Virus record (IMG/VR): IMGVR_UViG_3300043418_000114
Span: 300,248-364,247 of that record
Strand: one strand, 5' to 3'
Length of the DNA stretch: 64,000 nt
Part shown: one piece after another, positions 1 through 64,000 of the stretch
Numbering within the stretch: the first letter of the stretch is position 1
Layout of the letters: each line of letters opens with the position of its first letter
Position numbers and translations under genes: made by a program
Notes under the pieces: model-generated
What the model was told of the DNA's origin: nothing
The model's database searches: none
The model's input: only the letters and a program-made list of their open reading frames with translations

Positions 1-727
1 AGAACTTGGAATATTAAAGCCATTGGCAGCCACCGATGGCATCATTTTCCCATACACTCCAAGTATAAGTGTTGCATATAACGCATCTTATGACAATACC
101 GAATTGACACATAGCAACTATAGAATGTATCAATACAAGTCAAGTAGTGTTGATAATATCACGATTTCATGTGATTTTACTGCTCAAGACACACAGGAAG
201 CAAACTACTTACTAGCGACGATTCACTTCCTACGAACAATCACGAAAATGTTCTATGGTCAAGATAAAGGACCTGCTCCTGGAACACCACCTCCACTGGT
301 TTATCTAACCGGCTTAGGCGCATTCCAATTCGATAGACATCCACTAGCGATTACCAATTTTAATTATACGTTGCCCAATGAGGTTGACTATATACGTGCT
401 GGTGTACCTGCATCGCCACCTGGTGTCGCTAAAAATACACCTGGAGAAACCAATAAGCCATCTCTATTCAGTCAAGTAACATCCGTTGCTAGTAGATTAT
501 TTGGATCTAATTTATTGGCCGGCGCACAAGCCGCCCCTCCAGCGTGGAAAACAACCCAAACAGGAACAGTAACTGAGCCAACTTATGTACCTACCAAGAT
601 GCAGATACAAATAACAGCAGTGCCAATTGTTTCACGTGGAGATATTAGTAATAGATTCAGTTTGACTAAGTATGGAACAGGCGATTTATTGAGAGGTTCT
701 AAGAATAATGCTGGAGGAATTTGGTAA
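1..727 (+). CDS. Baseplate/tail-tube initiator-like structural protein (gp48/gp54-like), 5'-truncated by the window edge
   Basis: The frame is open from the window edge (ELGILKPLAATDGIIFPYTP...). It has FPYTP and PPP-VYL-G-G motifs typical of tail tube initiator/baseplate proteins and lies directly before a gp53-like gene. Confidence 0.55.
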   Translation, partial: ELGILKPLAATDGIIFPYTPSISVAYNASYDNTELTHSNYRMYQYKSSSVDNITISCDFTAQDTQEANYLLATIHFLRTITKMFYGQDKGPAPGTPPPLVYLTGLGAFQFDRHPLAITNFNYTLPNEVDYIRAGVPASPPGVAKNTPGETNKPSLFSQVTSVASRLFGSNLLAGAQAAPPAWKTTQTGTVTEPTYVPTKMQIQITAVPIVSRGDISNRFSLTKYGTGDLLRGSKNNAGGIW

Positions 728-1047
728 TGGCAGTTAATAACACAAACCCTTTATATTCCGCGACGAGTCCATATAATGGAACAGGAATTGTAAATAATAA
801 ATTTTTAGATGTAATGGTCAATAGACCTATTCCAATGTTGGCAACTGATATCTATTGGAATATTACACCGACTTATGAATATCGTCCTGATCTATTAGCA
901 TATGACTTATATAACGACAGTAGATTATGGTGGGTATTTGCACAACGTAATCCAAACAGATTGAAAGATCCATATTTTGATTTTGTTGCAGGAGTTGGAA
1001 TTTATTTGCCAAAGCTAGACACATTACAACAGACACTAGGACTATAA
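727..1047 (+). CDS. Baseplate wedge protein, T4 gp53-like (LysM-like)
   Basis: Motif YEYRPDLLAYDLYNDSRLWWVFAQRN; TAATG overlap with the upstream stop favours the ATG at 727. Confidence 0.8.
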   Translation: MAVNNTNPLYSATSPYNGTGIVNNKFLDVMVNRPIPMLATDIYWNITPTYEYRPDLLAYDLYNDSRLWWVFAQRNPNRLKDPYFDFVAGVGIYLPKLDTLQQTLGL

Positions 1048-3912
1048 ATGTCAAAAGTAGATGATATTACCTCTGCGGCCAATGGCCTGAATGATATTTT
1101 AGGCACATTCGCCATCGATCAAAAAGCATTGCAAGACGATACGATTGCATTAATGGCAGAGGATCCATGCTCACAGGGCGCAAGCGATAAACTCAAAGCC
1201 ATTGTAGATAGAGCCGCCGAACTAAACGCACAGAAAACAGGATACGCCCAGTTATTAGACACGTTGCAGTCTCAGTATGATAATCTTGGCATATTTGACT
1301 TTGGTGATAAGGCTGCCGCAAAGGCTGCCATTGATGCGACAAAGGCCGCATATCTTAATATCAATACAATAGCTAAAGACTTTACAGGCCCAACTAAACG
1401 TGCTGATTTAACAGCGGCAATTGCCGCATGTCCAGTTGATGCAACTGCAGGTGAACAGGCGACTAGTCCAGCTAGCACTAATGCCGACCCTGCAACTGCA
1501 ACAACAGATGCTAATGGTGCACCATCATCACAGGGTGAAAATCAATCAACTGATGATAATCCAGATCCTACACAAAAAAGTCCACCATCTACCTCTACAA
1601 CAACACCTGTACAGGAAGTCGTCGTTACTGCTAATAGACCAAAGAAACAAAAGCCTGGCATCAGAACGAAAAACCCACTAAGCAACTTCTCCAGTTACAC
1701 GTATCAAATAACACTATACATGATTACCCCTGATGCATATCAGGCATTCGTGTTGTCCGATCGAACTAAAATCAATGCTATCAATAATACAACTAGCGCA
1801 GATGCGGCCAAAGCGGTCGGCGGTAACGGCGCGTATATTGTTGCACAATCGGGTGGCATAAACAACTCAACTTCTAAACGTCTTCCAAATTCGCCGTTTG
1901 ATTACTACATCGACGATTTGAAGATGAACACTATGATCTCCAGTAGAGATACCAAGACTGAAACTAACACGACTGAATTTTCATTCAACGTGTATGAGCC
2001 TTATGGTTTCTCCTTTATTTCTGAATTGAAACGTGCAAGAGCCGCATTGACATCATCATCAAATAAGTCAGCACAATTTAAAGACAATGAAGATCCTATG
2101 AAACAATTCTTTGTATTAGGAATTAAATTCAGAGGTTACGATAAAGATGGCAAAGTACTATCTGGCAACGAACACTTTGCTAGTGATACTGCAAATCCAG
2201 TTGGCAATAGTGATGGCGTATTCGAACGATTCTTTGACATTGCAATCAAGACGTTCAAGTTTAAGCTAGATGGCAAAACCACAGTCTATAACATCACTGC
2301 GGCATCATTGCCAATCATTGAAGCGGCAAGTTTAAAGCGTGGTACACTTGATAAAGATACTACCGTTACTGCAGGAACAGTGGGTGACGCAATCGACGAT
2401 TTGATTTCTAAATTGAACAACATTGAAAAGCAAATGTTGAACAAAGAAAAACCAGACATTGAGAAAGCAAACACGTATGCAGTGAAGTTTCTTCCAGGTG
2501 CTGAGATTCTACAAAATGCAAAGTTAGCCACCAAGAACAACTTAGATAAGTCCAGATGGGCAGGTAATCCTATTAAAGATACCAAAGATGTTAATGCTAA
2601 ACTCGAAGTATCAAGTACACCTAACAACACAGAAGTTACGGTGAAGATGGTCCAAGGTACTCCTATATTGCAACTGATTAGTGATTTGGTCAAGAATAGT
2701 AGTTATTTGGCAGATGCCATGATAGTGTTAAATGAAGCAAACTCACAGGGCAATCAAGACATACAGAATAGTAAAAATCCAAAAACATTGCGTTGGTTCA
2801 ATATATCACCAAACGTAGTTTGTACTGGATGGGACAAGAAACGTAACGACTATGTATATGACATTACGTATGTGATTCAAACATACGAAACGCCTGCGGC
2901 AATCGCATTGTTAGCTGGCAAAGTAACACCATACTACGGACCACATAAACGTTACGACTATCTCTACACAGGTCAAAACTCGGAAGTCATATCATATGAA
3001 CAGCAAATGAATAATACATTCTTTGTTAACATGTATGAGAACCCAGATGATCCAGGTGCTAGTAAAGGACCTCCTGGCATATCAAAAGCTACTGGTAAAC
3101 CATCAAACGTTTCTAACCAAAACAACGCTGACACTGGCCCACAATCGTTCGGTCCGTATCTAACTAGCTTGTTTGATCTTAGCGCATATGCAACTGCGAA
3201 GATGACGATTATGGGTGATCCAGATTACCTAATGCAAACCACATCAAGTGGAACACAGCTAAGTGATGTGTATAACCAATTCTATGGTGTCGATGGCTTT
3301 ACCATTAATCCAAACGGCGGACAAGTATTCGTCGAGGTTGATTTCAAAGAAGCAAAAGACTACAACAACGAAACAGGGTATTTAAAAATTAACGACAGTA
3401 TTTTATTCTGGAATTATCCAAAAGAAGCACAGGTACAAGGAGTTAGTTATCAACTACGTCAAGTAACAAGTGTGTTCAGTAAAGGTAAGTTTACACAGTC
3501 ATTGGACATGTTTATGAATACGTTTGATGATTATCCAACATCAGATACAACAGACGCAGGTAGAGAAAATCAATCTGACGCAGAAACAGCACGATTAGCT
3601 AGACAAAGTGCCGCATCAGGTCCTACTGGTCAGACCGCAAGCAATCCATCTGGTTCAACAACTGAACAAACTGCCGCAACATCAGACGCCGCAGGCTCAT
3701 TGACGCCATCAACTGCGCCTGCCAATAACACACTGACTAGTCCAACGGGCGGAGTATCAGATCAACCTCCAACAGCGGCATCAATCATTGCTAATTCTCC
3801 AATTATTCAAGCATCTAACTCTGTACCTGTAATTAAAACAGTGCAAGATGATGATAGTACTAGTGGAAATACTCCTACAATTGCATCCGATCAGGGAGGC
3901 AGAGAAAGTTAA
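1048..3912 (+). CDS. Putative baseplate hub protein (gp27-like) with low-complexity N- and C-terminal extensions
   Basis: Lies between gp53-like and gp5-like genes; NPL..FSSYTYQITL, IMGDPDYL and Y...VTSVFSKGKFTQ.L motifs resemble hub proteins. Confidence 0.6.
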   Translation: MSKVDDITSAANGLNDILGTFAIDQKALQDDTIALMAEDPCSQGASDKLKAIVDRAAELNAQKTGYAQLLDTLQSQYDNLGIFDFGDKAAAKAAIDATKAAYLNINTIAKDFTGPTKRADLTAAIAACPVDATAGEQATSPASTNADPATATTDANGAPSSQGENQSTDDNPDPTQKSPPSTSTTTPVQEVVVTANRPKKQKPGIRTKNPLSNFSSYTYQITLYMITPDAYQAFVLSDRTKINAINNTTSADAAKAVGGNGAYIVAQSGGINNSTSKRLPNSPFDYYIDDLKMNTMISSRDTKTETNTTEFSFNVYEPYGFSFISELKRARAALTSSSNKSAQFKDNEDPMKQFFVLGIKFRGYDKDGKVLSGNEHFASDTANPVGNSDGVFERFFDIAIKTFKFKLDGKTTVYNITAASLPIIEAASLKRGTLDKDTTVTAGTVGDAIDDLISKLNNIEKQMLNKEKPDIEKANTYAVKFLPGAEILQNAKLATKNNLDKSRWAGNPIKDTKDVNAKLEVSSTPNNTEVTVKMVQGTPILQLISDLVKNSSYLADAMIVLNEANSQGNQDIQNSKNPKTLRWFNISPNVVCTGWDKKRNDYVYDITYVIQTYETPAAIALLAGKVTPYYGPHKRYDYLYTGQNSEVISYEQQMNNTFFVNMYENPDDPGASKGPPGISKATGKPSNVSNQNNADTGPQSFGPYLTSLFDLSAYATAKMTIMGDPDYLMQTTSSGTQLSDVYNQFYGVDGFTINPNGGQVFVEVDFKEAKDYNNETGYLKINDSILFWNYPKEAQVQGVSYQLRQVTSVFSKGKFTQSLDMFMNTFDDYPTSDTTDAGRENQSDAETARLARQSAASGPTGQTASNPSGSTTEQTAATSDAAGSLTPSTAPANNTLTSPTGGVSDQPPTAASIIANSPIIQASNSVPVIKTVQDDDSTSGNTPTIASDQGGRES

Positions 3913-3914
3913 TC

Positions 3915-6900
3915 ATGGCAGATAATTTATTTAAAACAAGAGGTCAAGTTAAGTCAGCTAGTTCAGAAGCTGGTAGTGGCGTCACTAGATCATTGCCAGT
4001 TTATGGCATCGTAAAAAACAACATCGATGCAACTAGAACAGGCCAGCTACAAGTCTACATTGAAAACTTTGGATCAAGTAATCCAGACGATAGCAATTCA
4101 TGGATACCAGTATCATACATGATGCCGTTTTATGGCGTGACTGCACCAACTGCACCAAATACTGGCTACGGTGACTATGTTGGTAACCCAACAAGCTACG
4201 GCATGTGGTACAGTCCACCAGACATTGGCAGTAAAGTAATTTGTATTTTCATCAACGGTGACCCAGGTAGTGGTTTCTGGATTGGCTGTGTACCTCAGGC
4301 AGAAGCATTAACAATGGTACCTGCAATTGGTTCAAGTGATAATGTCACCATGAACAAAGGCGAAGCAGATAGCTACGGCGGAGCAACACGCTTGCCAGTA
4401 ACTAACATGAACACCAATGATACTAACAAAGCAGACAGTGCTAATTTCTTAAACACTGCGAAGCCTGTTCACAGTTATGCCGCTAGTATTCTAGCACAGC
4501 AAGGTTTAATTCGTGATACAGTTAGAGGCACGATTGGCACTAGCGCACAGCGTGAAAGTCCTAGTAGAGTTGGATGGGGCGTCAATACACCAGGTCGACC
4601 AATTTATCAAGGTGGATTCAATGATGATAACTTGCTTGATAATATAAAGTCAAACAAAGAAAAACTACAACTAATCAATCGTCGTGCTGGTCATTCTATC
4701 GTAATGGACGATGGTGATATCACTGGTAAAGATCAGTTGATTCGTTTGCGTACTGCATTAGGTCATCAGATTTTAATGAGTGACGATGGACAAACTTTGT
4801 TCATTATACATAGTAACGGTCAAAGCTACATTGAGTTGGGCAAAGAGGGTACAATTGACATGTATTCTACAAACTCAGTGAACGTTAGAACACAGGGCGA
4901 TTTAAATCTACATGCAGACAACAACATTAACATTAATGCCGCAAAAGATTTAAACATTTCTGCAAAGAATATGAATGTGAATACCGAAACTGATACTAAC
5001 TTCCGTGTCGGTGGAAATTATAGCAACTACATTCAAGGCAATTACACTGTAAAAGTTGATAGCAGTTTAAGTTTATATGCAAGTGGCGAATCAAGTATTG
5101 CTAGCGCAGGCACAACTTACGTAACCGGTCCGTCCGCTGTTAACTTGAACACAGGTTCAGCATCGTTGGTTCCAGCAACAGTCTCTCCTATTCCAATTAT
5201 TGCACAAACAGATACCTTATTTGATAAAGTCAAGGGATGGGCAGCCGCACCTGGAAAGTTGTTAACTATTGTAAGTCGTGCACCTGCACACGCTCCATGG
5301 GCTAGTGCAAATCAAGGTGTAGATGTTAAGGTTGATAATGATGCCGATGCATCATTACCATCAGTACCATCTAGTTCAGTTGCCGCTGTGAACAATGCAA
5401 CTGCCGGTGTGCCAGAAGTACCAACCGCTCCAGCATTGATTGCCACGGTTCCAGGTGCAAGTGCGGCCAGTTCTGCACTAGATGCTAGCACAACCGCATC
5501 ATTAGTTGGTGCCGCGGCATCAACCGCATCAGCAACTGCCGCATCAGTGGTAAAGGCAGGAACAGGTACGATAACAGATGCCACTGGCAAACTAACCGCC
5601 GCGGTTGGATCATTGGCACAAACACCACAGCAACTAGAAACTGCCGGCATATTGAAGCCTGGCGCGGCATCAGTCGTGAATGGATTAGTTCAAGCTGGTA
5701 AATCAGTTACTGACGCCATGACTTCTAATCTATTCACTGGTAAGCCAGGCGCACAATCATTAACTGCATTGGTAAACAACACCAAGGCACAAGTTGGTTC
5801 AGTAATTTCCAACATACAGTCTGCTCAAGCTGGATTGACACAAACCGGCGTGATTACCGGCAAAGAATCGCCTACTCAGATTGCTGGTCTAGTGAGCGCG
5901 GCCGCGAGTAGCGGTGTGAAAGCAGTCACTGACTTTGTTAACAATGCATCAGGAAGTATCGGATCAGCAATCAGTGGAATTGGAAATAAGCTAACCGCCG
6001 GCCCAAGTTCAATCGCAGGTCAGATTAGTGCAGGCAACTTTGCCGCAGGACTTTCTAGCACAGTGACAGGTGGATTAAGTTCCATCGCCACCTCATTGAG
6101 TGGTATGGGAGCTAGTGCGATCAAGGGCGTTTCAGGCTTGTTAGATAGTGCTAAGGGTGTTGCTGGTTCAGCATTCGCCGCAATTACCAAATCGTTCAAG
6201 TCGTTTACACCAGGTGTGCCACAGAACCTAACAGAAATTGCCAAGAAGAATGCCGCAGAAGCATCTACAGCAGACGCCACAAGTGCCGGTTCAGGCGGAC
6301 TATTTGATTCGATCAAGGGTGCCGCTAGCGGTGCACTATCATCTGCGAAGAATGCATTGGCTAGCTTAACATCAGGTGCAGGATCAGGTGTAGGTAACTT
6401 ACCAGGTGGCCTCGGTGCAATCACCTCCAATTTGAACAAGGCAGCCGATATTACTGCAAAGGTTCCAGGTTTAGCTGGAGTTTCTGCACTAGCTAAATCA
6501 GCATCATCGGCAGTAAACAATGGAATTTCATTGGCAAAGAGTGCATCTAGTGCAGTTGCCAGCCTAACAAACACCGCGAATAGTATATCTGGTGGCATTG
6601 ATAAGTTAACTAGCAGTGTTTCAGGCAGTGGTATACCTGGCGCAGGAGGTCTAGGAGGACTTGCGGCCAGCGCACAGGGCGCATTATCCAAGCTAGGTAG
6701 TACTAGCCTGTCATCCTTGGTGTCTGCTGGTCTTCCAGCAAGCGTAGGAGCCCAGTTGAATTCAGCTATCAGTTCGTTAAGTGCAGGCGGTCCGTTCCCG
6801 ATCAAACTTCCAACGGTCGCATCGGACACAAGTAATCGTGCTAGCTTAGGTACACAGATCACTTCTGTTCTTGGAAACGCTAAGATTCCTGCTCCTAATT

Positions 6901-7163
6901 TCAATAAGAATGTGGACGCACAAAAAGCAGAAGCAGACCGTCTATCTGCGTTGGTAGAACAACAGCAGGCATTATTGAAGCAACTAGAAGAACAAAGCAC
7001 CGTGGTTGACAAAGCACAGGATGCATTTGCTACCGCTAGAGATAGCTTACCGGCTGGCGACCCAGGAATCACTGCCGCGTTGGACGCATACAAAGCAGAA
7101 ATGACTAAGCACAGTGAAATTGCAACAAAAATCAGAGCTATAGCAGATTCTGCGCTGGGATAA
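3915..7163 (+). CDS. Baseplate central spike, gp5/VgrG-like (OB-fold plus beta-helix), with long Ala/Ser/Gly-rich C-terminal extension
   Basis: GIVKNNID..RTGQLQVYI, W..PPDIGSKVICIF.NGDP..GFWIGC and GHSIVMDD motifs; sits immediately upstream of the gp25-like gene. Confidence 0.8.
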   Translation: MADNLFKTRGQVKSASSEAGSGVTRSLPVYGIVKNNIDATRTGQLQVYIENFGSSNPDDSNSWIPVSYMMPFYGVTAPTAPNTGYGDYVGNPTSYGMWYSPPDIGSKVICIFINGDPGSGFWIGCVPQAEALTMVPAIGSSDNVTMNKGEADSYGGATRLPVTNMNTNDTNKADSANFLNTAKPVHSYAASILAQQGLIRDTVRGTIGTSAQRESPSRVGWGVNTPGRPIYQGGFNDDNLLDNIKSNKEKLQLINRRAGHSIVMDDGDITGKDQLIRLRTALGHQILMSDDGQTLFIIHSNGQSYIELGKEGTIDMYSTNSVNVRTQGDLNLHADNNININAAKDLNISAKNMNVNTETDTNFRVGGNYSNYIQGNYTVKVDSSLSLYASGESSIASAGTTYVTGPSAVNLNTGSASLVPATVSPIPIIAQTDTLFDKVKGWAAAPGKLLTIVSRAPAHAPWASANQGVDVKVDNDADASLPSVPSSSVAAVNNATAGVPEVPTAPALIATVPGASAASSALDASTTASLVGAAASTASATAASVVKAGTGTITDATGKLTAAVGSLAQTPQQLETAGILKPGAASVVNGLVQAGKSVTDAMTSNLFTGKPGAQSLTALVNNTKAQVGSVISNIQSAQAGLTQTGVITGKESPTQIAGLVSAAASSGVKAVTDFVNNASGSIGSAISGIGNKLTAGPSSIAGQISAGNFAAGLSSTVTGGLSSIATSLSGMGASAIKGVSGLLDSAKGVAGSAFAAITKSFKSFTPGVPQNLTEIAKKNAAEASTADATSAGSGGLFDSIKGAASGALSSAKNALASLTSGAGSGVGNLPGGLGAITSNLNKAADITAKVPGLAGVSALAKSASSAVNNGISLAKSASSAVASLTNTANSISGGIDKLTSSVSGSGIPGAGGLGGLAASAQGALSKLGSTSLSSLVSAGLPASVGAQLNSAISSLSAGGPFPIKLPTVASDTSNRASLGTQITSVLGNAKIPAPNFNKNVDAQKAEADRLSALVEQQQALLKQLEEQSTVVDKAQDAFATARDSLPAGDPGITAALDAYKAEMTKHSEIATKIRAIADSALG

Positions 7164-7166
7164 ATA
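7159..7166 (+). promoter_or_regulatory. T4-type late promoter box (GATAAATA)
   Basis: Matches the TATAAATA late consensus at 7 of 8 positions; the same motif recurs in intergenic positions across the window. Confidence 0.65.
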
Positions 7167-7181
7167 TCATAGGGAATAATC

Positions 7182-7631
7182 ATGCCATCATATTACGGAT
7201 TTAGCACAATAAACGCAAACAAACCACAGTCTACTAACTTAAACGCAGGGGTAGACGGTGGATATGGTGGCACAGTCAGACCTGTCGTGTTTGGTAAGAA
7301 GTATGTATTGGTTGACGAACAATTGATTATCCAAGACTTTATCAATGCATTGAATATCCAACAGGGTCAGAAAGTGGGTCAACCTCAATATGGTACTACT
7401 ATCTGGTCATTCATTTTTGAGCCAAACACACTGGACACTCAGACTAAACTACAAAACGAAATCCTTCGAGTGGCTAGCCAGGACCCACGAATGATCATTA
7501 ATACGATCAATGTATATCCACAAGACAATGGCATCTTAATCGAAATCGAGATGGCTATTACGCCAATGAACAACGCATTTCAGTTGTCAGTATTTTTTGA
7601 TAACCTAACAAATCGAGCGGTAGCACAGTAA
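7182..7631 (+). CDS. Baseplate wedge subunit, gp25/GPW family
   Basis: LIIQDFINALNIQQGQKVGQPQYGTTIWSFIFEP...DPRM pattern, 149 aa, located between gp5- and gp6-like genes. Confidence 0.85.
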   Translation: MPSYYGFSTINANKPQSTNLNAGVDGGYGGTVRPVVFGKKYVLVDEQLIIQDFINALNIQQGQKVGQPQYGTTIWSFIFEPNTLDTQTKLQNEILRVASQDPRMIINTINVYPQDNGILIEIEMAITPMNNAFQLSVFFDNLTNRAVAQ

Positions 7632-7658
7632 TCCTTAAAAACCAGTGTTTTCAGGTAT

Positions 7659-7666
7659 GATAAATA
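7659..7666 (+). promoter_or_regulatory. T4-type late promoter box (GATAAATA)
   Basis: Intergenic, upstream of the gp6-like gene. Confidence 0.65.
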
Positions 7667-7686
7667 CTTAAAAGAGAACACTATCC

Positions 7687-10600
7687 ATGGCTACAAGTTC
7701 AAGACAATCCGCACTATTTGGCGTTAATGACTGGCAGGCATTATATCAAACCTTCCGCCAGGCAGACTTTAGAAGTTATGACTATGAAACCATTCGCAAG
7801 AGTTTCATTGATTACTTACGTACCTATTATCCAGAGACATTCAATGACTACATTGAATCGTCAGAATTTATTGCCTTACTTGACGTTATGGCGTTTATGG
7901 GTCAAGGTCTTGCTTTCCGCAACGACTTGAACACCCGTGAAAACTTCATTGACACCGCAGAGCGTAGAGATTCTGTAGTTAAGTTGGCCAACTTAGTTAG
8001 CTATAATCCAAAGCGCAACTTGTCTGGTCAAGGATATATCAAAGTCACCAGCATTCAGACTACCCAAAATATCTCAGACTTGAATGGCTTTAATCTTTCT
8101 AATGTTCCTATCCTATGGAACGACCCTGCTAACCCAAACTGGCAAGAACAGTTCAACACTATCGTTAACGCCACACTAATCGATACTCAACGTGTTGGTC
8201 GACCTGGCAATAGTGCTACGATTCTAGGCGTAAAAACCGACGAATACGCAATGAATATTCCTGTTTCTAGTTTGCCGATTGTGCCATTTACCACATCAGT
8301 TAATGGTCAAGACATGAACTTTGAATTGGTATCAGTAACAAGTGTTGGTGAAGACTATGTATATGAGTTGCCACCAGCACCAAGTCAAAAATTTAACATG
8401 TTGTATCGTAACGACAAGTTAGGTTATGGCAGTCCTAACACAGGATTCTTCTTCTATTTCAAACAAGGTTCCTTGTTGAATTATGATTTCATCCTTCAAC
8501 AACAAATTAGTAACCAAGTAGTTGACATTGATATCCAAGGTATCAATAACACAGATACATGGTTATATCAGTTGAATGCAAACAATTCTCCTACTGGTCT
8601 TTGGAAACAAGTCGAAGATGTATATGCTGACGCTTATCTACAAACTGAATCTAGTATCAAGAATATCTTCTCAGTTACTTCACGTTTCAACGATCAAGTA
8701 ACTTATGTGTTCGGTGATGGTGTTTTCAGTCAGATTCCAGTTGGTTCTTTCCGTGCATATGTTCGTTCAAGTAACGGATTGACATACACAATTGATCCTA
8801 CTGAAATGCAGGGCGTGTTTGTCACATTCAACTATGTAAGTCGTTATGGTCGTACTGAAACATTGACAATTGGTTTAGAACTAGCTACACCTGTTTCTAA
8901 CGCACAGTCACGTGAAAGCATTGCTAACATTAAGCAAAATGCGCCAGCCCGTTACTACACACAGAACCGTATGGTCAACGGTGAAGACTATAACAACTTC
9001 CCATACACTCTATACAGTTCAATCATCAAGTCAAAAGCTATCAATCGTAGCTCAGTTGGTGTATCTAAGAATCTAGACTTACTTGATCCAACTGGCAAGT
9101 ATTCTAGTACCAATAGTTTCGCCAGTGACGGCGCAATGTATCTGAATGATGATGACGGTGTGTTGGCATTTACTATCACGAATGCTGGCGATATCATTAC
9201 ATTCTTGACTGATTCATTGGCGGCTGTGTTGGCAGACAACAGAGCAATGCAATATTATATTCAGAACTATCCTCGTTACTCGATTAATTCTGCTAGTGGC
9301 GACGGAACAGTTTATTGGAATACAAGTACAGTTGACGCAAACAGCAACTCTGGATATTTCTACAACACAATTAACAATGATAATACTCCTATTCCAGTAG
9401 GAACGTATTCTACTCACAATGTGAAGTACATCACCAAAGGTGCTATGTTGAACTTTACAGCACCTCCTGGATATTACTTTGATAGTAACAACCGCTTGGT
9501 GCCTGGTATTGCAGGTCCTAGTTCTCTAACATCTATTTGGACAACTGCATTGAATGTAATCGGCGACGGTTATAACAATGGCGTAGGACAGTTCAGCAAC
9601 GGTAAAGGCCCAATCACACTTAACGGATATATTCCAAACGGCGCAATCTTAAACACAGTTATTCCTGCGTTCAGCAGTTCATTGCCAAACTCCGTTGTTC
9701 AAGAGTGTATCACTAAACTTGAATTGAATCAAAGTTTCAGCTTGGTGTTTGACAATAGCTTAACTATCGCTCAAGATCGTTGGAGCATTGGAACATACAA
9801 TCAAAGCAATTACTTTGTAAACTTTTCCAGCAAGCCTGGAACAAACATGTACACTGTAACATATCGCTCATTGGCATACTACTTCGGTAGTGTTAAGGAC
9901 ACTCGATTCACCTTTGAATTGGGTAAACTAGTTTACGATCCATTTAGCGGTAAGATTCTACAAGACTTCGTGAATGTGTTACAGACTAACACACAGCCAA
10001 CCAGCAACTATCCATTGGCAACAAATGTCCAAGCTAGTGTTCTTGGTCAGACAGTTTTAAGCGATGGCTACATTAACGACTTTGAAGTTGAGATTGCAAG
10101 TATAGATGTTAATGATAGAACAGTTATCATGAATCCTGACTTCTTTACTCAAGTTACTGGCTATGTCAACGGTTCAGCTAACATAGGCATCTACACATTT
10201 TTTGAATTGATTCAAGATTCCGTTACGCTTTCAAATTATCAATTACTCGACAGTACTACTATCAATTATCAATTCAGTAATTCTACACAAATTGAAGTTG
10301 TTAAATATGAGTATCCAGTTGGTCAAGTGTTCTATGCATATGCCGAAAACAAATTCTATACGACAGTGCAAGATCCAACAGTTCAAACGTTGGACTATTC
10401 ATTAGTACCTCAGCCACAATATATCATGAAGCCAGGTCGTCAAGGATTGAATTTCCAATATCGTCACAACAGTAACAATACAACTCGTATTGATCCTGCG
10501 ACTACAAACATTATCGACATGTACATTGTTACATTGGCATACTACACCGCGTATCAGAACTACATTCAAGATACTACCAACACTATTCCTGAGCCTAATA

Positions 10601-11061
10601 AGCCAACGATCAATGATTTGAATCAGGAATATGGTAAGATTCAAGATTACAAAATGTTGTCAGACAGCGTTGTATTAAACTCTGTTGTCTTTAAGCCATT
10701 ATTTGGACCTAAGGCCGCACCAGCATTGCGTTCTACTATCAAGGTTATTAAGAACCATGCGACAAACGCAAGTGATAGTGAGATTCGTAGTGCTGTGTTA
10801 GCAACTATGAACAACTATTTTAGTATCCAGAACTGGAACTTCGGTGATACGTTCTACTTCTCTGAGTTGAGTGCATACATTCATAATCAGATTGGTGAAT
10901 TGGTAAGCTCCGTGGTACTAGTACCAAATGATCCTACAATGCACTTCGGTGACTTGTATGAAATTAAATGCATGCCGTTTGAAATTTTTGTCAATGCGGC
11001 AACAGCGAACGATGTAGTAGTAATTGCAGGTCTTACACCAGCACAATTACAAATAGCATAA
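7687..11061 (+). CDS. Baseplate wedge protein, T4 gp6-like
   Basis: DF.SYDYETIR, FND..ESSEFIALLD, ENF.DTAERRDSV.KLA..VSYNP, FGDG.F and ESI..IK.NAP..YYTQNRMV..EDY motifs. Confidence 0.85.
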   Translation: MATSSRQSALFGVNDWQALYQTFRQADFRSYDYETIRKSFIDYLRTYYPETFNDYIESSEFIALLDVMAFMGQGLAFRNDLNTRENFIDTAERRDSVVKLANLVSYNPKRNLSGQGYIKVTSIQTTQNISDLNGFNLSNVPILWNDPANPNWQEQFNTIVNATLIDTQRVGRPGNSATILGVKTDEYAMNIPVSSLPIVPFTTSVNGQDMNFELVSVTSVGEDYVYELPPAPSQKFNMLYRNDKLGYGSPNTGFFFYFKQGSLLNYDFILQQQISNQVVDIDIQGINNTDTWLYQLNANNSPTGLWKQVEDVYADAYLQTESSIKNIFSVTSRFNDQVTYVFGDGVFSQIPVGSFRAYVRSSNGLTYTIDPTEMQGVFVTFNYVSRYGRTETLTIGLELATPVSNAQSRESIANIKQNAPARYYTQNRMVNGEDYNNFPYTLYSSIIKSKAINRSSVGVSKNLDLLDPTGKYSSTNSFASDGAMYLNDDDGVLAFTITNAGDIITFLTDSLAAVLADNRAMQYYIQNYPRYSINSASGDGTVYWNTSTVDANSNSGYFYNTINNDNTPIPVGTYSTHNVKYITKGAMLNFTAPPGYYFDSNNRLVPGIAGPSSLTSIWTTALNVIGDGYNNGVGQFSNGKGPITLNGYIPNGAILNTVIPAFSSSLPNSVVQECITKLELNQSFSLVFDNSLTIAQDRWSIGTYNQSNYFVNFSSKPGTNMYTVTYRSLAYYFGSVKDTRFTFELGKLVYDPFSGKILQDFVNVLQTNTQPTSNYPLATNVQASVLGQTVLSDGYINDFEVEIASIDVNDRTVIMNPDFFTQVTGYVNGSANIGIYTFFELIQDSVTLSNYQLLDSTTINYQFSNSTQIEVVKYEYPVGQVFYAYAENKFYTTVQDPTVQTLDYSLVPQPQYIMKPGRQGLNFQYRHNSNNTTRIDPATTNIIDMYIVTLAYYTAYQNYIQDTTNTIPEPNKPTINDLNQEYGKIQDYKMLSDSVVLNSVVFKPLFGPKAAPALRSTIKVIKNHATNASDSEIRSAVLATMNNYFSIQNWNFGDTFYFSELSAYIHNQIGELVSSVVLVPNDPTMHFGDLYEIKCMPFEIFVNAATANDVVVIAGLTPAQLQIA

Positions 11062-11087
11062 GTACTATATAACAATAGAGACTTGAA

Positions 11088-14000
11088 ATGGCAAACAGAA
11101 TTAGAACACTAAACTTTCTTCCAGAGATTTTTCAAACACCTACTAACGCTCAATTTTTGAGTGCGACATTAGATCAATTAGTCGATCAGCCGAATGTGGC
11201 TAGAATGCAGGGATTTATTGGCAGTAAGTTTGGTTATGGTATCAATGCAAAAGATTATTATGTAACTGAGCCTACAAAGGTTCGTACTGATTATCAATTG
11301 GAACCTGGCGTTGTTTTCACTAAAGCAAATGAAACAACAGCACAAGACTTCATCAGCTATCCAGGCATTGTTGATGCATTGAAACTAGAAGGCGGTGTTA
11401 CTAATAATAACAATCGTCTATTCAATAGTCAATTCTATTCATGGGATTCGTTTACGGACCTAGATAAGATCATTAACTTTAACCAGTACTACTGGTTGCC
11501 AGAAGGTGCACCAAGTGTTAACGTTTCCAACAGTGTAGTGTACAACGCTACAGACTACATTGTTACTAACTTAGCTAACGAGTATCTAATCTCTAGTCCT
11601 GCAAACATTCAGGGCGATATTAACCCTACGCTAACACTCTTGCGCGGCGGCACTTACTCATTCACCGTATCACAACCAAGTCAGTTTTGGATTCAAGGCG
11701 CTCCTGGTGTAACCGGTTTCAGCCCAACACAACCTAACGTACAAACACGTGACGTATTGGGTGTTTCAAACAATGGTGCTACTGCTGGCGTTGTAACGTT
11801 CACAGTGCCACAAAAGGATGCATTTGCAGAATACAATTTCCCATCTGGTGGCAATGTTGGCGTTGTGTCTTCTTTACCATTTGCACAAGTAAATGGCGCA
11901 CGTTTGGCAGATTTGCCTAATGGCATCGATGGTGTAACATCACTAGCAGGCTTGACTGTATTGTTTTATAATACAGGTGTTGTTGATGAAATGGGCTTCA
12001 CTAGCAAGTTCTACGACACCACATTGTATGATGAAAATGGTGGCGTAACTTATGTTGAGCCAGGCACAAGTGCCGACTTTAATAACTACGAAGGTGGATA
12101 TTACTCTCCTGTCAACTCTAACTTCTACACAATTAGTTACGTAGGCGATCCATCAGATCCTATCTTGTACCTAACACCTACAAGTCCTATTCCTACCAAT
12201 CAATCTATCACAGCTACATTCGGTACTGAGTGGATTGGTCGACAGTTCTTTAAGAATGTCAATGGCGACATTCAAATTATTCCATACAACAGCGCAATTC
12301 TAGATACATTGTACTATCAAGATGGTTCGAATCCCGATAAAGTCGGCGCAATGCGAATCATTGATAGCAACTACACAAACAAGTTAAATGTAACTACAGA
12401 CATTCTTGGCCACAAACAATACACTGCGACAAATGGTGTGGTGTTTACTAACGGATTGAAAGTAACATTTAGCGGAGACATTTTCCCAACATCATACAAG
12501 TCTGGCGAATACTATGTTCAAGGCGTTGGTACTGCGATTGAATTGATTGCAACCACAGACTTAGTAAGTCCTGGTCTGTTCAGTGAAGGCACATATATTC
12601 CATACGATATTGTGCCGTATGATACTACCAACTACGATAGTACACTTTACATTCCAGTAACTCAAGATTATATCACAATCGCACGTGATGCTATCAATAA
12701 GAATGCTTGGTCACGTAGTAATCGTTGGTTCCATATTGACGTTATTAACGCATCTGCAACTTACAACAACAATCCTAGTATTGTAACTCAGTACGCTACT
12801 CCAGAAAACAAAGCAAAGCGTCCTATTATTGAGTTTTATCCTAATCTACGCTTGTTCAATTCAGGCGTGTATGGCAAAGCTCCTGTTGACTTCATTGATT
12901 TCAGAACCGATGATGCATTTGAGACAGTAGAAGGCGCAACTAACTATTATCCAGACGTTGCAGGTTGGACAACTAACACTGCATCATTGGTTGGAATTAC
13001 TGCACAACAAACAACCACTGTTGTGGTAAGTTCCAGTGATATATCTGGTCAATTCACAGTCGGTCAATACGTTGCTGATAGTCTAGGCATTTTGCCAGAA
13101 GACGCATTTATCAGTGATATCGAAGTAGTTTCTGGTGTTACCACTATTACCATCACATGGACTAGTGCCGCATTGACATTCTCCACTACGGATATGTCTT
13201 TAGTATCTGCCGACACAACTCTAAGCAATTATGGTTTGTTCCCAGGCGCACGTATTGTATTCGCTAGTGATAAAAACTTGTTCACCAGAAACAAAATTTA
13301 CGTTGCAGAATTCTCTATATTGTCACCTGGTGCAACACCGGTAATCACATTGACAGAGGCCGCTGATGGCGAAGTATTGGTTGACGATCAAACTGCTGTT
13401 TATCGTGGTTATAATTACCAAGGTAAAGATTTCTATTTTGATGGCGATGCATGGATTCAAGGTCAACAAAAAACAACTGTCAATCAACCTCCACGATTTG
13501 ACGTATTCGATACTAACGGCATTAGCTTCGGCGACATCGTTTCATACTTAGGTACCAGCTTTACCGGTACCACATTGTTCCAATACGGCATCGGTTCAGG
13601 CACCAACGACAGTGTTCTTGGTTTCCCAATTCGCTATTCTAACATCGACAACGTTGGTGACATTTCTTTCGATGTGTCATTCAACAACGATACTTTCACA
13701 TACGTAGAGGGCATCAAGCCAATCACATTGGCAGTAAATACCGGATACGTTTACAACTATACCACACGTACTGATTATGTACGTCAATTGGGATGGCAAA
13801 CTGCCGAAGCACCAAGTGAACAATATCAACTATTCTCATTTGATTATGTTGCCGGCACAGATCCAAGTTTTATCTGTGATATTCCAGCGAACTTAACAAC
13901 CGAATGGCCAGTTGTACAAGTATACATTAACAACGTCATTCAATCACGTACTTCATATACATACGCATCCACTGGTATCAATACGTTAGTTGCGCTATCA

Positions 14001-17000
14001 TCTGCACCAACAATTGACACTGTTGTTCAAATCTTGATCTTGAGTACAGAAGTAAGCCCAACAGCATACTACACTATTCCTGTTAACTTGAACAACAACC
14101 CATTGAATGAAAATCTAACTACAGTTAGTGTTGGTGACATTCGTGGTCAATATCAAAGTATTTTCTACAACAACCCAAATACAACTGGTACAGTGTTCGG
14201 TTCCAACAACTATCGTGACTTGGGCAACCTAGTACCATGGGGCAACAGAATCATTCAAAACAGTGCTAGCTTGGTATTACCAGGCACGTTCTTACGTAAG
14301 CAAGATCACAACTTGTTCAATTCATTGCAATACAACAGCAATGAGTATATCAAGTTTAAGACATTGTTAGTGGATACTGTAAACAACACAGATTATAATA
14401 TCTACATGACTCCTGCTACGATGCTAGATGATGCATTGGATCAAATGTCAGCTACCAAGATTGAAAGTGCTCCTTTCTTCTGGTCAGACATGATTCCAAG
14501 CAAAGCACCGTACATTACCAATACATACTCTTTTGCTAACTCATTGGACGTTTCTATCTATCCATTGAGTCATGTTTACAACTTTGAAACAGCAAACTAC
14601 AACGGCGTTTTAGTATACCTAACACGCAATGGTACCACAATTCAGTTGATCAAGGGCGTTGACTATACAGTTAGTGTAGATGCTCCATCATTGACAGTAA
14701 CTTATGGATTGTTGCCAAACGACCAGATCACTATCAACGAATACAATCAAACATATGGCTCATACGTGCCAAATACTCCAACTAAGTTGGGATTGTATCC
14801 AGCGACTGTGCCAAATGTCTTCTTAGACACCGGTTATCAAAAGCCAACTTACTTCATCGTTGGTCATGACGGTTCTTTCAACAAACTATATGGGTCATAT
14901 GATCCAGAAACTGGCAAGTTGCAAGACTTCCGCGATCAAGTATTGTTCGAATATGAAACACGTGTGTACAACAACTTAAAGTTGTCAAACGCTATTCCAG
15001 TTCAAGCATATGAAGTATTGCCTGGTTTCTTCCGCAACACTGACTATTCATATGACGAAGTTCTACAGATTTATTCTGAGAGTTTCCTAAATTGGGTAGG
15101 TCAAAACAGAATTGATTACAAGACTCAGTATTTCACTAATGGAAATCAATTCACTTACAACTATCGTGATAGCGGTAACAAACTAAATGGTGCGCCTATT
15201 GAGCAAGGCTACTGGAGAGGCGTGTATCAATACTTCTATGATACAAGCATTCCAGATATTGCTCCATGGGAAATGCTAGGCTATCGCAACATGCCTACAT
15301 GGTGGACAGATCGCTACGGCCCTGCACCATACACAAGTGATAACTTGGTTCTATGGACTGACCTACAAAACGGCTACGACTATAACGATGGCAATTCATT
15401 CACTACAACCACATATGCTCGTCCAGGACTATTAAACATTATTCCTGTTGACAGTGCAGGTAATCTAGTAAGCCCGTTCGTTTCTATTGTTGGCAACTAT
15501 GACAATAATCTATTCAAAGCAGATTGGCAAGTTGGTGACGTTGGTCCTGCTGAATTCTCATATCGTCGTAGTAGCTCATGGCCATTTGACTTGATGCGTA
15601 TATTGGCTCTAACTAAGCCAGCAGAATTCTTCAACTTGGCAGTTGACTTGGACAATTACAAATACAACGTTGAATTCAACCAATATTTGGTTAATGATCG
15701 TAGTCACTTGAATATTTCCAACATCGAAGTATATGGTAACGGTACTGCAAAAACATCTTACCTAAACTGGATCGTTGACTATGAAAAACAAGTTGGTATC
15801 GATGCAACCACTCAAATCAGCAACCTGTTCCAACAACTGGACGTTCGTCTAGTATATCGTTTGGCTGGGTTCTCTGACAAAGCGATGTTGAAATTCTATG
15901 TTGAGAAATCATCAGCTAACAGCAATAACAGTTCATTGTTGATTCCTGACGAAAGCTATCAAGTTCTATTGTACGATAACCAACCATTTGAACAGTTGGT
16001 ATACAGTGGATTGATCGTTCAAGTTTCTCAATATGGTTTCAAGGTGTTTGGTAACAGCCAGACAAATGCATATTTCACAACATATGCGCCAAAGAACAAC
16101 GGTAACACATCAACGATTACGATTGAAAAGTCTACTGTAAAGTTGGCCAACGACTACACAAATATCGAAGTAAAAGTACCATATGGCATCGAACTACATT
16201 CTGTTCAAGAAGTTTCACAGTTTATTGCTAGTTATGGTGCATATCTAGTTGACAAAGGATTGGTCTTAGATCAGTCTGAGAATGGTCTGACCCTAAACTG
16301 GGAACAGATGGTAGCTGAATTTATGTACTGGTCACAAATGGGATGGGAAGTTGGTTCTATTGTTACCCTAAACCCAGCGGCAACATTCTTGTCTATCAAC
16401 AAAGATAGCAATGTTGTACAGCCATTGACAATTCAAAAACAAAACTTTGTGTTGAATCAAAACTTGTATCCAATTCAAATGAGCAACCTTTCAGTTGTTC
16501 GTGATGGTACATTGTTTACAGTACAGCCAATGAATCAAGGCGATACATTAGCATACGGTCAATTCAACATCAGTAACTTTGAACATGGTATTGTTTTCGA
16601 TAATACAACATTATTCAACGATACAATTTACAATCTAGTTACAGGTCTACGTCAGAATCGTATTTCAGTTCGTGGTTCTAAGACAGCCGATTGGAACGGT
16701 ACAATTGACGCACAAGGCTTCATTTTAAATCAAGACAACGTTATTGATTGGGACCCAACCTTCAAGTATACTACTGGATCAATTGTAAAGTACAAAAACA
16801 AATACTGGACTGCATTGACTATTATTCAGCCTAGTGTTAAATTTGACGAAACACAGTGGAAACAAACCAATTATGATGAAATTCAAAAAGGCTTGTTACC
16901 TAATCCAAGCGCACGTAGCTATGAATCTACATTGTATTATGATATCAACCGTGCTAACCTAGAAACAGATGCAGACTTGCTAAGTTTCAGCTTAATTGGA

Positions 17001-20000
17001 TATCGTCCACGTGACTATCTAGCACTTGCTGACTTAACAGATATCACTCAAGTCAACGTATACAAGAATCTAATCAGAAACAAGGGTACGCTAAATGCCG
17101 CTAGTGCATTCAAGGGTGCAAACTTGCCACAGGGTGGCATTGATTATGATATCTATGAAAACTGGGCGATCAAGGCTGGCGAATTCGGCGGCACTTTAAA
17201 TGACAACTTCATTCAGTTCAGATTAAATGAATCTGAGTTGACTGGTAACCCAACAACAGTTGGCTTAACTAATGGTCTTGTCAGTAACGATGTTGAGCAG
17301 GAAGTTCCTCTATACTCATTGTTCAACTATGGCATGCCAATCACCGATGTGAACGTATTGCCTACTGTACCTACAGAAGACCCTTCATTATTGTACCCAA
17401 CTGCTGGCTACGTAAACTTCAATGACGTTAAGTTGGCAAGTTACTACTATTCTGGATTGACAGCGGCAGTAAATGGCAACGGGACACCTGTGCCAATCGA
17501 TCAATTGTACGTTCGTGATTATCTATGGTTGGCTGATTACCTAGCCGACTGGCAAGTATACACTCCATTGTCTCTAGGTTCAATTGTCGAAGCTAAAAAC
17601 AACTTGAACGGGACTGTCACTATTACGTTCAGCGCACCACATAATTTGACGAAGTATCAGTTATTTGGTATCGTAAACTTTGATCCACAAGTTAATGGAT
17701 ATTATCTAGTTACTGCGACAGTAAATCCATACAAAGTAATCATCAATGCTAACTTAAATCCATCAATCACTACGATTACTGGTCAAGGTGTTGGCTTCAT
17801 GATGCAAAATCAACGCACTGACAAGCCAAGTGACATTGGTACTTTGCCACTACTAAACAACGAGTTTACTAAAAACAAAGTTTGGGTAGATACAAATACA
17901 GATGGTGGCTGGGCAGTATATCGCAAGAGTTTGAATTATCAATATAGCGATGCCGTCACAAAACAAGGCTCAATCACATTTGGTGATGCAGTTGCACACA
18001 CTAATAATGTTGGGTACTTGGTAGGTGATGCTGGATTGGGTGAATTGTACCGCTACACATACAATGCTCTATTGAAAGAATATTTGTTGACCGGTACCAT
18101 TACCAATGGTGCATCATTCGGTTCGACCATCGCATATTCAGGAGATACGTTTGTTGTGTCAGAACCAACAAGTGGCACACCTAAAGTATATGTTTACGAT
18201 CTTGTTCAAAACAATGACGTTGACGAACTACAATTGACCCAGACGATTTCTGCACCAAGCGGATGTGCTAACTGGGGTTCAAGTGTTGCGATTTCTGGCG
18301 ACAAGAACTGGATGTACATCAGTGATCTAACACACAATCCAGGTCGTGTTTACGTGTATCGTAAATCACAGTTAACTGGATTATATGTACAAGTTACTTA
18401 CTTGACAGATTCTAGCTTGACAAGCTACATGGCTGGCTTCGGCACATCCATTTCAACTGATTATTATGGTGATACAATCGTAGTAGGTGCGCCTAACTAT
18501 AGATTCAATACTGACCATCTAAACTGGGGTCAATCATACATTTACAATCGCTTGTATCAAAACATCGAGGCACAGTACACCAATAACTTTGGTGCACCAC
18601 AGGCTCTTAGCGTAAACATTCAACTTAATAGCTGGACTGTATCTACAAATGGTACTGCAACAGGAAGCTCTGGTATCACAGTAGATAGCTCTAGTGGCAT
18701 GGCAGTTGATATGCCAGTGACATTCAGTGGCTCAATATTGTCAAGTGGTGCAATCAGCGCAAACGTTGTGTACTACATCAAGTCTATTCCAGATGGCACT
18801 CATATTAAGATTTCTCGCACTCGTGGCGGCCCAGAAATTGCATTGAATGCTAGCTCTGGCTCAATGACAGTAACAGCACAATCTACTCCAATTTTTGTTG
18901 CAGTTAATGGCTCGGTGTTGACTGACAGCCAATACTTCATGATCGGATCTACACTATACGTTATCGCAGTCTTGAAAGCAGGCGATATCGTCAATGTAAG
19001 TTCAGGTGAATTTGTACTATCACAAACCTTGAACAACGATCAAGATCCAAGTACTGGCGTCGAGTATGGCTATAGCACTGCTACCAACACTTATGCAAGT
19101 GAAATTTTAATTGGTGCACCGTTTGAATTGAACAACAGTGTAGAAGGTGCAGTACATCGCTACACAAACGGCGGCGAAAAGTATGGCATGCTTGTTGCGA
19201 CACAAACAGCTAGCGTGTTGTCTGCTAGAACTATTCTATTGAATGGTTACGCAGTTGTTATTCCAAGTGGATATGTCAACGATGCGGCCACAGCAATCAA
19301 CAGTGCCAACCTAACAAATATCTCTGCATCAGTAGTTAACAACTTATTGGTAATTCAATTAGTTAACAACGACCTTGCTACTCCAAACAACAAACTAACA
19401 TTTGTTGCAACAGATGCCGCCGCCTATGGCGATTTGGGAATTGTTCCATATACTGAAACTCAGTTGATTACTAACCCACACGCTGGTCCAGTAAGTCAAT
19501 TCGGTAATGCAATCAAGTTCAATGAATCTAATTCAATTGTTATTAGCGCACCAACAGCAACTCGCTACAGTGCTACTACGTTTGATTTCACAGACGATGA
19601 ATCAGACAATGACACCGTATTTGATAACAACACCACACAGTGGATTGATACATTTGCTAATGCTGGCGCAGTATACATGTTTGATTATCTATCAAACTTC
19701 AACGAGACATTGACTAACGTTGGACAATTTGTATATGCACAAAGCATCAACAGCGAAAAGTTAGTATATGGCGCACAGCCAATGTACGGCACAAGTCTTG
19801 ATTTCAATCAAGGTGTTGTTGTAGTTGGTACACCAGGATTCATGTCAGGCGTGATCGATGGTGATGTGACAGTGTATGTCAACCCAACTGGCGACCAAGA
19901 CTGGTCAGTATACAGACAGTCAAGTTCAATCGTTGATATTGAAAGAATTCAAAACATTCAATTGTTTAGTGCTGAAACTAACAACACATTGGACAACTTA

Positions 20001-23000
20001 GATTACATGGATCCGCTACAAGGCAAATTGCTAGGCGCTATTCGTGAAAACATTGACGTAGTGTCCAATATTGATCCTGCATTCTATACAACTGGTAGCA
20101 ACACTGGTGGTCTAACATGGGGAGCAGATAAAGTTGGACAATTATGGTTCAACACTTCTACTGTTCGTTTTGTTAACTATCACCAAGATGATTTAAACTA
20201 CAACGCCAAGTACTGGGGTTCTATTTTCCCAGGAAGTGATGTAGCAGTTTACTCATGGATTTCAAGTAACGTTGTTCCTAGCGCATATACAGGCCCAGGA
20301 ACACCATTCGATGTTGGTTCATACACAACACAGTATGTAATCAATGCTGAAGGTACATTGACACCAGTTTATTTCTTCTGGGCGCGTAACACAAATATCG
20401 TGTTCACTAAGCAAGGTAATACTCTAGCGGATTCTACACTAGAGCAATACATTTCTAGCCCAATCAACACTGGCATCAGCTATCTAGCTCCATTGTTGCC
20501 AAATGTATTTGCATTGTACAACATTCAAGAATTCTTGAATGCAACTGATACTGTATTGAACGTAGGTTTCTCTACTGGCAACAACAATGATGTTGGACAC
20601 AATCTATACAACTTGATTCGTGCTAACTATGCAGATGATTTCTTGCCTGGATTGCCAAGTGTAAAAACTGGTAAAGAACCTCACTCATTGTATGCTAGAT
20701 TACTAGACAGCTTGAGTGGTACAAACTTGACTGGTGCGATTGTTCCTGATCCATACTTGCCTAAAGCAGTTCAGTATGGCGTGTTGGCTCGTCCAAATCA
20801 AAGTTTCTTTATCAATCGCTTCGGTGCACTGCAAAACTACATTCAGTATATCAACAGCGTATTGTTACAATATCCATTCGTTGAGACAACTAACTCTACT
20901 TTCTTGTTTAAGTTAGGAGATATCAATCCATCAACTGGATTACCATTCTTTGATACTTCTGCATATGTCAATACTGTTAACTGGTGGGCTCCTGGTTATA
21001 ATGATAACACAAAGTCATCAGTTCAAGTTTCAATCTATGCCGATCTTGCAACATTAACAGTTCCATCAGGAACTATTGCAACAGTAGCAATGAACGGTAC
21101 CGGCTCAGCCGAAACATACATCCTAGATGCATCAGGCACATGGACTAGAATTGGTCTAGCTAACGGCACGATCCAAATCTCAGATGCAATTTGGAACTAT
21201 CCAAGTGCAAGTATTGGCTTCGGCGATAACTTCTTTGATACTACTCCATTCGACACTTATCCAAGTGAAGAAACACGCTACATTGTACGTGCAATCAACG
21301 AAGAAATCCCTACTGACTTATTAATTGTCAGAAACAAAGCATTGATCTTGTTGTTCGAATACATCCAAAGCGAAACTGGTGAGTCTCAGAACTATCTACC
21401 ATGGTTGAATAAGACCTCATTCATTGACGTATCTCATACAATTCGTGAATTGTTGCCTTATCGTGTATTCCAAAGCGATAACCAAGACTTCTTATCAGGC
21501 TATATCAATGAAGTCAAGCCTTATCACGTAGTGATCAAGGAATTCTTGTTCAAGTATACAGGCACTGACGTATTCGAAGGCGATATCACAGACTTTGACT
21601 TGCCAGCACAATACAACACTGCAAGTCAACAATTCATCAGCCCTGAGTTGGTATATTCCAACCCAAGTACTGATAGTCAGTATCTACCATCAGATCCTAT
21701 TTGGCAAACTGCACCGTACAGTCAGTGGTTCGCAAATCATGGCTTGAGTATTACTGGTCAACCTGATTTCTTGATGACCACTTTGGCAAGCTATGTAAGT
21801 TTGAATTCATCTACCCTAGTTGTTGCCAACGCATATGGTTTGCCAGTAACAGGTGTGATTCAAATTGACGATGAGCAAATTGCGTACTCATCACTAAACA
21901 GAGATAACAATACTCTGGCAGGTTTAACACGCGGCTATAACGGCACTGCAACTACAACACACATTCCTGGTGCAAACATCTTCATGGACTTGCCTCCTGT
22001 CGTTGTTCTAAACACAGGTCGTGGATATATCGAACCTCCAAAGGTTACTGCATACATTGATACTACTGTTTATCCAGAGCCAACCGTTGCGGCGATTCTA
22101 GAGCCAATCATGGATTTGGACAAAGTTATCGGCGTTAATGTTATCAACGCGGGTCAAGGTTATGCTGTATTGCCTCAGATCATCATCGAACCATCAGTGA
22201 TTGTGCCGTTCAACAGCACACAAGTGAGTGTAATTACCGATACAATTGAATTGTACTCTCCACTACTACAAACTGGCGACTTGGTTCGCTACGCAGTTAC
22301 CGAGGGTTCCGAAGCAATCGGCGGTCTTGTCGATGGTCAACAATACTATGTGAACGTTTTAGAAATTGTTCCAGTAGTAACAGTTGCACTATTCAACAAC
22401 TATGCAGACGCAATCAATAACAACAGCAGAATAGCACTACAAAGCACTGGCGCTGGTATGCAGTCATTGAGCGTTGTAGCCACCGCAAGTTGTATCACAT
22501 CAGCTAGCCCAGTTCGTGAAACTCAAATTGCAATGCGTTTTGATAGAACTAGCTACAACTCACAAGTTGTTGATTGGTTACCTGGTAGCTACTATGGTAG
22601 CTTCTATGCAGGTGATTATTACAACGGAGACAGTGTTGCAAGTTCATCTATCCAACTACAAAGCACTGAGCCACCAATTGATAGCATTCTAGCTAGTGCA
22701 AACGGCGCCGCATTTGAAATTCTTGCAGTTGATAACGTACAAGAAACTACATGGTCAGGCAGAACACGTGACTTGGTATCTACTACAAGTACTGGTAATG
22801 TCATTGCAATCGTTCCTAGCTCAGGTGGTGCACCTGCAAGTGGCACAATCACTGCTACCACTGGCTTCTACATTGGTATGCCAGTTAAATTTGAAGGTGC
22901 AGTCGCTGGAACTGGCTTGAACTTTGATCAAGTTTACTATGTAAAAACTATAGTGTCTACAGGCTTCACCGTATCTGATACCATCAGCAACGGTGTGCCA

Positions 23001-26000
23001 GGCACAGTTGTTACATTGAACAATCAGACTATTAGCTCTGCCGGAGCCACTTGCTTGATCGGTGAAGTAACCAACCGTGCATTGTTGACAATTGATTATT
23101 CTGGCATCAGAAAAATCACAAACACAACAGCAACTACAAACACAGTAACTGTTCCGTTGAATATTGCCGGCAAAGGTGGCACTAGTGGATTCTACACTGG
23201 ATTGCCAATCTTCTTTGTTGGAGAAAATCCAATCGGCGGCATCGTGTCTAACAACACGTACTATGTAACTACAGTAATCGACGATCAGACATTCACAATG
23301 TCTACAACAGCGACACCAACAATGTTGAATGTCACTGCAACAGTTGGCGCAACTGATAGAGTTATCGTAGAAAGCACATTGGAGCTACACGTAAATGATC
23401 CAGTTATTTTCACTGGAACAACGTTCGGTGACATCGTCGCTGGCACTCAGTACTATGTTGCGACCATCGTAAATGGAACAGCAATTACATTATCACAGAC
23501 AGTCAATGGCGGCACATTTAACCTAACAGATGGCTCTGGTTCATGCACATTGACAATTCAAGTAAATGTCACTCAATTGACAACTGATTCTGGTTCAATG
23601 ACGATGAACATTAACTTGCCTGTCAGTCCAGGTCAAGTCAATGGACAACAATTTACATTGTACAAGACTTCTGGTAGCTATCCAACAATCAGCGGCACAA
23701 ACGGTGACTTGTTGACTAGAACAATTACTAGTGCGTTGGCTACCGTAAATCGTGTTTGTTTGGATAATTATACTGGTGGCATCACAAACATCTACGCTGG
23801 AATGCAATTCAATGTTAGTGATAACATTGGTGGATTGACAACTGGTACAAACTACACAGTTACTGGCGAAGGCACTACTTCTATCGTAGTAACCAATACA
23901 AGTTCATCTGGTAACAAACTAACATGTACAAACACGAACGTGTTATATGTTGACATGCCAATTGTCTTCACTGGAACTAGCTTAGGCGGCATTTCATTGA
24001 ACACCTATTATTATGTTCAGGATATCACTAGCTCTACGCAGTTCACTATCGCCACCTCACCTGGTGGTTCCGCAATAACAGTGACTCAAGACAACGGTAC
24101 TATGAATGGCATCGGTGATCAATATATTACAGTTTCAAATTCATTATCTAATGAAACAAAGACTGTGACATTGACACAATACATCAACCCAGCTAACGAT
24201 CCAGTATTCACGATCAGTTACATGTTGGGAGGATATTTTGCAGAGATTACAGATGCGGGTGAGGGATTTGCAATCAACAACACTATCTTCGTTCCTGGCT
24301 CTGATATCGGCGGCGTAGATGGCGTCAATGATTTGACAATGACAGTTGCTAGTGTAACATCGTCTGGCGCAATTACGAATGTAATTTGCACAGGTACTCC
24401 AGCAGGTGCAGTAAATCAATACTACTTTAAGGTTGTTGATGCGGATCAGGTAGAAGTATGTAGTGACCCATTGCTACGAGTTCCTGTATCAGGTATCAAT
24501 TTCCCTTATGTTGGCGTAACAACTACACCTTCCCTAATCCAAGGCGATTACGCATTGTTACCAGAACCATTCTACTTCAACAGTAGCATTGTCAAGTACA
24601 ATAACCGTGTTTACGAATGTATCGTAAGTAACAATGATTCAACTTTCGTTATCGGCAAGTGGAAACTTCTACAATCTGATTCACGCAGATTGAATGCACT
24701 AGATAGAATCATTGGATACTATCAGCCAACTATCAACATGCCTGGGCGTGACTTGACACAGTTGGTAGCTGGCATCACATATCCTAACAGCACCTACAAA
24801 GGTAACGCATTCGATCCAAATCAAGAATTTGCATTGGATACTATCCTTCAAGATCAGCCATTCTATCCAAATGACATTACTATGTCAGGTATTGTATGGA
24901 ACGGTTTAACATATGTTGTTAGCTCAGATGCAACCAACTACTCTGCGGCACTAATGAGTGCTACAAGTGCAGATTGGGCAATCAACAAGCTATCTAACAT
25001 TCCGTTGAACACAACTGACTTGATCTATGCTGGTGGCAAGTATGTTATGACTACCAATAATACTGCAACACCAGTATTGACAAGTACTGATGGAGTTGTT
25101 TGGTCAGCAAGTACACATTATACTAACACCGTGCCTGGCACAGTCATGCTATCAAGTGTTGCATATAACAATGGCGTATACGTTGCAGTTGGCGATGTAG
25201 CAGTAACATCAACTGATTTGATAACATGGGAGCAAACATATAACTTCACTAATGGGTTAACCAATATGCTAAGTGGTGTAACATACATGTACACTGCTGG
25301 CTTCACTGGCTTCATTGCAGTAGGTACAGGTCAACAAGTTGTTAATAGCAACACTGTTGCAGTAACTGTTGTTAGAACTAGTGTAGATGGTTACGACTGG
25401 AGAGAAGTCACATTCCCAGGCGTTGCAACGGGATTAAATTCTATTGCATCCAATAACCAAATCGCGGTCGCTGTCGGCAACAATAACGTAATTTACACGA
25501 CATTCAATACAAATCAATGGTTCGTGCAAACTACAGTTGGCACAGACAACTTGAACTATGTAACCTACATTAACAATTTGTTTGTTGCAGTAGGCGACAA
25601 TGGTGTTGTTAAATCATCTCCTGATGGCGTAACATGGACTGACTATTCAACTGGAACAACAAGCAATCTATCAAGTGTCACTTACAGCGTTGACAGAAGC
25701 GAGTATGTGGTAGTTGGTGATAACAATACAATTCTACTAAGTCCAGATTTGACAACATGGACGAATAATCCAGTGTTCAACGTTGCACCAACTGTGTATG
25801 ACGTACAAGGTGACCCATTCGTTTCTGGCTACGGTCCTGAAGAAATGGTACCAGGCGTTGTTACAGACACATTGATGATGACAATTACTACTCGTCCTGG
25901 CACAAACTGGGAGGCAGAAGAATATGCCCACGTTGGTTATAACGTAGTATCTATGCAATTGTCTCCAACATCAGGAACACAAACTAGATATAGTTTTGCA

Positions 26001-29000
26001 TCACAAGTTGAGACACCAACCCAAGTTGGCGTGTTTGTCATTGATCAATATACTCAAGTATCCACAACGATGTATGTTGGATTAGACTACACAGTTGATT
26101 GGGTCAACAAAGTGATCGTGTTGAACGCTCCATTGAGCTTCACTACTCCTGGAAACAGTGATTCATTGCGTATCGATATCTATGAAACTGGCAACGGTGA
26201 TCAGTTAGTTAAGTCTAACACTGAAACCGATCCGATTCGTCCAAACGAGACCACTGGCTTTGATGAAATCTTCTTGAATTGCAATTACAGTGCATCTATC
26301 TTCTTGGGTTCTGGTGTAATTAGACCTAATACTCAACCGATAGAAACACGTGCATTTGAGACAGAAGCTACAACAAATGCAATCAGTGTGGACGATACCA
26401 GTGATTTTGTCCTAAACAGCCCAATCACGTTCAGTGGTAATGTTTTCGGTGGCATCGTTGAAGATCAAATTTACTACGTAAAGACGATCAGCAATGCATC
26501 ACAGAAAATTACTGTATCAACTTCATATAATGTTACTACAGGTATCGCTGGTCCTACTTACCAATTGTCAGATGCTACTGGTAGCATGGAAGTCATCATT
26601 CAAGTTGGCTCTGGTCAAGTATGGACAGCGCCAGTTGTGTTGAACAATGGCGACAAGTTAGTGCTAGGTACAACAGGCTTCATCACAAGAACACGTGCTG
26701 ACCGCAACACAATTACAACTAATACAACTGGTGCGTTAATCGTTAATACACCAATCGTATTTGATGCAACTATGTTCGGTGGAGTAATTGTTCCAGGCCA
26801 GACATATTATGTCAATAGCATCTATGATGCGAACGAGTTTACTATCAGTGAAACATCTGGTGGTAGTACGTTACAATTGACAAATGCAACAGGTGGAGCA
26901 ACGTTTGTAACAAACGATTATGCATTTGGTATCGCTCCAAACGGCATCTCTGCGAAGATCATATTTGCTAATACATATGATCCAGTATTGCATTATATCA
27001 CGTACACTGTCTTTGGCGAAACTTATCCAGTTCAGTATGGTTACACATTACCAGAAACACAGTATTTTATCGCCAATGGCACACAGTCAGTATTTGCGTT
27101 GACTAACTATGTTGGCGATGTAAATGCCGAGAATGCAATTGTGGAAGTTGATGGTCGTCGTTTAACGATCACTGCATACACAATCAACACTACCACGAAC
27201 CAATTGGTATTGAATAGTGCACCTACTGCTGGTTCACGTGTTGCTGTAACGTCATACAATAACACAGATCGTCAGTATTTGAATACTCAGTACAACATCA
27301 CTGGAGTAGCTGGCGCAACAGCAGGAACTTATGTCATTGGTAGTACTACACACTTGACAGGCACATATGACCAGGACACCCCAACTGTACAGACATATGA
27401 TGAAAATTCTCCTTCTGTTGTTTTATATGATGAAGTACTTGATTATCTAACATTGTCATCGGGTAGTACCTCTACATTGACTATCAACAGTAACATTGTC
27501 TTCCAGGCACCTACTATCGGTGGTTTAATTGCGGGCCAATCATACTATGTCACGAGCATTCTAAACAGCACTGACTTTACCGTGTCTGCTCAAGTTGGTG
27601 GCACACCGGTGACGGTTACGACTGATTCTGGTTCAATGACAGCGGTTGTCAATGGCTTGACTGTCGCACCAATTGTTGATATTGACAACAGCCTAACAGC
27701 GCCATTAGCTATCACCAATGTATCTGCTACTGCGAGTGGAACTAACTACATTACCTGCACGGATACGACTGATATGGTAGTAGGTCAGACTGCACAGTTC
27801 AAGAGTGCATCATTGACCAGCTTTGGTGGAATTGATTTGACAGGCACTGTTTACTTTATCAAGACAATTGTTGACTCCACTACATTCACCATTGCCGATC
27901 AATATGGAGTGACAATCACATTGTCAACCGATTCTGGCAACATCGTTGTTTATGTAGGTGGCCTCGAGGCAGTTCGTGTAACTACTGGAATTAACCACAA
28001 CTTGACAACGAACCAAGTGGTTCGCATCGATGGTACACGTGGCTCTGTCCAGTTGAATAACAACACATACTATGTTCGAGTTATCAACAACACTCAATTC
28101 GACCTGTATACATCAGCATACAACCCTGTATTGAATGCAGTGAATTTCCCAGTAACTACAATCAGTGCATATACCGGTGGCGGCTATGAATGGTTAACAG
28201 GATTGTTTACAATCTACACCACGATTGCAACTGCAACTACTTCAGGTGTCAACACGATCACTGTAAATGATACTACTGGATTGATTCCACAAACTCCTAT
28301 TATATTCACAACAACTAACACAGATGTTGGCACTGATGTATTAGGTGGAATCATTGCAGGACAGACTTATTACATCCTTGCAGTAATCGATGGTACAACA
28401 TTGACTATTTCTGATACACGTGATTCATTAGATGCAGTCACATTGACAACTGACACCGGCTCAGTCAAGGTGTCCCAATGGGAGCAAATGAACGTTGATC
28501 GTCTATGGGTAACAGTTAATGGTTATCGTATCCCATCAAGTAATTTGTACTTGAATTCAGATAACGATTTGAGTATCTTAACCGAGATCCAAACCGGCGA
28601 TGAGGTGGTTATCACTAGCATGATGCCAAGTGCTACTCCGAATGAACAGGTATACCTAACGAATGTATCTACAACCAACCAAGCATCAGTATATCGTGCT
28701 GGTACCGGTACCCGTACATGGCTAACTCATCCATTGTCCAATACAGACGAAACTATCTATGTTCATGATGTTACTCACTTAACTGATAACGTCATCCAGG
28801 AAGTAGTTGCGCCAGCTCCAGTGAATGGCAGTATCATGATTGGCTTAAATGCTGATAAAAACTTGATTAGTCAAGTAATTGTCTATAATAACACAACCGA
28901 TCTGTTGGTGCCTTCTACTGATTATAGCATTGTCTTGGTTGATACTGCTCCTCAGATTCAAATTACTACTGGAGTCTCCACTGGCGATAGCATCACGGTT

Positions 29001-29291
29001 ACAGTTCTAGTTGGAAACTTGATTTATCTAAATGGTGAGCAAATCCGTTTCACTAGTGTGGATGTATTGACTAACTCGATCACTGGCCTACAGCGTGGAA
29101 CGAATGGAACAGGTGTTACCGCACTAAGTCCGGAGTTTACAGAGGTATATGGTTTGTTATCTGGAAATCTAATGGACGATGCATCCTACGCTGAAACCTG
29201 GAATTCCTACAATTATGACCCAGTTGACGGAGATCCACTACAGATCAGTACAACAACAGGGGCAAATTTCTTAAATGTCAACCGTAATTGA
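11088..29291 (+). CDS. Giant 6067-aa virion structural protein (gp7-position baseplate/fibre scaffold) with beta-propeller-like segments and about 13 beta-rich repeat modules
   Basis: Uninterrupted 18.2-kb ORF after gp6; YINEVKPYH wedge-like motif; FG..VAIS/GAP propeller blades; SxDGxTW Asp-box blades; repeated GG(I/L)xxxxxYYV modules; rich in T, S, N and V. Confidence 0.75.
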   Translation: MANRIRTLNFLPEIFQTPTNAQFLSATLDQLVDQPNVARMQGFIGSKFGYGINAKDYYVTEPTKVRTDYQLEPGVVFTKANETTAQDFISYPGIVDALKLEGGVTNNNNRLFNSQFYSWDSFTDLDKIINFNQYYWLPEGAPSVNVSNSVVYNATDYIVTNLANEYLISSPANIQGDINPTLTLLRGGTYSFTVSQPSQFWIQGAPGVTGFSPTQPNVQTRDVLGVSNNGATAGVVTFTVPQKDAFAEYNFPSGGNVGVVSSLPFAQVNGARLADLPNGIDGVTSLAGLTVLFYNTGVVDEMGFTSKFYDTTLYDENGGVTYVEPGTSADFNNYEGGYYSPVNSNFYTISYVGDPSDPILYLTPTSPIPTNQSITATFGTEWIGRQFFKNVNGDIQIIPYNSAILDTLYYQDGSNPDKVGAMRIIDSNYTNKLNVTTDILGHKQYTATNGVVFTNGLKVTFSGDIFPTSYKSGEYYVQGVGTAIELIATTDLVSPGLFSEGTYIPYDIVPYDTTNYDSTLYIPVTQDYITIARDAINKNAWSRSNRWFHIDVINASATYNNNPSIVTQYATPENKAKRPIIEFYPNLRLFNSGVYGKAPVDFIDFRTDDAFETVEGATNYYPDVAGWTTNTASLVGITAQQTTTVVVSSSDISGQFTVGQYVADSLGILPEDAFISDIEVVSGVTTITITWTSAALTFSTTDMSLVSADTTLSNYGLFPGARIVFASDKNLFTRNKIYVAEFSILSPGATPVITLTEAADGEVLVDDQTAVYRGYNYQGKDFYFDGDAWIQGQQKTTVNQPPRFDVFDTNGISFGDIVSYLGTSFTGTTLFQYGIGSGTNDSVLGFPIRYSNIDNVGDISFDVSFNNDTFTYVEGIKPITLAVNTGYVYNYTTRTDYVRQLGWQTAEAPSEQYQLFSFDYVAGTDPSFICDIPANLTTEWPVVQVYINNVIQSRTSYTYASTGINTLVALSSAPTIDTVVQILILSTEVSPTAYYTIPVNLNNNPLNENLTTVSVGDIRGQYQSIFYNNPNTTGTVFGSNNYRDLGNLVPWGNRIIQNSASLVLPGTFLRKQDHNLFNSLQYNSNEYIKFKTLLVDTVNNTDYNIYMTPATMLDDALDQMSATKIESAPFFWSDMIPSKAPYITNTYSFANSLDVSIYPLSHVYNFETANYNGVLVYLTRNGTTIQLIKGVDYTVSVDAPSLTVTYGLLPNDQITINEYNQTYGSYVPNTPTKLGLYPATVPNVFLDTGYQKPTYFIVGHDGSFNKLYGSYDPETGKLQDFRDQVLFEYETRVYNNLKLSNAIPVQAYEVLPGFFRNTDYSYDEVLQIYSESFLNWVGQNRIDYKTQYFTNGNQFTYNYRDSGNKLNGAPIEQGYWRGVYQYFYDTSIPDIAPWEMLGYRNMPTWWTDRYGPAPYTSDNLVLWTDLQNGYDYNDGNSFTTTTYARPGLLNIIPVDSAGNLVSPFVSIVGNYDNNLFKADWQVGDVGPAEFSYRRSSSWPFDLMRILALTKPAEFFNLAVDLDNYKYNVEFNQYLVNDRSHLNISNIEVYGNGTAKTSYLNWIVDYEKQVGIDATTQISNLFQQLDVRLVYRLAGFSDKAMLKFYVEKSSANSNNSSLLIPDESYQVLLYDNQPFEQLVYSGLIVQVSQYGFKVFGNSQTNAYFTTYAPKNNGNTSTITIEKSTVKLANDYTNIEVKVPYGIELHSVQEVSQFIASYGAYLVDKGLVLDQSENGLTLNWEQMVAEFMYWSQMGWEVGSIVTLNPAATFLSINKDSNVVQPLTIQKQNFVLNQNLYPIQMSNLSVVRDGTLFTVQPMNQGDTLAYGQFNISNFEHGIVFDNTTLFNDTIYNLVTGLRQNRISVRGSKTADWNGTIDAQGFILNQDNVIDWDPTFKYTTGSIVKYKNKYWTALTIIQPSVKFDETQWKQTNYDEIQKGLLPNPSARSYESTLYYDINRANLETDADLLSFSLIGYRPRDYLALADLTDITQVNVYKNLIRNKGTLNAASAFKGANLPQGGIDYDIYENWAIKAGEFGGTLNDNFIQFRLNESELTGNPTTVGLTNGLVSNDVEQEVPLYSLFNYGMPITDVNVLPTVPTEDPSLLYPTAGYVNFNDVKLASYYYSGLTAAVNGNGTPVPIDQLYVRDYLWLADYLADWQVYTPLSLGSIVEAKNNLNGTVTITFSAPHNLTKYQLFGIVNFDPQVNGYYLVTATVNPYKVIINANLNPSITTITGQGVGFMMQNQRTDKPSDIGTLPLLNNEFTKNKVWVDTNTDGGWAVYRKSLNYQYSDAVTKQGSITFGDAVAHTNNVGYLVGDAGLGELYRYTYNALLKEYLLTGTITNGASFGSTIAYSGDTFVVSEPTSGTPKVYVYDLVQNNDVDELQLTQTISAPSGCANWGSSVAISGDKNWMYISDLTHNPGRVYVYRKSQLTGLYVQVTYLTDSSLTSYMAGFGTSISTDYYGDTIVVGAPNYRFNTDHLNWGQSYIYNRLYQNIEAQYTNNFGAPQALSVNIQLNSWTVSTNGTATGSSGITVDSSSGMAVDMPVTFSGSILSSGAISANVVYYIKSIPDGTHIKISRTRGGPEIALNASSGSMTVTAQSTPIFVAVNGSVLTDSQYFMIGSTLYVIAVLKAGDIVNVSSGEFVLSQTLNNDQDPSTGVEYGYSTATNTYASEILIGAPFELNNSVEGAVHRYTNGGEKYGMLVATQTASVLSARTILLNGYAVVIPSGYVNDAATAINSANLTNISASVVNNLLVIQLVNNDLATPNNKLTFVATDAAAYGDLGIVPYTETQLITNPHAGPVSQFGNAIKFNESNSIVISAPTATRYSATTFDFTDDESDNDTVFDNNTTQWIDTFANAGAVYMFDYLSNFNETLTNVGQFVYAQSINSEKLVYGAQPMYGTSLDFNQGVVVVGTPGFMSGVIDGDVTVYVNPTGDQDWSVYRQSSSIVDIERIQNIQLFSAETNNTLDNLDYMDPLQGKLLGAIRENIDVVSNIDPAFYTTGSNTGGLTWGADKVGQLWFNTSTVRFVNYHQDDLNYNAKYWGSIFPGSDVAVYSWISSNVVPSAYTGPGTPFDVGSYTTQYVINAEGTLTPVYFFWARNTNIVFTKQGNTLADSTLEQYISSPINTGISYLAPLLPNVFALYNIQEFLNATDTVLNVGFSTGNNNDVGHNLYNLIRANYADDFLPGLPSVKTGKEPHSLYARLLDSLSGTNLTGAIVPDPYLPKAVQYGVLARPNQSFFINRFGALQNYIQYINSVLLQYPFVETTNSTFLFKLGDINPSTGLPFFDTSAYVNTVNWWAPGYNDNTKSSVQVSIYADLATLTVPSGTIATVAMNGTGSAETYILDASGTWTRIGLANGTIQISDAIWNYPSASIGFGDNFFDTTPFDTYPSEETRYIVRAINEEIPTDLLIVRNKALILLFEYIQSETGESQNYLPWLNKTSFIDVSHTIRELLPYRVFQSDNQDFLSGYINEVKPYHVVIKEFLFKYTGTDVFEGDITDFDLPAQYNTASQQFISPELVYSNPSTDSQYLPSDPIWQTAPYSQWFANHGLSITGQPDFLMTTLASYVSLNSSTLVVANAYGLPVTGVIQIDDEQIAYSSLNRDNNTLAGLTRGYNGTATTTHIPGANIFMDLPPVVVLNTGRGYIEPPKVTAYIDTTVYPEPTVAAILEPIMDLDKVIGVNVINAGQGYAVLPQIIIEPSVIVPFNSTQVSVITDTIELYSPLLQTGDLVRYAVTEGSEAIGGLVDGQQYYVNVLEIVPVVTVALFNNYADAINNNSRIALQSTGAGMQSLSVVATASCITSASPVRETQIAMRFDRTSYNSQVVDWLPGSYYGSFYAGDYYNGDSVASSSIQLQSTEPPIDSILASANGAAFEILAVDNVQETTWSGRTRDLVSTTSTGNVIAIVPSSGGAPASGTITATTGFYIGMPVKFEGAVAGTGLNFDQVYYVKTIVSTGFTVSDTISNGVPGTVVTLNNQTISSAGATCLIGEVTNRALLTIDYSGIRKITNTTATTNTVTVPLNIAGKGGTSGFYTGLPIFFVGENPIGGIVSNNTYYVTTVIDDQTFTMSTTATPTMLNVTATVGATDRVIVESTLELHVNDPVIFTGTTFGDIVAGTQYYVATIVNGTAITLSQTVNGGTFNLTDGSGSCTLTIQVNVTQLTTDSGSMTMNINLPVSPGQVNGQQFTLYKTSGSYPTISGTNGDLLTRTITSALATVNRVCLDNYTGGITNIYAGMQFNVSDNIGGLTTGTNYTVTGEGTTSIVVTNTSSSGNKLTCTNTNVLYVDMPIVFTGTSLGGISLNTYYYVQDITSSTQFTIATSPGGSAITVTQDNGTMNGIGDQYITVSNSLSNETKTVTLTQYINPANDPVFTISYMLGGYFAEITDAGEGFAINNTIFVPGSDIGGVDGVNDLTMTVASVTSSGAITNVICTGTPAGAVNQYYFKVVDADQVEVCSDPLLRVPVSGINFPYVGVTTTPSLIQGDYALLPEPFYFNSSIVKYNNRVYECIVSNNDSTFVIGKWKLLQSDSRRLNALDRIIGYYQPTINMPGRDLTQLVAGITYPNSTYKGNAFDPNQEFALDTILQDQPFYPNDITMSGIVWNGLTYVVSSDATNYSAALMSATSADWAINKLSNIPLNTTDLIYAGGKYVMTTNNTATPVLTSTDGVVWSASTHYTNTVPGTVMLSSVAYNNGVYVAVGDVAVTSTDLITWEQTYNFTNGLTNMLSGVTYMYTAGFTGFIAVGTGQQVVNSNTVAVTVVRTSVDGYDWREVTFPGVATGLNSIASNNQIAVAVGNNNVIYTTFNTNQWFVQTTVGTDNLNYVTYINNLFVAVGDNGVVKSSPDGVTWTDYSTGTTSNLSSVTYSVDRSEYVVVGDNNTILLSPDLTTWTNNPVFNVAPTVYDVQGDPFVSGYGPEEMVPGVVTDTLMMTITTRPGTNWEAEEYAHVGYNVVSMQLSPTSGTQTRYSFASQVETPTQVGVFVIDQYTQVSTTMYVGLDYTVDWVNKVIVLNAPLSFTTPGNSDSLRIDIYETGNGDQLVKSNTETDPIRPNETTGFDEIFLNCNYSASIFLGSGVIRPNTQPIETRAFETEATTNAISVDDTSDFVLNSPITFSGNVFGGIVEDQIYYVKTISNASQKITVSTSYNVTTGIAGPTYQLSDATGSMEVIIQVGSGQVWTAPVVLNNGDKLVLGTTGFITRTRADRNTITTNTTGALIVNTPIVFDATMFGGVIVPGQTYYVNSIYDANEFTISETSGGSTLQLTNATGGATFVTNDYAFGIAPNGISAKIIFANTYDPVLHYITYTVFGETYPVQYGYTLPETQYFIANGTQSVFALTNYVGDVNAENAIVEVDGRRLTITAYTINTTTNQLVLNSAPTAGSRVAVTSYNNTDRQYLNTQYNITGVAGATAGTYVIGSTTHLTGTYDQDTPTVQTYDENSPSVVLYDEVLDYLTLSSGSTSTLTINSNIVFQAPTIGGLIAGQSYYVTSILNSTDFTVSAQVGGTPVTVTTDSGSMTAVVNGLTVAPIVDIDNSLTAPLAITNVSATASGTNYITCTDTTDMVVGQTAQFKSASLTSFGGIDLTGTVYFIKTIVDSTTFTIADQYGVTITLSTDSGNIVVYVGGLEAVRVTTGINHNLTTNQVVRIDGTRGSVQLNNNTYYVRVINNTQFDLYTSAYNPVLNAVNFPVTTISAYTGGGYEWLTGLFTIYTTIATATTSGVNTITVNDTTGLIPQTPIIFTTTNTDVGTDVLGGIIAGQTYYILAVIDGTTLTISDTRDSLDAVTLTTDTGSVKVSQWEQMNVDRLWVTVNGYRIPSSNLYLNSDNDLSILTEIQTGDEVVITSMMPSATPNEQVYLTNVSTTNQASVYRAGTGTRTWLTHPLSNTDETIYVHDVTHLTDNVIQEVVAPAPVNGSIMIGLNADKNLISQVIVYNNTTDLLVPSTDYSIVLVDTAPQIQITTGVSTGDSITVTVLVGNLIYLNGEQIRFTSVDVLTNSITGLQRGTNGTGVTALSPEFTEVYGLLSGNLMDDASYAETWNSYNYDPVDGDPLQISTTTGANFLNVNRN

Positions 29292-29293
29292 AA

Positions 29294-29301
29294 GATAAAT
29301 A
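29294..29301 (+). promoter_or_regulatory. T4-type late promoter box (GATAAATA)
   Basis: Lies 6 nt upstream of the ATG at 29308. Confidence 0.65.
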
Positions 29302-29307
29302 AATATT

Positions 29308-29460
29308 ATGAATAGTACGGAAGCAAATAAGCAACAGCCTGTTGCCCCTGTCTCAGAAAAGAAGCCAAACGAAGTGGGTGGCTTCTATTTCTCATCTTTT
29401 TTGAAGATTTCAGACCCAAATACTAAAGAAATACTAGTCCAAACACGAGGCGATAACTAA
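29308..29460 (+). CDS. Small 50-aa protein absent from the ORF track (MNSTEANKQQ...FLKISDPNTKEILVQTRGDN); resembles the N-terminus of the next gene
   Basis: Translated by hand; it fills the gap exactly, has a late box upstream and overlaps the next gene by TAATG. Confidence 0.75.
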   Translation: MNSTEANKQQPVAPVSEKKPNEVGGFYFSSFLKISDPNTKEILVQTRGDN

Positions 29461-30080
29461 TGTCAGTAATAACTCTATCATACAAAGTTGAAGGTTTTTT
29501 GAAGATTTACGATCCAAATAACGGGGAAGTATTCGTAGATAAACACAATGCCATCAACTACGAAAACATGTCAGAGGCTATTGCTGACACTCTAAGCAGT
29601 CGTGGTTACGGCGAAATCTATCAAATGGCATTCGGTAACGGCGGCGCGTCAGTTGACCAAACTGGTGTTATTACGTATTTGCCACCTAATACCACTGGCC
29701 AGAACGCCGCACTATACAACCAGACTTATGCCAAGATTGTAGACGATACTTCTGTTTTTAACTTGGATCCTACCAGAAACAAAATGACAGTATCACATAC
29801 TCCAGGTAAAGTTTATACAGATATCCTGGTTCAATGTCTACTGGACTATGGTGAGCCGGCTGGCCAAGCCGCATTCGACAACAGCACACAAACTAACTCT
29901 ACTTATGTTTTCGACGAGTTGGGTTTATTAGCTAATTATGGCACTGATAACAACGGAAACGTCATCACTAGATTGTTGACTCACGTTATTTTCCACCCAG
30001 TGCAAAAGAGTTTAAACAGACAAATCCAGATAGATTATACAGTCAGAATCCAATCCTTGACTAATCTGGTGACAATATAA
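29460..30080 (+). CDS. Conserved-type virion/baseplate structural protein
   Basis: MAFGNGG, LDYGEP.GQ..FD, FDELGL and THVIFHPVQKSLNR motifs; position between the giant protein and the fibres. Confidence 0.6.
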   Translation: MSVITLSYKVEGFLKIYDPNNGEVFVDKHNAINYENMSEAIADTLSSRGYGEIYQMAFGNGGASVDQTGVITYLPPNTTGQNAALYNQTYAKIVDDTSVFNLDPTRNKMTVSHTPGKVYTDILVQCLLDYGEPAGQAAFDNSTQTNSTYVFDELGLLANYGTDNNGNVITRLLTHVIFHPVQKSLNRQIQIDYTVRIQSLTNLVTI

Positions 30081-30088
30081 GATAAATA
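30081..30088 (+). promoter_or_regulatory. T4-type late promoter box (GATAAATA)
   Basis: Intergenic, upstream of the fibre gene, followed by a GGAG RBS. Confidence 0.65.
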
Positions 30089-30109
30089 AGAGATACGGAG
30101 CAAACACAA

Positions 30110-31321
30110 ATGGCATATACAATCGTAAAGACGGATGGTACAGTACTAACCACCATCGCTGACGGAACAATCAATACCACAAGTACTAGTCTAGGACTTC
30201 CTGGTAGAAACTTTGCGGGGTATGGTAATACTCTAGACACTAACTTTGTTCATCAGCTAGAAAATTTCGCAAATACTGCACCTCCTGCTAACCCATTGCG
30301 TGGCCAGTTGTGGTATGATACTAACAACAGCTTACTTAAGGTATGTCCAACAGACGGCGCTACTGCTAGTAACTGGCTAGCCCTAACATCAACCAGTTCT
30401 GGTGGTACAACATCATTCGGCGCAGTCACGATCACAGGTAACTTAACTGCTGGCAATGCCACAATTGCTGGCAATACGATTTCAGCTAACATTACTGCAA
30501 CTAACTTAACAGTAACCGCAAACACAACGCTGGCAAATGCAAACGTCACCACTGCCAATATCAATACGTTGAATACCCAAGTAATTAGTACTGGTGCCAC
30601 AACAACTGCTGGTACCATGACAGGTACTTGGACAGTTAACGGCGGTCTGTCAGGTAACGCATTGATTGTAACTAACGGTAACGTATATGCCGCAGGTGTT
30701 CGCACTGACCACTATTACTACGCTAACGGTTCGCCATTCAACCCAACTGGCACATATACTAACACAAACGTATATGACTATTTGACTGGTTCTAATGCAA
30801 TTACACAGTTCAATGGTATTATCAACCCATCTAGTGTAACCACAGCTAACATCACAACTGGTGCAAATACAACTGCTGGTACAATCACAGGTAACTGGTC
30901 ATTGACTACTGGTTCACGTTTACTAGCTACATACGCTGACTTGGCAGAACGCTTTGCCGCAGATGCGGAATATGATGCAGGTACAGTTGTTGAATTAGGT
31001 GGTTCTAGAGAAATTACCGCCGTTCAATACGAACTTTCAGAAGATGTATTTGGTGTTGTCTCAGACACAGCCGCATATTTAATGAACGCATTTGCAGGCG
31101 ACGATCAATCTCACCCTGCAATCGCTATCTCTGGACGTGTACAAGTTAAAGTAACTGGCAAAGTTCGCAAAGGTCAACGTCTTGTCTCTGCTGGAAATGG
31201 CGTAGCACGTGCGGCAAAACCAGGTGAAGCTACAGCGTTTAACGTTATTGGTCGCTCATTAGTAGATAAAACAGACGATGGAATTGGCGCAGTAGAAGCG
31301 ATTGTATCTGTAACTAAATAA
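30110..31321 (+). CDS. Tail fibre/spike-like protein with a C-terminal intramolecular chaperone (peptidase G2/IMC-like) domain
   Basis: N-terminal LENFA...P.NPLRGQLWYD attachment motif; T/N/A-rich shaft; C-terminal YADLAERF..D..Y..GTVV..GG and A.SGRV.VKV.G.V.KG.RLV motifs. Confidence 0.7.
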   Translation: MAYTIVKTDGTVLTTIADGTINTTSTSLGLPGRNFAGYGNTLDTNFVHQLENFANTAPPANPLRGQLWYDTNNSLLKVCPTDGATASNWLALTSTSSGGTTSFGAVTITGNLTAGNATIAGNTISANITATNLTVTANTTLANANVTTANINTLNTQVISTGATTTAGTMTGTWTVNGGLSGNALIVTNGNVYAAGVRTDHYYYANGSPFNPTGTYTNTNVYDYLTGSNAITQFNGIINPSSVTTANITTGANTTAGTITGNWSLTTGSRLLATYADLAERFAADAEYDAGTVVELGGSREITAVQYELSEDVFGVVSDTAAYLMNAFAGDDQSHPAIAISGRVQVKVTGKVRKGQRLVSAGNGVARAAKPGEATAFNVIGRSLVDKTDDGIGAVEAIVSVTK

Positions 31322-31331
31322 GGAATAGATA

Positions 31332-32282
31332 ATGTCATACGCACAATTCGGAACAATCGCCGCATCAGATTTTAACACGTTAGTTGGTAGCAACCCAGTT
31401 ACCACATCTAACACATTGAATACAGTATGGGCAACAGGTGGCACAGCCGCCGGATATGGACAATCTGCTGTACCTACAGTTTCTGTCGGTGGAACAGTTG
31501 CCGCATCCGACTGGGCTAACTTAGTTAATAAAACATCTAACAGTGCGAGTCATCAAGGCTCGTCAATCACCGCAGTTACTGCGCCATCTACTGGTGGTAC
31601 CGTAACGTATTTGTCTGCTATTCCAACTAACTTAGCAACAGTTTACACAAATAAACTAAATGCAACATCACAAGGTGCAACGTCATCAAACACCGCAACT
31701 TATGGTTCTGCATGGAGCACAGGCTTAACATTTACTCACACTGTTACATTTGCTAACGGCGATGCGGCACGTTATTTCTTTAATTCAGGTGGTCAACTTA
31801 AAGTAACAGTTTCTCATCCTACCGGTACGAACATGAACCTTCTATTGAACAACTTATGTTCCAACGTTGGTACAGTAGTCTTGAGTGCACCTAGTTCTGG
31901 TACTGCTGTAATCGGTGGTGTCACCTACAACGGTGTGACTAAAATCGGTGGCGGCGGTAACGCTCCTACCATCAGCCAGAACAGTGGTTACTTTGCACAG
32001 ACTACAACAAACGTGACTTGCTTCACACAAACTGCTAGTACAGGACCATCTAGTTACTTGGCAACGAACATCAAAGTTCTTACCAAGACTAACGGTACTC
32101 AGGGCACTAACGGCGATACAGGCTCAGTGTATACCATTTATACAACTTGGAACGAAGTTCCAACTGGTATGAGTGCTACATCTGGTTCAGCAACTACTTT
32201 AACACTAGTGCCACCAGAAACAACATACATTGCAAATACCTGGGGTGCAATCACTATCGCTGGCACAGTTACCGGCGCATAA
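31332..32282 (+). CDS. Thr/Ser/Gly-rich virion structural protein (short fibre-like)
   Basis: Composition, GYGQ and ARYFFNSGG motifs, AAGGA RBS, and position at the end of the tail module. Confidence 0.55.
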   Translation: MSYAQFGTIAASDFNTLVGSNPVTTSNTLNTVWATGGTAAGYGQSAVPTVSVGGTVAASDWANLVNKTSNSASHQGSSITAVTAPSTGGTVTYLSAIPTNLATVYTNKLNATSQGATSSNTATYGSAWSTGLTFTHTVTFANGDAARYFFNSGGQLKVTVSHPTGTNMNLLLNNLCSNVGTVVLSAPSSGTAVIGGVTYNGVTKIGGGGNAPTISQNSGYFAQTTTNVTCFTQTASTGPSSYLATNIKVLTKTNGTQGTNGDTGSVYTIYTTWNEVPTGMSATSGSATTLTLVPPETTYIANTWGAITIAGTVTGA

Positions 32283-32295
32283 TTTTTAAATCTAA

Positions 32296-32331
32296 CTTAG
32301 TGTCCGTGTAAATAGCTACATGGACACTAAG
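32296..32331 (+). promoter_or_regulatory. 15-bp RNA hairpin covering the start codon, with a late promoter box (TAAATA) at its loop
   Basis: CTTAGTGTCCGTGTA-AATAGC-TACATGGACACTAAG: the arms pair with one G-U; ATG 32320 is in the 3' arm; TAAATA is at 32309-32314. Confidence 0.7.
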
Positions 32332-32625
32332 ACTCTCATTTCCGAAGCCAAAGCCCGCTTCAATCATAATTCAGCAAAAGCATACCTCAAAGACAAATAC
32401 GACAGCAAGTTAATTGTTGCCGAGCAAGGTGGTTTATGGAAAGCCACTCCAGAACTAATTGGGTATCTCGCGTCCAACACGGACGAGCATGTCGTTTTAA
32501 TTGACAATTTTGAAAACCCAGTCTTTGTCAATCGAGTATCATTACTAGAAGTGTTGAACAAGACATACAACGATACCATGCAACTATGGTACAGTGAATG
32601 GAAAGAGTTGGAAAGCAAAAGATGA
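32320..32625 (+). CDS. Hypothetical protein, first gene of the tailoring cluster
   Basis: 101-aa ORF with an ATGA overlap into the next gene. Confidence 0.7.
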   Translation: MDTKTLISEAKARFNHNSAKAYLKDKYDSKLIVAEQGGLWKATPELIGYLASNTDEHVVLIDNFENPVFVNRVSLLEVLNKTYNDTMQLWYSEWKELESKR

Positions 32626-33428
32626 GCAAGGGCGTATTGCTATTCGCATTCAATTCTCCCAAATACAACTACTATGAAATGGCAGTTGCGACTGCAAAGC
32701 GAATCAATCATTTTTTGGGATTACCAGTAACAATCGTTACTGATGAAACCTCTTTGCCTGAGAGAATCACGTATGAATTTGACAATGTAATATTGGCAGA
32801 TGCTGATGCGTCAAATGTACGTGATTGGGGTATTTGGATCAACAAAGGTAGATATCGTGCATACGCATTGAGTCCATACGATGAAACTATCTTACTTGAT
32901 ACTGACTACATGGTAAACTCTGACAAACTATTAGCTTTATTCAATCTACCTACTGACTTTGCTTGTCATGATAATGTGAATTTCTTGATGCATCCAAACT
33001 TACCACAGGAAGTATTGAGTTCTTATAGTTTTAAGACCTTATGGGCAACAGTGGTTTACTTTAAGAAAACCGAACGAGCAAAGCAAATCTTTGATTGCTT
33101 GGAAATGGTTCAGAAAAACTTCGAACATTATTCCATGATTCATAGCTTTATCAGTGGCACATTCAGAAATGATTATGCACTAACATTGGCACTACGTATC
33201 GTGAATGGTCATACCTATCCAAAGGCAGATATCATCCCTTGGAACTTAGTTCACGTTGGCAAGAATACTCAAGTATATCGTAACACAGACGATCCACTAA
33301 ACACAGAATACACAGTTATGTTTGATAATTGGAATCGTGGCAAGATTCGCAAAGAATATATGACAGTGAAAGACATGGACTTTCATATGATGGTCAAAGA
33401 AAACTTCTTGGAGCTAATCAATGACTAA
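32622..33428 (+). CDS. GT-A-fold glycosyltransferase-like protein
   Basis: SPYDETILLDTDY (DxD) motif; the start is set at the ATGA overlap (MSKGVLLFA). Confidence 0.6.
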   Translation: MSKGVLLFAFNSPKYNYYEMAVATAKRINHFLGLPVTIVTDETSLPERITYEFDNVILADADASNVRDWGIWINKGRYRAYALSPYDETILLDTDYMVNSDKLLALFNLPTDFACHDNVNFLMHPNLPQEVLSSYSFKTLWATVVYFKKTERAKQIFDCLEMVQKNFEHYSMIHSFISGTFRNDYALTLALRIVNGHTYPKADIIPWNLVHVGKNTQVYRNTDDPLNTEYTVMFDNWNRGKIRKEYMTVKDMDFHMMVKENFLELIND

Positions 33429-34158
33429 AGGATTTGTTATTATGGCACAAGGTGACGTATACGTAAAGTGCGCCACTACCTTAAAGAACAGCATACTCAA
33501 AGTGATGCCATCTGCCAATATTACAATTATCACCACAGACATGTTGCCTCATGGCGATCTTGGTGGCTTCCACAATGATTGGCAAGTATATGAGTGCAGT
33601 CCTTACGACGAGACTATCAAGCTGGAGGCAGACATGATCATACCTCGGAACATTGATCATTGGTGGGATATTCTGTCACAGAAAGATATTGTAGTCTCGT
33701 CAACTATTCGCAACTTCATGGGTGAGATTTCAGACATTAGAGCATATCGCAAATTCATTGACGATAATAGTCTTCCAGACGTATACAATGCCATTACGTA
33801 CTTTAAAAAGTCAGATACTGCAAAGCAGTTCTTTGAAATTGTGCGTGATGTATTTGAGAACTGGCAAGATTATAAAGCTATTCTCAAGTGTAACCCACAA
33901 GAGGATGCAAGCACTGATTGGGTATATGCAATTGCATGCCTTATCATGAAACCAGAAAATACAACGATGCCTGGATTTACTGAAATGAGTATGATCCACA
34001 TGAAACAGTTCATTAATGGCATGCCAACCGAAGATTGGACTGATACGCTAGTTTATGAAATACTACCAGATGTTGTCAGAGTAAATACAGTTCCTCAGTT
34101 GTATCCATTTCACTATCATGTGAAAGACTTTTCTGATAAACTATTGAGAGTTGTATGA
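33421..34158 (+). CDS. GT-A-like protein, paralog of the upstream gene
   Basis: SPYDETIKLEADM (ExD variant); shares the YFKK....KQ.F motif with the upstream gene. Confidence 0.55.
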   Translation: MTKGFVIMAQGDVYVKCATTLKNSILKVMPSANITIITTDMLPHGDLGGFHNDWQVYECSPYDETIKLEADMIIPRNIDHWWDILSQKDIVVSSTIRNFMGEISDIRAYRKFIDDNSLPDVYNAITYFKKSDTAKQFFEIVRDVFENWQDYKAILKCNPQEDASTDWVYAIACLIMKPENTTMPGFTEMSMIHMKQFINGMPTEDWTDTLVYEILPDVVRVNTVPQLYPFHYHVKDFSDKLLRVV

Positions 34159-34499
34159 CAGAAAATAATGATGATTTTGTAATTATTTGGGAAGCTCCCG
34201 TTATCGTTCCGCCTGTGTTTCGTCTATATTATGATGACACAGGCAAAGTACTTTTCTATTCGTGTGAAGAACACGAAGGTAATCACATCGTTATCGACGC
34301 ACAGACTTATGCAGAAGCAAGACCAGACGTTAGAGTAATAGATGGTAAAATTTCTACGGTACCTAGACACATGGTAATATCAAAATTGATGCCAAGTGAA
34401 ACAGGTACAAAGTGTGCTAGTGAAGACATGAGTATTATCGTCGATGATGATTATGAAGGTACAACTGCACATTGGAAATTAAACATTTATGAACTATGA
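34155..34499 (+). CDS. Hypothetical protein
   Basis: 114-aa ORF overlapping both neighbours. Confidence 0.65.
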   Translation: MTENNDDFVIIWEAPVIVPPVFRLYYDDTGKVLFYSCEEHEGNHIVIDAQTYAEARPDVRVIDGKISTVPRHMVISKLMPSETGTKCASEDMSIIVDDDYEGTTAHWKLNIYEL

Positions 34500-35445
34500 A
34501 AATATTATTGATGTTGCAGACTTGGATTGCATCTATCTCAGCTATGATGAACCGCAAAAAGAAGAATTTTGGCTCAAGATTAAGAACATGGTACCTTGGG
34601 CCAAACGTGTTGACGGTGTTAAGGGTAGTGACGCGGCTCACAAGGCTGCCGGGGAAGCATCAGACACCGAACGATTTATTCTAATCGACGGGGATAATAT
34701 GCCAAATGAAGATTTCTTCAATATCCAATTAGACTTCACTGGCAAAGACGAAACATTTAAACAAGCACAGTTTAGATGGAAAGCTATCAACGCTATTAAT
34801 GGATTACGTTATGGCAACGGTGGCATGAGTAGTTGGACAAAAGAATATGTTGCCAACATGAAGACTCATGAACATCAAACAGACGGTGATATCTCACGTG
34901 TTGCTGACTTCTGCATGGATAGCAAAGATAGCCTCTATTGGGCGATGTGGGATTGCTATTCTACTACTTACCCCAACATGACTCCGTTTCAAGCGTGGAG
35001 AGCTGGATTCCGTGAAGGTGTCAAGATGGTTTTAGACAAAGGCGCAGTGCCACCAATTGAAACATTCAAAGAAAGTCTATCAACACGCAATCTAGACAAC
35101 TTGACTATTTGGCATAACGTTGGTACAGACGTTGAGAATGGTATCTGGGCAATATATGGCGCCAGAATGGGCACGTTCTACACGCTTTTGCTAGATAATT
35201 GGGACCACAAGGACGTACAATGGTTTGATAACTATCCAGTCATGTGGGAAACAATCAAAGATTTAGATCCAGTAGCAGAGAGTGATGGCATTGGTCATCA
35301 CCTATCAACTAAGCTAGGTCTACCAATTTGCACATTGAGTCCAGAACAAAGCAAGTTCTTCAAGCGCCACTACGGCGCAGACAAATACAATCGCGGACCA
35401 CTCGTCACTGAGATGGAAGTAGTTCGTCAAATTCAAGGATGGTAA
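34489..35445 (+). CDS. Glycosyltransferase-like protein (GT-A type)
   Basis: YLSYDEP, RVDGVKG..AAH, FILIDGDN (DxD), N..NGL.YG and AWRAGFRE motifs; paralogous to the C-terminus of 57362-61066. Confidence 0.55.
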   Translation: MNYENIIDVADLDCIYLSYDEPQKEEFWLKIKNMVPWAKRVDGVKGSDAAHKAAGEASDTERFILIDGDNMPNEDFFNIQLDFTGKDETFKQAQFRWKAINAINGLRYGNGGMSSWTKEYVANMKTHEHQTDGDISRVADFCMDSKDSLYWAMWDCYSTTYPNMTPFQAWRAGFREGVKMVLDKGAVPPIETFKESLSTRNLDNLTIWHNVGTDVENGIWAIYGARMGTFYTLLLDNWDHKDVQWFDNYPVMWETIKDLDPVAESDGIGHHLSTKLGLPICTLSPEQSKFFKRHYGADKYNRGPLVTEMEVVRQIQGW

Positions 35446-36848
35446 TGAGCGAGAACTACGAACAAAAACGAATCAAAGACATTAAGATCAAAATCGAAAA
35501 CGAAGTTGGTCCTACGTTTTGTCTTGCCAAGTGGCATCATGTGACTATGTACTTGCAGAGTGGCGAGACACATAGTTGCTATCACCCGCGTCCTCACAAG
35601 ATTCCAATTCACGAGATTAAAGAGAACCCATCTGCATTGCACAATACGCAAGAAAAGAAGATGGAGCGTAAACTCATGCTCGAAGGTGGCAAGCCTGAAG
35701 GCTGTCAATACTGTTGGAACATCGAAGCAATGGGTCCTGATTATATCAGCGATAGACACATTCGCAACGCTAGTATCTTCACAGAAGAAAGATACAATCA
35801 AACTAAGAACAGTTGGACAGTTGACGTTAATCCAGAATACCTAGAAATCAATTTCGGCAACGAATGTAATTTCAAGTGTGGCTATTGTCATCCAAAATAC
35901 AGCACAAGTTTCTACAACGAGATTAAGCAAAATGGACCTGTAACCAGTGTCAAGAATCATCGTTGTGATATTGACTGGATGACACTGTATCAGCGTGAAG
36001 ACGAAAACCCATATGTTGACGCATTCTGGGAATGGTGGCCTGAACTACGCAAGACTCTAAACATCATGCGTGTAACAGGTGGCGAACCAACGATGCACAA
36101 GAGTACATGGACTCTGTTAAATAAGATTGCAGAGGATCCCATGCCTGAGTTGGAGTTGAATGTCAACAGCAACTTGGGAACAAAAACAGCGTTAGTTGAA
36201 AAGCTAGCTGATAGCGTTAAAACTCTGTGCGATGAAAAGAAAATCCGCGCCTTTAAACTCTTTACTAGCTTAGACACATGGGGTCCTCGTGCTGAATATA
36301 TTCGCACAGGTCTAGACTTGGAGTTGTGGGAAAAGAACTTTCACACATACCTAACTCGCACTGATAGTCCAATCACGTTCATGATTACGTTCAATATTTT
36401 CAGTGTAACAACTTTCAAGTCATTCTTAGAGAAGTTCATTGAATGGCGTAAGATTTATGGCTGGTACGACGATCCAGTTAACCCACAACATCGTGTACGT
36501 TTTGACACACCATACTTGCGTGAACCACTGCAATATGATATGAACATTCTTCCTAAAGAGGAATTCATGCCATACATGCATGAAGCACTTGAGTACATGA
36601 AAGCCAACACTGACGACAAACGAAGCGATGCATTCAGTACAATGGAATATGAAAAGTTCAAGCGTGTTGTTGACTACATGGCAGAGACAGTGTATCCAGA
36701 AGAAAAGCTAATTGAAGGTCGCAGGGACTTCTACAACTGGTTCAACGAATTAGATGAACGCAGAGACACGGACATGCTATCCATTTTCCCAGAGTACATG
36801 AACTTCTATCGTGTGTGCCAAGAAGTAAACAGGCTTAATCCTAAATGA
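35445..36848 (+). CDS. Radical SAM protein with N-terminal twitch/SPASM-like Cys motif
   Basis: CNFKCGYC, TGGEPT, and N-terminal FCLAKW...SCYH...CQYC. Confidence 0.85.
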   Translation: MSENYEQKRIKDIKIKIENEVGPTFCLAKWHHVTMYLQSGETHSCYHPRPHKIPIHEIKENPSALHNTQEKKMERKLMLEGGKPEGCQYCWNIEAMGPDYISDRHIRNASIFTEERYNQTKNSWTVDVNPEYLEINFGNECNFKCGYCHPKYSTSFYNEIKQNGPVTSVKNHRCDIDWMTLYQREDENPYVDAFWEWWPELRKTLNIMRVTGGEPTMHKSTWTLLNKIAEDPMPELELNVNSNLGTKTALVEKLADSVKTLCDEKKIRAFKLFTSLDTWGPRAEYIRTGLDLELWEKNFHTYLTRTDSPITFMITFNIFSVTTFKSFLEKFIEWRKIYGWYDDPVNPQHRVRFDTPYLREPLQYDMNILPKEEFMPYMHEALEYMKANTDDKRSDAFSTMEYEKFKRVVDYMAETVYPEEKLIEGRRDFYNWFNELDERRDTDMLSIFPEYMNFYRVCQEVNRLNPK

Positions 36849-38116
36849 GTTCACCATTCTTTAAAAAGTACTTGCTAGAAAAAAGCGATACCTTTTGTAT
36901 GGCTCCATGGACGCACATTCACACTACACCAACTGGTGTAGTTACTCCTTGTTGCATTTCAAAATCATGCGGATCACAGATTGGCATGGCTAATGCTAGA
37001 AACGTGTCATTAATGGAAGCAGTCAATTGTAACCAGATGAAGAAACTACGTCTGGACATGCTCAATGGTGTCAAGAATCCTGAGTGCGCCGCCTGTCATT
37101 CACATGAAGAACAGGGTGTTAAGAGTTTTCGAATGAACATGAATTCAGACTTTGCTCACCATTTCGACGAATTGATTGAATACACTAATGTCGATGGATC
37201 ATTGAATGAATTTCAAATGAAATATTTTGATATTCGATTTTCAAATATCTGTAACTTCAAATGCCGAACCTGCAATTCGAGTTTCAGTACTCAATGGGAA
37301 CAGGAAGACCTTAAATCAAAGTTATTTCATGCACGAATTGTTCCTAAGAATGACAATCCAGAGTTCTTGGCTGACGTTATTGGTCAGATTGAACACATGG
37401 AGAAAGCATACTTTGCTGGTGGTGAACCCTTAATCACAGAAGAACATTACATTCTACTAGAGGAAATGATTAAGCAAGGTCGTACAGATATTAAACTGAG
37501 CTATAATACCAATCTAAGTAATTTGAAATTCAAAGACAAAGACCTGCTGGCATTATGGAAAAACTTTGATAACCCAATTTATATTTCTGCAAGCATTGAT
37601 CACTATGGTGAACGTGCTGAGTATATTCGTTCAGGCACAGATTGGGGCAAAGTAGAAGCTAACTTTAAAAAAGCCAAGAAGACACCATACATCAACCTAC
37701 AAATGAACACGGTATTGAGTGTGTTCAATTACTTGACCATTTATGAGTTCTATGAGTATTTGATAGACAAGAAACTCTATACTCCACGAGACGGAACATT
37801 CTCGTTATATAACATGAGTACGCCTCCTCATCTTACGGCACATATCTTGCCATCTGATTTGAAACAAATTGGCATAGAAAAGATGGACAAAACAATAGAA
37901 CTATTCACTGCGAAGAAATTCCAACCAGAACAAATCAACCAGTTGGCTATCACGACACCATGGGTACAGTCACAAGACACCTGGAACGAACATAAGAAAC
38001 TTTTTAAAGAAGAAGTAAAGCGATTAGATAAGATCAGGGGAGAAGACTTTCAGAAAGTTTTTCCTGAATTAGCAGTGCTACTAGATGATGAACGCAAACG
38101 CCTTTGGCCCGTATGA
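36845..38116 (+). CDS. Radical SAM protein with N-terminal twitch/SPASM-like domain
   Basis: FCMAPW...PCC...CAAC, CNFKCRTC and AGGEPL. Confidence 0.88.
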   Translation: MSSPFFKKYLLEKSDTFCMAPWTHIHTTPTGVVTPCCISKSCGSQIGMANARNVSLMEAVNCNQMKKLRLDMLNGVKNPECAACHSHEEQGVKSFRMNMNSDFAHHFDELIEYTNVDGSLNEFQMKYFDIRFSNICNFKCRTCNSSFSTQWEQEDLKSKLFHARIVPKNDNPEFLADVIGQIEHMEKAYFAGGEPLITEEHYILLEEMIKQGRTDIKLSYNTNLSNLKFKDKDLLALWKNFDNPIYISASIDHYGERAEYIRSGTDWGKVEANFKKAKKTPYINLQMNTVLSVFNYLTIYEFYEYLIDKKLYTPRDGTFSLYNMSTPPHLTAHILPSDLKQIGIEKMDKTIELFTAKKFQPEQINQLAITTPWVQSQDTWNEHKKLFKEEVKRLDKIRGEDFQKVFPELAVLLDDERKRLWPV

Positions 38117-39357
38117 AAACAATTCCAATTATAAATAAAGACCATCTGTTGAATGACAGTAAAACATTCTGCATGTTTCCATGGCTACACTTGAACGTAA
38201 CGCCGAAGGGTGATATCTATCCATGTTGTAGCAATGACTATACTCAGCCGTTTGGCAACACAAAACAAACCTCTCTAAAGGATGCATTCAATGATCCAAA
38301 GATGAAAGAATTGCGTTTGGACATGCTAAATGATCGTAAGAATGATATTTGTAAATTCTGCTATCAGCACGAAGAAGCAGGCCCTCATTCATTCAGAAAC
38401 TATAGCAAAGAACACTTTGCAAAGCACTTCGATGAAACAGTTCCAACTACACTAGAAGATGGCTCAGTTCCTGAGTTCAAGATGCACTATTTTGATATTC
38501 GATTTAGCAACATCTGCAACTTCAAATGCCGAACATGTGGAAGCGAGTTTAGTAGTCAATGGGGCGCAGAAATGCGAGCCAATCATGATCCAAAACATCC
38601 AATCGTGATTCATGCCGATGAACAAGGCAATCTATTACAGGAAGTATTGGATCAAGTTGAACATATTGACTTGGCCTACTTTGCAGGCGGGGAACCTACA
38701 CTAACCGAAGAGCATTACATTATGCTTGAGGAAATGATTCGTAAAGGCCGCACTGACATTACTCTTAGATACAACACTAATGCTAGTAATATCAAGTTCA
38801 AGGACTATGACCTACTAGACATGTGGAAACACTTTAAAAAGATCGAATTGAGTTGTTCAGTTGATCATTATGGTGAACGTGCTGAGTGGCTACGATCTGG
38901 CACAGATTGGGGTGTAGTTGAATCCAACCTACTCAAATTTAGAGAATTAGATTATGTGTCATTCCAAATGAACACTGTATTCAGCATCTTCAATTATAGC
39001 ACAATTGGAGAGTTCTATCAGTATTTGAAAGATAAAGGAATTGTACGCAGGGAAGACTGGTATCATAGTCTTTATCTTGCAGTTCACCCTAGTTACTACA
39101 GCGCCAAGAGTTTGCCAAAGGAACTAAAACTAGATGCGGCAAGTAAAGCACTAGCATGGGCAAAATCAAATGAAGGCGATGGCACGAGTCTATCAAGATT
39201 AATCACTGATGCTGTTAATTTCGCGGGTGATAGTGATACATGGAATGAGAATAAGCCTATTTTCTTGCAACACACTGATAGTATTGATAGAATTAGAAAG
39301 GAAAGTTTCTGGAAAACTTTTCCCGAGTTAAATAAATTGCGTGATTTGACGGAGTAA
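38113..39357 (+). CDS. Radical SAM protein with N-terminal twitch/SPASM-like domain
   Basis: FCMFPW...PCC...CKFC, CNFKCRTC and AGGEPT; close paralog of the upstream gene; ATGA overlap. Confidence 0.88.
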   Translation: MKTIPIINKDHLLNDSKTFCMFPWLHLNVTPKGDIYPCCSNDYTQPFGNTKQTSLKDAFNDPKMKELRLDMLNDRKNDICKFCYQHEEAGPHSFRNYSKEHFAKHFDETVPTTLEDGSVPEFKMHYFDIRFSNICNFKCRTCGSEFSSQWGAEMRANHDPKHPIVIHADEQGNLLQEVLDQVEHIDLAYFAGGEPTLTEEHYIMLEEMIRKGRTDITLRYNTNASNIKFKDYDLLDMWKHFKKIELSCSVDHYGERAEWLRSGTDWGVVESNLLKFRELDYVSFQMNTVFSIFNYSTIGEFYQYLKDKGIVRREDWYHSLYLAVHPSYYSAKSLPKELKLDAASKALAWAKSNEGDGTSLSRLITDAVNFAGDSDTWNENKPIFLQHTDSIDRIRKESFWKTFPELNKLRDLTE

Positions 39358-39358
39358 T

Positions 39359-40630
39359 ATGCAAGATCCAATCGAAGTAGAAAATTTAGTAAAGAATGGT
39401 AAACACTTTTGTGTCTTGCCTTGGGTACACTTTCATTCATGGCCAGATGGACGAGTAATGCCATGCTGTATTGCAGACAGCAACATGCCTGTTGCCGAAA
39501 TCAAAGAGAATGAATCAATCATTCAAATGATGAATAGCGATGACTACAAAAAGATGCGTAGTGCTATGTTAAACGACGAGCCAGTAGAAGCGTGTAAGCG
39601 ATGCTATGACTTGGAGTTGATGGGCACGTGGACGATGCGTCAAAGTCACAATAAGCGCCGCGGCTTGGAGTATGCTAAAGAAATCGCAGAAACAACCAAA
39701 GACAATGGCGAGATTACAGACTTCAAGATGAAGTACATGGACTTGCGTTTTAGCAACATGTGCAACATGAAGTGTCGTAGTTGCGGTCCTGGATGTTCTA
39801 GTCTATGGGCACAAGAGTTCTTAGATGAACGTGGCCCCGAAGTATTCGAACAGTACTTTAAGACTAGAAAGATCGTAATCAACAAGGCAGAAGAAGTTGG
39901 GTTCATGAACAAACTCAAGCCTTATTTGAAAGACGTAACTGAAGTGTACTTTGCTGGTGGTGAAATCATCATCACTCCTGAACACTACGAATGCCTTGAC
40001 TATTGGATCGAAAATGGGTTGAATGAACAAATTGAATTGACATACACCACCAACCTAAGTTCATTAAAATACAAAGACAAAGATTTGATTGGCTATTGGA
40101 AGAAGTTTCCTAAGCTACAAATTTGGGCAAGTCTCGATGGCATGGGCGATGTTGCAGAAGTCATTCGCAAGGGCACAGACTGGGATAGAATTGTTAAGAA
40201 CATTAAAGCTATCAAAGAACAAGTGCCACATGCACAGTTTCAGATCACTCCTACAATTAGTATTTGGAACGTGTTCCATTTCCCAGACTTCTTTGACTAC
40301 ATGATCGAGAATGGCTTTATCAACACAAAGTCTAGTCCTCGTTTCAATCTGGCAACGAATCCATGGTACGCAAATATTATGATTTTACCAGTTCACGTTA
40401 AACGTAGATTGGCAGAGTTGTACAGAGTGTATCAAAACAAATACAAAGACAACCAAGACATATATAACGGCTTTAAGATGATTATCTACAACCTAACAGT
40501 TGGTGATGAAAATAAAGGCGGTATTTTAGAGTTCAAGCAGTTCAATGATGAACTAGACGAATTCCGTAATGAAAAGTTTGAGGACATATGTCCGGAAATT
40601 AAAGAGGTATACGAATGGGCAAAAAGCTAA
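39359..40630 (+). CDS. Radical SAM protein with N-terminal twitch/SPASM-like domain
   Basis: FCVLPW...PCC...CKRC, CNMKCRSC and AGGEII. Confidence 0.88.
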   Translation: MQDPIEVENLVKNGKHFCVLPWVHFHSWPDGRVMPCCIADSNMPVAEIKENESIIQMMNSDDYKKMRSAMLNDEPVEACKRCYDLELMGTWTMRQSHNKRRGLEYAKEIAETTKDNGEITDFKMKYMDLRFSNMCNMKCRSCGPGCSSLWAQEFLDERGPEVFEQYFKTRKIVINKAEEVGFMNKLKPYLKDVTEVYFAGGEIIITPEHYECLDYWIENGLNEQIELTYTTNLSSLKYKDKDLIGYWKKFPKLQIWASLDGMGDVAEVIRKGTDWDRIVKNIKAIKEQVPHAQFQITPTISIWNVFHFPDFFDYMIENGFINTKSSPRFNLATNPWYANIMILPVHVKRRLAELYRVYQNKYKDNQDIYNGFKMIIYNLTVGDENKGGILEFKQFNDELDEFRNEKFEDICPEIKEVYEWAKS

Positions 40631-41586
40631 TAGCGATTGAGGCTCCACAGCCCTATCTAGCAGTTACATGGCAAGTTAATAACTACTGTAACTTCAAATG
40701 CAGTTATTGCAATCCTGGTAATTGGGGTGGTACTGATATCAATGATGGTAACTTAGACCTGTACATCAGCAATCTAGAAATCATCATTAACAAATACAAA
40801 GCCGCAGGGTATAAAAACTTCAAGTTCTTTTTCTCTGGTGGTGAGCCTACCGCATGGAAGAACTTCATTCCAATTTGTGAATGGATTTACGAAAAGCTAC
40901 CACGTGCAACTCTTGCAGTAAACACTAACTTGAGTCGTCCATTGGCATGGTGGCAAAAGCATTACCATCTATTCGATGACGTAGTTGCTAGCTTCCACGT
41001 AGAGTTTTCTGACAAGAAACGCTATGAAGAAAATTCTCTTTTCTTGTGTGATAAAGTAAACTACTTGTCAACCAAAATGTTGATGCATGAGGAACGTTTC
41101 TGGGAAGTCGTAGAGTATGGCAACTATCTAAAGACTGTGATGCCAAACTACTTCTTAGAATGGACTCCGTTATTTGATGAAATGTCAGTCAATGCTGGTC
41201 CTTGGCACTACAAAGACCCTGCTAAAGAACAATGGCTACGTGAGCATACAACTGAAATTCAGCAGACTAAGCGCAAGCCAATGAAGCGAACAACCCTAAC
41301 TGTTAGCTACAACAAATATGACGATGATAGCACAGAAGTATGTAACTCAAATGAGGTCATTGTTGCAGGTAACAACTTCTTTAGTGGCTGGAACTGCAAC
41401 GTTGGTGACGCTATCTTTATCAATCCAGTCGGCGAAATGAGTCTGGCAAGTTGTGGCATGGGCGGCTATGTTGGTCATATTCTAACTGACATTAATCGAG
41501 TAGGTCCAAAACAAATTGTCTGTGAGAAAGAACATTGTCACTGTGGCACAGATATCATTATTCCTAAGTTTATGGATACCGAATAA
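40615..41586 (+). CDS. Radical SAM protein with C-terminal auxiliary Cys cluster
   Basis: CNFKCSYC, SGGEPT, and C-terminal GWNC...SC...C..EHCHC. Confidence 0.85.
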   Translation: MGKKLIAIEAPQPYLAVTWQVNNYCNFKCSYCNPGNWGGTDINDGNLDLYISNLEIIINKYKAAGYKNFKFFFSGGEPTAWKNFIPICEWIYEKLPRATLAVNTNLSRPLAWWQKHYHLFDDVVASFHVEFSDKKRYEENSLFLCDKVNYLSTKMLMHEERFWEVVEYGNYLKTVMPNYFLEWTPLFDEMSVNAGPWHYKDPAKEQWLREHTTEIQQTKRKPMKRTTLTVSYNKYDDDSTEVCNSNEVIVAGNNFFSGWNCNVGDAIFINPVGEMSLASCGMGGYVGHILTDINRVGPKQIVCEKEHCHCGTDIIIPKFMDTE

Positions 41587-41594
41587 TACTGGTA

Positions 41595-41602
41595 GATAAA
41601 TA
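41595..41602 (+). promoter_or_regulatory. T4-type late promoter box (GATAAATA), 4 nt before the ATG
   Basis: Intergenic; there is no SD sequence between the box and ATG 41607. Confidence 0.6.
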
Positions 41603-41606
41603 AAAC

Positions 41607-42917
41607 ATGGAAAAACCTATTAAGATTGTATATAGTTGGATTGGTCCACGTGGACCAATTGTCAACACTGAATTACCAAACATACTATGTTTTTCTGCCG
41701 TTGCAGAGGGTACTAATACCACATCAGGCAATTTCTGGTCCGATGATGTATGGTGGAGAATCTTTTTACCACACGATGATTATGCGTTATCATCGACTAT
41801 GGCAATTGATGAAAATGATAAATTTATCTTCCCATTCACACTTGGATGGAGAATTCCATTCAACATGTTGTTTTTTCCAAAGAGTGGCATTTTAGAATTT
41901 TCACACACTCCTGCACACATTATACATCACGTGCGATCAAACGGTGGATACTTCTTAATTGACATGTCAGCCGAAGCGTTTATCAAAGACGATCATTTGA
42001 ACGCATTGCATTCATATTTTTCATTCTACAATCATATTCCAATGGGAAAGATTATCTATCTAACAGGATGTATGAATGCCGACGAGGTATATAATAATTA
42101 CTGCGCTAGACATGGAATTCCAGAAGGCACCAGAGACCGCATCAAGATGGTATCGTTCCCAGTGTCGCAACATTCACTATCGCAAAATTTAGATTCTGTT
42201 CCTGAACCCAAGTATGATCCAACGTTTGTTCCAGAAAAGCGTTTCTTATGTTGGAATAGAAGATTCAGAAAGCATAGAAGTGCGCTGGCATTAGCATTCG
42301 AGAAATTTGGAATGATCGACAAAAGCTACTACAGTCTTGATCTAGTGGATCCAGAAAACGTATCATATCACTTTAGAAATTCCGTTGACATGTACAGTGA
42401 TCCTCAAATTGGAATCACAACTGAATTAGTAAATCAATTAATGGCCAAGTTGCCATTGGTAATCGACGGTGAAACAGAAATCAATCAGATGTGTCAAGAT
42501 TTCAATGCAAGTGCTAGAAAATTTTACACTAACAGTTTGGTCAGTGTTGTAACTGAAACTAACTTTGATGCAACAGAACTAACATTGACAGAAAAATCAT
42601 GGAAGCCTGCCAAGGAAAAGCATCCATTTATTATTGTAGGTGTGCCAGGCGCATTAAAGGCAATGCGTGAACTAGGACTAATGACATTCAGTGAATTCTG
42701 GCCAGAAGACTACGATGAAATTCAAGATCATTCAGAACGATTATATCGCATAGTTGAAATATGCAAAATAATCAATAACTGGTCTGATGCAAAGATATTG
42801 GATTTTAAACACCGAGTACAATATATTCTAGAACATAATTATACTGCACTGAAAGCCAACACGGCTTATAATGTCGCAGACGTTCTATCAAAACACATAA
42901 GAAAGACTAACCCATGA
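41607..42917 (+). CDS. Hypothetical protein with a C-terminal 'VTET...TEK..KP...PF' domain (possibly GT-B/GT10-like)
   Basis: FLCWNRR.R.HR, SVVTETNF, LTEKSWKP, HPFIIVG, G..TFSEFW.E.YD and ILEHNY motifs, shared with the C-terminus of 52495-54279. Confidence 0.45.
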   Translation: MEKPIKIVYSWIGPRGPIVNTELPNILCFSAVAEGTNTTSGNFWSDDVWWRIFLPHDDYALSSTMAIDENDKFIFPFTLGWRIPFNMLFFPKSGILEFSHTPAHIIHHVRSNGGYFLIDMSAEAFIKDDHLNALHSYFSFYNHIPMGKIIYLTGCMNADEVYNNYCARHGIPEGTRDRIKMVSFPVSQHSLSQNLDSVPEPKYDPTFVPEKRFLCWNRRFRKHRSALALAFEKFGMIDKSYYSLDLVDPENVSYHFRNSVDMYSDPQIGITTELVNQLMAKLPLVIDGETEINQMCQDFNASARKFYTNSLVSVVTETNFDATELTLTEKSWKPAKEKHPFIIVGVPGALKAMRELGLMTFSEFWPEDYDEIQDHSERLYRIVEICKIINNWSDAKILDFKHRVQYILEHNYTALKANTAYNVADVLSKHIRKTNP

Positions 42918-43894
42918 AGAAAATATTAGTATGTGGTGCTGGCGGATTCATTGGCACCCATCTAGTTGAGAAACTTAAAGAGCAAGGACACTATGTTGTT
43001 GGTGTTGATTTGCACTATCCTTTGTACTGTGAGACAAAGGCTGATAAGTTTTACCTCGTCGATTTGCGAGAGCAATACAGTGTTCGTAGTTTATTTGATG
43101 AAGTCAAGTACGACGAAGTATATCAGTTAGCGGCAGACATGGGTGGAGCAGGCTATATCTTTACTGGTGAACACGATGCTGACATTATGCATAATAGTTG
43201 TCAAATCAATTTAAACATACTTGCCGAAATGGTAAAGACTGGCGTGAAGAAAGTATTCTATAGCTCAAGTGCTTGTATGTATCCAAGTCATAATCAGGAA
43301 GATCCTGATAATCCACTATTGGCAGAAGATTCGGCATATCCTGCTAATCCAGACAGTGAGTATGGATGGGAGAAACTATTCTCAGAACGATTGTACATGA
43401 CATATGCAAAGAATTATGGCATTACTGCACGTATCGCACGTTTTCACAATATCTTTGGTCCACGTGGCTCATGGAACAACGGCAAAGAAAAAGCACCTGC
43501 GGCATTGTGTCGCAAAGTGGCAATGTGCGAAAACGGTGGCATCATCGATGTATGGGGTCCAGGCAATCAAACACGTAGTTTCTTATTCATCGATGAATGC
43601 ATTGAAGGCATTCAACGAATCATGGAAAGCGATTACGACAAGCCATTGAACTTAGGTAGCACTAGAATGATTTCAATCAATCAACTAGTCTTTTTGATTG
43701 CAAAGCTGAATGGGAAAAGTGTTTCTATTCGTAACATCGATGGACCCATGGGTGTAATGGGTCGCAACAGCGACAACAAGTTAATCAAAGAAACAATTGA
43801 TTGGACACCTGACGAAGATTTAGAATCCGGCTTGGTAAAGACGTATGCATGGATTCAAGAGCAAATTGCCAATGGCGAGAAAGACGTAGAATGA
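42914..43894 (+). CDS. NAD-dependent epimerase, GDP-mannose 3',5'-epimerase-like extended SDR
   Basis: GAGGFIG, LAADMGGAGYI, YSSSACMYP, YGWEK (YxxxK), RFHNIFGP and GKEKAPAALCRK. Confidence 0.85.
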   Translation: MKKILVCGAGGFIGTHLVEKLKEQGHYVVGVDLHYPLYCETKADKFYLVDLREQYSVRSLFDEVKYDEVYQLAADMGGAGYIFTGEHDADIMHNSCQINLNILAEMVKTGVKKVFYSSSACMYPSHNQEDPDNPLLAEDSAYPANPDSEYGWEKLFSERLYMTYAKNYGITARIARFHNIFGPRGSWNNGKEKAPAALCRKVAMCENGGIIDVWGPGNQTRSFLFIDECIEGIQRIMESDYDKPLNLGSTRMISINQLVFLIAKLNGKSVSIRNIDGPMGVMGRNSDNKLIKETIDWTPDEDLESGLVKTYAWIQEQIANGEKDVE

Positions 43895-44766
43895 CCAAAA
43901 AGTATATCGTTGGTCTAGGATGCAGTTGGACACAAGGTGAAGGCGGATGGACAGATGAAGTTATGCGCCAGTACCCAGAAGGTCGTGTGCAAATCGCACA
44001 TCGTGGCAAAGATGATTACCATTTGCGTAAAATGGAACACGAGAATAGTTGGGTAAATGTACTGTGTCGTGATTATTTTCCAGATCACACTCCAATGAAT
44101 TTGGGTATCAAGGGAATTGGAAATGAAGCGGCAGTACGTCAACTACATTTTTGCAATAGAATTGATTGGGACAACAGCACTGGTATTATCGTACTGATGT
44201 TAAGTGGCTTTGAGCGATGGACAATGTTTAACCCACGCATACATCCTGGATTTGGTCAAGATGACTTTTATTCTAACAACGAGATAGTTCACAACAAATG
44301 GCGCACAGCATGGCCAAACGACAATGACGCAGTGACCTCAATGTATGCCAGAGAACTTTGGTCTGAGCAATTTGTTTCAGGGTTCAATATGATGGCGTTG
44401 TTGGAACTACAACTATTTGCCAAAGCACACAACTTTAAAGTAGTTGTTGCCAACGCATTTAACGATAGACCAGAAGGTATAGTAAACTACCTACGAAACA
44501 ACTTAGGATCATTAGTAGATACATTTGATTGGGAATCAGCCTATGTTCATAACACAACATCACATGTGTCAATGATGCAACACTTGGTTGGTCTAGATGA
44601 CTTAATTCCAAGAGAACACTGGGCTGGATATTATCAATTCTATCGTAGCAGATCATGGCCGGCCACGTATTTAACTAACTGCGATGGAGCACATCCTACA
44701 ATCGAAGGATATAAGGCAATCAGTGAAGAACTTGCCAAGTTTATCAGATTGCGCGGCTATGTATAA
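43891..44766 (+). CDS. SGNH/GDSL-like protein
   Basis: GCSWT block I, GIGN, and C-terminal DGAHP. Confidence 0.6.
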   Translation: MTKKYIVGLGCSWTQGEGGWTDEVMRQYPEGRVQIAHRGKDDYHLRKMEHENSWVNVLCRDYFPDHTPMNLGIKGIGNEAAVRQLHFCNRIDWDNSTGIIVLMLSGFERWTMFNPRIHPGFGQDDFYSNNEIVHNKWRTAWPNDNDAVTSMYARELWSEQFVSGFNMMALLELQLFAKAHNFKVVVANAFNDRPEGIVNYLRNNLGSLVDTFDWESAYVHNTTSHVSMMQHLVGLDDLIPREHWAGYYQFYRSRSWPATYLTNCDGAHPTIEGYKAISEELAKFIRLRGYV

Positions 44767-46681
44767 GAAGAAAATTAGTTTTGTCAACCCAAATTTTCAG
44801 CAAGGACCAAAAGAGTTCAATGCGTATTATTTGCCATATAGCCCTGCTATACTATGGTCTTATGTAGCACAATTTGAAAACATTACTGACGAATATGAGC
44901 TAGGTGAATTCATCTGGCGTAGAGATTTAATTGAAGATGCAGTAGCAAGATTGAAGGATCATGCTATTGTGGGATTCAGTACCTATATTTGGAATCGTAG
45001 TTATAATGCAGTGCTAGCACGTGAGTTAAAGAAAGCCAACCCAGACATTCTTATTCTTGCAGGTGGACCTGAGTACCCAATTGAGAAGCCTAACTTCTTT
45101 AAGACGTACCCATTCATTGATATTTGTGCTAAGTTAGAAGGGGAAAAATCATTCAAGCGAATACTTGAACACTTTTTAACCGACAAAGACTACACAAAGA
45201 TTCCAGGTCTATTGATTAATGACAATGGCAAGACTATTGATACTGGCGATGCAGTGCGTATAGACGACTTAGACACGATACCAAGTCCATATCTAACAGA
45301 CGTATTCAAGCCACTCATGGACAAACATCCTGAGATACGATGGAATGCTACACTAGAGACAAACAGAGGTTGCCCATACGCATGTACATTCTGTGACTGG
45401 GGTTCACTGACGTACAACAAAGTCAAGAAGTTTGACTTAGAACGTGTGTATGCTGAATTAGAATGGATCGGTAAGAACAAGTGTGATTTCGTTTCACTAA
45501 CTGATGCAAACTTTGGCATCTTCCCTGAGCGTGATAGTTTGATTGCTGATAAACTGATTGCCGTACAAAAAGAATACGACAATCCAAAAGCATACACGAT
45601 TGCATGGGCAAAGAATCAAAAGCGTGAAGTTGTGGAGATTGTACGCAAGTTGATTTACGAGGGTGGTTCTAAGATGGGACTTAACCTGAGTGTGCAATCA
45701 ATGGATGACAATGTACTTGAAATCATCAAGCGTAAGAATCTTGAAATGAACAAGATTACCGAAGTGTTTGAAATGTGTGAAGAATACAACATTCCATTAT
45801 ACACTGAATTGATTCTAGGATTACCTGGCGAGACATTGGAAACTTGGAAAGATAACTTCTACAAGTTGTACAAAGCAGGTAATCATACCGGTATTACCGT
45901 GTATCAGGCACAGTTACTAGAGAACGCTGAAATGAACTTGTTGCAACGCAAACTCTACAAACTAGAAGGTCGCATCGTATATGACTATCTAGTTGGTACG
46001 TACAATGAGCATGAGTTAAAAGAGGGCATTGAAGTTATTGTATCAACAAAAGACATGCCATTCGACAAAATGGTTGAAGCACAAGTGTTTAGTTGGTTTA
46101 TGAATACGTTCCATATCAATGGCATCACAAACTATATCAGTCGCTTTCTTGAAAAGTACAGTAACGTAGAGTACGAAGTATTCTACGGCAAACTTCTAGA
46201 GCATATCAAACAAGACGAATGGTTTGCAAGCGAGATTAAGCGCATAGAAGAACACTATAGCAATTGGACAACACACGGTCGCATTGACCACGAACCAATT
46301 CAAGGCATCGAGATTCATGGGTGGAACTTGATTCATAGTACACTGATTAATTTGCATGGCCAAGGTAAACACACGCATGTGTTCGATATCGTAGAAGACT
46401 TCACAAAGCAATTCAAATTGCCTGATGATATCTTTGCAGAATTGATGACACTGCAACGTACATTCTTAGTAGACCATAACAGTATTCAGCAATACCCAAA
46501 AACGCTATCATTCAAGCATGATATCCTAGGATATATTCAAACGAATATGGAACTGGACAAAGATGCAAGTTATGAGTTTGAGTTCCCGGAAGATAAAACA
46601 ATGAGTTTGCAAAGATTCTGCGAACAGATTTTCTTTGCTAGACGTAGAAACTTTGGCAAGTCTTGGATAACAAGGAAATAA
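44759..46681 (+). CDS. Cobalamin-binding radical SAM enzyme (class B methyltransferase-like)
   Basis: GFSTYIWN...AGGP B12-binding region, ETNRGCPYACTFCDWG, ILGLPGET; likely start MYKKKISF at 44759. Confidence 0.85.
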   Translation: MYKKKISFVNPNFQQGPKEFNAYYLPYSPAILWSYVAQFENITDEYELGEFIWRRDLIEDAVARLKDHAIVGFSTYIWNRSYNAVLARELKKANPDILILAGGPEYPIEKPNFFKTYPFIDICAKLEGEKSFKRILEHFLTDKDYTKIPGLLINDNGKTIDTGDAVRIDDLDTIPSPYLTDVFKPLMDKHPEIRWNATLETNRGCPYACTFCDWGSLTYNKVKKFDLERVYAELEWIGKNKCDFVSLTDANFGIFPERDSLIADKLIAVQKEYDNPKAYTIAWAKNQKREVVEIVRKLIYEGGSKMGLNLSVQSMDDNVLEIIKRKNLEMNKITEVFEMCEEYNIPLYTELILGLPGETLETWKDNFYKLYKAGNHTGITVYQAQLLENAEMNLLQRKLYKLEGRIVYDYLVGTYNEHELKEGIEVIVSTKDMPFDKMVEAQVFSWFMNTFHINGITNYISRFLEKYSNVEYEVFYGKLLEHIKQDEWFASEIKRIEEHYSNWTTHGRIDHEPIQGIEIHGWNLIHSTLINLHGQGKHTHVFDIVEDFTKQFKLPDDIFAELMTLQRTFLVDHNSIQQYPKTLSFKHDILGYIQTNMELDKDASYEFEFPEDKTMSLQRFCEQIFFARRRNFGKSWITRK

Positions 46682-46682
46682 G

Positions 46683-47453
46683 ATGATTGTTGACTGGAAA
46701 AAGTACAACAGATTTTTCGCATTTGGATGTAGCTATACCAAATATATGTGGCCAACATGGGCAGATGTTGTATCTAAAACAATGCCAAATGCTGAGTTCT
46801 ATAACTTAGGCAAATCAGGTGGCGGTAACCCCCTCATATCGTATAGAGTTGCAGAAGCAAATAATAGATTTAAGTTCACTGATACTGATTTGATAATGAT
46901 CATGTTTTCTTCATATACTCGTGAAGATAGATGGGTAGAATCATCTTGGCAAAGTTTCGGGAACGTGTATCAAAATAGTTACTATGGTGATGCATGGTGT
47001 AGAAAATATGCAGATGAACGAGGATATATGATTCGTGACGCCGCCGTTATTGATATGACACTCAAGTATGTTGATAGTATGCCATGTGATTCTTATAGCA
47101 TGTTGAGTGTTCCATTCGTGACTGAGGTGGAAGATAACAACAGCGGTGTAACACCAGAAGATATAGCTACACTATACAAGGACACATTTGGTCGATTTAA
47201 ACCATCGTTCAAAGAATTAGAAATAATGCCAAACCCAGTTCTGGACTATAGTGGATTTCAAGATGGACATCCTGCTACGATTCGTCACTATAATTATCTA
47301 AGTAAATTGGGATTTGCACTTTCGGATGCATCCAAACAATTCGCAGACGAATCTACTGAAATATTGAAAACAATAAAGGCACGTAATCTAGTGCCAACTT
47401 ATTTTCCTGAACAAGACAACATGATTTCACTCACTGATAGGATAATGTTTTGA
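46683..47453 (+). CDS. SGNH/GDSL-like protein
   Basis: FGCSYT, NLGKSGGGN and C-terminal DGHP. Confidence 0.6.
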   Translation: MIVDWKKYNRFFAFGCSYTKYMWPTWADVVSKTMPNAEFYNLGKSGGGNPLISYRVAEANNRFKFTDTDLIMIMFSSYTREDRWVESSWQSFGNVYQNSYYGDAWCRKYADERGYMIRDAAVIDMTLKYVDSMPCDSYSMLSVPFVTEVEDNNSGVTPEDIATLYKDTFGRFKPSFKELEIMPNPVLDYSGFQDGHPATIRHYNYLSKLGFALSDASKQFADESTEILKTIKARNLVPTYFPEQDNMISLTDRIMF

Positions 47454-48631
47454 AGAAGCGCATCGCTATGATTGGTGTAGGCAAGCTAGGCAAAGACTGT
47501 GCCGAAGTTATGTCTGAACACAATGACGTTGTTGGATATGACGTTGAACAGGTAGATGCCACATTTCCAATGTGTGATACTGTCGAGCAGGCAGTAAAGG
47601 ATAGAGATATTATTTTTGTAGCAGTTCCAACTCCACATGATTCGATATACGGTGGAGAATCTCCAACTAGTCATTTGCCAAATAAGGACTTCGACTACAC
47701 AATTGCTACTGATGTTTTAACGGAGATTAACCGACACGTTAATGAAAGTCAATTGGTTGTCCTCATCAGCACCGTGCTACCCGGAACAGTACGCCGCTTC
47801 CTCGAACCCTGTATCACTAACGCAAGGTTCATTTACAACCCTTACCTAATAGCTATGGGTACCGTAAAACAGGATATTGTTAACCCAGAGATGGTTATCA
47901 TTGGCACGAAAAATGGTAGCCTTACTGGTGATGCTAGTGAACTAGTTGACTTTTATAAAGTGTTTGTTAACCCTGACACTCGTTTCGAGGTAGGTACATG
48001 GGACGAAGCAGAAGCTATTAAGATATTCTATAACACATTCATCAGTACTAAGATAGCACTGGTAAACATGATACAAGACGTTGCAGAAAAGAATGGCAAT
48101 ATGAATGTGGACGTAGTTACAAACGCATTAGCTAAGTCTACCCAGCGTATCATGGGTCCTCAGTACATGACTGCTGGCATGGGCGATGGTGGTTCATGTC
48201 ATCCTAGAGACAACATCGCACTGAGACATTTGGCTAGTAGATTGAATTTAGGTTACGATTTGTTCGATTCAATCATGAGAGCTAGAGAAGTTCAAGCAGA
48301 AAATCTAGCACTCAAATGTATATCCAATGGCAAAAGAGTTACAATTGTTGGCAAAGCGTATAAGCCTGGAGTACCATACACCAATGGTAGTTCAAGTCTG
48401 TTAGTTGGACACTACATTGAGCATCATGGTGGCACAGTAAACTACTATGATGTGAATACTGGTGATAGTGAATTTGCAACAGACTCAGATGTATATCTGA
48501 TTGGGTATTGGGAAGAATATGTAAATCGAATCAACTTCCCGCCACATGCAGTTGTGATTGATCCATGGAGAAAACTATCACCAGAGCAACACTCAGGTGA
48601 GATTATCTATTACGGTAATACTAGAAAATAA
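47450..48631 (+). CDS. UDP-glucose/GDP-mannose 6-dehydrogenase family protein
   Basis: IGVGKLG Rossmann motif, AVPTP, STVLPGT, AEAIK...N, GGSCHPRD catalytic Cys and AYKP. Confidence 0.9.
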   Translation: MKKRIAMIGVGKLGKDCAEVMSEHNDVVGYDVEQVDATFPMCDTVEQAVKDRDIIFVAVPTPHDSIYGGESPTSHLPNKDFDYTIATDVLTEINRHVNESQLVVLISTVLPGTVRRFLEPCITNARFIYNPYLIAMGTVKQDIVNPEMVIIGTKNGSLTGDASELVDFYKVFVNPDTRFEVGTWDEAEAIKIFYNTFISTKIALVNMIQDVAEKNGNMNVDVVTNALAKSTQRIMGPQYMTAGMGDGGSCHPRDNIALRHLASRLNLGYDLFDSIMRAREVQAENLALKCISNGKRVTIVGKAYKPGVPYTNGSSSLLVGHYIEHHGGTVNYYDVNTGDSEFATDSDVYLIGYWEEYVNRINFPPHAVVIDPWRKLSPEQHSGEIIYYGNTRK

Positions 48632-48689
48632 CGCTATTGCTTTTTTCTCTTAAATATCATATAATTTAAGAAGATAAAGGAGCTTGTTT

Positions 48690-50945
48690 TTGGATTTCAA
48701 TTTAAAATCACTTGCGGTTGATGAATTAAAACCGAAGGAACGTCCCACAGAGGACATTGCAGATGCTCGTCATCGTAGTATGATGGAAGCAATTGCACCG
48801 TATGCTAAGAAATCTGTACAAAAAAACTTAACTCCAGTTTACGTAAACTACAAAACTCGTAGCACTAAACTAGCATTGGTTCTATGCCCAGAATGGAGCC
48901 CTCATATGCCACCATTCAGTCTTGCTAGACTAAGTGGCGTTGCAAAGAGTGCTGGTTATGAAACTCACATCATGGACTTGAACGTGAAAGCGTACAATGC
49001 ATATCGTGATGATTGGTCAGTTAACAACAAACTACCGTTTAGACTGTGGGATCCAAGTGCATCATGGCATTGGCTAGGTGATACCTATCTGAAAGATATT
49101 CACCCTGTACTTGAACCTATCTTATCTGAGGCAGTAGATCAGATCGTAGAGATGAATCCAGATGTAGTTGGTTTCTCGGTATATTACATCAGTGAAGAAC
49201 CAACTAAGTGGATGTGTCAAGAGATTAAACGCAGAGCGCCACACATCAAGATCGCAGTTGGTGGTCCAAACGTACACAAGAGTTGGTTCAAGATTGAAGA
49301 CTACTATGATTACGTTGTAGTGGGTGAGGGTGAAGCTAACTTACTTGTCATGCTCGATGAAATCGAAGACAAGAAAGAAGTAGAGTATCCTCGCATTCTA
49401 ACACAACCAGAAGAAGAACGAATTAACATTAACGGGCTACCAATGCCTGATTATGAATCAATCGACTTTAACCTATACGAGTTGCCAAACGGCGTTAACT
49501 CAGAGATTAGTCGAGGCTGTACAGCTAAGTGTACATTCTGTGAAGAAACTCACTTCTGGAAATATCGTCAACGTCAAGCAGTTGACTTGATTGATGAAAT
49601 CGAATGGTTGTACTACAACAAGGGCACAGATATTATCTGGTTCATTGACAGTCTTATCAATGGCAACCCTAAAGAACTACGTGCATTCGCATTAGCACTC
49701 AAAGAAAAGAATTTGAAAGTTCGTTGGACTGGCTATGCTCGTTGTGATGGCCGCATGGACTATGAATATCTCAAAGACTTGGCCGATGGTGGTTGTATTA
49801 TGTTCAACTTTGGTGTTGAATCAGGTTCGCAAAAAGTACTTGATGATATGGCCAAAGGTGTAACCATTGCAGAGATGGAACAGAACTTCATCGACTGTAA
49901 GAAAGTTGGCATCTATTGCGCTACTAATTGGATTGTTGGATTCCCGACAGAAGATTACCAAGACTATGCAGATAGCATGACGTTGCTATGGCGTATGCGT
50001 AATAACAATATCAACAACGCTGGTCTAGGTGTCGGATATGGCCTAGGTCCTGAGACAATTGTAGGTCAACACCCACACAAGTTCAACATCAGTTGGCACA
50101 AGTATCAAGGACATTGGATTACTAAAGATTTGTCACGTGGCGGCACACATCTAATGATGCGTGTTAAAACATGGCACATGTTTGCTGACTTCCTACAGGG
50201 TTGTACCGAAGTGCCTATTGGATATCCTGTACGACATGCATTAGCAAAAGAACATTACAAAGTAACATTCGATGATCCTACAGTGATGAATGAAATCGAA
50301 TATGAAAAGTTTGACTATAACATAATCAAAGACAATGGAACTCCATTTGCCGATCAGTTGGTAAATGAAATGTGGCCGTTCTTTAGAATGTTGTGGAAGT
50401 GCAGAGGCGGATACGAAGCAGAAGTTAAGTTTAATCCAGAGATTGACTTGCGAGAATTTGGCCAGCAGTTTGGCCCTGGTATGTTCAACGCAGTGTTCAA
50501 GTTCAAGATCGATGCCGCAGGTAAATGGTCTGCTGACTTTGATATTGATTTTAAACAGATTGATAATCCATTTGATGATAGATTGCCACCGCCAGAAGGA
50601 CGCAAAGGTCCGTTCTATGCACAAGACTATTCTCGTTTACAAAGCAACACTAGCAAACGTGCTAGAAAGCTAGCAAAGCCTGAATGGGACATTGAAGAAG
50701 GTCGTAGTGGTACTGACTTTGGCGCATTACTTGATGAGGAAGCACACTTGAACGCTACAGTAGATTTTACATTCAATCTACAGTGGGCAGGTACTGGTGA
50801 TTGGGGAGACTTTGCAAACTATCAAGTTGAAGTTAGTAAAGTCAAACGTGAAGTGATGCCAGAAAAAGAAGTGATGCATTCACCCGAGATCATATCTATT
50901 CCTCTATCTGACATTAAACGTAAACGTCCACAATTTCCAGTATGA
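48690..50945 (+). CDS. Cobalamin-binding radical SAM enzyme
   Basis: DVVGFSVY, VGGP, GEGE, SRGCTAKCTFC, GVESGSQKVL and IVGFPTE; AGGAG RBS spacing favours TTG 48690; TAAATA box at 48651-48656. Confidence 0.85.
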   Translation: MDFNLKSLAVDELKPKERPTEDIADARHRSMMEAIAPYAKKSVQKNLTPVYVNYKTRSTKLALVLCPEWSPHMPPFSLARLSGVAKSAGYETHIMDLNVKAYNAYRDDWSVNNKLPFRLWDPSASWHWLGDTYLKDIHPVLEPILSEAVDQIVEMNPDVVGFSVYYISEEPTKWMCQEIKRRAPHIKIAVGGPNVHKSWFKIEDYYDYVVVGEGEANLLVMLDEIEDKKEVEYPRILTQPEEERININGLPMPDYESIDFNLYELPNGVNSEISRGCTAKCTFCEETHFWKYRQRQAVDLIDEIEWLYYNKGTDIIWFIDSLINGNPKELRAFALALKEKNLKVRWTGYARCDGRMDYEYLKDLADGGCIMFNFGVESGSQKVLDDMAKGVTIAEMEQNFIDCKKVGIYCATNWIVGFPTEDYQDYADSMTLLWRMRNNNINNAGLGVGYGLGPETIVGQHPHKFNISWHKYQGHWITKDLSRGGTHLMMRVKTWHMFADFLQGCTEVPIGYPVRHALAKEHYKVTFDDPTVMNEIEYEKFDYNIIKDNGTPFADQLVNEMWPFFRMLWKCRGGYEAEVKFNPEIDLREFGQQFGPGMFNAVFKFKIDAAGKWSADFDIDFKQIDNPFDDRLPPPEGRKGPFYAQDYSRLQSNTSKRARKLAKPEWDIEEGRSGTDFGALLDEEAHLNATVDFTFNLQWAGTGDWGDFANYQVEVSKVKREVMPEKEVMHSPEIISIPLSDIKRKRPQFPV

Positions 50946-51532
50946 ACAAGGTAAGAGAATTTGAGTATGAAATGGCGCACTTCTACAATGCGCCATATGC
51001 TGTTGCCACCGACTGTTGCACTCATGCTATTGAATTGTGTCTACGCTTGTTTAATCCAGTTGCTGTGACATGTCCTAATCATACCTATGCAAGTATCCCA
51101 ATGACATTTGAGAAGTTGAAGATACAATGGAATTTCCATTCTATTCATTGGAAAGACTATTATTTTATCGGCAACACAAACATCATCGATGGTGCAGTTT
51201 ATTGGAAACAGAATGGATACATTCGCAACACCATGATGTGTTTGAGTTTTCAATACAAGAAACACTTGAACATTGGTCGTGGCGGAATGATTCTGTTAGA
51301 TAACAAAGAACAATACGACCAGCTATTAAAGATGCGGTACGACGGTAGGACAGATGATAAGCCTTGGGCAGAGCAAGATATCGACTCCTTAGGATATCAC
51401 TACTATATGACGCCTGAGCAAGCAGAGATTGGTCTAGAAAAACTAAAGACAGCCAGAGCGACAGAACCTAAGCGATGGTCATCAAAAGACTATCCAGATT
51501 TGAAACAAATGAAAGTATTCAATGCTAAGTAA
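50942..51532 (+). CDS. Short DegT/DnrJ/EryC1/StrS-family PLP aminotransferase
   Basis: FE..MA...APYAVATDCCTHAIELCL, IIDGA and LSFQYKKHLNIGRGGMIL (PLP-lysine region); only 196 aa. Confidence 0.75.
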   Translation: MNKVREFEYEMAHFYNAPYAVATDCCTHAIELCLRLFNPVAVTCPNHTYASIPMTFEKLKIQWNFHSIHWKDYYFIGNTNIIDGAVYWKQNGYIRNTMMCLSFQYKKHLNIGRGGMILLDNKEQYDQLLKMRYDGRTDDKPWAEQDIDSLGYHYYMTPEQAEIGLEKLKTARATEPKRWSSKDYPDLKQMKVFNAK

Positions 51533-52502
51533 AAACGAATGGGATCCACTAGAAGTAGTAATGGTAGGCAGTGCCAGTGGAGCACGTATTCCATTACTAG
51601 ATACAAGTCTACGCTGTGTGAATTATGCAGACAGGCATTATACATATAATATTCCAATGGGTCCTTACCCACAGCAAGTTATTGATGAGGCAAACGAAGA
51701 CTTAGACACACTTGCTAAGTGGCTAGAGAGTAAAGATATTACGGTACTACGTCCAGACGATTCAGTTGTTCCTAAATACTATAACTACTGCCCAAGAGAC
51801 AACATCATCGTACATGACTATCAGATGTTTGCTACTCCTATGCCACTCAAAGCTAGACAGGATGAATTCAAAGCATTTGCAAAAGAACTCACTGGTTATG
51901 GCAAAATACTTGCTACAAGATTTGAACGTAACCTTAGCTTGTACAACACCAAGTGCATTGAGAACCCAGACATTCTTGCATTGACAGAGACCGAGCCTGC
52001 ATTTGATGCCGCTAATATACTACGTTCAAACGACGATCTATTTTATCTCGTGAGTAATAGTGGCAACAAGAAAGGTGCAGAGCTATTGCAGTTTATGTAT
52101 CCTGATAAGAAGGTCCATCTAATTGAAGGCGTGTATAGTTACATGCATTTAGATAGCACGATTGCATTGTTACGTGAAGGTCTTATGTTGTTGAATCCTG
52201 CACGAATCAAAAGCGTAGATCAATTGCCAGAGGCACTCAGAAACTGGGATGTGATTTGGTGTCCTGAGCCAGTAGATATCGGTCATTACCCTGATTACTG
52301 CAATGCCAGCACGTGGATAAATATGAATCTACTCAGTGTTAATCCTGAGTTAGTTATCATTGAAGAACATCAGAACAATTTACGAGTTGAATTAGAAAAG
52401 CATGGCATTGAATCAGCTATGTTACCAATGCGACATGCACGTACATTGGGAGGTTGTTTTCACTGTGTAACTTTAGATATAAAGAGAAAGCACAATGCAT
52501 AA
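51522..52502 (+). CDS. Amidinotransferase (StrB1 inosamine-phosphate / glycine amidinotransferase family)
   Basis: NEWDPLE..MVG, YCPRD, FDAAN, SNSGN, HLDST, W..MN.LS and C-terminal RTLGGCFHCVTLD catalytic Cys motif. Confidence 0.9.
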   Translation: MLSKNEWDPLEVVMVGSASGARIPLLDTSLRCVNYADRHYTYNIPMGPYPQQVIDEANEDLDTLAKWLESKDITVLRPDDSVVPKYYNYCPRDNIIVHDYQMFATPMPLKARQDEFKAFAKELTGYGKILATRFERNLSLYNTKCIENPDILALTETEPAFDAANILRSNDDLFYLVSNSGNKKGAELLQFMYPDKKVHLIEGVYSYMHLDSTIALLREGLMLLNPARIKSVDQLPEALRNWDVIWCPEPVDIGHYPDYCNASTWINMNLLSVNPELVIIEEHQNNLRVELEKHGIESAMLPMRHARTLGGCFHCVTLDIKRKHNA

Positions 52503-54279
52503 ATGGTCACGTGGACATATTGGTAGATTTTGGGATTTGAATAGTTTCAAAGAATTCCAATACACCAAGCAACCAGTCACTCAAGAAGAAATCGATGAAT
52601 GGCTAGCCAATGGCTATGATCATGTAAAGAGTTTCACTGGGTCAATGTATGACAGTAGAAACCCAATGCCAGAATGGGTCAATAACTTTGGCGCCATATT
52701 TGGTCATGAGTATATAAATCTAACATACACATTCTATAGAATGTCCACGTTAGAAATAATGCCGACTCACGTGGATCATTATAGAACATATCGAAAGATA
52801 TTCAGTGCAGAATATAAGAATGTGCGAAGAATCTTGGTGATGCTAGAAGATTGGAAGCCTGGACATTATCTAGAGATTAATGGCACTGGCATTGTCAACT
52901 GGGTAGCAGGAGATTATTTCATGTGGGAAGGCGATTGTCCTCATGCCGCTAGTAATATAGGCATAGACGATAGATACACATTGCAAATAACATGTGAACA
53001 AGTAGATAATACTCCAGTGTGGGACGCAGATAGAATATGGAAAAACATTCATTGGTATAACGTGCCTGATCTACGCACTATCAAAGAGTCAACTAGTCCA
53101 ATGATGTCCAGAGTAATTGAGGCATGTGATAATCATAATGGTGATCCATGGATGGTATACATGTACAATGAAAAAATTGCCTCATTGGAACAAATTACCC
53201 ATACTCCAGAAACTGTAGCACACTTGAACGAAAAGGGTTTACAGATATATCTATATGAACCTCTGTGTAGTTACAAAGTAGGTGCCACTCAGTTATATCC
53301 TCCAACGGGAACCAAGCACACTCGATGGTTCTATTCTGAATTTGACGATATCGATCCACAGGATTTGCGTAGTGATGAATTAGATAGTATTCGTGAGTAT
53401 GTCATTAAAAACAAATTAACTAACGTCACTGTTAGAACGTGTGATTATGATGCACATAAATATTACCCTTACTATGCAGAGCATATGAATGTGGTGACAG
53501 ATGACATGTTCCTAAAGACGATCTTTCCTATCACATTGCGTAAGCCTGAATTAGCGAAACACTTCACCAAGCGATTTATATGCTTGAATTGGCGATATAC
53601 TCCACATAGACATTTGATCGCTAGTTATGTAGCAAACAAGAATAGTTTAACTGGCTGGTATTTCAAGGGCGATGTATTTACCATTCACAAGAATGTATGG
53701 TACAACATATATGAGTGGGAAAACAAAAACCCAACTGCATTTCAGGGAGTGCTCCAAGGTTTATCATATATCAATACACACGCTCCATTGAACGTTGATT
53801 TAGATATCGAAGATGCTGTACTGATTACTGATCCATATTTCATGGATTATTGGCCTAAGTCCAAAACGCTTACATCAGGAGTAACTCCGTCAAATACAAA
53901 TCCAGAAACAAACGTCTTGGAGAAGTTTTACAATGATGTGTTTTGTGATATTGTCAATGAAACTAGATTTGCACAACCCACTGGCAATTATAGTGAGAAA
54001 ACATATCAAGCAATGTATTACTTAAAGCCATTTGTATTATGTGCGCCGCCCCATACTCTGAAATATCTAAAAGAGCAGGGGTTTAAAACGTTCAGTGATT
54101 TCTGGGATGAATCATATGATGAATGTGAAAATCACGAGCAACGATTGTTTAAGATATTCGAAGTGATAGATTTCATCAATGGAAAATCAATGAATGAACT
54201 AAGAGAAATGTACGCCAAAATGAGTGATATTTTGGAACACAATAAAGAATTATTGAATAAGAAAGTTATTCCTGTATGA
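52495..54279 (+). CDS. Fusion of an N-terminal 2OG-Fe(II)/cupin-like oxygenase domain and a C-terminal 'ET...SEK...KPF' domain
   Basis: HVD...H...R (PTHVDHY...CPHAASN...RYTLQIT); the C-terminal half resembles 41607-42917. Confidence 0.55.
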   Translation: MHKWSRGHIGRFWDLNSFKEFQYTKQPVTQEEIDEWLANGYDHVKSFTGSMYDSRNPMPEWVNNFGAIFGHEYINLTYTFYRMSTLEIMPTHVDHYRTYRKIFSAEYKNVRRILVMLEDWKPGHYLEINGTGIVNWVAGDYFMWEGDCPHAASNIGIDDRYTLQITCEQVDNTPVWDADRIWKNIHWYNVPDLRTIKESTSPMMSRVIEACDNHNGDPWMVYMYNEKIASLEQITHTPETVAHLNEKGLQIYLYEPLCSYKVGATQLYPPTGTKHTRWFYSEFDDIDPQDLRSDELDSIREYVIKNKLTNVTVRTCDYDAHKYYPYYAEHMNVVTDDMFLKTIFPITLRKPELAKHFTKRFICLNWRYTPHRHLIASYVANKNSLTGWYFKGDVFTIHKNVWYNIYEWENKNPTAFQGVLQGLSYINTHAPLNVDLDIEDAVLITDPYFMDYWPKSKTLTSGVTPSNTNPETNVLEKFYNDVFCDIVNETRFAQPTGNYSEKTYQAMYYLKPFVLCAPPHTLKYLKEQGFKTFSDFWDESYDECENHEQRLFKIFEVIDFINGKSMNELREMYAKMSDILEHNKELLNKKVIPV

Positions 54280-55028
54280 AGAAAAAGATATTTTTAATAG
54301 CTGGTTGCAGTCACGCCGCTGGCAGTGAGATAGATGGCACAGAAGATAGTGAGTACAATCGTCATCATTGTTTTGGTAGCGTACTAGCAAACAGATTGGG
54401 ATATTATCCAATCAACTTAGCGATTGCAGGTAACTCAAATAGCGGTATAGCTAGAAGTGTATTGAAATGGTTTGAAGCAAACTATAATCCAGATGAAATG
54501 GAAGTGTTTGTGTCAATTACATGGACAGACAGTTCTAGATTCGAAGCTCCTGTAGAGCGTCCAGTCAATCTACCTGAGCCTATATGTGCAAATTGGGTAG
54601 ATATTACAGCTAGAAGTTTTTATAGAATAACTATGGGTTATAAAGGTTGTGATGCTATTCCAGGTGAAGTCGAAATGACCAAACGCATTCATCGATTTGT
54701 CGCCGAGAATGAACGATTTATGGAAATACTTTCCATGAACTATGTGTTACAAATGCAATACTTCTTGAATTCCAAAAACGTCAAGTATGTTATGTCTAAT
54801 AGTATGCCAATGTATTATGGCAATCACGAGCATCTTGGTTTCTATATGAGTTTGGTAGACGCAACTAAATATTATGGATTGTATAACACAAACGAGGCAT
54901 TCTTTCTTAAATACCAACAAGAAGGATATGTAAACAAAAAGGCAAAGTATTGGCATCATGACGAAACCCCGCATGAGCTATTTGCGGATGAGTTATACAA
55001 TTTTATCGAGAACAACAAATGTTTATAA
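54276..55028 (+). CDS. SGNH/GDSL-like protein
   Basis: AGCSHAAG, NLAIAGNSN and C-terminal YWHHDE. Confidence 0.55.
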   Translation: MKKKIFLIAGCSHAAGSEIDGTEDSEYNRHHCFGSVLANRLGYYPINLAIAGNSNSGIARSVLKWFEANYNPDEMEVFVSITWTDSSRFEAPVERPVNLPEPICANWVDITARSFYRITMGYKGCDAIPGEVEMTKRIHRFVAENERFMEILSMNYVLQMQYFLNSKNVKYVMSNSMPMYYGNHEHLGFYMSLVDATKYYGLYNTNEAFFLKYQQEGYVNKKAKYWHHDETPHELFADELYNFIENNKCL

Positions 55029-55117
55029 TCAACTTTTTCAAGAACTTAGTGCGAGAATACAAGTATCGCAAACGCATTAAAGAATTACGCAAACGAGATC
55101 CATTCATCTACAAATGA
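55019..55117 (+). CDS. 32-aa basic peptide (MFIINFFKNLVREYKYRKRIKELRKRDPFIYK), absent from the ORF track
   Basis: Fills the gap exactly; overlaps the upstream gene and is ATGA-coupled to the carbamoyltransferase. Confidence 0.7.
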   Translation: MFIINFFKNLVREYKYRKRIKELRKRDPFIYK

Positions 55118-56592
55118 AATATCTAGGAATCTCAGCAGGCTTTCATGATGCCGCGGTTAGCGTCACCGATGATAATGGCAATATCTTATTTGCAGGTCAT
55201 AGTGAACGCTACAGCAAAATCAAACATGACAAGAATCTATGTCCTGGTATCATCCAGGATGCATTGTCGTATATAGGCAATGAAGACTACGAAGTTCATT
55301 ATTATGAGCGTCCTTGGCTAAAAACACTACGTCAAATTCGTTCTGGAGAACCACTTACTAGTATTTTTGCTAGTAATATCATTGGCAAAGACATTCATAG
55401 AATGCTAGGTCTAAGAAAGATTCACACTCATAATCACCATTTGTCACATGTTGCGTCTGGTTTTCAAACTAGCCCATTTGAAGATGCTACGGTGGTCGTG
55501 ATTGACGCTATTGGTGAGTTTGATACTGTCACAATTTGGGATGCACGTTACGAGAACGGCAAAGCTAAGTACAAGAAATTGTACAGCGTTAAATACCCAG
55601 ATTCGATAGGCTTGTTCTATTCAGCAATGACAGAACGAGTTGGTCTAAGACCGCTAGACGAAGAATACATTCTAATGGGAATGGCGGCATACGGCAAGCC
55701 TATCTATTACTCCGAAATGCATAGTGAATTGCTTGATTCTAGTTTAGACTTACGTTTTAAAAACAATTTGCATACTGGTGTTGGTAAAGAGTTTCTAGCA
55801 GATGCCGATGACATGGACATTGCGGCCAGTGCCCAAGTATTAGTAGAGCACCTAATTCAAAACGTGATGCACAAAGCTAGTATCTATGGCAAGAGCAAGA
55901 ATCTTGTTTATGGCGGCGGGGTAGCATTGAATTGTTTGGCTAATAGACTGATAGGAAAATACTTTGAAGATATTTGGATTATGCCTAATCCTGGTGACGC
56001 CGGTAATAGCCTCGGGGCTTGCGCTTTGGGCTATGGGAGAAAACTTAACTGGGATAATGCTTATCTCGGTCATGATATTCGAGGCCCTTATCCTAGTAAT
56101 GACATTGTTACTGAGTTACTTACTCGAAAAATTGTGGGAGTGGCATCCGGGAGAGCCGAGTTCGGGCCCCGCGCACTCGGAAACCGTAGCCTCCTTGCGG
56201 ACCCTAGAGGCGGCAAAATTAAGGAGACAGTAAATGAAATTAAACGTAGACAACAATTCAGACCATTTGCGCCAGTCATTCTGGAAGAAATGGTTGATGA
56301 TTACTTTATTATGCCTGACGGTTGGCGTGATAGTAGGTATATGCAAGTCATCGCTACTTGTAGGTATCCTGAGTTATTTCCTGCTATCGTTCATGCTGAC
56401 GGCACTTCTCGTGTCCAGACTGTGCCAAAAGATGGAAGCGGAATCAGAGAACTCCTTGAAAAGTGGTATGTAATGACTGAATGTCCGATTCTACTCAACA
56501 CGAGTTTGAACATTCGAGGCGAGCCTATGGTCAATGACCGCAGTGATGCAGACAGATTTGAAAAACAATACAACGTTAAAGTGATATCATGA
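55114..56592 (+). CDS. O-carbamoyltransferase (NodU/CmcH/TobZ family)
   Basis: LGISAGFHDAAV, ERYS..KHD, HHLSH, DAIGE, MGMAAYG, GGVALNC.AN, EFGPRALGNRSLLADP, FRPFAP, HADGTSRVQTV and LNTSLN. Confidence 0.93.
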   Translation: MKYLGISAGFHDAAVSVTDDNGNILFAGHSERYSKIKHDKNLCPGIIQDALSYIGNEDYEVHYYERPWLKTLRQIRSGEPLTSIFASNIIGKDIHRMLGLRKIHTHNHHLSHVASGFQTSPFEDATVVVIDAIGEFDTVTIWDARYENGKAKYKKLYSVKYPDSIGLFYSAMTERVGLRPLDEEYILMGMAAYGKPIYYSEMHSELLDSSLDLRFKNNLHTGVGKEFLADADDMDIAASAQVLVEHLIQNVMHKASIYGKSKNLVYGGGVALNCLANRLIGKYFEDIWIMPNPGDAGNSLGACALGYGRKLNWDNAYLGHDIRGPYPSNDIVTELLTRKIVGVASGRAEFGPRALGNRSLLADPRGGKIKETVNEIKRRQQFRPFAPVILEEMVDDYFIMPDGWRDSRYMQVIATCRYPELFPAIVHADGTSRVQTVPKDGSGIRELLEKWYVMTECPILLNTSLNIRGEPMVNDRSDADRFEKQYNVKVIS

Positions 56593-57356
56593 TGAATGAT
56601 ACTATAGTCGTATGTGGCGATAGTTTTATGTCTCCTGTTATTGGTAAATATGCAAATACACACTTTTCAGAACTACTAGCAAAAAAACTAGGGTATGAAT
56701 TAGTTTGCCTATCACGTGGCGGCGCAAGCAATGGTGCTATATGCCTACAGATAACAGAGGCCATTAAATTAAAGCCAAGTCTGATTTTATATGGCATTAC
56801 ATCATCGGACAGAATAGAAGTCAATGCCACTAGTGATCCATATCATTCGTTGAATCGTCCAATAGACATTCGTGATGTAATATATTCACATTCAAGTAGT
56901 CTTAGTTCACGGGACAACTCACTCAATATCACTGCAACATTAATTAGTGATACGTTACTTCCAATGTTAGATACAGCACATCCATCAAATATCAAAACAG
57001 CTTATGCTAGTGTAAAGGATATTGATATGAAAGCAGATGCAATCAAACAGTGGTTTACTCATATGTATCATGCGGAATGGAAACGACAGCAGGATTCTTG
57101 GATGTTATACGCTGTTGTACATTTATTGCATTCTAGTGGAATTCCATATGTAAAAGTTCATGATTTGATGCAAGATACTGTGCCTACACCAGAGTGGTCG
57201 ACCGTACCAGGCGTGGTCGTAGATAACGAATTGTTTCCTGTAATATATGATCCTAGTCCTGATGCACCAATGTATCACACATCACCCGAATCGCAATTAA
57301 TAATCCTAGAAAAGATTGAGAAAATCTTAGCTGACACCTATAACATTCATAAGTAA
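56589..57356 (+). CDS. SGNH/GDSL-like protein
   Basis: CGDSF, RGGASN and C-terminal MYHT. Confidence 0.5.
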   Translation: MMNDTIVVCGDSFMSPVIGKYANTHFSELLAKKLGYELVCLSRGGASNGAICLQITEAIKLKPSLILYGITSSDRIEVNATSDPYHSLNRPIDIRDVIYSHSSSLSSRDNSLNITATLISDTLLPMLDTAHPSNIKTAYASVKDIDMKADAIKQWFTHMYHAEWKRQQDSWMLYAVVHLLHSSGIPYVKVHDLMQDTVPTPEWSTVPGVVVDNELFPVIYDPSPDAPMYHTSPESQLIILEKIEKILADTYNIHK

Positions 57357-57361
57357 CATAT

Positions 57362-60300
57362 ATGCTAAGAGATGTATTTTATTATGGGAAGAAACCTAAC
57401 GTTCATCCCAGAGAAAAGTTTGCAATAAATTTAGATGATGCCAAGCGGCAATCATCCACTGAACACTTCTGGATCATAAACGAGTTTTGTGACTATAAGG
57501 GATTTGACTGGGACTTTGATTTTGAATTCTTGCCTGACGAAGATGTGTGGGCAGAAGAACACAATAACGTATGGCCAAGTGTACATCAAAAAGATAGTGG
57601 CACGTGGCTATGCAACACTGATAACAACGAAGCATTGACAATTTATCGTGCCGATGTTGAACCACTAAAGCGTAAAAAAGAAGCATTCGATCACTGGGTA
57701 GTTAACTATGCTATCACAGATGGGTTTGATTTTTCATGGCATCATGACCCGTCAGATCCACCATTCATTTATGTTTGGGGTAATCAATTTTACCCTGGGA
57801 CAGTTATGCCAACAGTTGAATATCATGTTGAAGGCGCAACTGAACGCAAATACATGGATTTGTTTGTGCCTACATTAGCACAGAACAAAGATAGATTCGA
57901 AGTACTAGACGATATTGAAGATTTTGATTATAGTTGGATGCCAGATCCAACTAGTCCACCCTACATTTACGTATGGGGCAATCAATGGAACTCAGCAGAA
58001 GATAAAGCGGCTATAAAATATACAGTCGAGGGCGCGACTGAATACAAGTATATGGCTACACGTGCAAAACGTAGAGCTAATATGCAGTATTGGACCGTGC
58101 CGGATAATGTTGATGTTAGTGATTTCGATTTTAGTTGGGAACCTAACCCTCATGATCCACCATTCGTGTATCAATTCGGCACTCAGCACCAACGCACGGG
58201 TGGCCCTGTTTATACTATTCCAGGAGCAACAGAAGTTAAGTACGTTGATGTAATTCATGCAATGGCTCCTGTTGATATGACATATTGGCACGTGCCAGAC
58301 AATCTAAAAATAGTTGACTTCGACTTCTCATGGCATCCAGATGCACTAGACGGGCCATACATTTATGTTTTTGGAACACAATGGGCACTGACTGGTGGTC
58401 CAAAATACGTAGTGCCAGGCGCAGATCAAAAGAAGTACATTGATGCAATCATTGCCACTGTGCCACCAAACCTAGCTAACTGGGAAATTCCTACTGATAT
58501 TGCAGTAGATGAATTTGATTTCTCATGGCATCCATACGAAGATGATGAGCCCTACATCTATCAGTTTGGCACTCAGTGGCAGAAGACTGGCGGCCCACGT
58601 TACGTTACACCTGGTACTGATGAAATGTCTCCCATCAAATATGTAGACACTCGCATTATCAAAGCTAGAAAACTTCCTAAGCGTGATAACTGGACAGTGC
58701 CAGATACCATTGAAGAAGACAGTATTGATTTCTCATGGCATCCTGATGACACTGAACCAGCATTTGAGTATCAGTTTGGTACTCAATGGCAGAAGACAGA
58801 TGGTCCAGTTTACACCGTGCCAGGTGCAACACAATCTAAGTTTGTATCAGTCAACAAAGCACGTATCAAACCTAACATGAGTAATTGGCAATTGCCAGAG
58901 GGACTTGATGCTAAGAAGTTTGACTTTTCATGGCACCCTGACAGCACAGTTCCTGTATATGTTTACCAGTTCGGTACATTACTAGATGATATTCACCTAG
59001 AAGACGGCCCACGTTATGTAACACCTGGCAATGATGGTCATGTTGTGTACATGGAAAACGACGAGATTCTTACTGATGCCATCGAATATCCAAAGTACTA
59101 TATCACAACTACATTAGATGATTTGATTCAGCAACACAAAGATGAAACATTCTGGGCGTTACGTGAAAACATTGATTACGCTGATTTTGATTTTGCATGG
59201 AGACCTACGAAAGAAAACGTCTTCCACATTAACGCATTTGGTTCACCTGATAGCGAATCAACTCAGTCATATCTTGTCAATGGCAAGATGATTCAGCAAG
59301 GTCATTCTCATATCAATTTCATCGAGAATATTAAGCTAGACGAAGAATACTTGGCCAAATTGTTTAAGCCAGTTAGTATGTTCTTTGTTGATCGTGGTAA
59401 CAGTGAAACCCAAGAACGATTTGATAGATTGAAGCTACGTTTCCCTGACATTCAAAAGACTAGATTCTTGAACACATGGGTAGATACAATCAACCGTTGT
59501 ATCAATCGTAGTTCAACTGAATTGTGCTGGATTCTGAACAGCGAACTTGACTATAGCGATTTCAACTTTGAGTACTATCCTAATCCATGGCAAATGAAAA
59601 TGGTCCACGTGTTTGGTACTCAATGGTCTCATTGGGGCACAACGTTTATGGTCAATCGTGATTCGTTTGCAGAAGATACCAAGTACATTAAAGTCATTGA
59701 ACACTTGAGTAACTTGAACTTTGTAAAGAATCGCAGAGCAAAGGCCACTAACGTTCTATATGACGTTATCTACATTGATCATGGCACTACCGATATTACT
59801 CCTGGCACAAACGTAATTGTGTATGAAGATAGCTATCTCACAACGTTCAAAAAGATGTTGGAGAAGTTACCTACAAAGAAAGAACACTATGTTTGGGTTT
59901 GCTCAAGCGTATGTGATTATGCTGACTTTGATTTCACTTACATTTGTGATCCATTTGCACGTGAGCAATTGCACGTATTCCCTAGTGACAAACAAAAGTT
60001 TGGCGATACATTCTTAATCAACGTAAACAAGTTGCGTGAGTTGATTACGGACATGGAGAAACTAGAAGATTACGAAAAGATCAGCTATAACCAGCACCAA
60101 AGAGCAAAGCGATTGCCTGCTCCAACTATAATTACAAAGGAAGATACACATGTCTCTACTATTCACACTGATTTTAATTGGCCTTATGCTACGTTTGTCA
60201 CGGAAGACAACGCCGAAATAGAATCTGTTTACTCAGAACCAATGAGCCTATGGGCACCTGAACACAAGAATATCACAATCACCAGTACCGGCGGCACTCG

Positions 60301-61066
60301 CATTGTTGTACCGCGTGAGGCCAAAGAACATGTTAAGCGTGAATTGTATGATTACCCATACATCATCACCAATAGTAAATTGGCTAAGTCTACACCAATG
60401 GACATTGTATTCTTGTCGAACGGCGAGACAGGAGCAGAGGAAAACTATGAGCATTTGTTGAAAACAACACATGGATTAGCCAATCGTGTTGTTCGAGTCG
60501 ATGGAGTTAAAGGTCGTGTTCAAGCGTATCATGCCGCACTTGAAGCAAGTAACACACCTTGGGCTTTCACAGTCTTTGCGAAGTTAAAAGTCAGTAACAA
60601 ATTTGATTGGAACTGGCAACCAGATAGACTACAGATTCCTAAGCATTATGTATTTCATGCTAAGAATCCGGTGAACGGACTAGTCTATGGTCACCAAGCA
60701 ATGATTGCCTATAACAAGAAACTTACACTTGCCAATCAAGGCAAAGGTCTAGACTTTACAATGGACGATGAACATGAAGTTGTTGAAATTGTCTCAGGTG
60801 TTGCAAACTTTAATACTGATGAATGGTCAACCTGGCGTACTGCATTCCGTGAAGCACTCAAACTACGTGCTAACACAGACGAAGTAAGTAAGAATAGACT
60901 AGAGTTTTGGCTAACAGTTGGGTCAGGTAAGTTCTCTCAGTATAGTATTGATGGAGCATCTGACGCAGTTAAGTACTATGAGGAAGTCAATGGAGATTTT
61001 GAGAAATTGAAGTTGAGTTATGAATGGGAATGGCTACGCGAATTCTATCAGCGCAAGTATAAATAA
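57362..61066 (+). CDS. 1234-aa repeat protein with a C-terminal glycosyltransferase-like domain
   Basis: Seven tandem ~66-aa FDFSWxP repeats; C-terminal DIVFLSNGE..A..N, RVDGVKGR..AYH, NPVNGLVYG and WRTAFRE motifs shared with 34489-35445. Confidence 0.65.
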   Translation: MLRDVFYYGKKPNVHPREKFAINLDDAKRQSSTEHFWIINEFCDYKGFDWDFDFEFLPDEDVWAEEHNNVWPSVHQKDSGTWLCNTDNNEALTIYRADVEPLKRKKEAFDHWVVNYAITDGFDFSWHHDPSDPPFIYVWGNQFYPGTVMPTVEYHVEGATERKYMDLFVPTLAQNKDRFEVLDDIEDFDYSWMPDPTSPPYIYVWGNQWNSAEDKAAIKYTVEGATEYKYMATRAKRRANMQYWTVPDNVDVSDFDFSWEPNPHDPPFVYQFGTQHQRTGGPVYTIPGATEVKYVDVIHAMAPVDMTYWHVPDNLKIVDFDFSWHPDALDGPYIYVFGTQWALTGGPKYVVPGADQKKYIDAIIATVPPNLANWEIPTDIAVDEFDFSWHPYEDDEPYIYQFGTQWQKTGGPRYVTPGTDEMSPIKYVDTRIIKARKLPKRDNWTVPDTIEEDSIDFSWHPDDTEPAFEYQFGTQWQKTDGPVYTVPGATQSKFVSVNKARIKPNMSNWQLPEGLDAKKFDFSWHPDSTVPVYVYQFGTLLDDIHLEDGPRYVTPGNDGHVVYMENDEILTDAIEYPKYYITTTLDDLIQQHKDETFWALRENIDYADFDFAWRPTKENVFHINAFGSPDSESTQSYLVNGKMIQQGHSHINFIENIKLDEEYLAKLFKPVSMFFVDRGNSETQERFDRLKLRFPDIQKTRFLNTWVDTINRCINRSSTELCWILNSELDYSDFNFEYYPNPWQMKMVHVFGTQWSHWGTTFMVNRDSFAEDTKYIKVIEHLSNLNFVKNRRAKATNVLYDVIYIDHGTTDITPGTNVIVYEDSYLTTFKKMLEKLPTKKEHYVWVCSSVCDYADFDFTYICDPFAREQLHVFPSDKQKFGDTFLINVNKLRELITDMEKLEDYEKISYNQHQRAKRLPAPTIITKEDTHVSTIHTDFNWPYATFVTEDNAEIESVYSEPMSLWAPEHKNITITSTGGTRIVVPREAKEHVKRELYDYPYIITNSKLAKSTPMDIVFLSNGETGAEENYEHLLKTTHGLANRVVRVDGVKGRVQAYHAALEASNTPWAFTVFAKLKVSNKFDWNWQPDRLQIPKHYVFHAKNPVNGLVYGHQAMIAYNKKLTLANQGKGLDFTMDDEHEVVEIVSGVANFNTDEWSTWRTAFREALKLRANTDEVSKNRLEFWLTVGSGKFSQYSIDGASDAVKYYEEVNGDFEKLKLSYEWEWLREFYQRKYK
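57695..59070 (+). repeat. Seven tandem ~200-nt coding repeats (W.VP....FDFSWHPD...PYIYQFGTQWQKTGGP.Y.VPGA...KY)
   Basis: Visible in the protein, and in the DNA as recurring tt(c/t)tcatggca and tttggcactcagtggcagaagac-like strings; boundaries are approximate. Confidence 0.85.
61058..61065 (+). promoter_or_regulatory. Perfect T4 late promoter box TATAAATA
   Basis: Exact consensus, 4 nt upstream of ATG 61070. Confidence 0.7.
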
Positions 61067-61069
61067 TTG

Positions 61070-61162
61070 ATGATATACTTTTGGATAATTATCGCCGTCG
61101 TTGTTGGAGCTGGCATCTACTGGCTCATGGACTGGCAATCACATCACGAGGACGGTGAATAA
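61070..61162 (+). CDS. 30-aa single-pass membrane peptide (MIYFWIIIAVVVGAGIYWLMDWQSHHEDGE), absent from the ORF track
   Basis: Fills the gap exactly; has a ~19-residue hydrophobic stretch and an acidic tail; late box upstream. Confidence 0.6.
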   Translation: MIYFWIIIAVVVGAGIYWLMDWQSHHEDGE

Positions 61163-61729
61163 ATGCGCTTTAGTGAAATACTATCAGAATTGCGTGGCAT
61201 CAAAGGCGATGTAGCTCACCTTGAACCCGATGCAGGACATGAGTCCTGGGAAGAACTATTATCACAGCATGGATTTCAGCCAATTGGCAGAGGCTATCAT
61301 GGTCAAGTCTATCGTAATCCAAAGTTACCATATGTACTGAAAGTCTTTACTAAGCAAGACGTTGCATATCAGCAATGGGTAAAAGATTGCAAGGGACCAC
61401 TACTTGGTAATCCTTATGTTCCAGTGTTTCGTGGTGATGTAACGAGACTAACACCTGATGCAGTGGCCATTCGTATGGAAACACTTGAACCAGCATCACT
61501 CAAGCAACTTGAACTTGCTAGACAAATTCAAAGTATGCTATTGAGTAGCAGACGAGAAAAACGTGATTGGACGACATATTCATTGGCCAAAGAAATGGAT
61601 GATAGTCTATTTGAGGCAGTTAGTTACATCCAGTCAGAAGCTACCAAACACAATTACATGTTAGACATGCGTGGCGCAAACGTCATGCAACGGTCAGGTC
61701 AGCTGGTAATTATTGACCCATTAGCTTGA
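61163..61729 (+). CDS. Minimal protein-kinase-like (PKL-fold) protein
   Basis: IGRGYHGQVY Gly-loop, YVLKV lysine, DMRGANVM catalytic loop and IIDP (DFG-equivalent). Confidence 0.7.
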   Translation: MRFSEILSELRGIKGDVAHLEPDAGHESWEELLSQHGFQPIGRGYHGQVYRNPKLPYVLKVFTKQDVAYQQWVKDCKGPLLGNPYVPVFRGDVTRLTPDAVAIRMETLEPASLKQLELARQIQSMLLSSRREKRDWTTYSLAKEMDDSLFEAVSYIQSEATKHNYMLDMRGANVMQRSGQLVIIDPLA

Positions 61730-61754
61730 CTTTTAAAATAAAAAGATATATACT
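61726..61754 (+). promoter_or_regulatory. Sigma70-type promoter of the tmRNA gene
   Basis: TTGACT (61726-61731), 17-nt spacer, TATACT (61749-61754); predicted start near 61761. Confidence 0.8.
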
Positions 61755-61760
61755 ATTGAG

Positions 61761-61825
61761 AACAGCGTAAACTGTTATTAAGAAAAGTGTTCTGGGCGCG
61801 GGTTCGACTCCCGCCAGGTCCACCA
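61761..61825 (+). ncRNA. ssrA: Two-piece (permuted) tmRNA, acceptor piece
   Basis: GCGGG-TTCGACT-CCCGC T-arm followed by CAGGTCC-ACCA; TGTTCT pairs with AGGGCA of the coding piece; the 5' end is inferred from the promoter. Confidence 0.88.
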
Positions 61826-61837
61826 TAAGGAAGTTTA

Positions 61838-62044
61838 ATGAGTCGTAGTAGTCCGTGGTTAAGTAAAGATAGTCCAAAAACTCTCAAGGAGTTTTGGATT
61901 GAACTACACCCAGATTGGGTAGAGATTGATGGTCAGAACTTAACTGAGGATAGATGGAACGACATTAAACCAGAGACAATGGTTGCCATGAAGCGAGAAT
62001 ATGTTAAGTGTTCTGAACTTCTTGGTTGGCAAGTTTCTTTATGA
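61838..62044 (+). CDS. 68-aa hypothetical protein encoded inside the tmRNA intervening segment
   Basis: TAAGGA SD immediately after the CCA with a 6-nt spacer; the ORF spans 207 of the 220 intervening nt; its stop ends one nt before tmRNA G1. Confidence 0.6.
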   Translation: MSRSSPWLSKDSPKTLKEFWIELHPDWVEIDGQNLTEDRWNDIKPETMVAMKREYVKCSELLGWQVSL

Positions 62045-62045
62045 T

Positions 62046-62226
62046 GGGCCTGCCATGGTTTCGACAGGGCAAAGAGTAGGGATAATGGCGCTCGGCAAGG
62101 TAGAAGCCGTAGGATTGGGGGAACCCGGTCGAAGACAACAAAAAACTTAAATGCAAACGATTCCGTTTTCGCATTAGCGGCCTGATAACCGCTTAGGGTA
62201 AGACATACCTCGTAACAGAAACTCAG
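62046..62226 (+). ncRNA. ssrA: Two-piece (permuted) tmRNA, coding piece; tag (A)ANDSVFALAA at 62153-62185
   Basis: GGGCCTG pairs with CAGGTCC, giving the G3-U70 alanine determinant; GGTTTCGAC D-loop motif; TTAAAT-GCA resume context; tag ends in ALAA then TGA TAA; the 3' end is approximate. Confidence 0.92.
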
Positions 62227-62251
62227 AACCCGCTTCGGCGGGTTTTCTTTT
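62227..62251 (+). terminator. Rho-independent terminator after the tmRNA
   Basis: AACCCGC-TTCG-GCGGGTT followed by TTCTTTT. Confidence 0.9.
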
Positions 62252-62298
62252 GTCAACGTAACGTAAGGCTGATACGTTGTATATGTATAGGAGCTAAT

Positions 62299-62445
62299 AT
62301 GCTAAACACACTATGCAATCAAGAGAAGCCAGGTAAAAACGAGAAAAATTACTTTTTCTCCGAGCGTTTTCACTATAATAAAAACCCAGAATGTGATAAG
62401 AAACGCACTACCCCATATCGAACTTCACCGATTAACTTGAAGTAA
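62299..62445 (+). CDS. Possible 48-aa hypothetical protein, absent from the ORF track
   Basis: AGGAG SD at 62289-62293 and ATG 62299 (MLNTLCNQEKPG...PINLK); no other support. Confidence 0.35.
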   Translation: MLNTLCNQEKPGKNEKNYFFSERFHYNKNPECDKKRTTPYRTSPINLK

Positions 62446-62540
62446 ACTACTACTTTCTTCATAATAGAAAAAGATTCGTGATACATGTCACAGTCTAAAT
62501 AAAAATCTATACTCGAAAGAGTTTAACAAAAGGAAATTAA

Positions 62541-63092
62541 ATGAAGAAAATTTTAGCAATCTTGGCTCTTGCCACATTCGGTTCTGCTTTCGCCGCAGAT
62601 TTTGTCGCTGTTGACGTTGACAATGTTCAAGGTCGTAAAGGCGCATCTGACAGCACAGCACAATATGTTCGTGCAGGCAAAGGCTTCGGAGACTATCAAT
62701 TCAACTTGCAATCACGCACTGCTACTGTTACCGGTGGTGGTTTGTTGAATAGCATGGAAGTCACAGCCGCTAAGAACTCTGTTAACGTTGCGGGTATCAC
62801 TCCATTCGTTGGTGTTGGTCATGACAACGGTTTCAACGGCGCTCGTAGTGCAGGTTACAATTATGGCCTAGTTGGTGCAACTTATGGTCGCCCAGTTGGT
62901 CCAGGCTTCTTGTTGCTAGGTGCAAAAACCCGTGTTGGTTCTACTGAATCAGTTAACACAAAGCAGACTGTTAGTTTCGCTACTTACAGCGTACCAGTCG
63001 CAAAGAATGTTTCTGTGAATTTGAATGCTAGCCGTTCAGCACAGGATATCAAGGAAAAGGCTTTCGGTCTTGGCTTGACATTCGGTTTCTAA
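62541..63092 (+). CDS. Outer-membrane beta-barrel protein (small porin-like)
   Basis: Sec signal peptide MKKILAILALATFGSAFA; alternating amphipathic strands; C-terminal beta-signal FGLGLTFGF ending in Phe; AAGGA RBS; TAAATA box at 62496. Confidence 0.8.
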   Translation: MKKILAILALATFGSAFAADFVAVDVDNVQGRKGASDSTAQYVRAGKGFGDYQFNLQSRTATVTGGGLLNSMEVTAAKNSVNVAGITPFVGVGHDNGFNGARSAGYNYGLVGATYGRPVGPGFLLLGAKTRVGSTESVNTKQTVSFATYSVPVAKNVSVNLNASRSAQDIKEKAFGLGLTFGF

Positions 63093-63112
63093 TCAATTCA
63101 TTTGATTTAACC

Positions 63113-63140
63113 AAAGGCTCTTTACAGAGCCTTTTCTTTT
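63113..63140 (+). terminator. Rho-independent terminator after the OMP gene
   Basis: AAAGGCTCT-TTAC-AGAGCCTTT followed by TCTTTT. Confidence 0.8.
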
Positions 63141-63149
63141 GTCTATAAT
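63121..63149 (+). promoter_or_regulatory. Sigma70/early-type promoter for the tRNA, overlapping the terminator
   Basis: TTTACA (63121-63126), 17-nt spacer, TATAAT (63144-63149); the tRNA starts at 63161. Confidence 0.7.
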
Positions 63150-63160
63150 AAATGCATATT

Positions 63161-63235
63161 GCGCTAGAGGCTAATTGGTATAGCAAGGGTCTCTAAAGCC
63201 TGAGAGAGTCGGTTCGATTCCGGCCTAGCGCACCA
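63161..63235 (+). tRNA. tRNA with CUA anticodon (amber suppressor); amino acid identity unknown
   Basis: Acceptor GCGCTAG/CTAGCGC plus ACCA; D-arm GCTA/TAGC; anticodon loop CT-CTA-AA (anticodon 63193-63195); T-arm GTCGG-TTCGATT-CCGGC. The anticodon stem is weak. Confidence 0.8.
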
Positions 63236-63261
63236 TCTTTAACTTAACGTCAGGTAGTATT

Positions 63262-63477
63262 ATGACAATTGAATCAGCATCTAATTTTTTCATCGGTAGT
63301 ATTTTGTATATGTTAGCAATCGTGGTGATTGTTGCAGGTATCACATTCATTAATAACATCTTGAGCAAGTACTGGAAACCCGTAAAGATTTGGTTGCCTC
63401 ATTATTTCAATGAGCCACAGCGATTCGCAACACAAGAAGAAATGGCAAAGATTGCCCCGACTCTGGACAAAAAATGA
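63262..63477 (+). CDS. Small membrane protein
   Basis: One hydrophobic helix (FFIGSILYMLAIVVIVAGITFI); AGGT RBS. Confidence 0.65.
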   Translation: MTIESASNFFIGSILYMLAIVVIVAGITFINNILSKYWKPVKIWLPHYFNEPQRFATQEEMAKIAPTLDKK

Positions 63478-63752
63478 AAACTTGGTTCTTGCCACCGCCA
63501 TACTCACAAGATGATGTTGAATGGATCAACAACTCTGGTCTAGACTATGATCTTGAGACACCGTATGAAGCGGGTGATAGTGGGTGGTGCGACTATGACA
63601 CTGGTCATCAGATACTAACTAATCAACACAAAATCTACTTGAACACACATACCGATAAAGAAGAAACATGGTTATTGCTCAAGTATGACAACCGAGTTAC
63701 TCTGAGATATCAGAGTCTAACCGACAAAGAATTAGAAAAAGTAAACTTCTAA
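63474..63752 (+). CDS. Hypothetical protein
   Basis: 92 aa; ATGA overlap with the upstream gene. Confidence 0.65.
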   Translation: MKTWFLPPPYSQDDVEWINNSGLDYDLETPYEAGDSGWCDYDTGHQILTNQHKIYLNTHTDKEETWLLLKYDNRVTLRYQSLTDKELEKVNF

Positions 63753-63785
63753 TAAATACATATGACACAACACAAGGAGATAAAA

Positions 63786-64000
63786 ATGTCAAACGAAAAA
63801 ATCCCACGTATCTAGATTGAATACGCATGTAAAGACGTAGTGTTCCACTTTAACAAGGCACACCTCGCAGATCAGACCATTCCAATGTGGGTCTTAAAAT
63901 CACATGGAGAAACCTTTTATGTTAATCATGTGGAATGCAATGTTCCATGGAGTACGAAAGAGACACCAGATAACCCAAGTACAAAAGGTAGCATCAAAGT
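63786..64000 (+). CDS. Hypothetical protein interrupted by an in-frame TAG at codon 10; runs off the window end
   Basis: ATAAATA box at 63752-63758, AAGGAGA SD, ATG 63786; reads MSNEKIPRI-TAG(63813-63815)-IEYACKDVVFHFNKAHLADQTIPMWVLKSHGETFYVNHVECNVPWSTKETPDNPSTKGSIK, open to the edge. Confidence 0.65.

What the first reader, a model, noticed from the sequence alone, without database searches (positions are those of the whole stretch)
61163..64000. Clustered translation-control island: kinase, tmRNA, amber suppressor and amber-interrupted gene within 3 kb
Seen: these elements are adjacent; both RNAs have host-type sigma70 promoters while several neighbouring protein genes have late boxes. Inference: a coordinated module for termination and rescue, in which early RNAs read through UAG and rescue or tag stalled and non-stop ribosomes. 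This could counter host defences that cleave tRNA or tmRNA or stall ribosomes.
Basis: inference. Interest (0 to 1): 0.6.

Follow-up and report, generated by a model that had tools for sequence, protein, structure and literature searches.

The report
Suppressor tRNA gates a phage gene
A 364-kb freshwater phage carries an amber-suppressor tRNA just upstream of a gene whose reading frame is blocked by a UAG near its start. The same pairing recurs in dozens of related phage contigs and in cultured rhizobial phages, so it looks like a built-in translational switch and it identifies the long-missing target of such phage tRNAs.

Summary
Window 61163-64000 contains a kinase-like ORF, a permuted two-piece tmRNA (tag ANDSVFALAA), a tRNA with anticodon CUA, and a gene ("X") with a strong ribosome-binding site, nine codons, then an in-frame TAG.

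The core finding is the tRNA-CUA/X pair.
- In 69 related IMG/VR loci, all 47 distinct X sequences have SD-ATG-(1 to 8 codons)-TAG-A.
- The codons right after the TAG evolve like coding sequence.
- A covariation-supported tRNA-CUA lies on the same strand, usually 40-4700 nt upstream.
- X is the only amber-gated gene in this genome, which otherwise uses the standard code.
- The same leader-plus-tRNA pair occurs unannotated in cultured Rhizobium phage RHph_I1_18.
- A second gated family (PTH2 peptidyl-tRNA hydrolase) has TAG in phage Phosso, which carries tRNA-CUA. It has TGA in Atu_ph07, which carries tRNA-UCA.

The tmRNA is present in every large relative checked, but it lies 1 to 138 kb from X, so its linkage is loose. 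The kinase and the outer-membrane-like gene are not conserved in relatives. T4-type "late boxes" are not enriched.

Verdict: partly supported. What is real is a suppressor-gated leader, a single-codon variant of phage stop-codon recoding. The function of X is unknown.

The parts
61070..61162 (+). 30-codon ORF for a small hydrophobic peptide. Its stop overlaps the start of the kinase-like ORF (TAAATG). It is preceded by one of the window's two TATAAATA motifs (61058-61065). It is not part of the conserved cassette.
   Evidence: Read from the sequence; TATAAATA count.
61163..61729 (+). 188-aa protein-kinase-like ORF (T7 gp0.7 type). Accessory: not found in the flank of any relative.
   Evidence: PHROG 15752 E 1.3e-6. 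Pfam Kinase-PolyVal 15 bits, below cut-off. No relative in IMG/VR by pattern scan. Absent from 69 related loci.
61726..61754 (+). Sigma70-type promoter of the tmRNA gene (TTGACT-17-TATACT).
   Evidence: second-best match in the region.
61764..61825 (+). tmRNA acceptor piece: T arm, 3' acceptor strand CAGGTCC, discriminator A, encoded CCA (61823-61825).
   Evidence: Rfam alignment; sequence.
61826..62045 (+). tmRNA intervening segment, 220 nt against 65-116 nt in most relatives. Its two ends can pair with each other (AAGGAAG with TTTCTTT). It is expected to be removed from the mature two-piece RNA.
61838..62044 (+). 68-codon ORF that fills the tmRNA intervening segment exactly. It starts 12 nt after the CCA and its stop ends 1 nt before the coding piece.
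   Evidence: Homologues at 78-88% identity (P0002-P0006). Two of the three contexts fetched are also nested in ARAGORN-called permuted tmRNA genes of other contigs (L084, L085). In L083 the acceptor and coding-piece flanks are present but ARAGORN calls no tmRNA, and the ORF differs by an in-frame 3-nt indel. An unrelated 65-codon ORF occupies the same slot in L006.
62046..62255 (+). tmRNA coding piece. 5' acceptor strand GGGCCTG, giving a G3:U70 wobble with the acceptor piece. Tag frame 62153-62182 (ANDSVFALAA), stops 62183-62188, terminator hairpin 62225-62246 with a T run.
62541..63092 (+). 183-aa secreted, probably outer-membrane beta-barrel-like protein (signal peptide, C-terminal ...TFGF). 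Followed by a terminator at 63113-63134. Accessory.
   Evidence: Sequence. No Pfam, PHROG or NCBIfam hit. Absent from relatives. No relative in 185,579 genomes by pattern scan.
63121..63149 (+). Sigma70-type promoter of the suppressor tRNA (TTTACA-17-TATAAT). It overlaps the preceding terminator.
   Evidence: best match in the region, 11/12.
63161..63235 (+). Amber suppressor tRNA: anticodon CUA, loop CUCUAAA, G1-C72/C2-G71/G3-C70, discriminator A73, encoded CCA. It stands alone, about 120 kb from the phage's array of 45 other tRNAs.
   Evidence: On 37 homologues the cloverleaf is kept by compensatory changes in 18 of 21 pairs; 0 of 500 shuffles reach the observed values.
63262..63752 (+). Two small ORFs between the tRNA and X: a 71-aa single-pass membrane protein (63262-63477) and a 92-aa ORF (63474-63752). 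They are conserved only in the closest relatives. No terminator was predicted between the tRNA and X.
63774..63815 (+). The gate: SD AAGGAG (63774-63779), ATG (63786), eight further codons, and an in-frame TAG (63813-63815) followed by ATT.
   Evidence: TAG in 47/47 distinct relatives, next codon ATT in 46/47. TAG invariant while the two preceding codons vary at all positions.
63816..64000 (+). First 61 complete codons (plus two bases of the next) of protein X after the gate. The gene continues over the circular junction to G000:C1:503 (L001:3-500 = P0001), about 186 aa in all after the TAG. X has an N-terminal beta domain, a C-terminal ACT/RRM-like domain and an acidic tail. Function unknown.
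   Evidence: The family has 1307 database proteins, many called with TAG=Q.

Best explanation
The phage's own amber-suppressor tRNA acts as a translational switch for gene X, which lies downstream on the same strand.

How it would work: ribosomes start at a strong Shine-Dalgarno/ATG, translate a short variable leader (nine codons here, usually two), and then meet a UAG. Either host RF1 releases a useless mini-peptide, or the phage tRNA(CUA) inserts an amino acid and the conserved 186-aa protein X is made. X output therefore depends on the tRNA being transcribed (from a host-type promoter), processed, charged by a host synthetase, and able to outcompete RF1.

The same kind of leader gates PTH2 peptidyl-tRNA hydrolase genes in rhizobial jumbo phages. 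This links the gated genes to translation quality control.

The two-piece tmRNA is a frequent but movable companion. Its likeliest role is to clear ribosomes that the suppressor drives past UAG stops to mRNA ends.

Shown: the anatomy, the conservation, the synteny, coding selection directly after the stop, and the stop-codon/anticodon match between two phages. Inferred: that readthrough actually occurs, which amino acid is inserted (probably Lys or Gln, from memory of E. coli CUA-suppressor studies), what X does, and the tmRNA's role.
For: 1. TAG is invariant in 47/47 distinct X sequences spanning 46-93% protein identity. The leader before it varies in length and sequence.
2. The nine codons just after the TAG vary mainly at third positions (entropy 0.21/0.25/0.94), like the following coding region (0.40/0.19/0.79). 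No conserved canonical start lies between the TAG and these codons.
3. tRNA-CUA is on the same strand in 42 of 49 non-duplicate loci, mostly 37-4700 nt upstream. In four of the other seven it lies just beyond the flank held (L057, a duplicate of L020, at -173 nt; three at about 8 kb).
4. The tRNA cloverleaf is maintained by compensatory changes.
5. X is the only SD-miniORF-TAG-long-ORF case in the 364-kb genome. TAG ends 31 of 488 ORFs, and the standard code gives 92% coding, so this is not a genome-wide code change.
6. Rhizobium phage RHph_I1_18 has an unannotated leader-TAG-X(N-domain) ORF ending 12 nt before its annotated tRNA(cta).
7. PTH2 genes show the same device. In Phosso the gate is TAG and the phage has two tRNA-CUA and no tRNA-UCA detected. 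In Atu_ph07 the gate is TGA and the phage has a tRNA-UCA and no tRNA-CUA detected. In Phosso the Pfam PTH2 domain begins upstream of the first canonical start; in Atu_ph07 the annotated CDS matches the model only from position 13.
8. Every stop in these gates is followed by A, which I recall as the 3' context most favourable to suppression (from memory, not tested).
9. Gene callers that reach full-length X did so only with TAG=Q.
Against:
- The codon after the TAG is ATT in 46/47 and never ATC or ATA. That would also fit a rare AUU re-initiation codon. However, ACT in L055 and AAC in RHph_I1_18 cannot initiate.
- One relative (L046) has X with an ordinary ATG start, yet its contig still has a tRNA-CUA, so X can do without the gate.
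- Three loci (L009, L022, L068) showed no tRNA-CUA in the sequence held.
- X has no recognisable function. Its N-domain model (pLDDT 94) has no PDB match above Z 3.4.
Confidence: 0.72

Rival explanations
1. Generic accessory or tRNA region. The elements merely share a variable part of the genome and are functionally independent.
For: - Kinase, OMP-like gene and orf48 are absent from all relatives' flanks.
- The tmRNA lies 1 to 138 kb from X in five large relatives.
- In some relatives X sits beside the general tRNA array (L068, L071, L041).
Against: - In this genome the tRNA-CUA is alone, 120 kb from the 45-tRNA array.
- The invariant TAG plus a same-strand tRNA-CUA recurs across phages as different as a 364-kb jumbo phage and a 171-kb T4-like rhizobiophage.
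- Stop type matches suppressor anticodon in Phosso and Atu_ph07.
Confidence: 0.1
2. Start-stop mini-ORF with re-initiation. The leader is a regulatory upstream mini-gene. After termination at UAG the ribosome restarts at the adjacent AUU, and the suppressor tRNA is irrelevant to X.
For: - ATT follows the TAG in 46/47 sequences with no synonymous variation.
- The same ATG-GCA-TAG-ATT leader fronts a different ORF in L046.
- Atu_ph07's TGA is also followed by ATT.
Against: - Re-initiation gives no reason for the stop to be always TAG, or for a tRNA-CUA to be adjacent.
- L055 (ACT), RHph_I1_18 (AAC) and Phosso PTH2 (GTT) lack ATT.
- The switch TAG to TGA coincides with the switch tRNA-CUA to tRNA-UCA.
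Confidence: 0.1
3. Genome-wide code change (code 15-like). TAG is a sense codon throughout these phages, and X is just one of many recoded genes.
For: Public gene callers chose TAG=Q for short contigs carrying X. Phage TAG recoding with suppressor tRNAs is well documented (bioRxiv 10.1101/2021.08.26.457843).
Against: - The standard code gives 92% coding density.
- 31 ORFs end in TAG. The TAG-terminated ORFs with long in-frame extensions simply run into the next gene, which has its own start.
- Only X fits the gate pattern.
Confidence: 0.03
4. The suppressor's main job is elsewhere, for example reading through host UAG stops to disturb host translation, or replacing tRNAs hit by host nucleases. 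The amber codon in X is only a secondary timing or dosage device, or a lock that keeps X silent outside infection.
For: - L046 shows X works without the gate while a tRNA-CUA remains.
- Phosso has two tRNA-CUA genes.
- The tRNA has a strong host-type promoter.
- tmRNA, and in this genome an RF-like rescue or termination factor, accompany it.
Against: The tight same-strand adjacency, often under 300 nt and probably co-transcribed, and the 100% conservation of the gate argue that X is a principal client.
Confidence: 0.2

Closest known systems
Stop-codon recoding in phages driven by phage suppressor tRNAs (crAss-like, Lak and other gut phages; Borges et al., bioRxiv 10.1101/2021.08.26.457843; PMC9523058)
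   Same: A phage-encoded suppressor tRNA, written in standard code and probably expressed early, is needed to translate phage genes that contain in-frame stop codons. This has been proposed as a temporal switch.
   Different: - Here the genome is otherwise standard-code.
- A single gene carries a single stop at a fixed position in a short 5' leader.
- The gated genes are not structural or lysis genes.
- The tRNA sits immediately upstream of its client.
Suppressor tRNAs of jumbo phages XacN1 (CUA) and Atu_ph07 (UCA), whose targets were reported as unknown (PMC5852040, PMC6102473)
   Same: Large standard-code phages of Proteobacteria with big tRNA sets and one or two suppressor tRNAs. Atu_ph07 is one of the genomes analysed here.
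   Different: Those studies looked for extensions beyond 3' stops or only counted stop codons. The targets found here are stops in 5' leaders, which make annotators truncate the gene (Phosso and Atu_ph07 PTH2) or miss it altogether (RHph_I1_18).
prfB (RF2) autoregulation by an early in-frame UGA; arfA regulation by trans-translation (PMC12421855; PMC10107115)
   Same: An early in-frame stop, or the lack of a stop, makes output of a translation factor depend on the activity of the termination or rescue machinery.
   Different: No frameshift is needed here; the frame continues after the stop. It is not known that X acts on termination. The decoder is a dedicated tRNA rather than a slippage event.
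Phage-encoded two-piece (permuted) tmRNAs, e.g. OM43 phage Melnitz and pelagimyophages (PMC9004378); tmRNA database (PMC11915505)
   Same: Permuted ssrA gene on a phage, with an early-type promoter, a tag ending in ALAA, and no phage SmpB.
   Different: The intervening segment is 220 nt and is filled by a conserved 68-codon ORF. The database paper mentions only a tRNA gene or a repetitive element inside intervening segments.

Membership tests
Permuted (two-piece) tmRNA, Rfam RF04321 | Covariance-model score above the curated gathering score | tested here: met
   113.7 bits against 47.
Permuted (two-piece) tmRNA, Rfam RF04321 | Circular permutation: the acceptor piece (T arm, 3' strand, CCA) lies upstream of the coding piece (5' strand, tag frame) | tested here: met
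   CCA at 61823-61825; coding piece from 62046; tag at 62153-62188.
Permuted (two-piece) tmRNA, Rfam RF04321 | G3:U70 wobble in the acceptor stem (alanine identity) and a tag ending in hydrophobic residues plus stop | tested here: met
   GGGCCTG pairs with CAGGTCC, giving G3:U. Tag is ANDSVFALAA followed by two stops.
Permuted (two-piece) tmRNA, Rfam RF04321 | Processing into two RNAs and function with SmpB | not testable with these tools
   No SmpB gene in the phage, so it would have to use the host's.
Nonsense (amber) suppressor tRNA | A genuine tRNA cloverleaf under selection | tested here: met
   37 homologues; 91.6% of cells paired; 18 of 21 pairs with double changes; 0/500 shuffles reach the observed values; shifted-partner controls 33-44% paired.
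Nonsense (amber) suppressor tRNA | Anticodon CUA in a 7-nt loop with U33 and A37 | tested here: met
   Loop YUCUAAA is invariant in all 37.
Nonsense (amber) suppressor tRNA | A conserved in-frame UAG that needs it | tested here: met
   X in 47/47 distinct relatives; PTH2 in Phosso.
Nonsense (amber) suppressor tRNA | Aminoacylation and actual suppression in the cell | not testable with these tools
   Amino-acid identity could not be assigned. There is no close paralogue among the phage's 45 tRNAs (best 66% identity).
Genome-wide TAG-recoded phage (code 15 type) | Many genes with in-frame TAG and low coding density under the standard code | tested here: not met
   92% coding under code 11; one gated gene; TAG used as a normal stop 31 times.
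prfB-type autoregulatory recoding | Conserved early in-frame stop that must be bypassed | tested here: met
prfB-type autoregulatory recoding | Bypass by +1 frameshift, and a product that recognises that same stop | tested here: not met
   The frame continues in phase 0. X shows no release-factor similarity.
Protein kinase (T7 gp0.7-like) | Significant profile match and catalytic motifs | tested here: inconclusive
   PHROG 15752 E 1.3e-6 over residues 28-86 only; Pfam below cut-off; NCBIfam none. A glycine-rich loop with VLK, and LDMRGAN...IDP, are visible in the translation.

The most novel reading that the evidence does not exclude
Suppressor tRNAs of large standard-code phages may be dedicated trans-activators of a small regulon of translation-maintenance genes, namely X, PTH2 peptidyl-tRNA hydrolase, and possibly others. 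Each gene would sit behind a two-to-nine-codon leader ending in the stop codon that matches the phage's suppressor: UAG with tRNA-CUA, UGA with tRNA-UCA.

The gate would act as a checkpoint. It would report whether phage tRNAs are being made, charged and admitted to the ribosome in competition with release factors. That would let the phage sense translational sabotage by the host, such as tRNA cleavage, depletion or stalling, and adjust rescue functions together with its tmRNA.

The conserved UGA inside the phage's RF1-like gene, and the ORF inside the tmRNA intervening segment, would be further parts of the same control layer.
Probability: 0.25. Interest if true: 0.9.

Novelty: new variant of a known kind. 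Interest (0 to 1): 0.8.

Why it matters
Papers on jumbo phages XacN1 and Atu_ph07 state that the genes targeted by their suppressor tRNAs could not be identified. This analysis gives a concrete, testable answer: the targets are stop codons in short 5' leaders, not 3' stops. It also provides cultured systems in which to test this: RHph_I1_18, Phosso and Atu_ph07.

It has a practical consequence for annotation. Current pipelines either skip these genes, truncate them, or wrongly switch a whole contig to code 15.

It also offers a minimal natural example of how stop-codon recoding can begin, with one tRNA and one codon. Such a compact tRNA-dependent switch may be useful in synthetic biology.

Tried and rejected
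- Near-identity DNA search against GenBank phages found no match.
- The kinase has no IMG/VR relatives by pattern scan. The OMP-like gene has no relative in 185,579 genomes, so the host could not be inferred from it.
- X had no hit in Pfam, PHROGs or PDB sequence profiles.
- Fold searches of the full X model and of the N-domain model (Foldseek PDB and BFVD, VIA wide, ESM Atlas) gave only a generic ACT/RRM-like match for residues 85-172 (Z about 5). The N domain scored no higher than Z 3.4. The language-model atlas search scored below 0.9.
- Genome-wide TAG recoding was tested and rejected.
- An initiator-type tRNA reading UAG as a start was rejected from the sequence. The tRNA has a G1-C72 pair and lacks three consecutive G-C pairs in the anticodon stem.
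- The T4 late motif is not enriched.
- The first pattern for tRNA-CUA in cultured phages was too strict and missed the positive control. It was repeated with a looser pattern.
- The RF-like gene does not co-occur strictly with X: it is in 2 of the 6 large (>=330 kb) IMG/VR genomes that carry X and not in RHph_I1_18.
I did not try to obtain it another way.

Full report
**Where the window lies.** The window is the last 64 kb of a 364,247-bp IMG/VR virus record (G000:C1:300248-364247). Its ends repeat 127 bp, which is the overlap of a circular assembly. GC content is 41%. There is no near-identical GenBank phage. The only protein-level hit of the neighbouring 1234-aa repeat protein is to Ralstonia jumbo phage RsoM2USA, at 26% identity. 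The genome has 46 tRNA matches. Forty-five form an array at 225-241 kb on the minus strand. The 46th is the CUA tRNA of the finding, alone and about 120 kb away on the plus strand.

**Checking the observation.**
- ARAGORN and Rfam agree on a permuted tmRNA (61764-62185, 113.7 bits, tag ANDSVFALAA) and on a tRNA with anticodon CUA (63161-63235, 54.9 bits).
- The 188-aa ORF at 61163-61729 matches the PHROG of T7 gp0.7-type kinases (E 1.3e-6), but only weakly matches Pfam.
- The 'amber-interrupted gene' is real. AAGGAG lies six bases before ATG 63786, and nine codons later there is a TAG at 63813-63815. The same frame then runs to the window's end and over the junction for 186 codons.
- The two best sigma70-type matches in the region lie just before the tRNA and the tmRNA. 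Terminator-like hairpins follow the tmRNA and the OMP-like gene, but none separates the tRNA from X.
- The T4 late motif TATAAATA is not enriched: 2 found, 4.3 expected.

**The amber codon is conserved.** A scan of IMG/VR with the C-terminal 166 residues of X returned 69 loci at 46-93% identity.
- In every one of 47 distinct sequences the arrangement is Shine-Dalgarno, ATG, one to eight further codons, TAG, and then the conserved N-terminus. The next codon is ATT in 46 and ACT in 1.
- Only L046 has a plain SD-ATG start.
- Across 44 distinct sequences the TAG never varies, and the two codons before it vary at all three positions. The nine codons after it vary mainly at third positions (entropy 0.21/0.25/0.94), exactly like the coding region further on (0.40/0.19/0.79).
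- That stretch is therefore translated, yet it contains no conserved start codon.
- The word search found 1307 family members. Those that reach the N-terminus have Q at the TAG position, and the two I looked up translate only 'with TAG=Q'. Public gene callers thus met the same codon on many more contigs.

**The tRNA travels with the gene.** ARAGORN plus a loop/T-arm pattern find a tRNA-CUA on the same strand as X in 42 of 49 non-duplicate loci. It is mostly 37-4700 nt upstream, and 572 nt downstream in one clade.
- Of the other seven, one lacks flank; its duplicate locus has the tRNA.
- Three have a tRNA-CUA about 8 kb away.
- Three (two short fragments and G004) showed none.
- Thirty-seven homologues keep the cloverleaf through compensatory changes in 18 of 21 pairs. 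None of 500 shuffles reaches the observed values, and shifted-partner controls fall to 33-44% paired.
- The loop YUCUAAA is invariant.
- The tRNA is an elongator type (G1-C72). It has no close paralogue in the phage's own set. Its amino-acid identity could not be assigned.

**This is not a genome-wide code change.** Under the standard code a simple non-overlapping ORF set covers 92% of the genome. Stops are TAA 258, TGA 199 and TAG 31. TAG-terminated ORFs with long in-frame extensions simply run into the next gene, which has its own start. A scan for SD-miniORF-stop-long-ORF finds X as the only convincing TAG case. I therefore did not apply another genetic code to the genome.

**Independent occurrences in cultured phages.**
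- tblastn of X against GenBank phages hits only four records, through the N-terminal domain.
- In Rhizobium phage RHph_I1_18 (171 kb) the hit lies in an unannotated gap. It reads ATG plus four codons, TAG, then an 80-residue X N-domain. It ends 12 nt before the annotated 'tRNA-Pyl(cta)'. A permuted tmRNA lies 4.3 kb away on the same strand.
- In Sinorhizobium phage Phosso and Agrobacterium phage Atu_ph07 the X N-domain is the C-terminal part of an ordinary CDS. Two genes upstream lies a PTH2 peptidyl-tRNA hydrolase whose annotation is truncated.
- In Phosso the Pfam PTH2 domain (E 3e-20) starts at residue 41 counted from an in-frame TAG, and the first canonical start is at codon 51. Upstream lies AGGAG-ATG-AAG-TAT-TAG.
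- In Atu_ph07 the homologous leader ends in TGA.
- Phosso has two tRNA-CUA genes and no tRNA-UCA detected. Atu_ph07 has a tRNA-UCA, also reported in PMC6102473, and no tRNA-CUA detected.
- So the stop codon of the gate and the anticodon of the phage's suppressor change together.
- L046, the one X without a gate, carries the familiar ATG-GCA-TAG-ATT leader in front of a weak PTH2-like ORF 640 nt upstream.

**What the rest of the 'island' is.**
- The kinase-like ORF, orf48 and the OMP-like gene have no counterpart in any of the 69 flanks. The small membrane protein and orf92 between the tRNA and X are shared only with the closest relatives.
- A permuted tmRNA is present in all five large relatives examined, but at 1, 1, 45, 65 and 138 kb from X. 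ARAGORN finds it within 6 kb of X in about 13 distinct loci.
- The tmRNA is therefore a constant of this phage group and often a neighbour, but not part of the fixed cassette.
- A functional link is plausible on published grounds. Readthrough by suppressor tRNAs sends ribosomes to mRNA ends, where tmRNA acts (Ueda et al. 2002, cited in PMC3985003). This link is inference.
- The phage has no SmpB.

**Protein X.**
- An alignment-based AlphaFold model (pLDDT 84) shows an N-terminal beta domain (1-80), a ferredoxin-like ACT/RRM-type domain (85-172) and a disordered acidic tail.
- Folded alone, the N domain reaches pLDDT 94.
- No PDB or viral-model match is significant. The exceptions are family members and a generic ACT/RRM resemblance (Z about 5). 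The N domain's best Z is 3.4, to OB-like domains.
- The function of X is unknown. Its operon partnership with PTH2 in Phosso, Atu_ph07 and L046 is the only hint that it belongs to translation maintenance.

**Mechanism proposed.** The tRNA is transcribed from a host-type promoter, in many relatives probably on the same transcript as X. Ribosomes loaded at the strong SD translate the leader and reach UAG followed by A. RF1 and the suppressor compete there, and only suppression yields X. The gate thus makes X depend on a working phage tRNA and sets its level by the suppressor/RF1 ratio. The steps shown are anatomy, conservation, coding selection, synteny and stop/anticodon co-variation. The steps inferred are readthrough itself, the inserted residue, the biological purpose, and the tmRNA's role. 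Alternatives and their weights are given under rival explanations.

**Comparison with what is known.** Phage suppressor tRNAs that switch on recoded late genes are established (PMC9523058). This case works like them but fails the defining test of genome-wide recoding. It also differs in placing one stop in a 5' leader of non-structural genes. The XacN1 and Atu_ph07 papers explicitly left the suppressor targets open. Phage two-piece tmRNAs are known. I found no paper describing leader-stop gates, but the library holds only open-access papers and my term searches were few.

**Other things seen.**
1. The tmRNA's intervening segment is 220 nt here, against 65-116 nt in most relatives. It is filled exactly by a 68-codon ORF. 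Homologues at 78-88% identity were found, and two of the three contexts fetched sit inside ARAGORN-called permuted tmRNA genes of other contigs. The third has the tmRNA flanks and differs by an in-frame indel. An unrelated 65-codon ORF uses the same slot in L006. The tmRNA database paper mentions only a tRNA gene or a repeat in such segments.
2. Next to the tRNA array the genome encodes a release-factor homologue that lacks domain 1 and is of RF1 type (PxT and GGQ motifs). It has an in-frame TGA where RFs have a conserved Trp. All 56 distinct relatives with a valid match have TGA at that site, and the frame continues unshifted. No tRNA-UCA was found in this genome.

**Limits.**
- There is no expression or protein evidence.
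- tRNA absence calls rest on a pattern plus ARAGORN.
- Relatives are metagenomic contigs, many of them fragments and some closely related, so counts of 'distinct' sequences are not independent events.
- The host is unknown.

Noticed in passing
window 61838-62044 (inside the tmRNA intervening segment 61826-62045); L006:1494-1691; L084:2216-2422; L085:84-290: A 68-codon ORF fills the excised intervening segment of the permuted tmRNA exactly. Homologues (78-88% identity) were found. Two of the three contexts fetched lie inside ARAGORN-called permuted tmRNA genes of other phage contigs with different tags; the third (L083) differs by an in-frame 3-nt indel. An unrelated 65-codon ORF occupies the same slot in L006. 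A protein gene inside a tmRNA intervening segment appears not to have been described.
   Followed up: partly
G000:C1:221137-221808, minus strand (L088:1435-2106), outside the window: Release-factor homologue of RF1 type without domain 1 (PxT and GGQ motifs), next to the 45-tRNA array. It carries an in-frame TGA (221701-221703) at the position of the conserved Trp of release factors. TGA is at the same site in all 56 distinct IMG/VR relatives with a valid match, and the frame continues unshifted. No tRNA-UCA was found in this genome. The gene is present in only 2 of the 6 large (>=330 kb) IMG/VR genomes that carry X.
   Followed up: partly
L082:1884-2378 (Sinorhizobium phage Phosso PV764938); L081:1932-2381 (Agrobacterium phage Atu_ph07 MF403008); L080:2977-3224 (Rhizobium phage RHph_I1_18 MN988519): GenBank annotations truncate (PTH2 in Phosso and Atu_ph07) or omit (X N-domain gene in RHph_I1_18) genes that begin with a short leader ending in a stop codon matched by the phage's suppressor tRNA.
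   Followed up: yes
L046:5288-5663 and 5937 onward: This is the only relative whose X has a plain ATG start. The usual ATG-GCA-TAG-ATT leader sits instead in front of a weak PTH2-like ORF 640 nt upstream. The contig has a tRNA-CUA of a different sequence type about 8 kb upstream.
   Followed up: partly
L047:3110-3800 and L041:1570-2260: ORFs whose first residues recalled GIY-YIG homing endonucleases when read by eye (no profile search was run) sit just upstream of X, behind what looks like a duplicated copy of the X leader (in L047: ATG, one codon, TAG, ATT GAA TA...). This suggests insertion at the very 5' end of X.
   Followed up: no
window 63146-63159 and 63750-63763: The 14-nt motif TAATAAATRCATAT occurs exactly twice in the 64-kb window: once overlapping the -10 region before the suppressor tRNA, and once just before the ribosome-binding site of X. 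It may be a shared control element or a remnant of the insertion of the two small ORFs between them.
   Followed up: no
L002:3533-3607 (G000:C1:227532-227606, minus strand): ARAGORN reports a tRNA with an eight-base anticodon loop and a four-base anticodon 'tttc' within the main tRNA array. It may be a frameshift-suppressor-like tRNA or a mis-fold.
   Followed up: no
window 57362-61066: 1234-aa protein with about ten repeats of a roughly 65-residue unit (FDFSWHPD...PYIYVWGNQ...GP.Y..PGA). It is conserved upstream of the tmRNA in the closest relatives (L003, L004, L008, L038). It has no family assignment.
   Followed up: no
window 62541-63092: Phage-borne gene for a secreted protein that looks like a small outer-membrane beta-barrel (signal peptide, C-terminal aromatic residue). 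It has its own promoter-like sites and terminator. It has no homologue in profile libraries, in relatives, or by pattern scan in 185,579 genomes.
   Followed up: partly
L008:2754-2900 (tmRNA intervening segment): The 91-nt intervening segment of this relative's tmRNA contains a T-arm-like GGTTCGATTCC element, that is, a tRNA-like fragment inside the segment.
   Followed up: no
whole genome G000: 26 of 258 TAA-terminated ORFs have 80 or more in-frame open codons after the stop, against 5 of 199 for TGA and 1 of 31 for TAG. This is probably same-frame neighbouring genes, but it was not examined.
   Followed up: no

What the first reader, a model, noticed from the sequence alone, without database searches (positions are those of the whole stretch)
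61824..62045. Protein-coding gene nested in the tmRNA intervening segment, with its RBS locked in the processing stem
Seen: the 220-nt segment between CCA and G1 is filled almost exactly by SD plus a 68-aa ORF. Its ends pair over 13 bp (61824-61836 CATAAGGAAGTTT with 62031-62043 AAGTTTCTTTATG, three G-U pairs). This helix extends the acceptor stem and sequesters both the SD and the last codons. Known: intervening segments of two-piece tmRNAs are normally short non-coding spacers removed by RNase P and 3' trimming. Inference: the excised spacer doubles as an mRNA or cargo slot, so that translation and tmRNA maturation compete or are coupled. This is the best candidate here for an undescribed system; the slot may hold variable cargo genes in related phages.
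Basis: partly seen in the sequence, partly recalled or inferred. Interest (0 to 1): 0.88.

Follow-up and report, generated by a model that had tools for sequence, protein, structure and literature searches.

The report
Gene cassette slot inside phage tmRNA
A 364-kb freshwater phage has a two-piece tmRNA gene whose normally discarded spacer holds a real 68-residue protein gene, and related phages hold more than thirty unrelated genes at exactly the same spot, so the spacer works as a swappable gene slot that I could not find described anywhere.

Summary
The window holds a circularly permuted tmRNA gene (Rfam 113.7 bits; tag ANDSVFALAA). Its 220-nt intervening sequence (IVS, 61826-62045) is filled by a Shine-Dalgarno (SD) site plus a 68-codon ORF. 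The IVS ends form a 13-bp helix on top of the acceptor stem.

The ORF is a real gene: omega is 0.1-0.25 in divergent pairs, it has an in-frame codon indel, and a 46%-identical homologue lies beside another phage tmRNA.

- Among 89 unique phage IVSs (37-382 nt), all 28 of at least 130 nt carry one slot-filling ORF.
- The ORFs are unrelated to each other: thioredoxin, DUF2061, tiny membrane peptides and many orphans.
- They share the same start and end sequences.
- tmRNA bodies 94-100% identical carry different cargo or none.
- The same cargo sits in bodies only 57-68% identical.
- The helix covaries strongly, with many G-U pairs, so it is an RNA structure.

Not shown: translation, the processing sites, any coupling between the two, and what the 68-aa protein does. 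Predicted RBS occlusion is moderate, not a lock.

I found no description of protein-coding tmRNA spacers in the searchable literature. Verdict: a real feature and a new variant of a known kind, of high interest.

The parts
61726..61754 (+). Sigma-70-type promoter, TTGACT - 17 nt - TATACT, the only promoter for the whole unit
   Evidence: 10 of 12 consensus positions. No + strand promoter-like site inside the IVS. The same TTGACT-N17-TATACT motif precedes the homologous ORF plus tmRNA in L016 (read).
61764..61825 (+). tmRNA acceptor piece: T-arm 61798-61814, acceptor 3' strand 61815-61821, discriminator A61822, encoded CCA 61823-61825
61826..62045 (+). Intervening sequence (IVS) of 220 nt, the cassette slot
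   Evidence: IVS lengths in related phage tmRNA genes run from 37 to 382 nt.
61827..61833 (+). Shine-Dalgarno site AAGGAAG, 4 nt before the ATG. It lies inside the 5' strand of the helix.
   Evidence: An SD-like 4-mer is present in 34 of 38 ORF-bearing IVSs and 5 of 51 ORF-less IVSs (Fisher 1e-14).
61824..61836 (+). 5' strand of the 13-bp processing helix: CA of CCA plus the first 11 IVS bases
61838..62044 (+). Cargo gene: 68-aa protein of unknown function (ATG to TGA)
   Evidence: Purifying selection; AF2 model with pLDDT 83.8; no family or fold match.
62031..62043 (+). 3' strand of the processing helix. It covers the second and third bases of Gln65, codons Val66-Ser67-Leu68, and the first two bases of the stop.
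62046..62255 (+). tmRNA coding piece: G1 and acceptor 5' strand 62046-62052, tag reading frame 62153-62188 (ANDSVFALAA, then TGA TAA)
62225..62256 (+). Intrinsic terminator: 9-bp GC-rich hairpin plus T run

Best explanation
The window carries one member of a widespread family of phage-borne two-piece tmRNA genes. In this family the spacer between the encoded CCA and G1 has become a standard expression slot for small accessory genes.

Proposed sequence of events:
1. One promoter makes a precursor of about 490 nt: acceptor piece, then IVS, then coding piece.
2. The IVS begins 1-2 nt after CCA with an SD site and has its start codon 9-14 nt after CCA.
3. It usually ends with ...Ser-Leu-stop, one base before G1.
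4. Its two ends pair over 13 bp. With the A73-U(-1) pair and a conserved C/A mismatch, this continues the acceptor stem.
5. I infer that the cargo is translated mainly while the RNA is being made, before the 3' strand of the helix exists, and perhaps again after excision.
6. The finished precursor closes the helix over the RBS.
7. RNase P at G1 and 3' processing at CCA then release the two tmRNA pieces and a minimal mRNA.

A ribosome terminating at 62042-62044 must cover G1 and the acceptor 5' strand. Translation of the last codons and folding of the tRNA-like domain therefore cannot happen at the same moment.

The cargo here is a 68-aa soluble protein of unknown function. Cargo is exchanged between phages by recombination in the conserved tmRNA flanks and helix strands.

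Shown: the anatomy, coding selection, helix covariation, cargo diversity and swapping.
Inferred: translation, its timing, the cleavage sites and the recombination route.
For: tmRNA identity.

Single promoter and terminator.

The ORF is real:
- 15 loci carry it inside the IVS.
- Omega is 0.07-0.27 in pairs with dS above 0.2, and there is an in-frame codon indel.
- The AF2 model has pLDDT 83.8.
- A 46%-identical homologue, P0006, lies directly upstream of another permuted tmRNA whose IVS is a 73-nt non-coding hairpin.

Slot:
- 28 of 28 unique IVSs of at least 130 nt hold a slot-spanning ORF. The joint chance for 16 unrelated cargos is at most 1e-35.
- Cargos include thioredoxin (PF00085, E 4e-21) and DUF2061 (E 4e-21).
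- Other cargo families show omega of 0.06-0.24 in five of six pairs and 0.46 in the sixth.
- 101 loci carry the fixed cassette start; they group into 31 sequence families.
- The stop ends exactly 1 nt before G1 in 53 of 88 loci.

Helix: strong covariation with abundant G-U and U-G pairs, so it is RNA-level and strand-specific.

SD association: Fisher 1e-14.

Swapping:
- L003 (68-aa cargo), L120 (thioredoxin) and L096 (61-nt empty hairpin) share a 100% identical acceptor piece and 94-97% identical coding pieces. The L003/L120 identity breaks just after the ATG and resumes at the AAGTTTCTTTATGA end.
- The same 68-aa cargo, at least 90% identical in DNA, sits in tmRNA bodies only 57-68% identical.
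- Loci sharing the window's downstream gene carry other cargos.

RBS opening cost across 30 cassettes: nascent 4.1, full precursor 10.9, excised 6.0 kcal/mol. The full precursor is highest in all 30.

Metatranscriptome contigs bridge CCA into the ORF and the ORF into G1.
Against: - There is no direct evidence of translation, of the cleavage sites, or of an excised IVS RNA.
- The RNA evidence consists of low-depth assembled contigs without direction, and DNA carry-over cannot be excluded.
- The helix is weak (-9.9 kcal/mol), so occlusion of the RBS may matter little in vivo.
- The function of the 68-aa protein is unknown.
- No recombinase or other agent explains how unrelated ORFs came to sit between identical end sequences.
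- 13 of 88 cassettes lack an in-frame stop before G1, which the simple model does not explain.
- All cargo-bearing examples are uncultivated. The cultured relatives I found have ORF-less IVSs.
Confidence: 0.78

Rival explanations
1. The 68-aa protein is a dedicated partner of the phage tmRNA, for example a cofactor, a modulator of host SmpB or RNases, or a maturation factor. It sits in the IVS so that protein and RNA are made in fixed proportion. On this view the slot is a functional operon rather than a general cargo site.
For: Its only distant homologue, P0006, is also next to a permuted tmRNA. It sits behind the same promoter type and beside a PCRF/RF-1-domain gene. The phage has no SmpB of its own. 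This cargo is the most frequent one in my sample (16 of 101 loci).
Against: The same slot holds thioredoxin, DUF2061, membrane mini-peptides and more than 25 orphan families. Near-identical tmRNAs work with another cargo or none. There is no similarity to any translation factor or RNA-binding fold. The L016 copy keeps the cassette-type end GTTTCTTTATGA, so it may simply be a displaced cassette.
Confidence: 0.15
2. The IVS cassettes are selfish mobile elements. A trans-acting enzyme recognises their imperfect inverted-repeat ends, and they use the tmRNA gene as a safe harbour, much as introns and genomic islands do.
For: Cassette boundaries are identical around unrelated ORFs. The same cargo occurs in divergent tmRNA bodies. 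tmRNA genes are known targets of introns and islands (PMC11915505).
Against: No cassette encodes an endonuclease or recombinase. No tyrosine integrase is found in the 364-kb genome. The pairing relies heavily on G-U pairs, which would be mismatches in DNA hairpins and on the opposite strand. The repeat includes the CCA end and is continuous with the acceptor stem, as expected for an RNA processing helix. ORF-less IVSs have the same helix.
Confidence: 0.08
3. The IVS is only a long structured spacer. The open frame is a by-product of RNA-level constraint and is not translated.
For: The DNA of the IVS is unusually conserved, and synonymous variation is low at both ORF ends: 1 of 7 degenerate codons vary among codons 2-9 and 1 of 4 among codons 65-69, against 25 of 52 in the middle.
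Against: Omega is well below 1 in divergent pairs. The frame is kept across an indel. The amino-acid homologue P0006 has different DNA. Bona fide Pfam families occupy the same slot. The SD site is present only when an ORF is present. The joint chance of the open frames is at most 1e-35.
Confidence: 0.03

Closest known systems
Circularly permuted (two-piece) tmRNA genes of Alphaproteobacteria, a betaproteobacterial lineage, cyanobacteria and aquatic phages (Keiler et al. 2000 and Sharkady & Williams 2004, as cited in PMC9004378 and PMC3978253; phage Melnitz, PMC9004378; tmRNA database, PMC11915505)
   Same: Gene order (acceptor piece, IVS, coding piece), encoded CCA, G3-U70, tag frame ending in ALAA, and a single precursor cut by tRNA-processing enzymes. 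Several relatives also match the betaproteobacterial model RF01850.
   Different: In the described cases the IVS is a discarded non-coding spacer. In my bacterial control the three strong permuted tmRNAs span 205-223 nt in total. Here the IVS is 220 nt and coding, and in the phage family it is a variable cassette of up to 382 nt.
Group I introns in the tmRNA T-loop, some carrying LAGLIDADG homing-endonuclease genes (PMC11915505)
   Same: A protein-coding ORF sits inside a sequence that is removed from a tmRNA gene transcript.
   Different: Different position (between CCA and G1, not in the T-loop). There is no intron fold (no Rfam intron hit) and no re-ligation. The cargo is not an endonuclease and differs from phage to phage.
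Permuted tmRNA with a complete tRNA-Ala gene, or a repetitive element, in its IVS. Both are reported as unique oddities in PMC11915505.
   Same: They show that the IVS tolerates insertions that are removed by the same processing.
   Different: Those inserts are RNA genes or repeats, each seen once. Here there is a recurrent, standardised protein-coding cassette with SD, start and stop at fixed positions.
Phage morons and integron gene cassettes (my own knowledge, as analogies only)
   Same: Small accessory genes of unrelated function occupy one defined site and are exchanged between otherwise similar genomes.
   Different: There is no own promoter or terminator, unlike morons. There is no integrase or attC, unlike integrons. 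The constant ends are an RNA helix that belongs to tmRNA precursor structure.

Membership tests
Two-piece (circularly permuted) tmRNA | The acceptor (3') half of the tRNA-like domain is encoded upstream of the 5' half and the tag region, and is recognised by the permuted-tmRNA covariance model | tested here: met
   RF04321 scores 113.7 bits against a gathering score of 47, model positions 1-213. ARAGORN calls a permuted tmRNA.
Two-piece (circularly permuted) tmRNA | Alanine identity (G3-U70 in a 7-bp acceptor stem), T-arm, and encoded or added CCA | tested here: met
   GGGCCTG (62046-62052) pairs with CAGGTCC (61815-61821) with a G-U at position 3. T-loop is TTCGACT. CCA is at 61823-61825.
Two-piece (circularly permuted) tmRNA | Tag reading frame that starts with an Ala resume codon and ends in a hydrophobic ALAA-type tail plus a stop | tested here: met
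   ANDSVFALAA followed by TGA TAA at 62153-62188.
Two-piece (circularly permuted) tmRNA | Works with SmpB in trans-translation | not testable with these tools
   No SmpB (PF01668) in the 364-kb phage genome. It would have to use the host's SmpB.
Two-piece (circularly permuted) tmRNA | The IVS is a short non-coding spacer (the usual state, not a strict criterion) | tested here: not met
   The IVS is 220 nt and holds a 68-codon gene under purifying selection. The bacterial control shows short IVSs.
Intron-borne ORF in a tmRNA gene (group I intron with a homing endonuclease gene) | Self-splicing intron fold in the T-loop, with a homing-endonuclease ORF | tested here: not met
   No intron family hit in the window. 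The insert lies between CCA and G1. The cargo has no endonuclease domain.
Integron-type gene cassette | Tyrosine integrase and attC/attI recombination sites | tested here: not met
   No PF00589 match in the phage genome. The end repeats pair through G-U pairs, so the pairing is at the RNA level.
Phage moron | Accessory gene with its own promoter and terminator, inserted between conserved genes | tested here: not met
   No promoter-like or terminator-like site inside 61826-62045 on the + strand. The cargo uses the tmRNA promoter and terminator.

The most novel reading that the evidence does not exclude
The slot is built so that cargo output is gated by the same RNA processing and trans-translation that the tmRNA serves.

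RNase P cutting at G1 would leave the cargo mRNA with its stop codon only one base from the 3' end (53 of 88 cassettes), or with no stop at all (13 of 88). Any 3' trimming then turns it into a non-stop message, and its product would receive the tmRNA degradation tag.

Cargo protein would therefore accumulate only from nascent or unprocessed precursor. Its level would report the balance between tmRNA maturation and rescue capacity: a self-limiting, one-burst expression device embedded in a structural RNA gene.
Probability: 0.15. Interest if true: 0.92.

Novelty: new variant of a known kind. Interest (0 to 1): 0.8.

Why it matters
tmRNA genes are among the most closely curated RNA genes, yet their spacer has been treated as junk to be trimmed away. 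This finding matters for four reasons.

1. A standardised, swappable protein-coding cassette in that spacer is a new way for phages to carry and express accessory genes.
2. It is a natural case of an mRNA nested between the two halves of a structural RNA, with its RBS and last codons built into the processing helix. That gives a direct test bed for how translation and RNase P-type maturation interact on one transcript.
3. It exposes an annotation blind spot. Gene callers and tmRNA finders each mask the other's feature. Even the tmRNAs of cultured phages XacN1 and PA_L9 are unannotated.
4. It could serve as a compact design for expressing a small protein alongside an RNA.

Tried and rejected
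Function of the 68-aa protein:
- Pfam and PHROGs gave nothing significant.
- ESM Atlas gave only weak feature hits, 0.58 or lower.
- Foldseek against PDB, AlphaFold DB clusters and BFVD gave no match with E below 3.
- A profile search of 1.8 billion representative proteins found only its own cluster and P0006.

Occurrence outside uncultivated phages:
- No homologue in representative genomes of 185,579 species, nor in 50,697 GenBank phage records.
- blastn of the window's locus against GenBank phages matched only a T-arm in phage G.

Bacterial origin of the arrangement:
- 120 bacterial contigs share the 16-mer at the CCA junction, but none is a permuted tmRNA with this junction.
- Three arbitrary betaproteobacterial MAGs had no permuted tmRNA.

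Other checks:
- Integron-like or mobile-element mechanism: no integrase.
- Phage SmpB: none.
- RNA ends: only assembled contigs were available, so cleavage sites could not be read.
- A cassette-like helix around the L016 copy is at best 6 bp and is not in its predicted fold.
- Pfam on ten further cargo families gave no hits.
- Keiler 2000 and Sharkady & Williams 2004 are not held in the library. What they say about IVSs is taken from papers that cite them.

Full report
WHAT IS THERE

The window is the last 64 kb of a 364,247-bp viral record with direct terminal repeats, judged complete. It is a jumbo phage from a freshwater metagenome.

ARAGORN finds a permuted tmRNA at 61733-62276 on the + strand with tag ANDSVFALAA. 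The Rfam permuted-tmRNA model scores 113.7 bits against a gathering score of 47.

Reading the sequence gives these parts:
- T-arm 61798-61814
- acceptor 3' strand 61815-61821
- discriminator A61822
- CCA 61823-61825
- a 220-nt intervening sequence (IVS) 61826-62045
- G1 at 62046, with a G3-U70 pair

A promoter with 10 of 12 consensus positions (TTGACT, 17 nt, TATACT) lies at 61726-54. The only terminator-like site is at 62225-46. Neither kind of site lies inside the IVS on the + strand. The unit is therefore one transcript of about 490 nt.

The IVS holds AAGGAAG at 61827-33, ATG at 61838 and TGA at 62042-44, which makes 68 codons. The 13-bp helix 61824-36 / 62031-43 appears in the predicted folds. 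It stacks on the acceptor stem through an A73-U(-1) pair and a single C/A mismatch.

IS THE ORF A GENE?

A word-indexed search of 5.8 billion proteins found five clusters at 78-88% identity. Further scans of viral and metagenomic contigs brought the total to 15 loci besides the window. Wherever enough DNA was present, the ORF lies inside the IVS of a permuted tmRNA.

Among 10 unique DNA versions:
- The frame is always kept, including across a one-codon insertion.
- Pairs with dS above 0.2 have omega of 0.07-0.27.
- One copy (L011) has a stop four codons early. It was made by a C-to-T change that still leaves a G-U pair in the helix.

An exhaustive profile search of 1.8 billion representative proteins found one distant relative, P0006 (E 4e-15, 46% identity). 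Its gene lies directly upstream of another permuted tmRNA, not inside it. It sits behind the same TTGACT-N17-TATACT motif, and that tmRNA has a 73-nt non-coding IVS.

AlphaFold gives a confident small alpha/beta model (pLDDT 83.8). It has no match in PDB, AlphaFold DB clusters or BFVD and no Pfam or PHROG family. So it is a real protein of unknown function. It was not found in representative genomes of 185,579 bacterial and archaeal species, nor in GenBank phages.

THE SLOT

In the first alignment, the IVS was far better conserved than the tmRNA around it. That led me to collect phage tmRNAs by their CCA junction alone. ARAGORN called a permuted tmRNA in most of them, and I could measure the IVS in 99 loci, which gave 89 unique sequences of 37 to 382 nt.

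- Every one of the 28 unique IVSs of at least 130 nt carries one ORF spanning the slot. 26 start with ATG, one starts with TTG, and one has no stop before G1.
- Ten of the 83-99-nt IVSs carry a 21-26-codon ORF; at least nine of these encode hydrophobic mini-peptides.
- The ORFs are unrelated to one another. Examples are the 68-aa protein, an 84-aa thioredoxin (PF00085, E 4e-21), a 69-aa DUF2061 membrane protein in two diverged loci (E 4e-21), and proteins of 35 to 123 aa without known families.
- Keeping each start and end and shuffling the interior leaves the frame open with probability at most 0.09 per IVS. The joint chance for 16 unrelated cargos is at most 1e-35.
- Other cargo families also show purifying selection: omega is 0.06-0.24 in five of six pairs tested and 0.46 in the sixth.
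- An SD-like 4-mer lies in the first 12 nt of 34 of 38 ORF-bearing IVSs, against 5 of 51 ORF-less IVSs (Fisher 1e-14).

A second scan keyed on the cassette start itself ran to completion. With the earlier loci it gave 101 loci, 72 distinct proteins and 31 sequence families. A few of these are not in recognisable tmRNAs. The cassettes also occur in tmRNAs with other acceptor stems.

In 53 of the 88 loci where G1 was found, the stop codon ends exactly one base before G1. In 12 it ends 9-14 nt earlier. In 13 there is no in-frame stop before G1, and the frame runs 12-69 nt into the tmRNA.

SWAPPING

- L003 (68-aa cargo), L120 (thioredoxin) and L096 (61-nt ORF-less hairpin) have 100% identical acceptor pieces and 94-97% identical coding pieces.
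- The identity between L003 and L120 stops just after the ATG and resumes at AAGTTTCTTTATGA.
- Other such pairs are L028/L069, L008/L048, L029/L078 and L117/L125.
- Conversely, the 68-aa cassette, at least 90% identical in DNA, sits in tmRNA bodies only 57-68% identical, with different tags and even different T-loops.
- Loci that share the window's downstream gene carry other cargos or none.

The IVS is therefore exchanged independently of the tmRNA body. Homologous recombination in the conserved flanks is the simplest route, but that is an inference. How unrelated ORFs first came to lie between identical ends is not explained. The phage genome has no tyrosine integrase, and no cassette encodes a nuclease.

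THE HELIX

All IVSs, coding or not, fold into a hairpin whose base continues the acceptor stem. I scored 18 ungapped positions over the 89 unique IVSs.

- Positions 0-12 are paired in 72-100% of sequences.
- Positions 5-12 each show 4-6 different standard pair types. Position 8, for example, has AT 44, TA 16, CG 11, GC 7, TG 4 and GT 1.
- Over positions 5-15 the paired fraction is 0.81. Shuffled partners give 0.54 +/- 0.013, and partners slid by 1-3 positions give 0.40-0.54.
- G-U and U-G pairs are common, so the structure belongs to the sense RNA and not to the DNA.
- Within the 68-aa family the few changes are one-sided but consistent with pairing: G-U to A-U, G-U to G-C, and A/C to G-C.
- Synonymous variation looks depressed at both ORF ends, but the numbers are small.

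HOW IT MOST LIKELY WORKS

The anatomy above is shown. What follows is inferred.

The predicted cost of opening the RBS of the window's cargo is about 2.5 kcal/mol in transcripts that end before the 3' strand. It is 6.7 in the full precursor and 3.8 in the excised IVS. Over 30 cassettes the means are 4.1, 10.9 and 6.0, and the full precursor is the highest in all 30.

The most economical reading has three steps:
1. Ribosomes load while the RNA is being made.
2. The completed precursor closes the helix over the RBS.
3. RNase P at G1 and 3' processing at CCA release the tmRNA pieces and a minimal mRNA that is again partly open.

The stop codon lies one base from G1. A terminating ribosome must therefore cover and unwind the acceptor 5' strand, so finishing translation and forming the RNase P substrate exclude each other at any instant. 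The helix is weak (-9.9 kcal/mol), so this is modulation and not a lock.

Metatranscriptome contigs bridge 61790-61944 and 61982-62072, the latter with no mismatch. This fits a transcribed precursor. However, the contigs are low in depth and carry no direction, and DNA carry-over cannot be excluded.

COMPARISON WITH WHAT IS KNOWN

- Two-piece tmRNAs in aquatic phages are known: 53 are counted in PMC9004378.
- The 2025 tmRNA database paper lists three gene forms and treats the IVS as sequence absent from the mature RNA. It reports as curiosities one IVS holding a tRNA-Ala gene and one holding a repeat, and homing-endonuclease ORFs only in T-loop introns (PMC11915505).
- Six literature searches found no mention of protein-coding IVSs. 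The subscription-only literature, such as Mao et al. 2009, could not be checked.
- In 151 genomes of one bacterial order, the three strong permuted tmRNAs span 205-223 nt, which means short IVSs.
- Cultured phages XacN1 and PA_L9 have the same kind of tmRNA, unannotated in their records, with 112-114-nt ORF-less IVS hairpins.

VERDICT

It is a member of the two-piece tmRNA family by every sequence criterion. Its spacer is a standardised, exchangeable protein-coding cassette, which I rate as a new variant of a known kind. Translation, the processing sites, the coupling between them, and the role of the 68-aa protein remain to be shown.

Noticed in passing
window 63161-63235: A tRNA with a CUA anticodon, an amber suppressor (ARAGORN labels it Pyl), lies 0.9 kb downstream of the tmRNA. 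None of 33 long + strand ORFs in the window ends in TAG (TAA 21, TGA 12). Cultured jumbo phage XacN1 likewise has two tRNA-Sup(CTA) genes about 1 kb from its permuted tmRNA.
   Followed up: partly
L020, L295, the L289 family and others (13 of 88 cassette loci): The cargo ORF has no in-frame stop before G1 and reads 12-69 nt into the tmRNA 5' domain. After RNase P cleavage these would be non-stop messages.
   Followed up: partly
L016:1443-1640 and L016:2476-2970: Upstream of the displaced 68-aa homologue and its tmRNA lie a 164-aa PCRF/RF-1-domain protein and a sub-threshold RNase P RNA-like match (archaeal model, 42 bits, E 1e-9).
   Followed up: no
L004, L005, L008, L009 (tmRNA T-arm): These tmRNAs have the T-loop GGCAGTG instead of the canonical TTCGACT, yet carry the same 68-aa cassette.
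   Followed up: no
L081/L132, L108, L047 (ORF-less IVSs): T-arm-like hairpins (GGTTCGAnTCC) lie inside the IVS. They may be remnants of tRNA genes in the slot.
   Followed up: no
L368 (AP018399.1, about 37201-37621) and L369 (PP869205.1, about 80300-80720): Cultured Xanthomonas phage XacN1 and Pseudomonas phage PA_L9 (Samunavirus) carry permuted tmRNAs (RF04321 at 123 and 116 bits). No tmRNA is annotated at these loci in the GenBank records.
   Followed up: yes
window 11088-29291: A single 6067-codon ORF.
   Followed up: no
window 57362-61066: A 1234-aa protein with about eight repeats of an FDFSWHPD...YxYxFGTQW motif.
   Followed up: no
window 62541-63092: A 183-aa protein with a signal peptide and a C-terminal Phe, which looks like a porin or beta-barrel protein. 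The gene is syntenic downstream of the tmRNA in several relatives, and Porin_4 hits appear near the tmRNA in other loci.
   Followed up: no
window 61163-61729: A 188-aa kinase-like protein directly upstream of the tmRNA promoter. Its best PHROG is the T7 gp0.7-type kinase, annotated as regulating RNase III and RNase E (E 1e-6).
   Followed up: no
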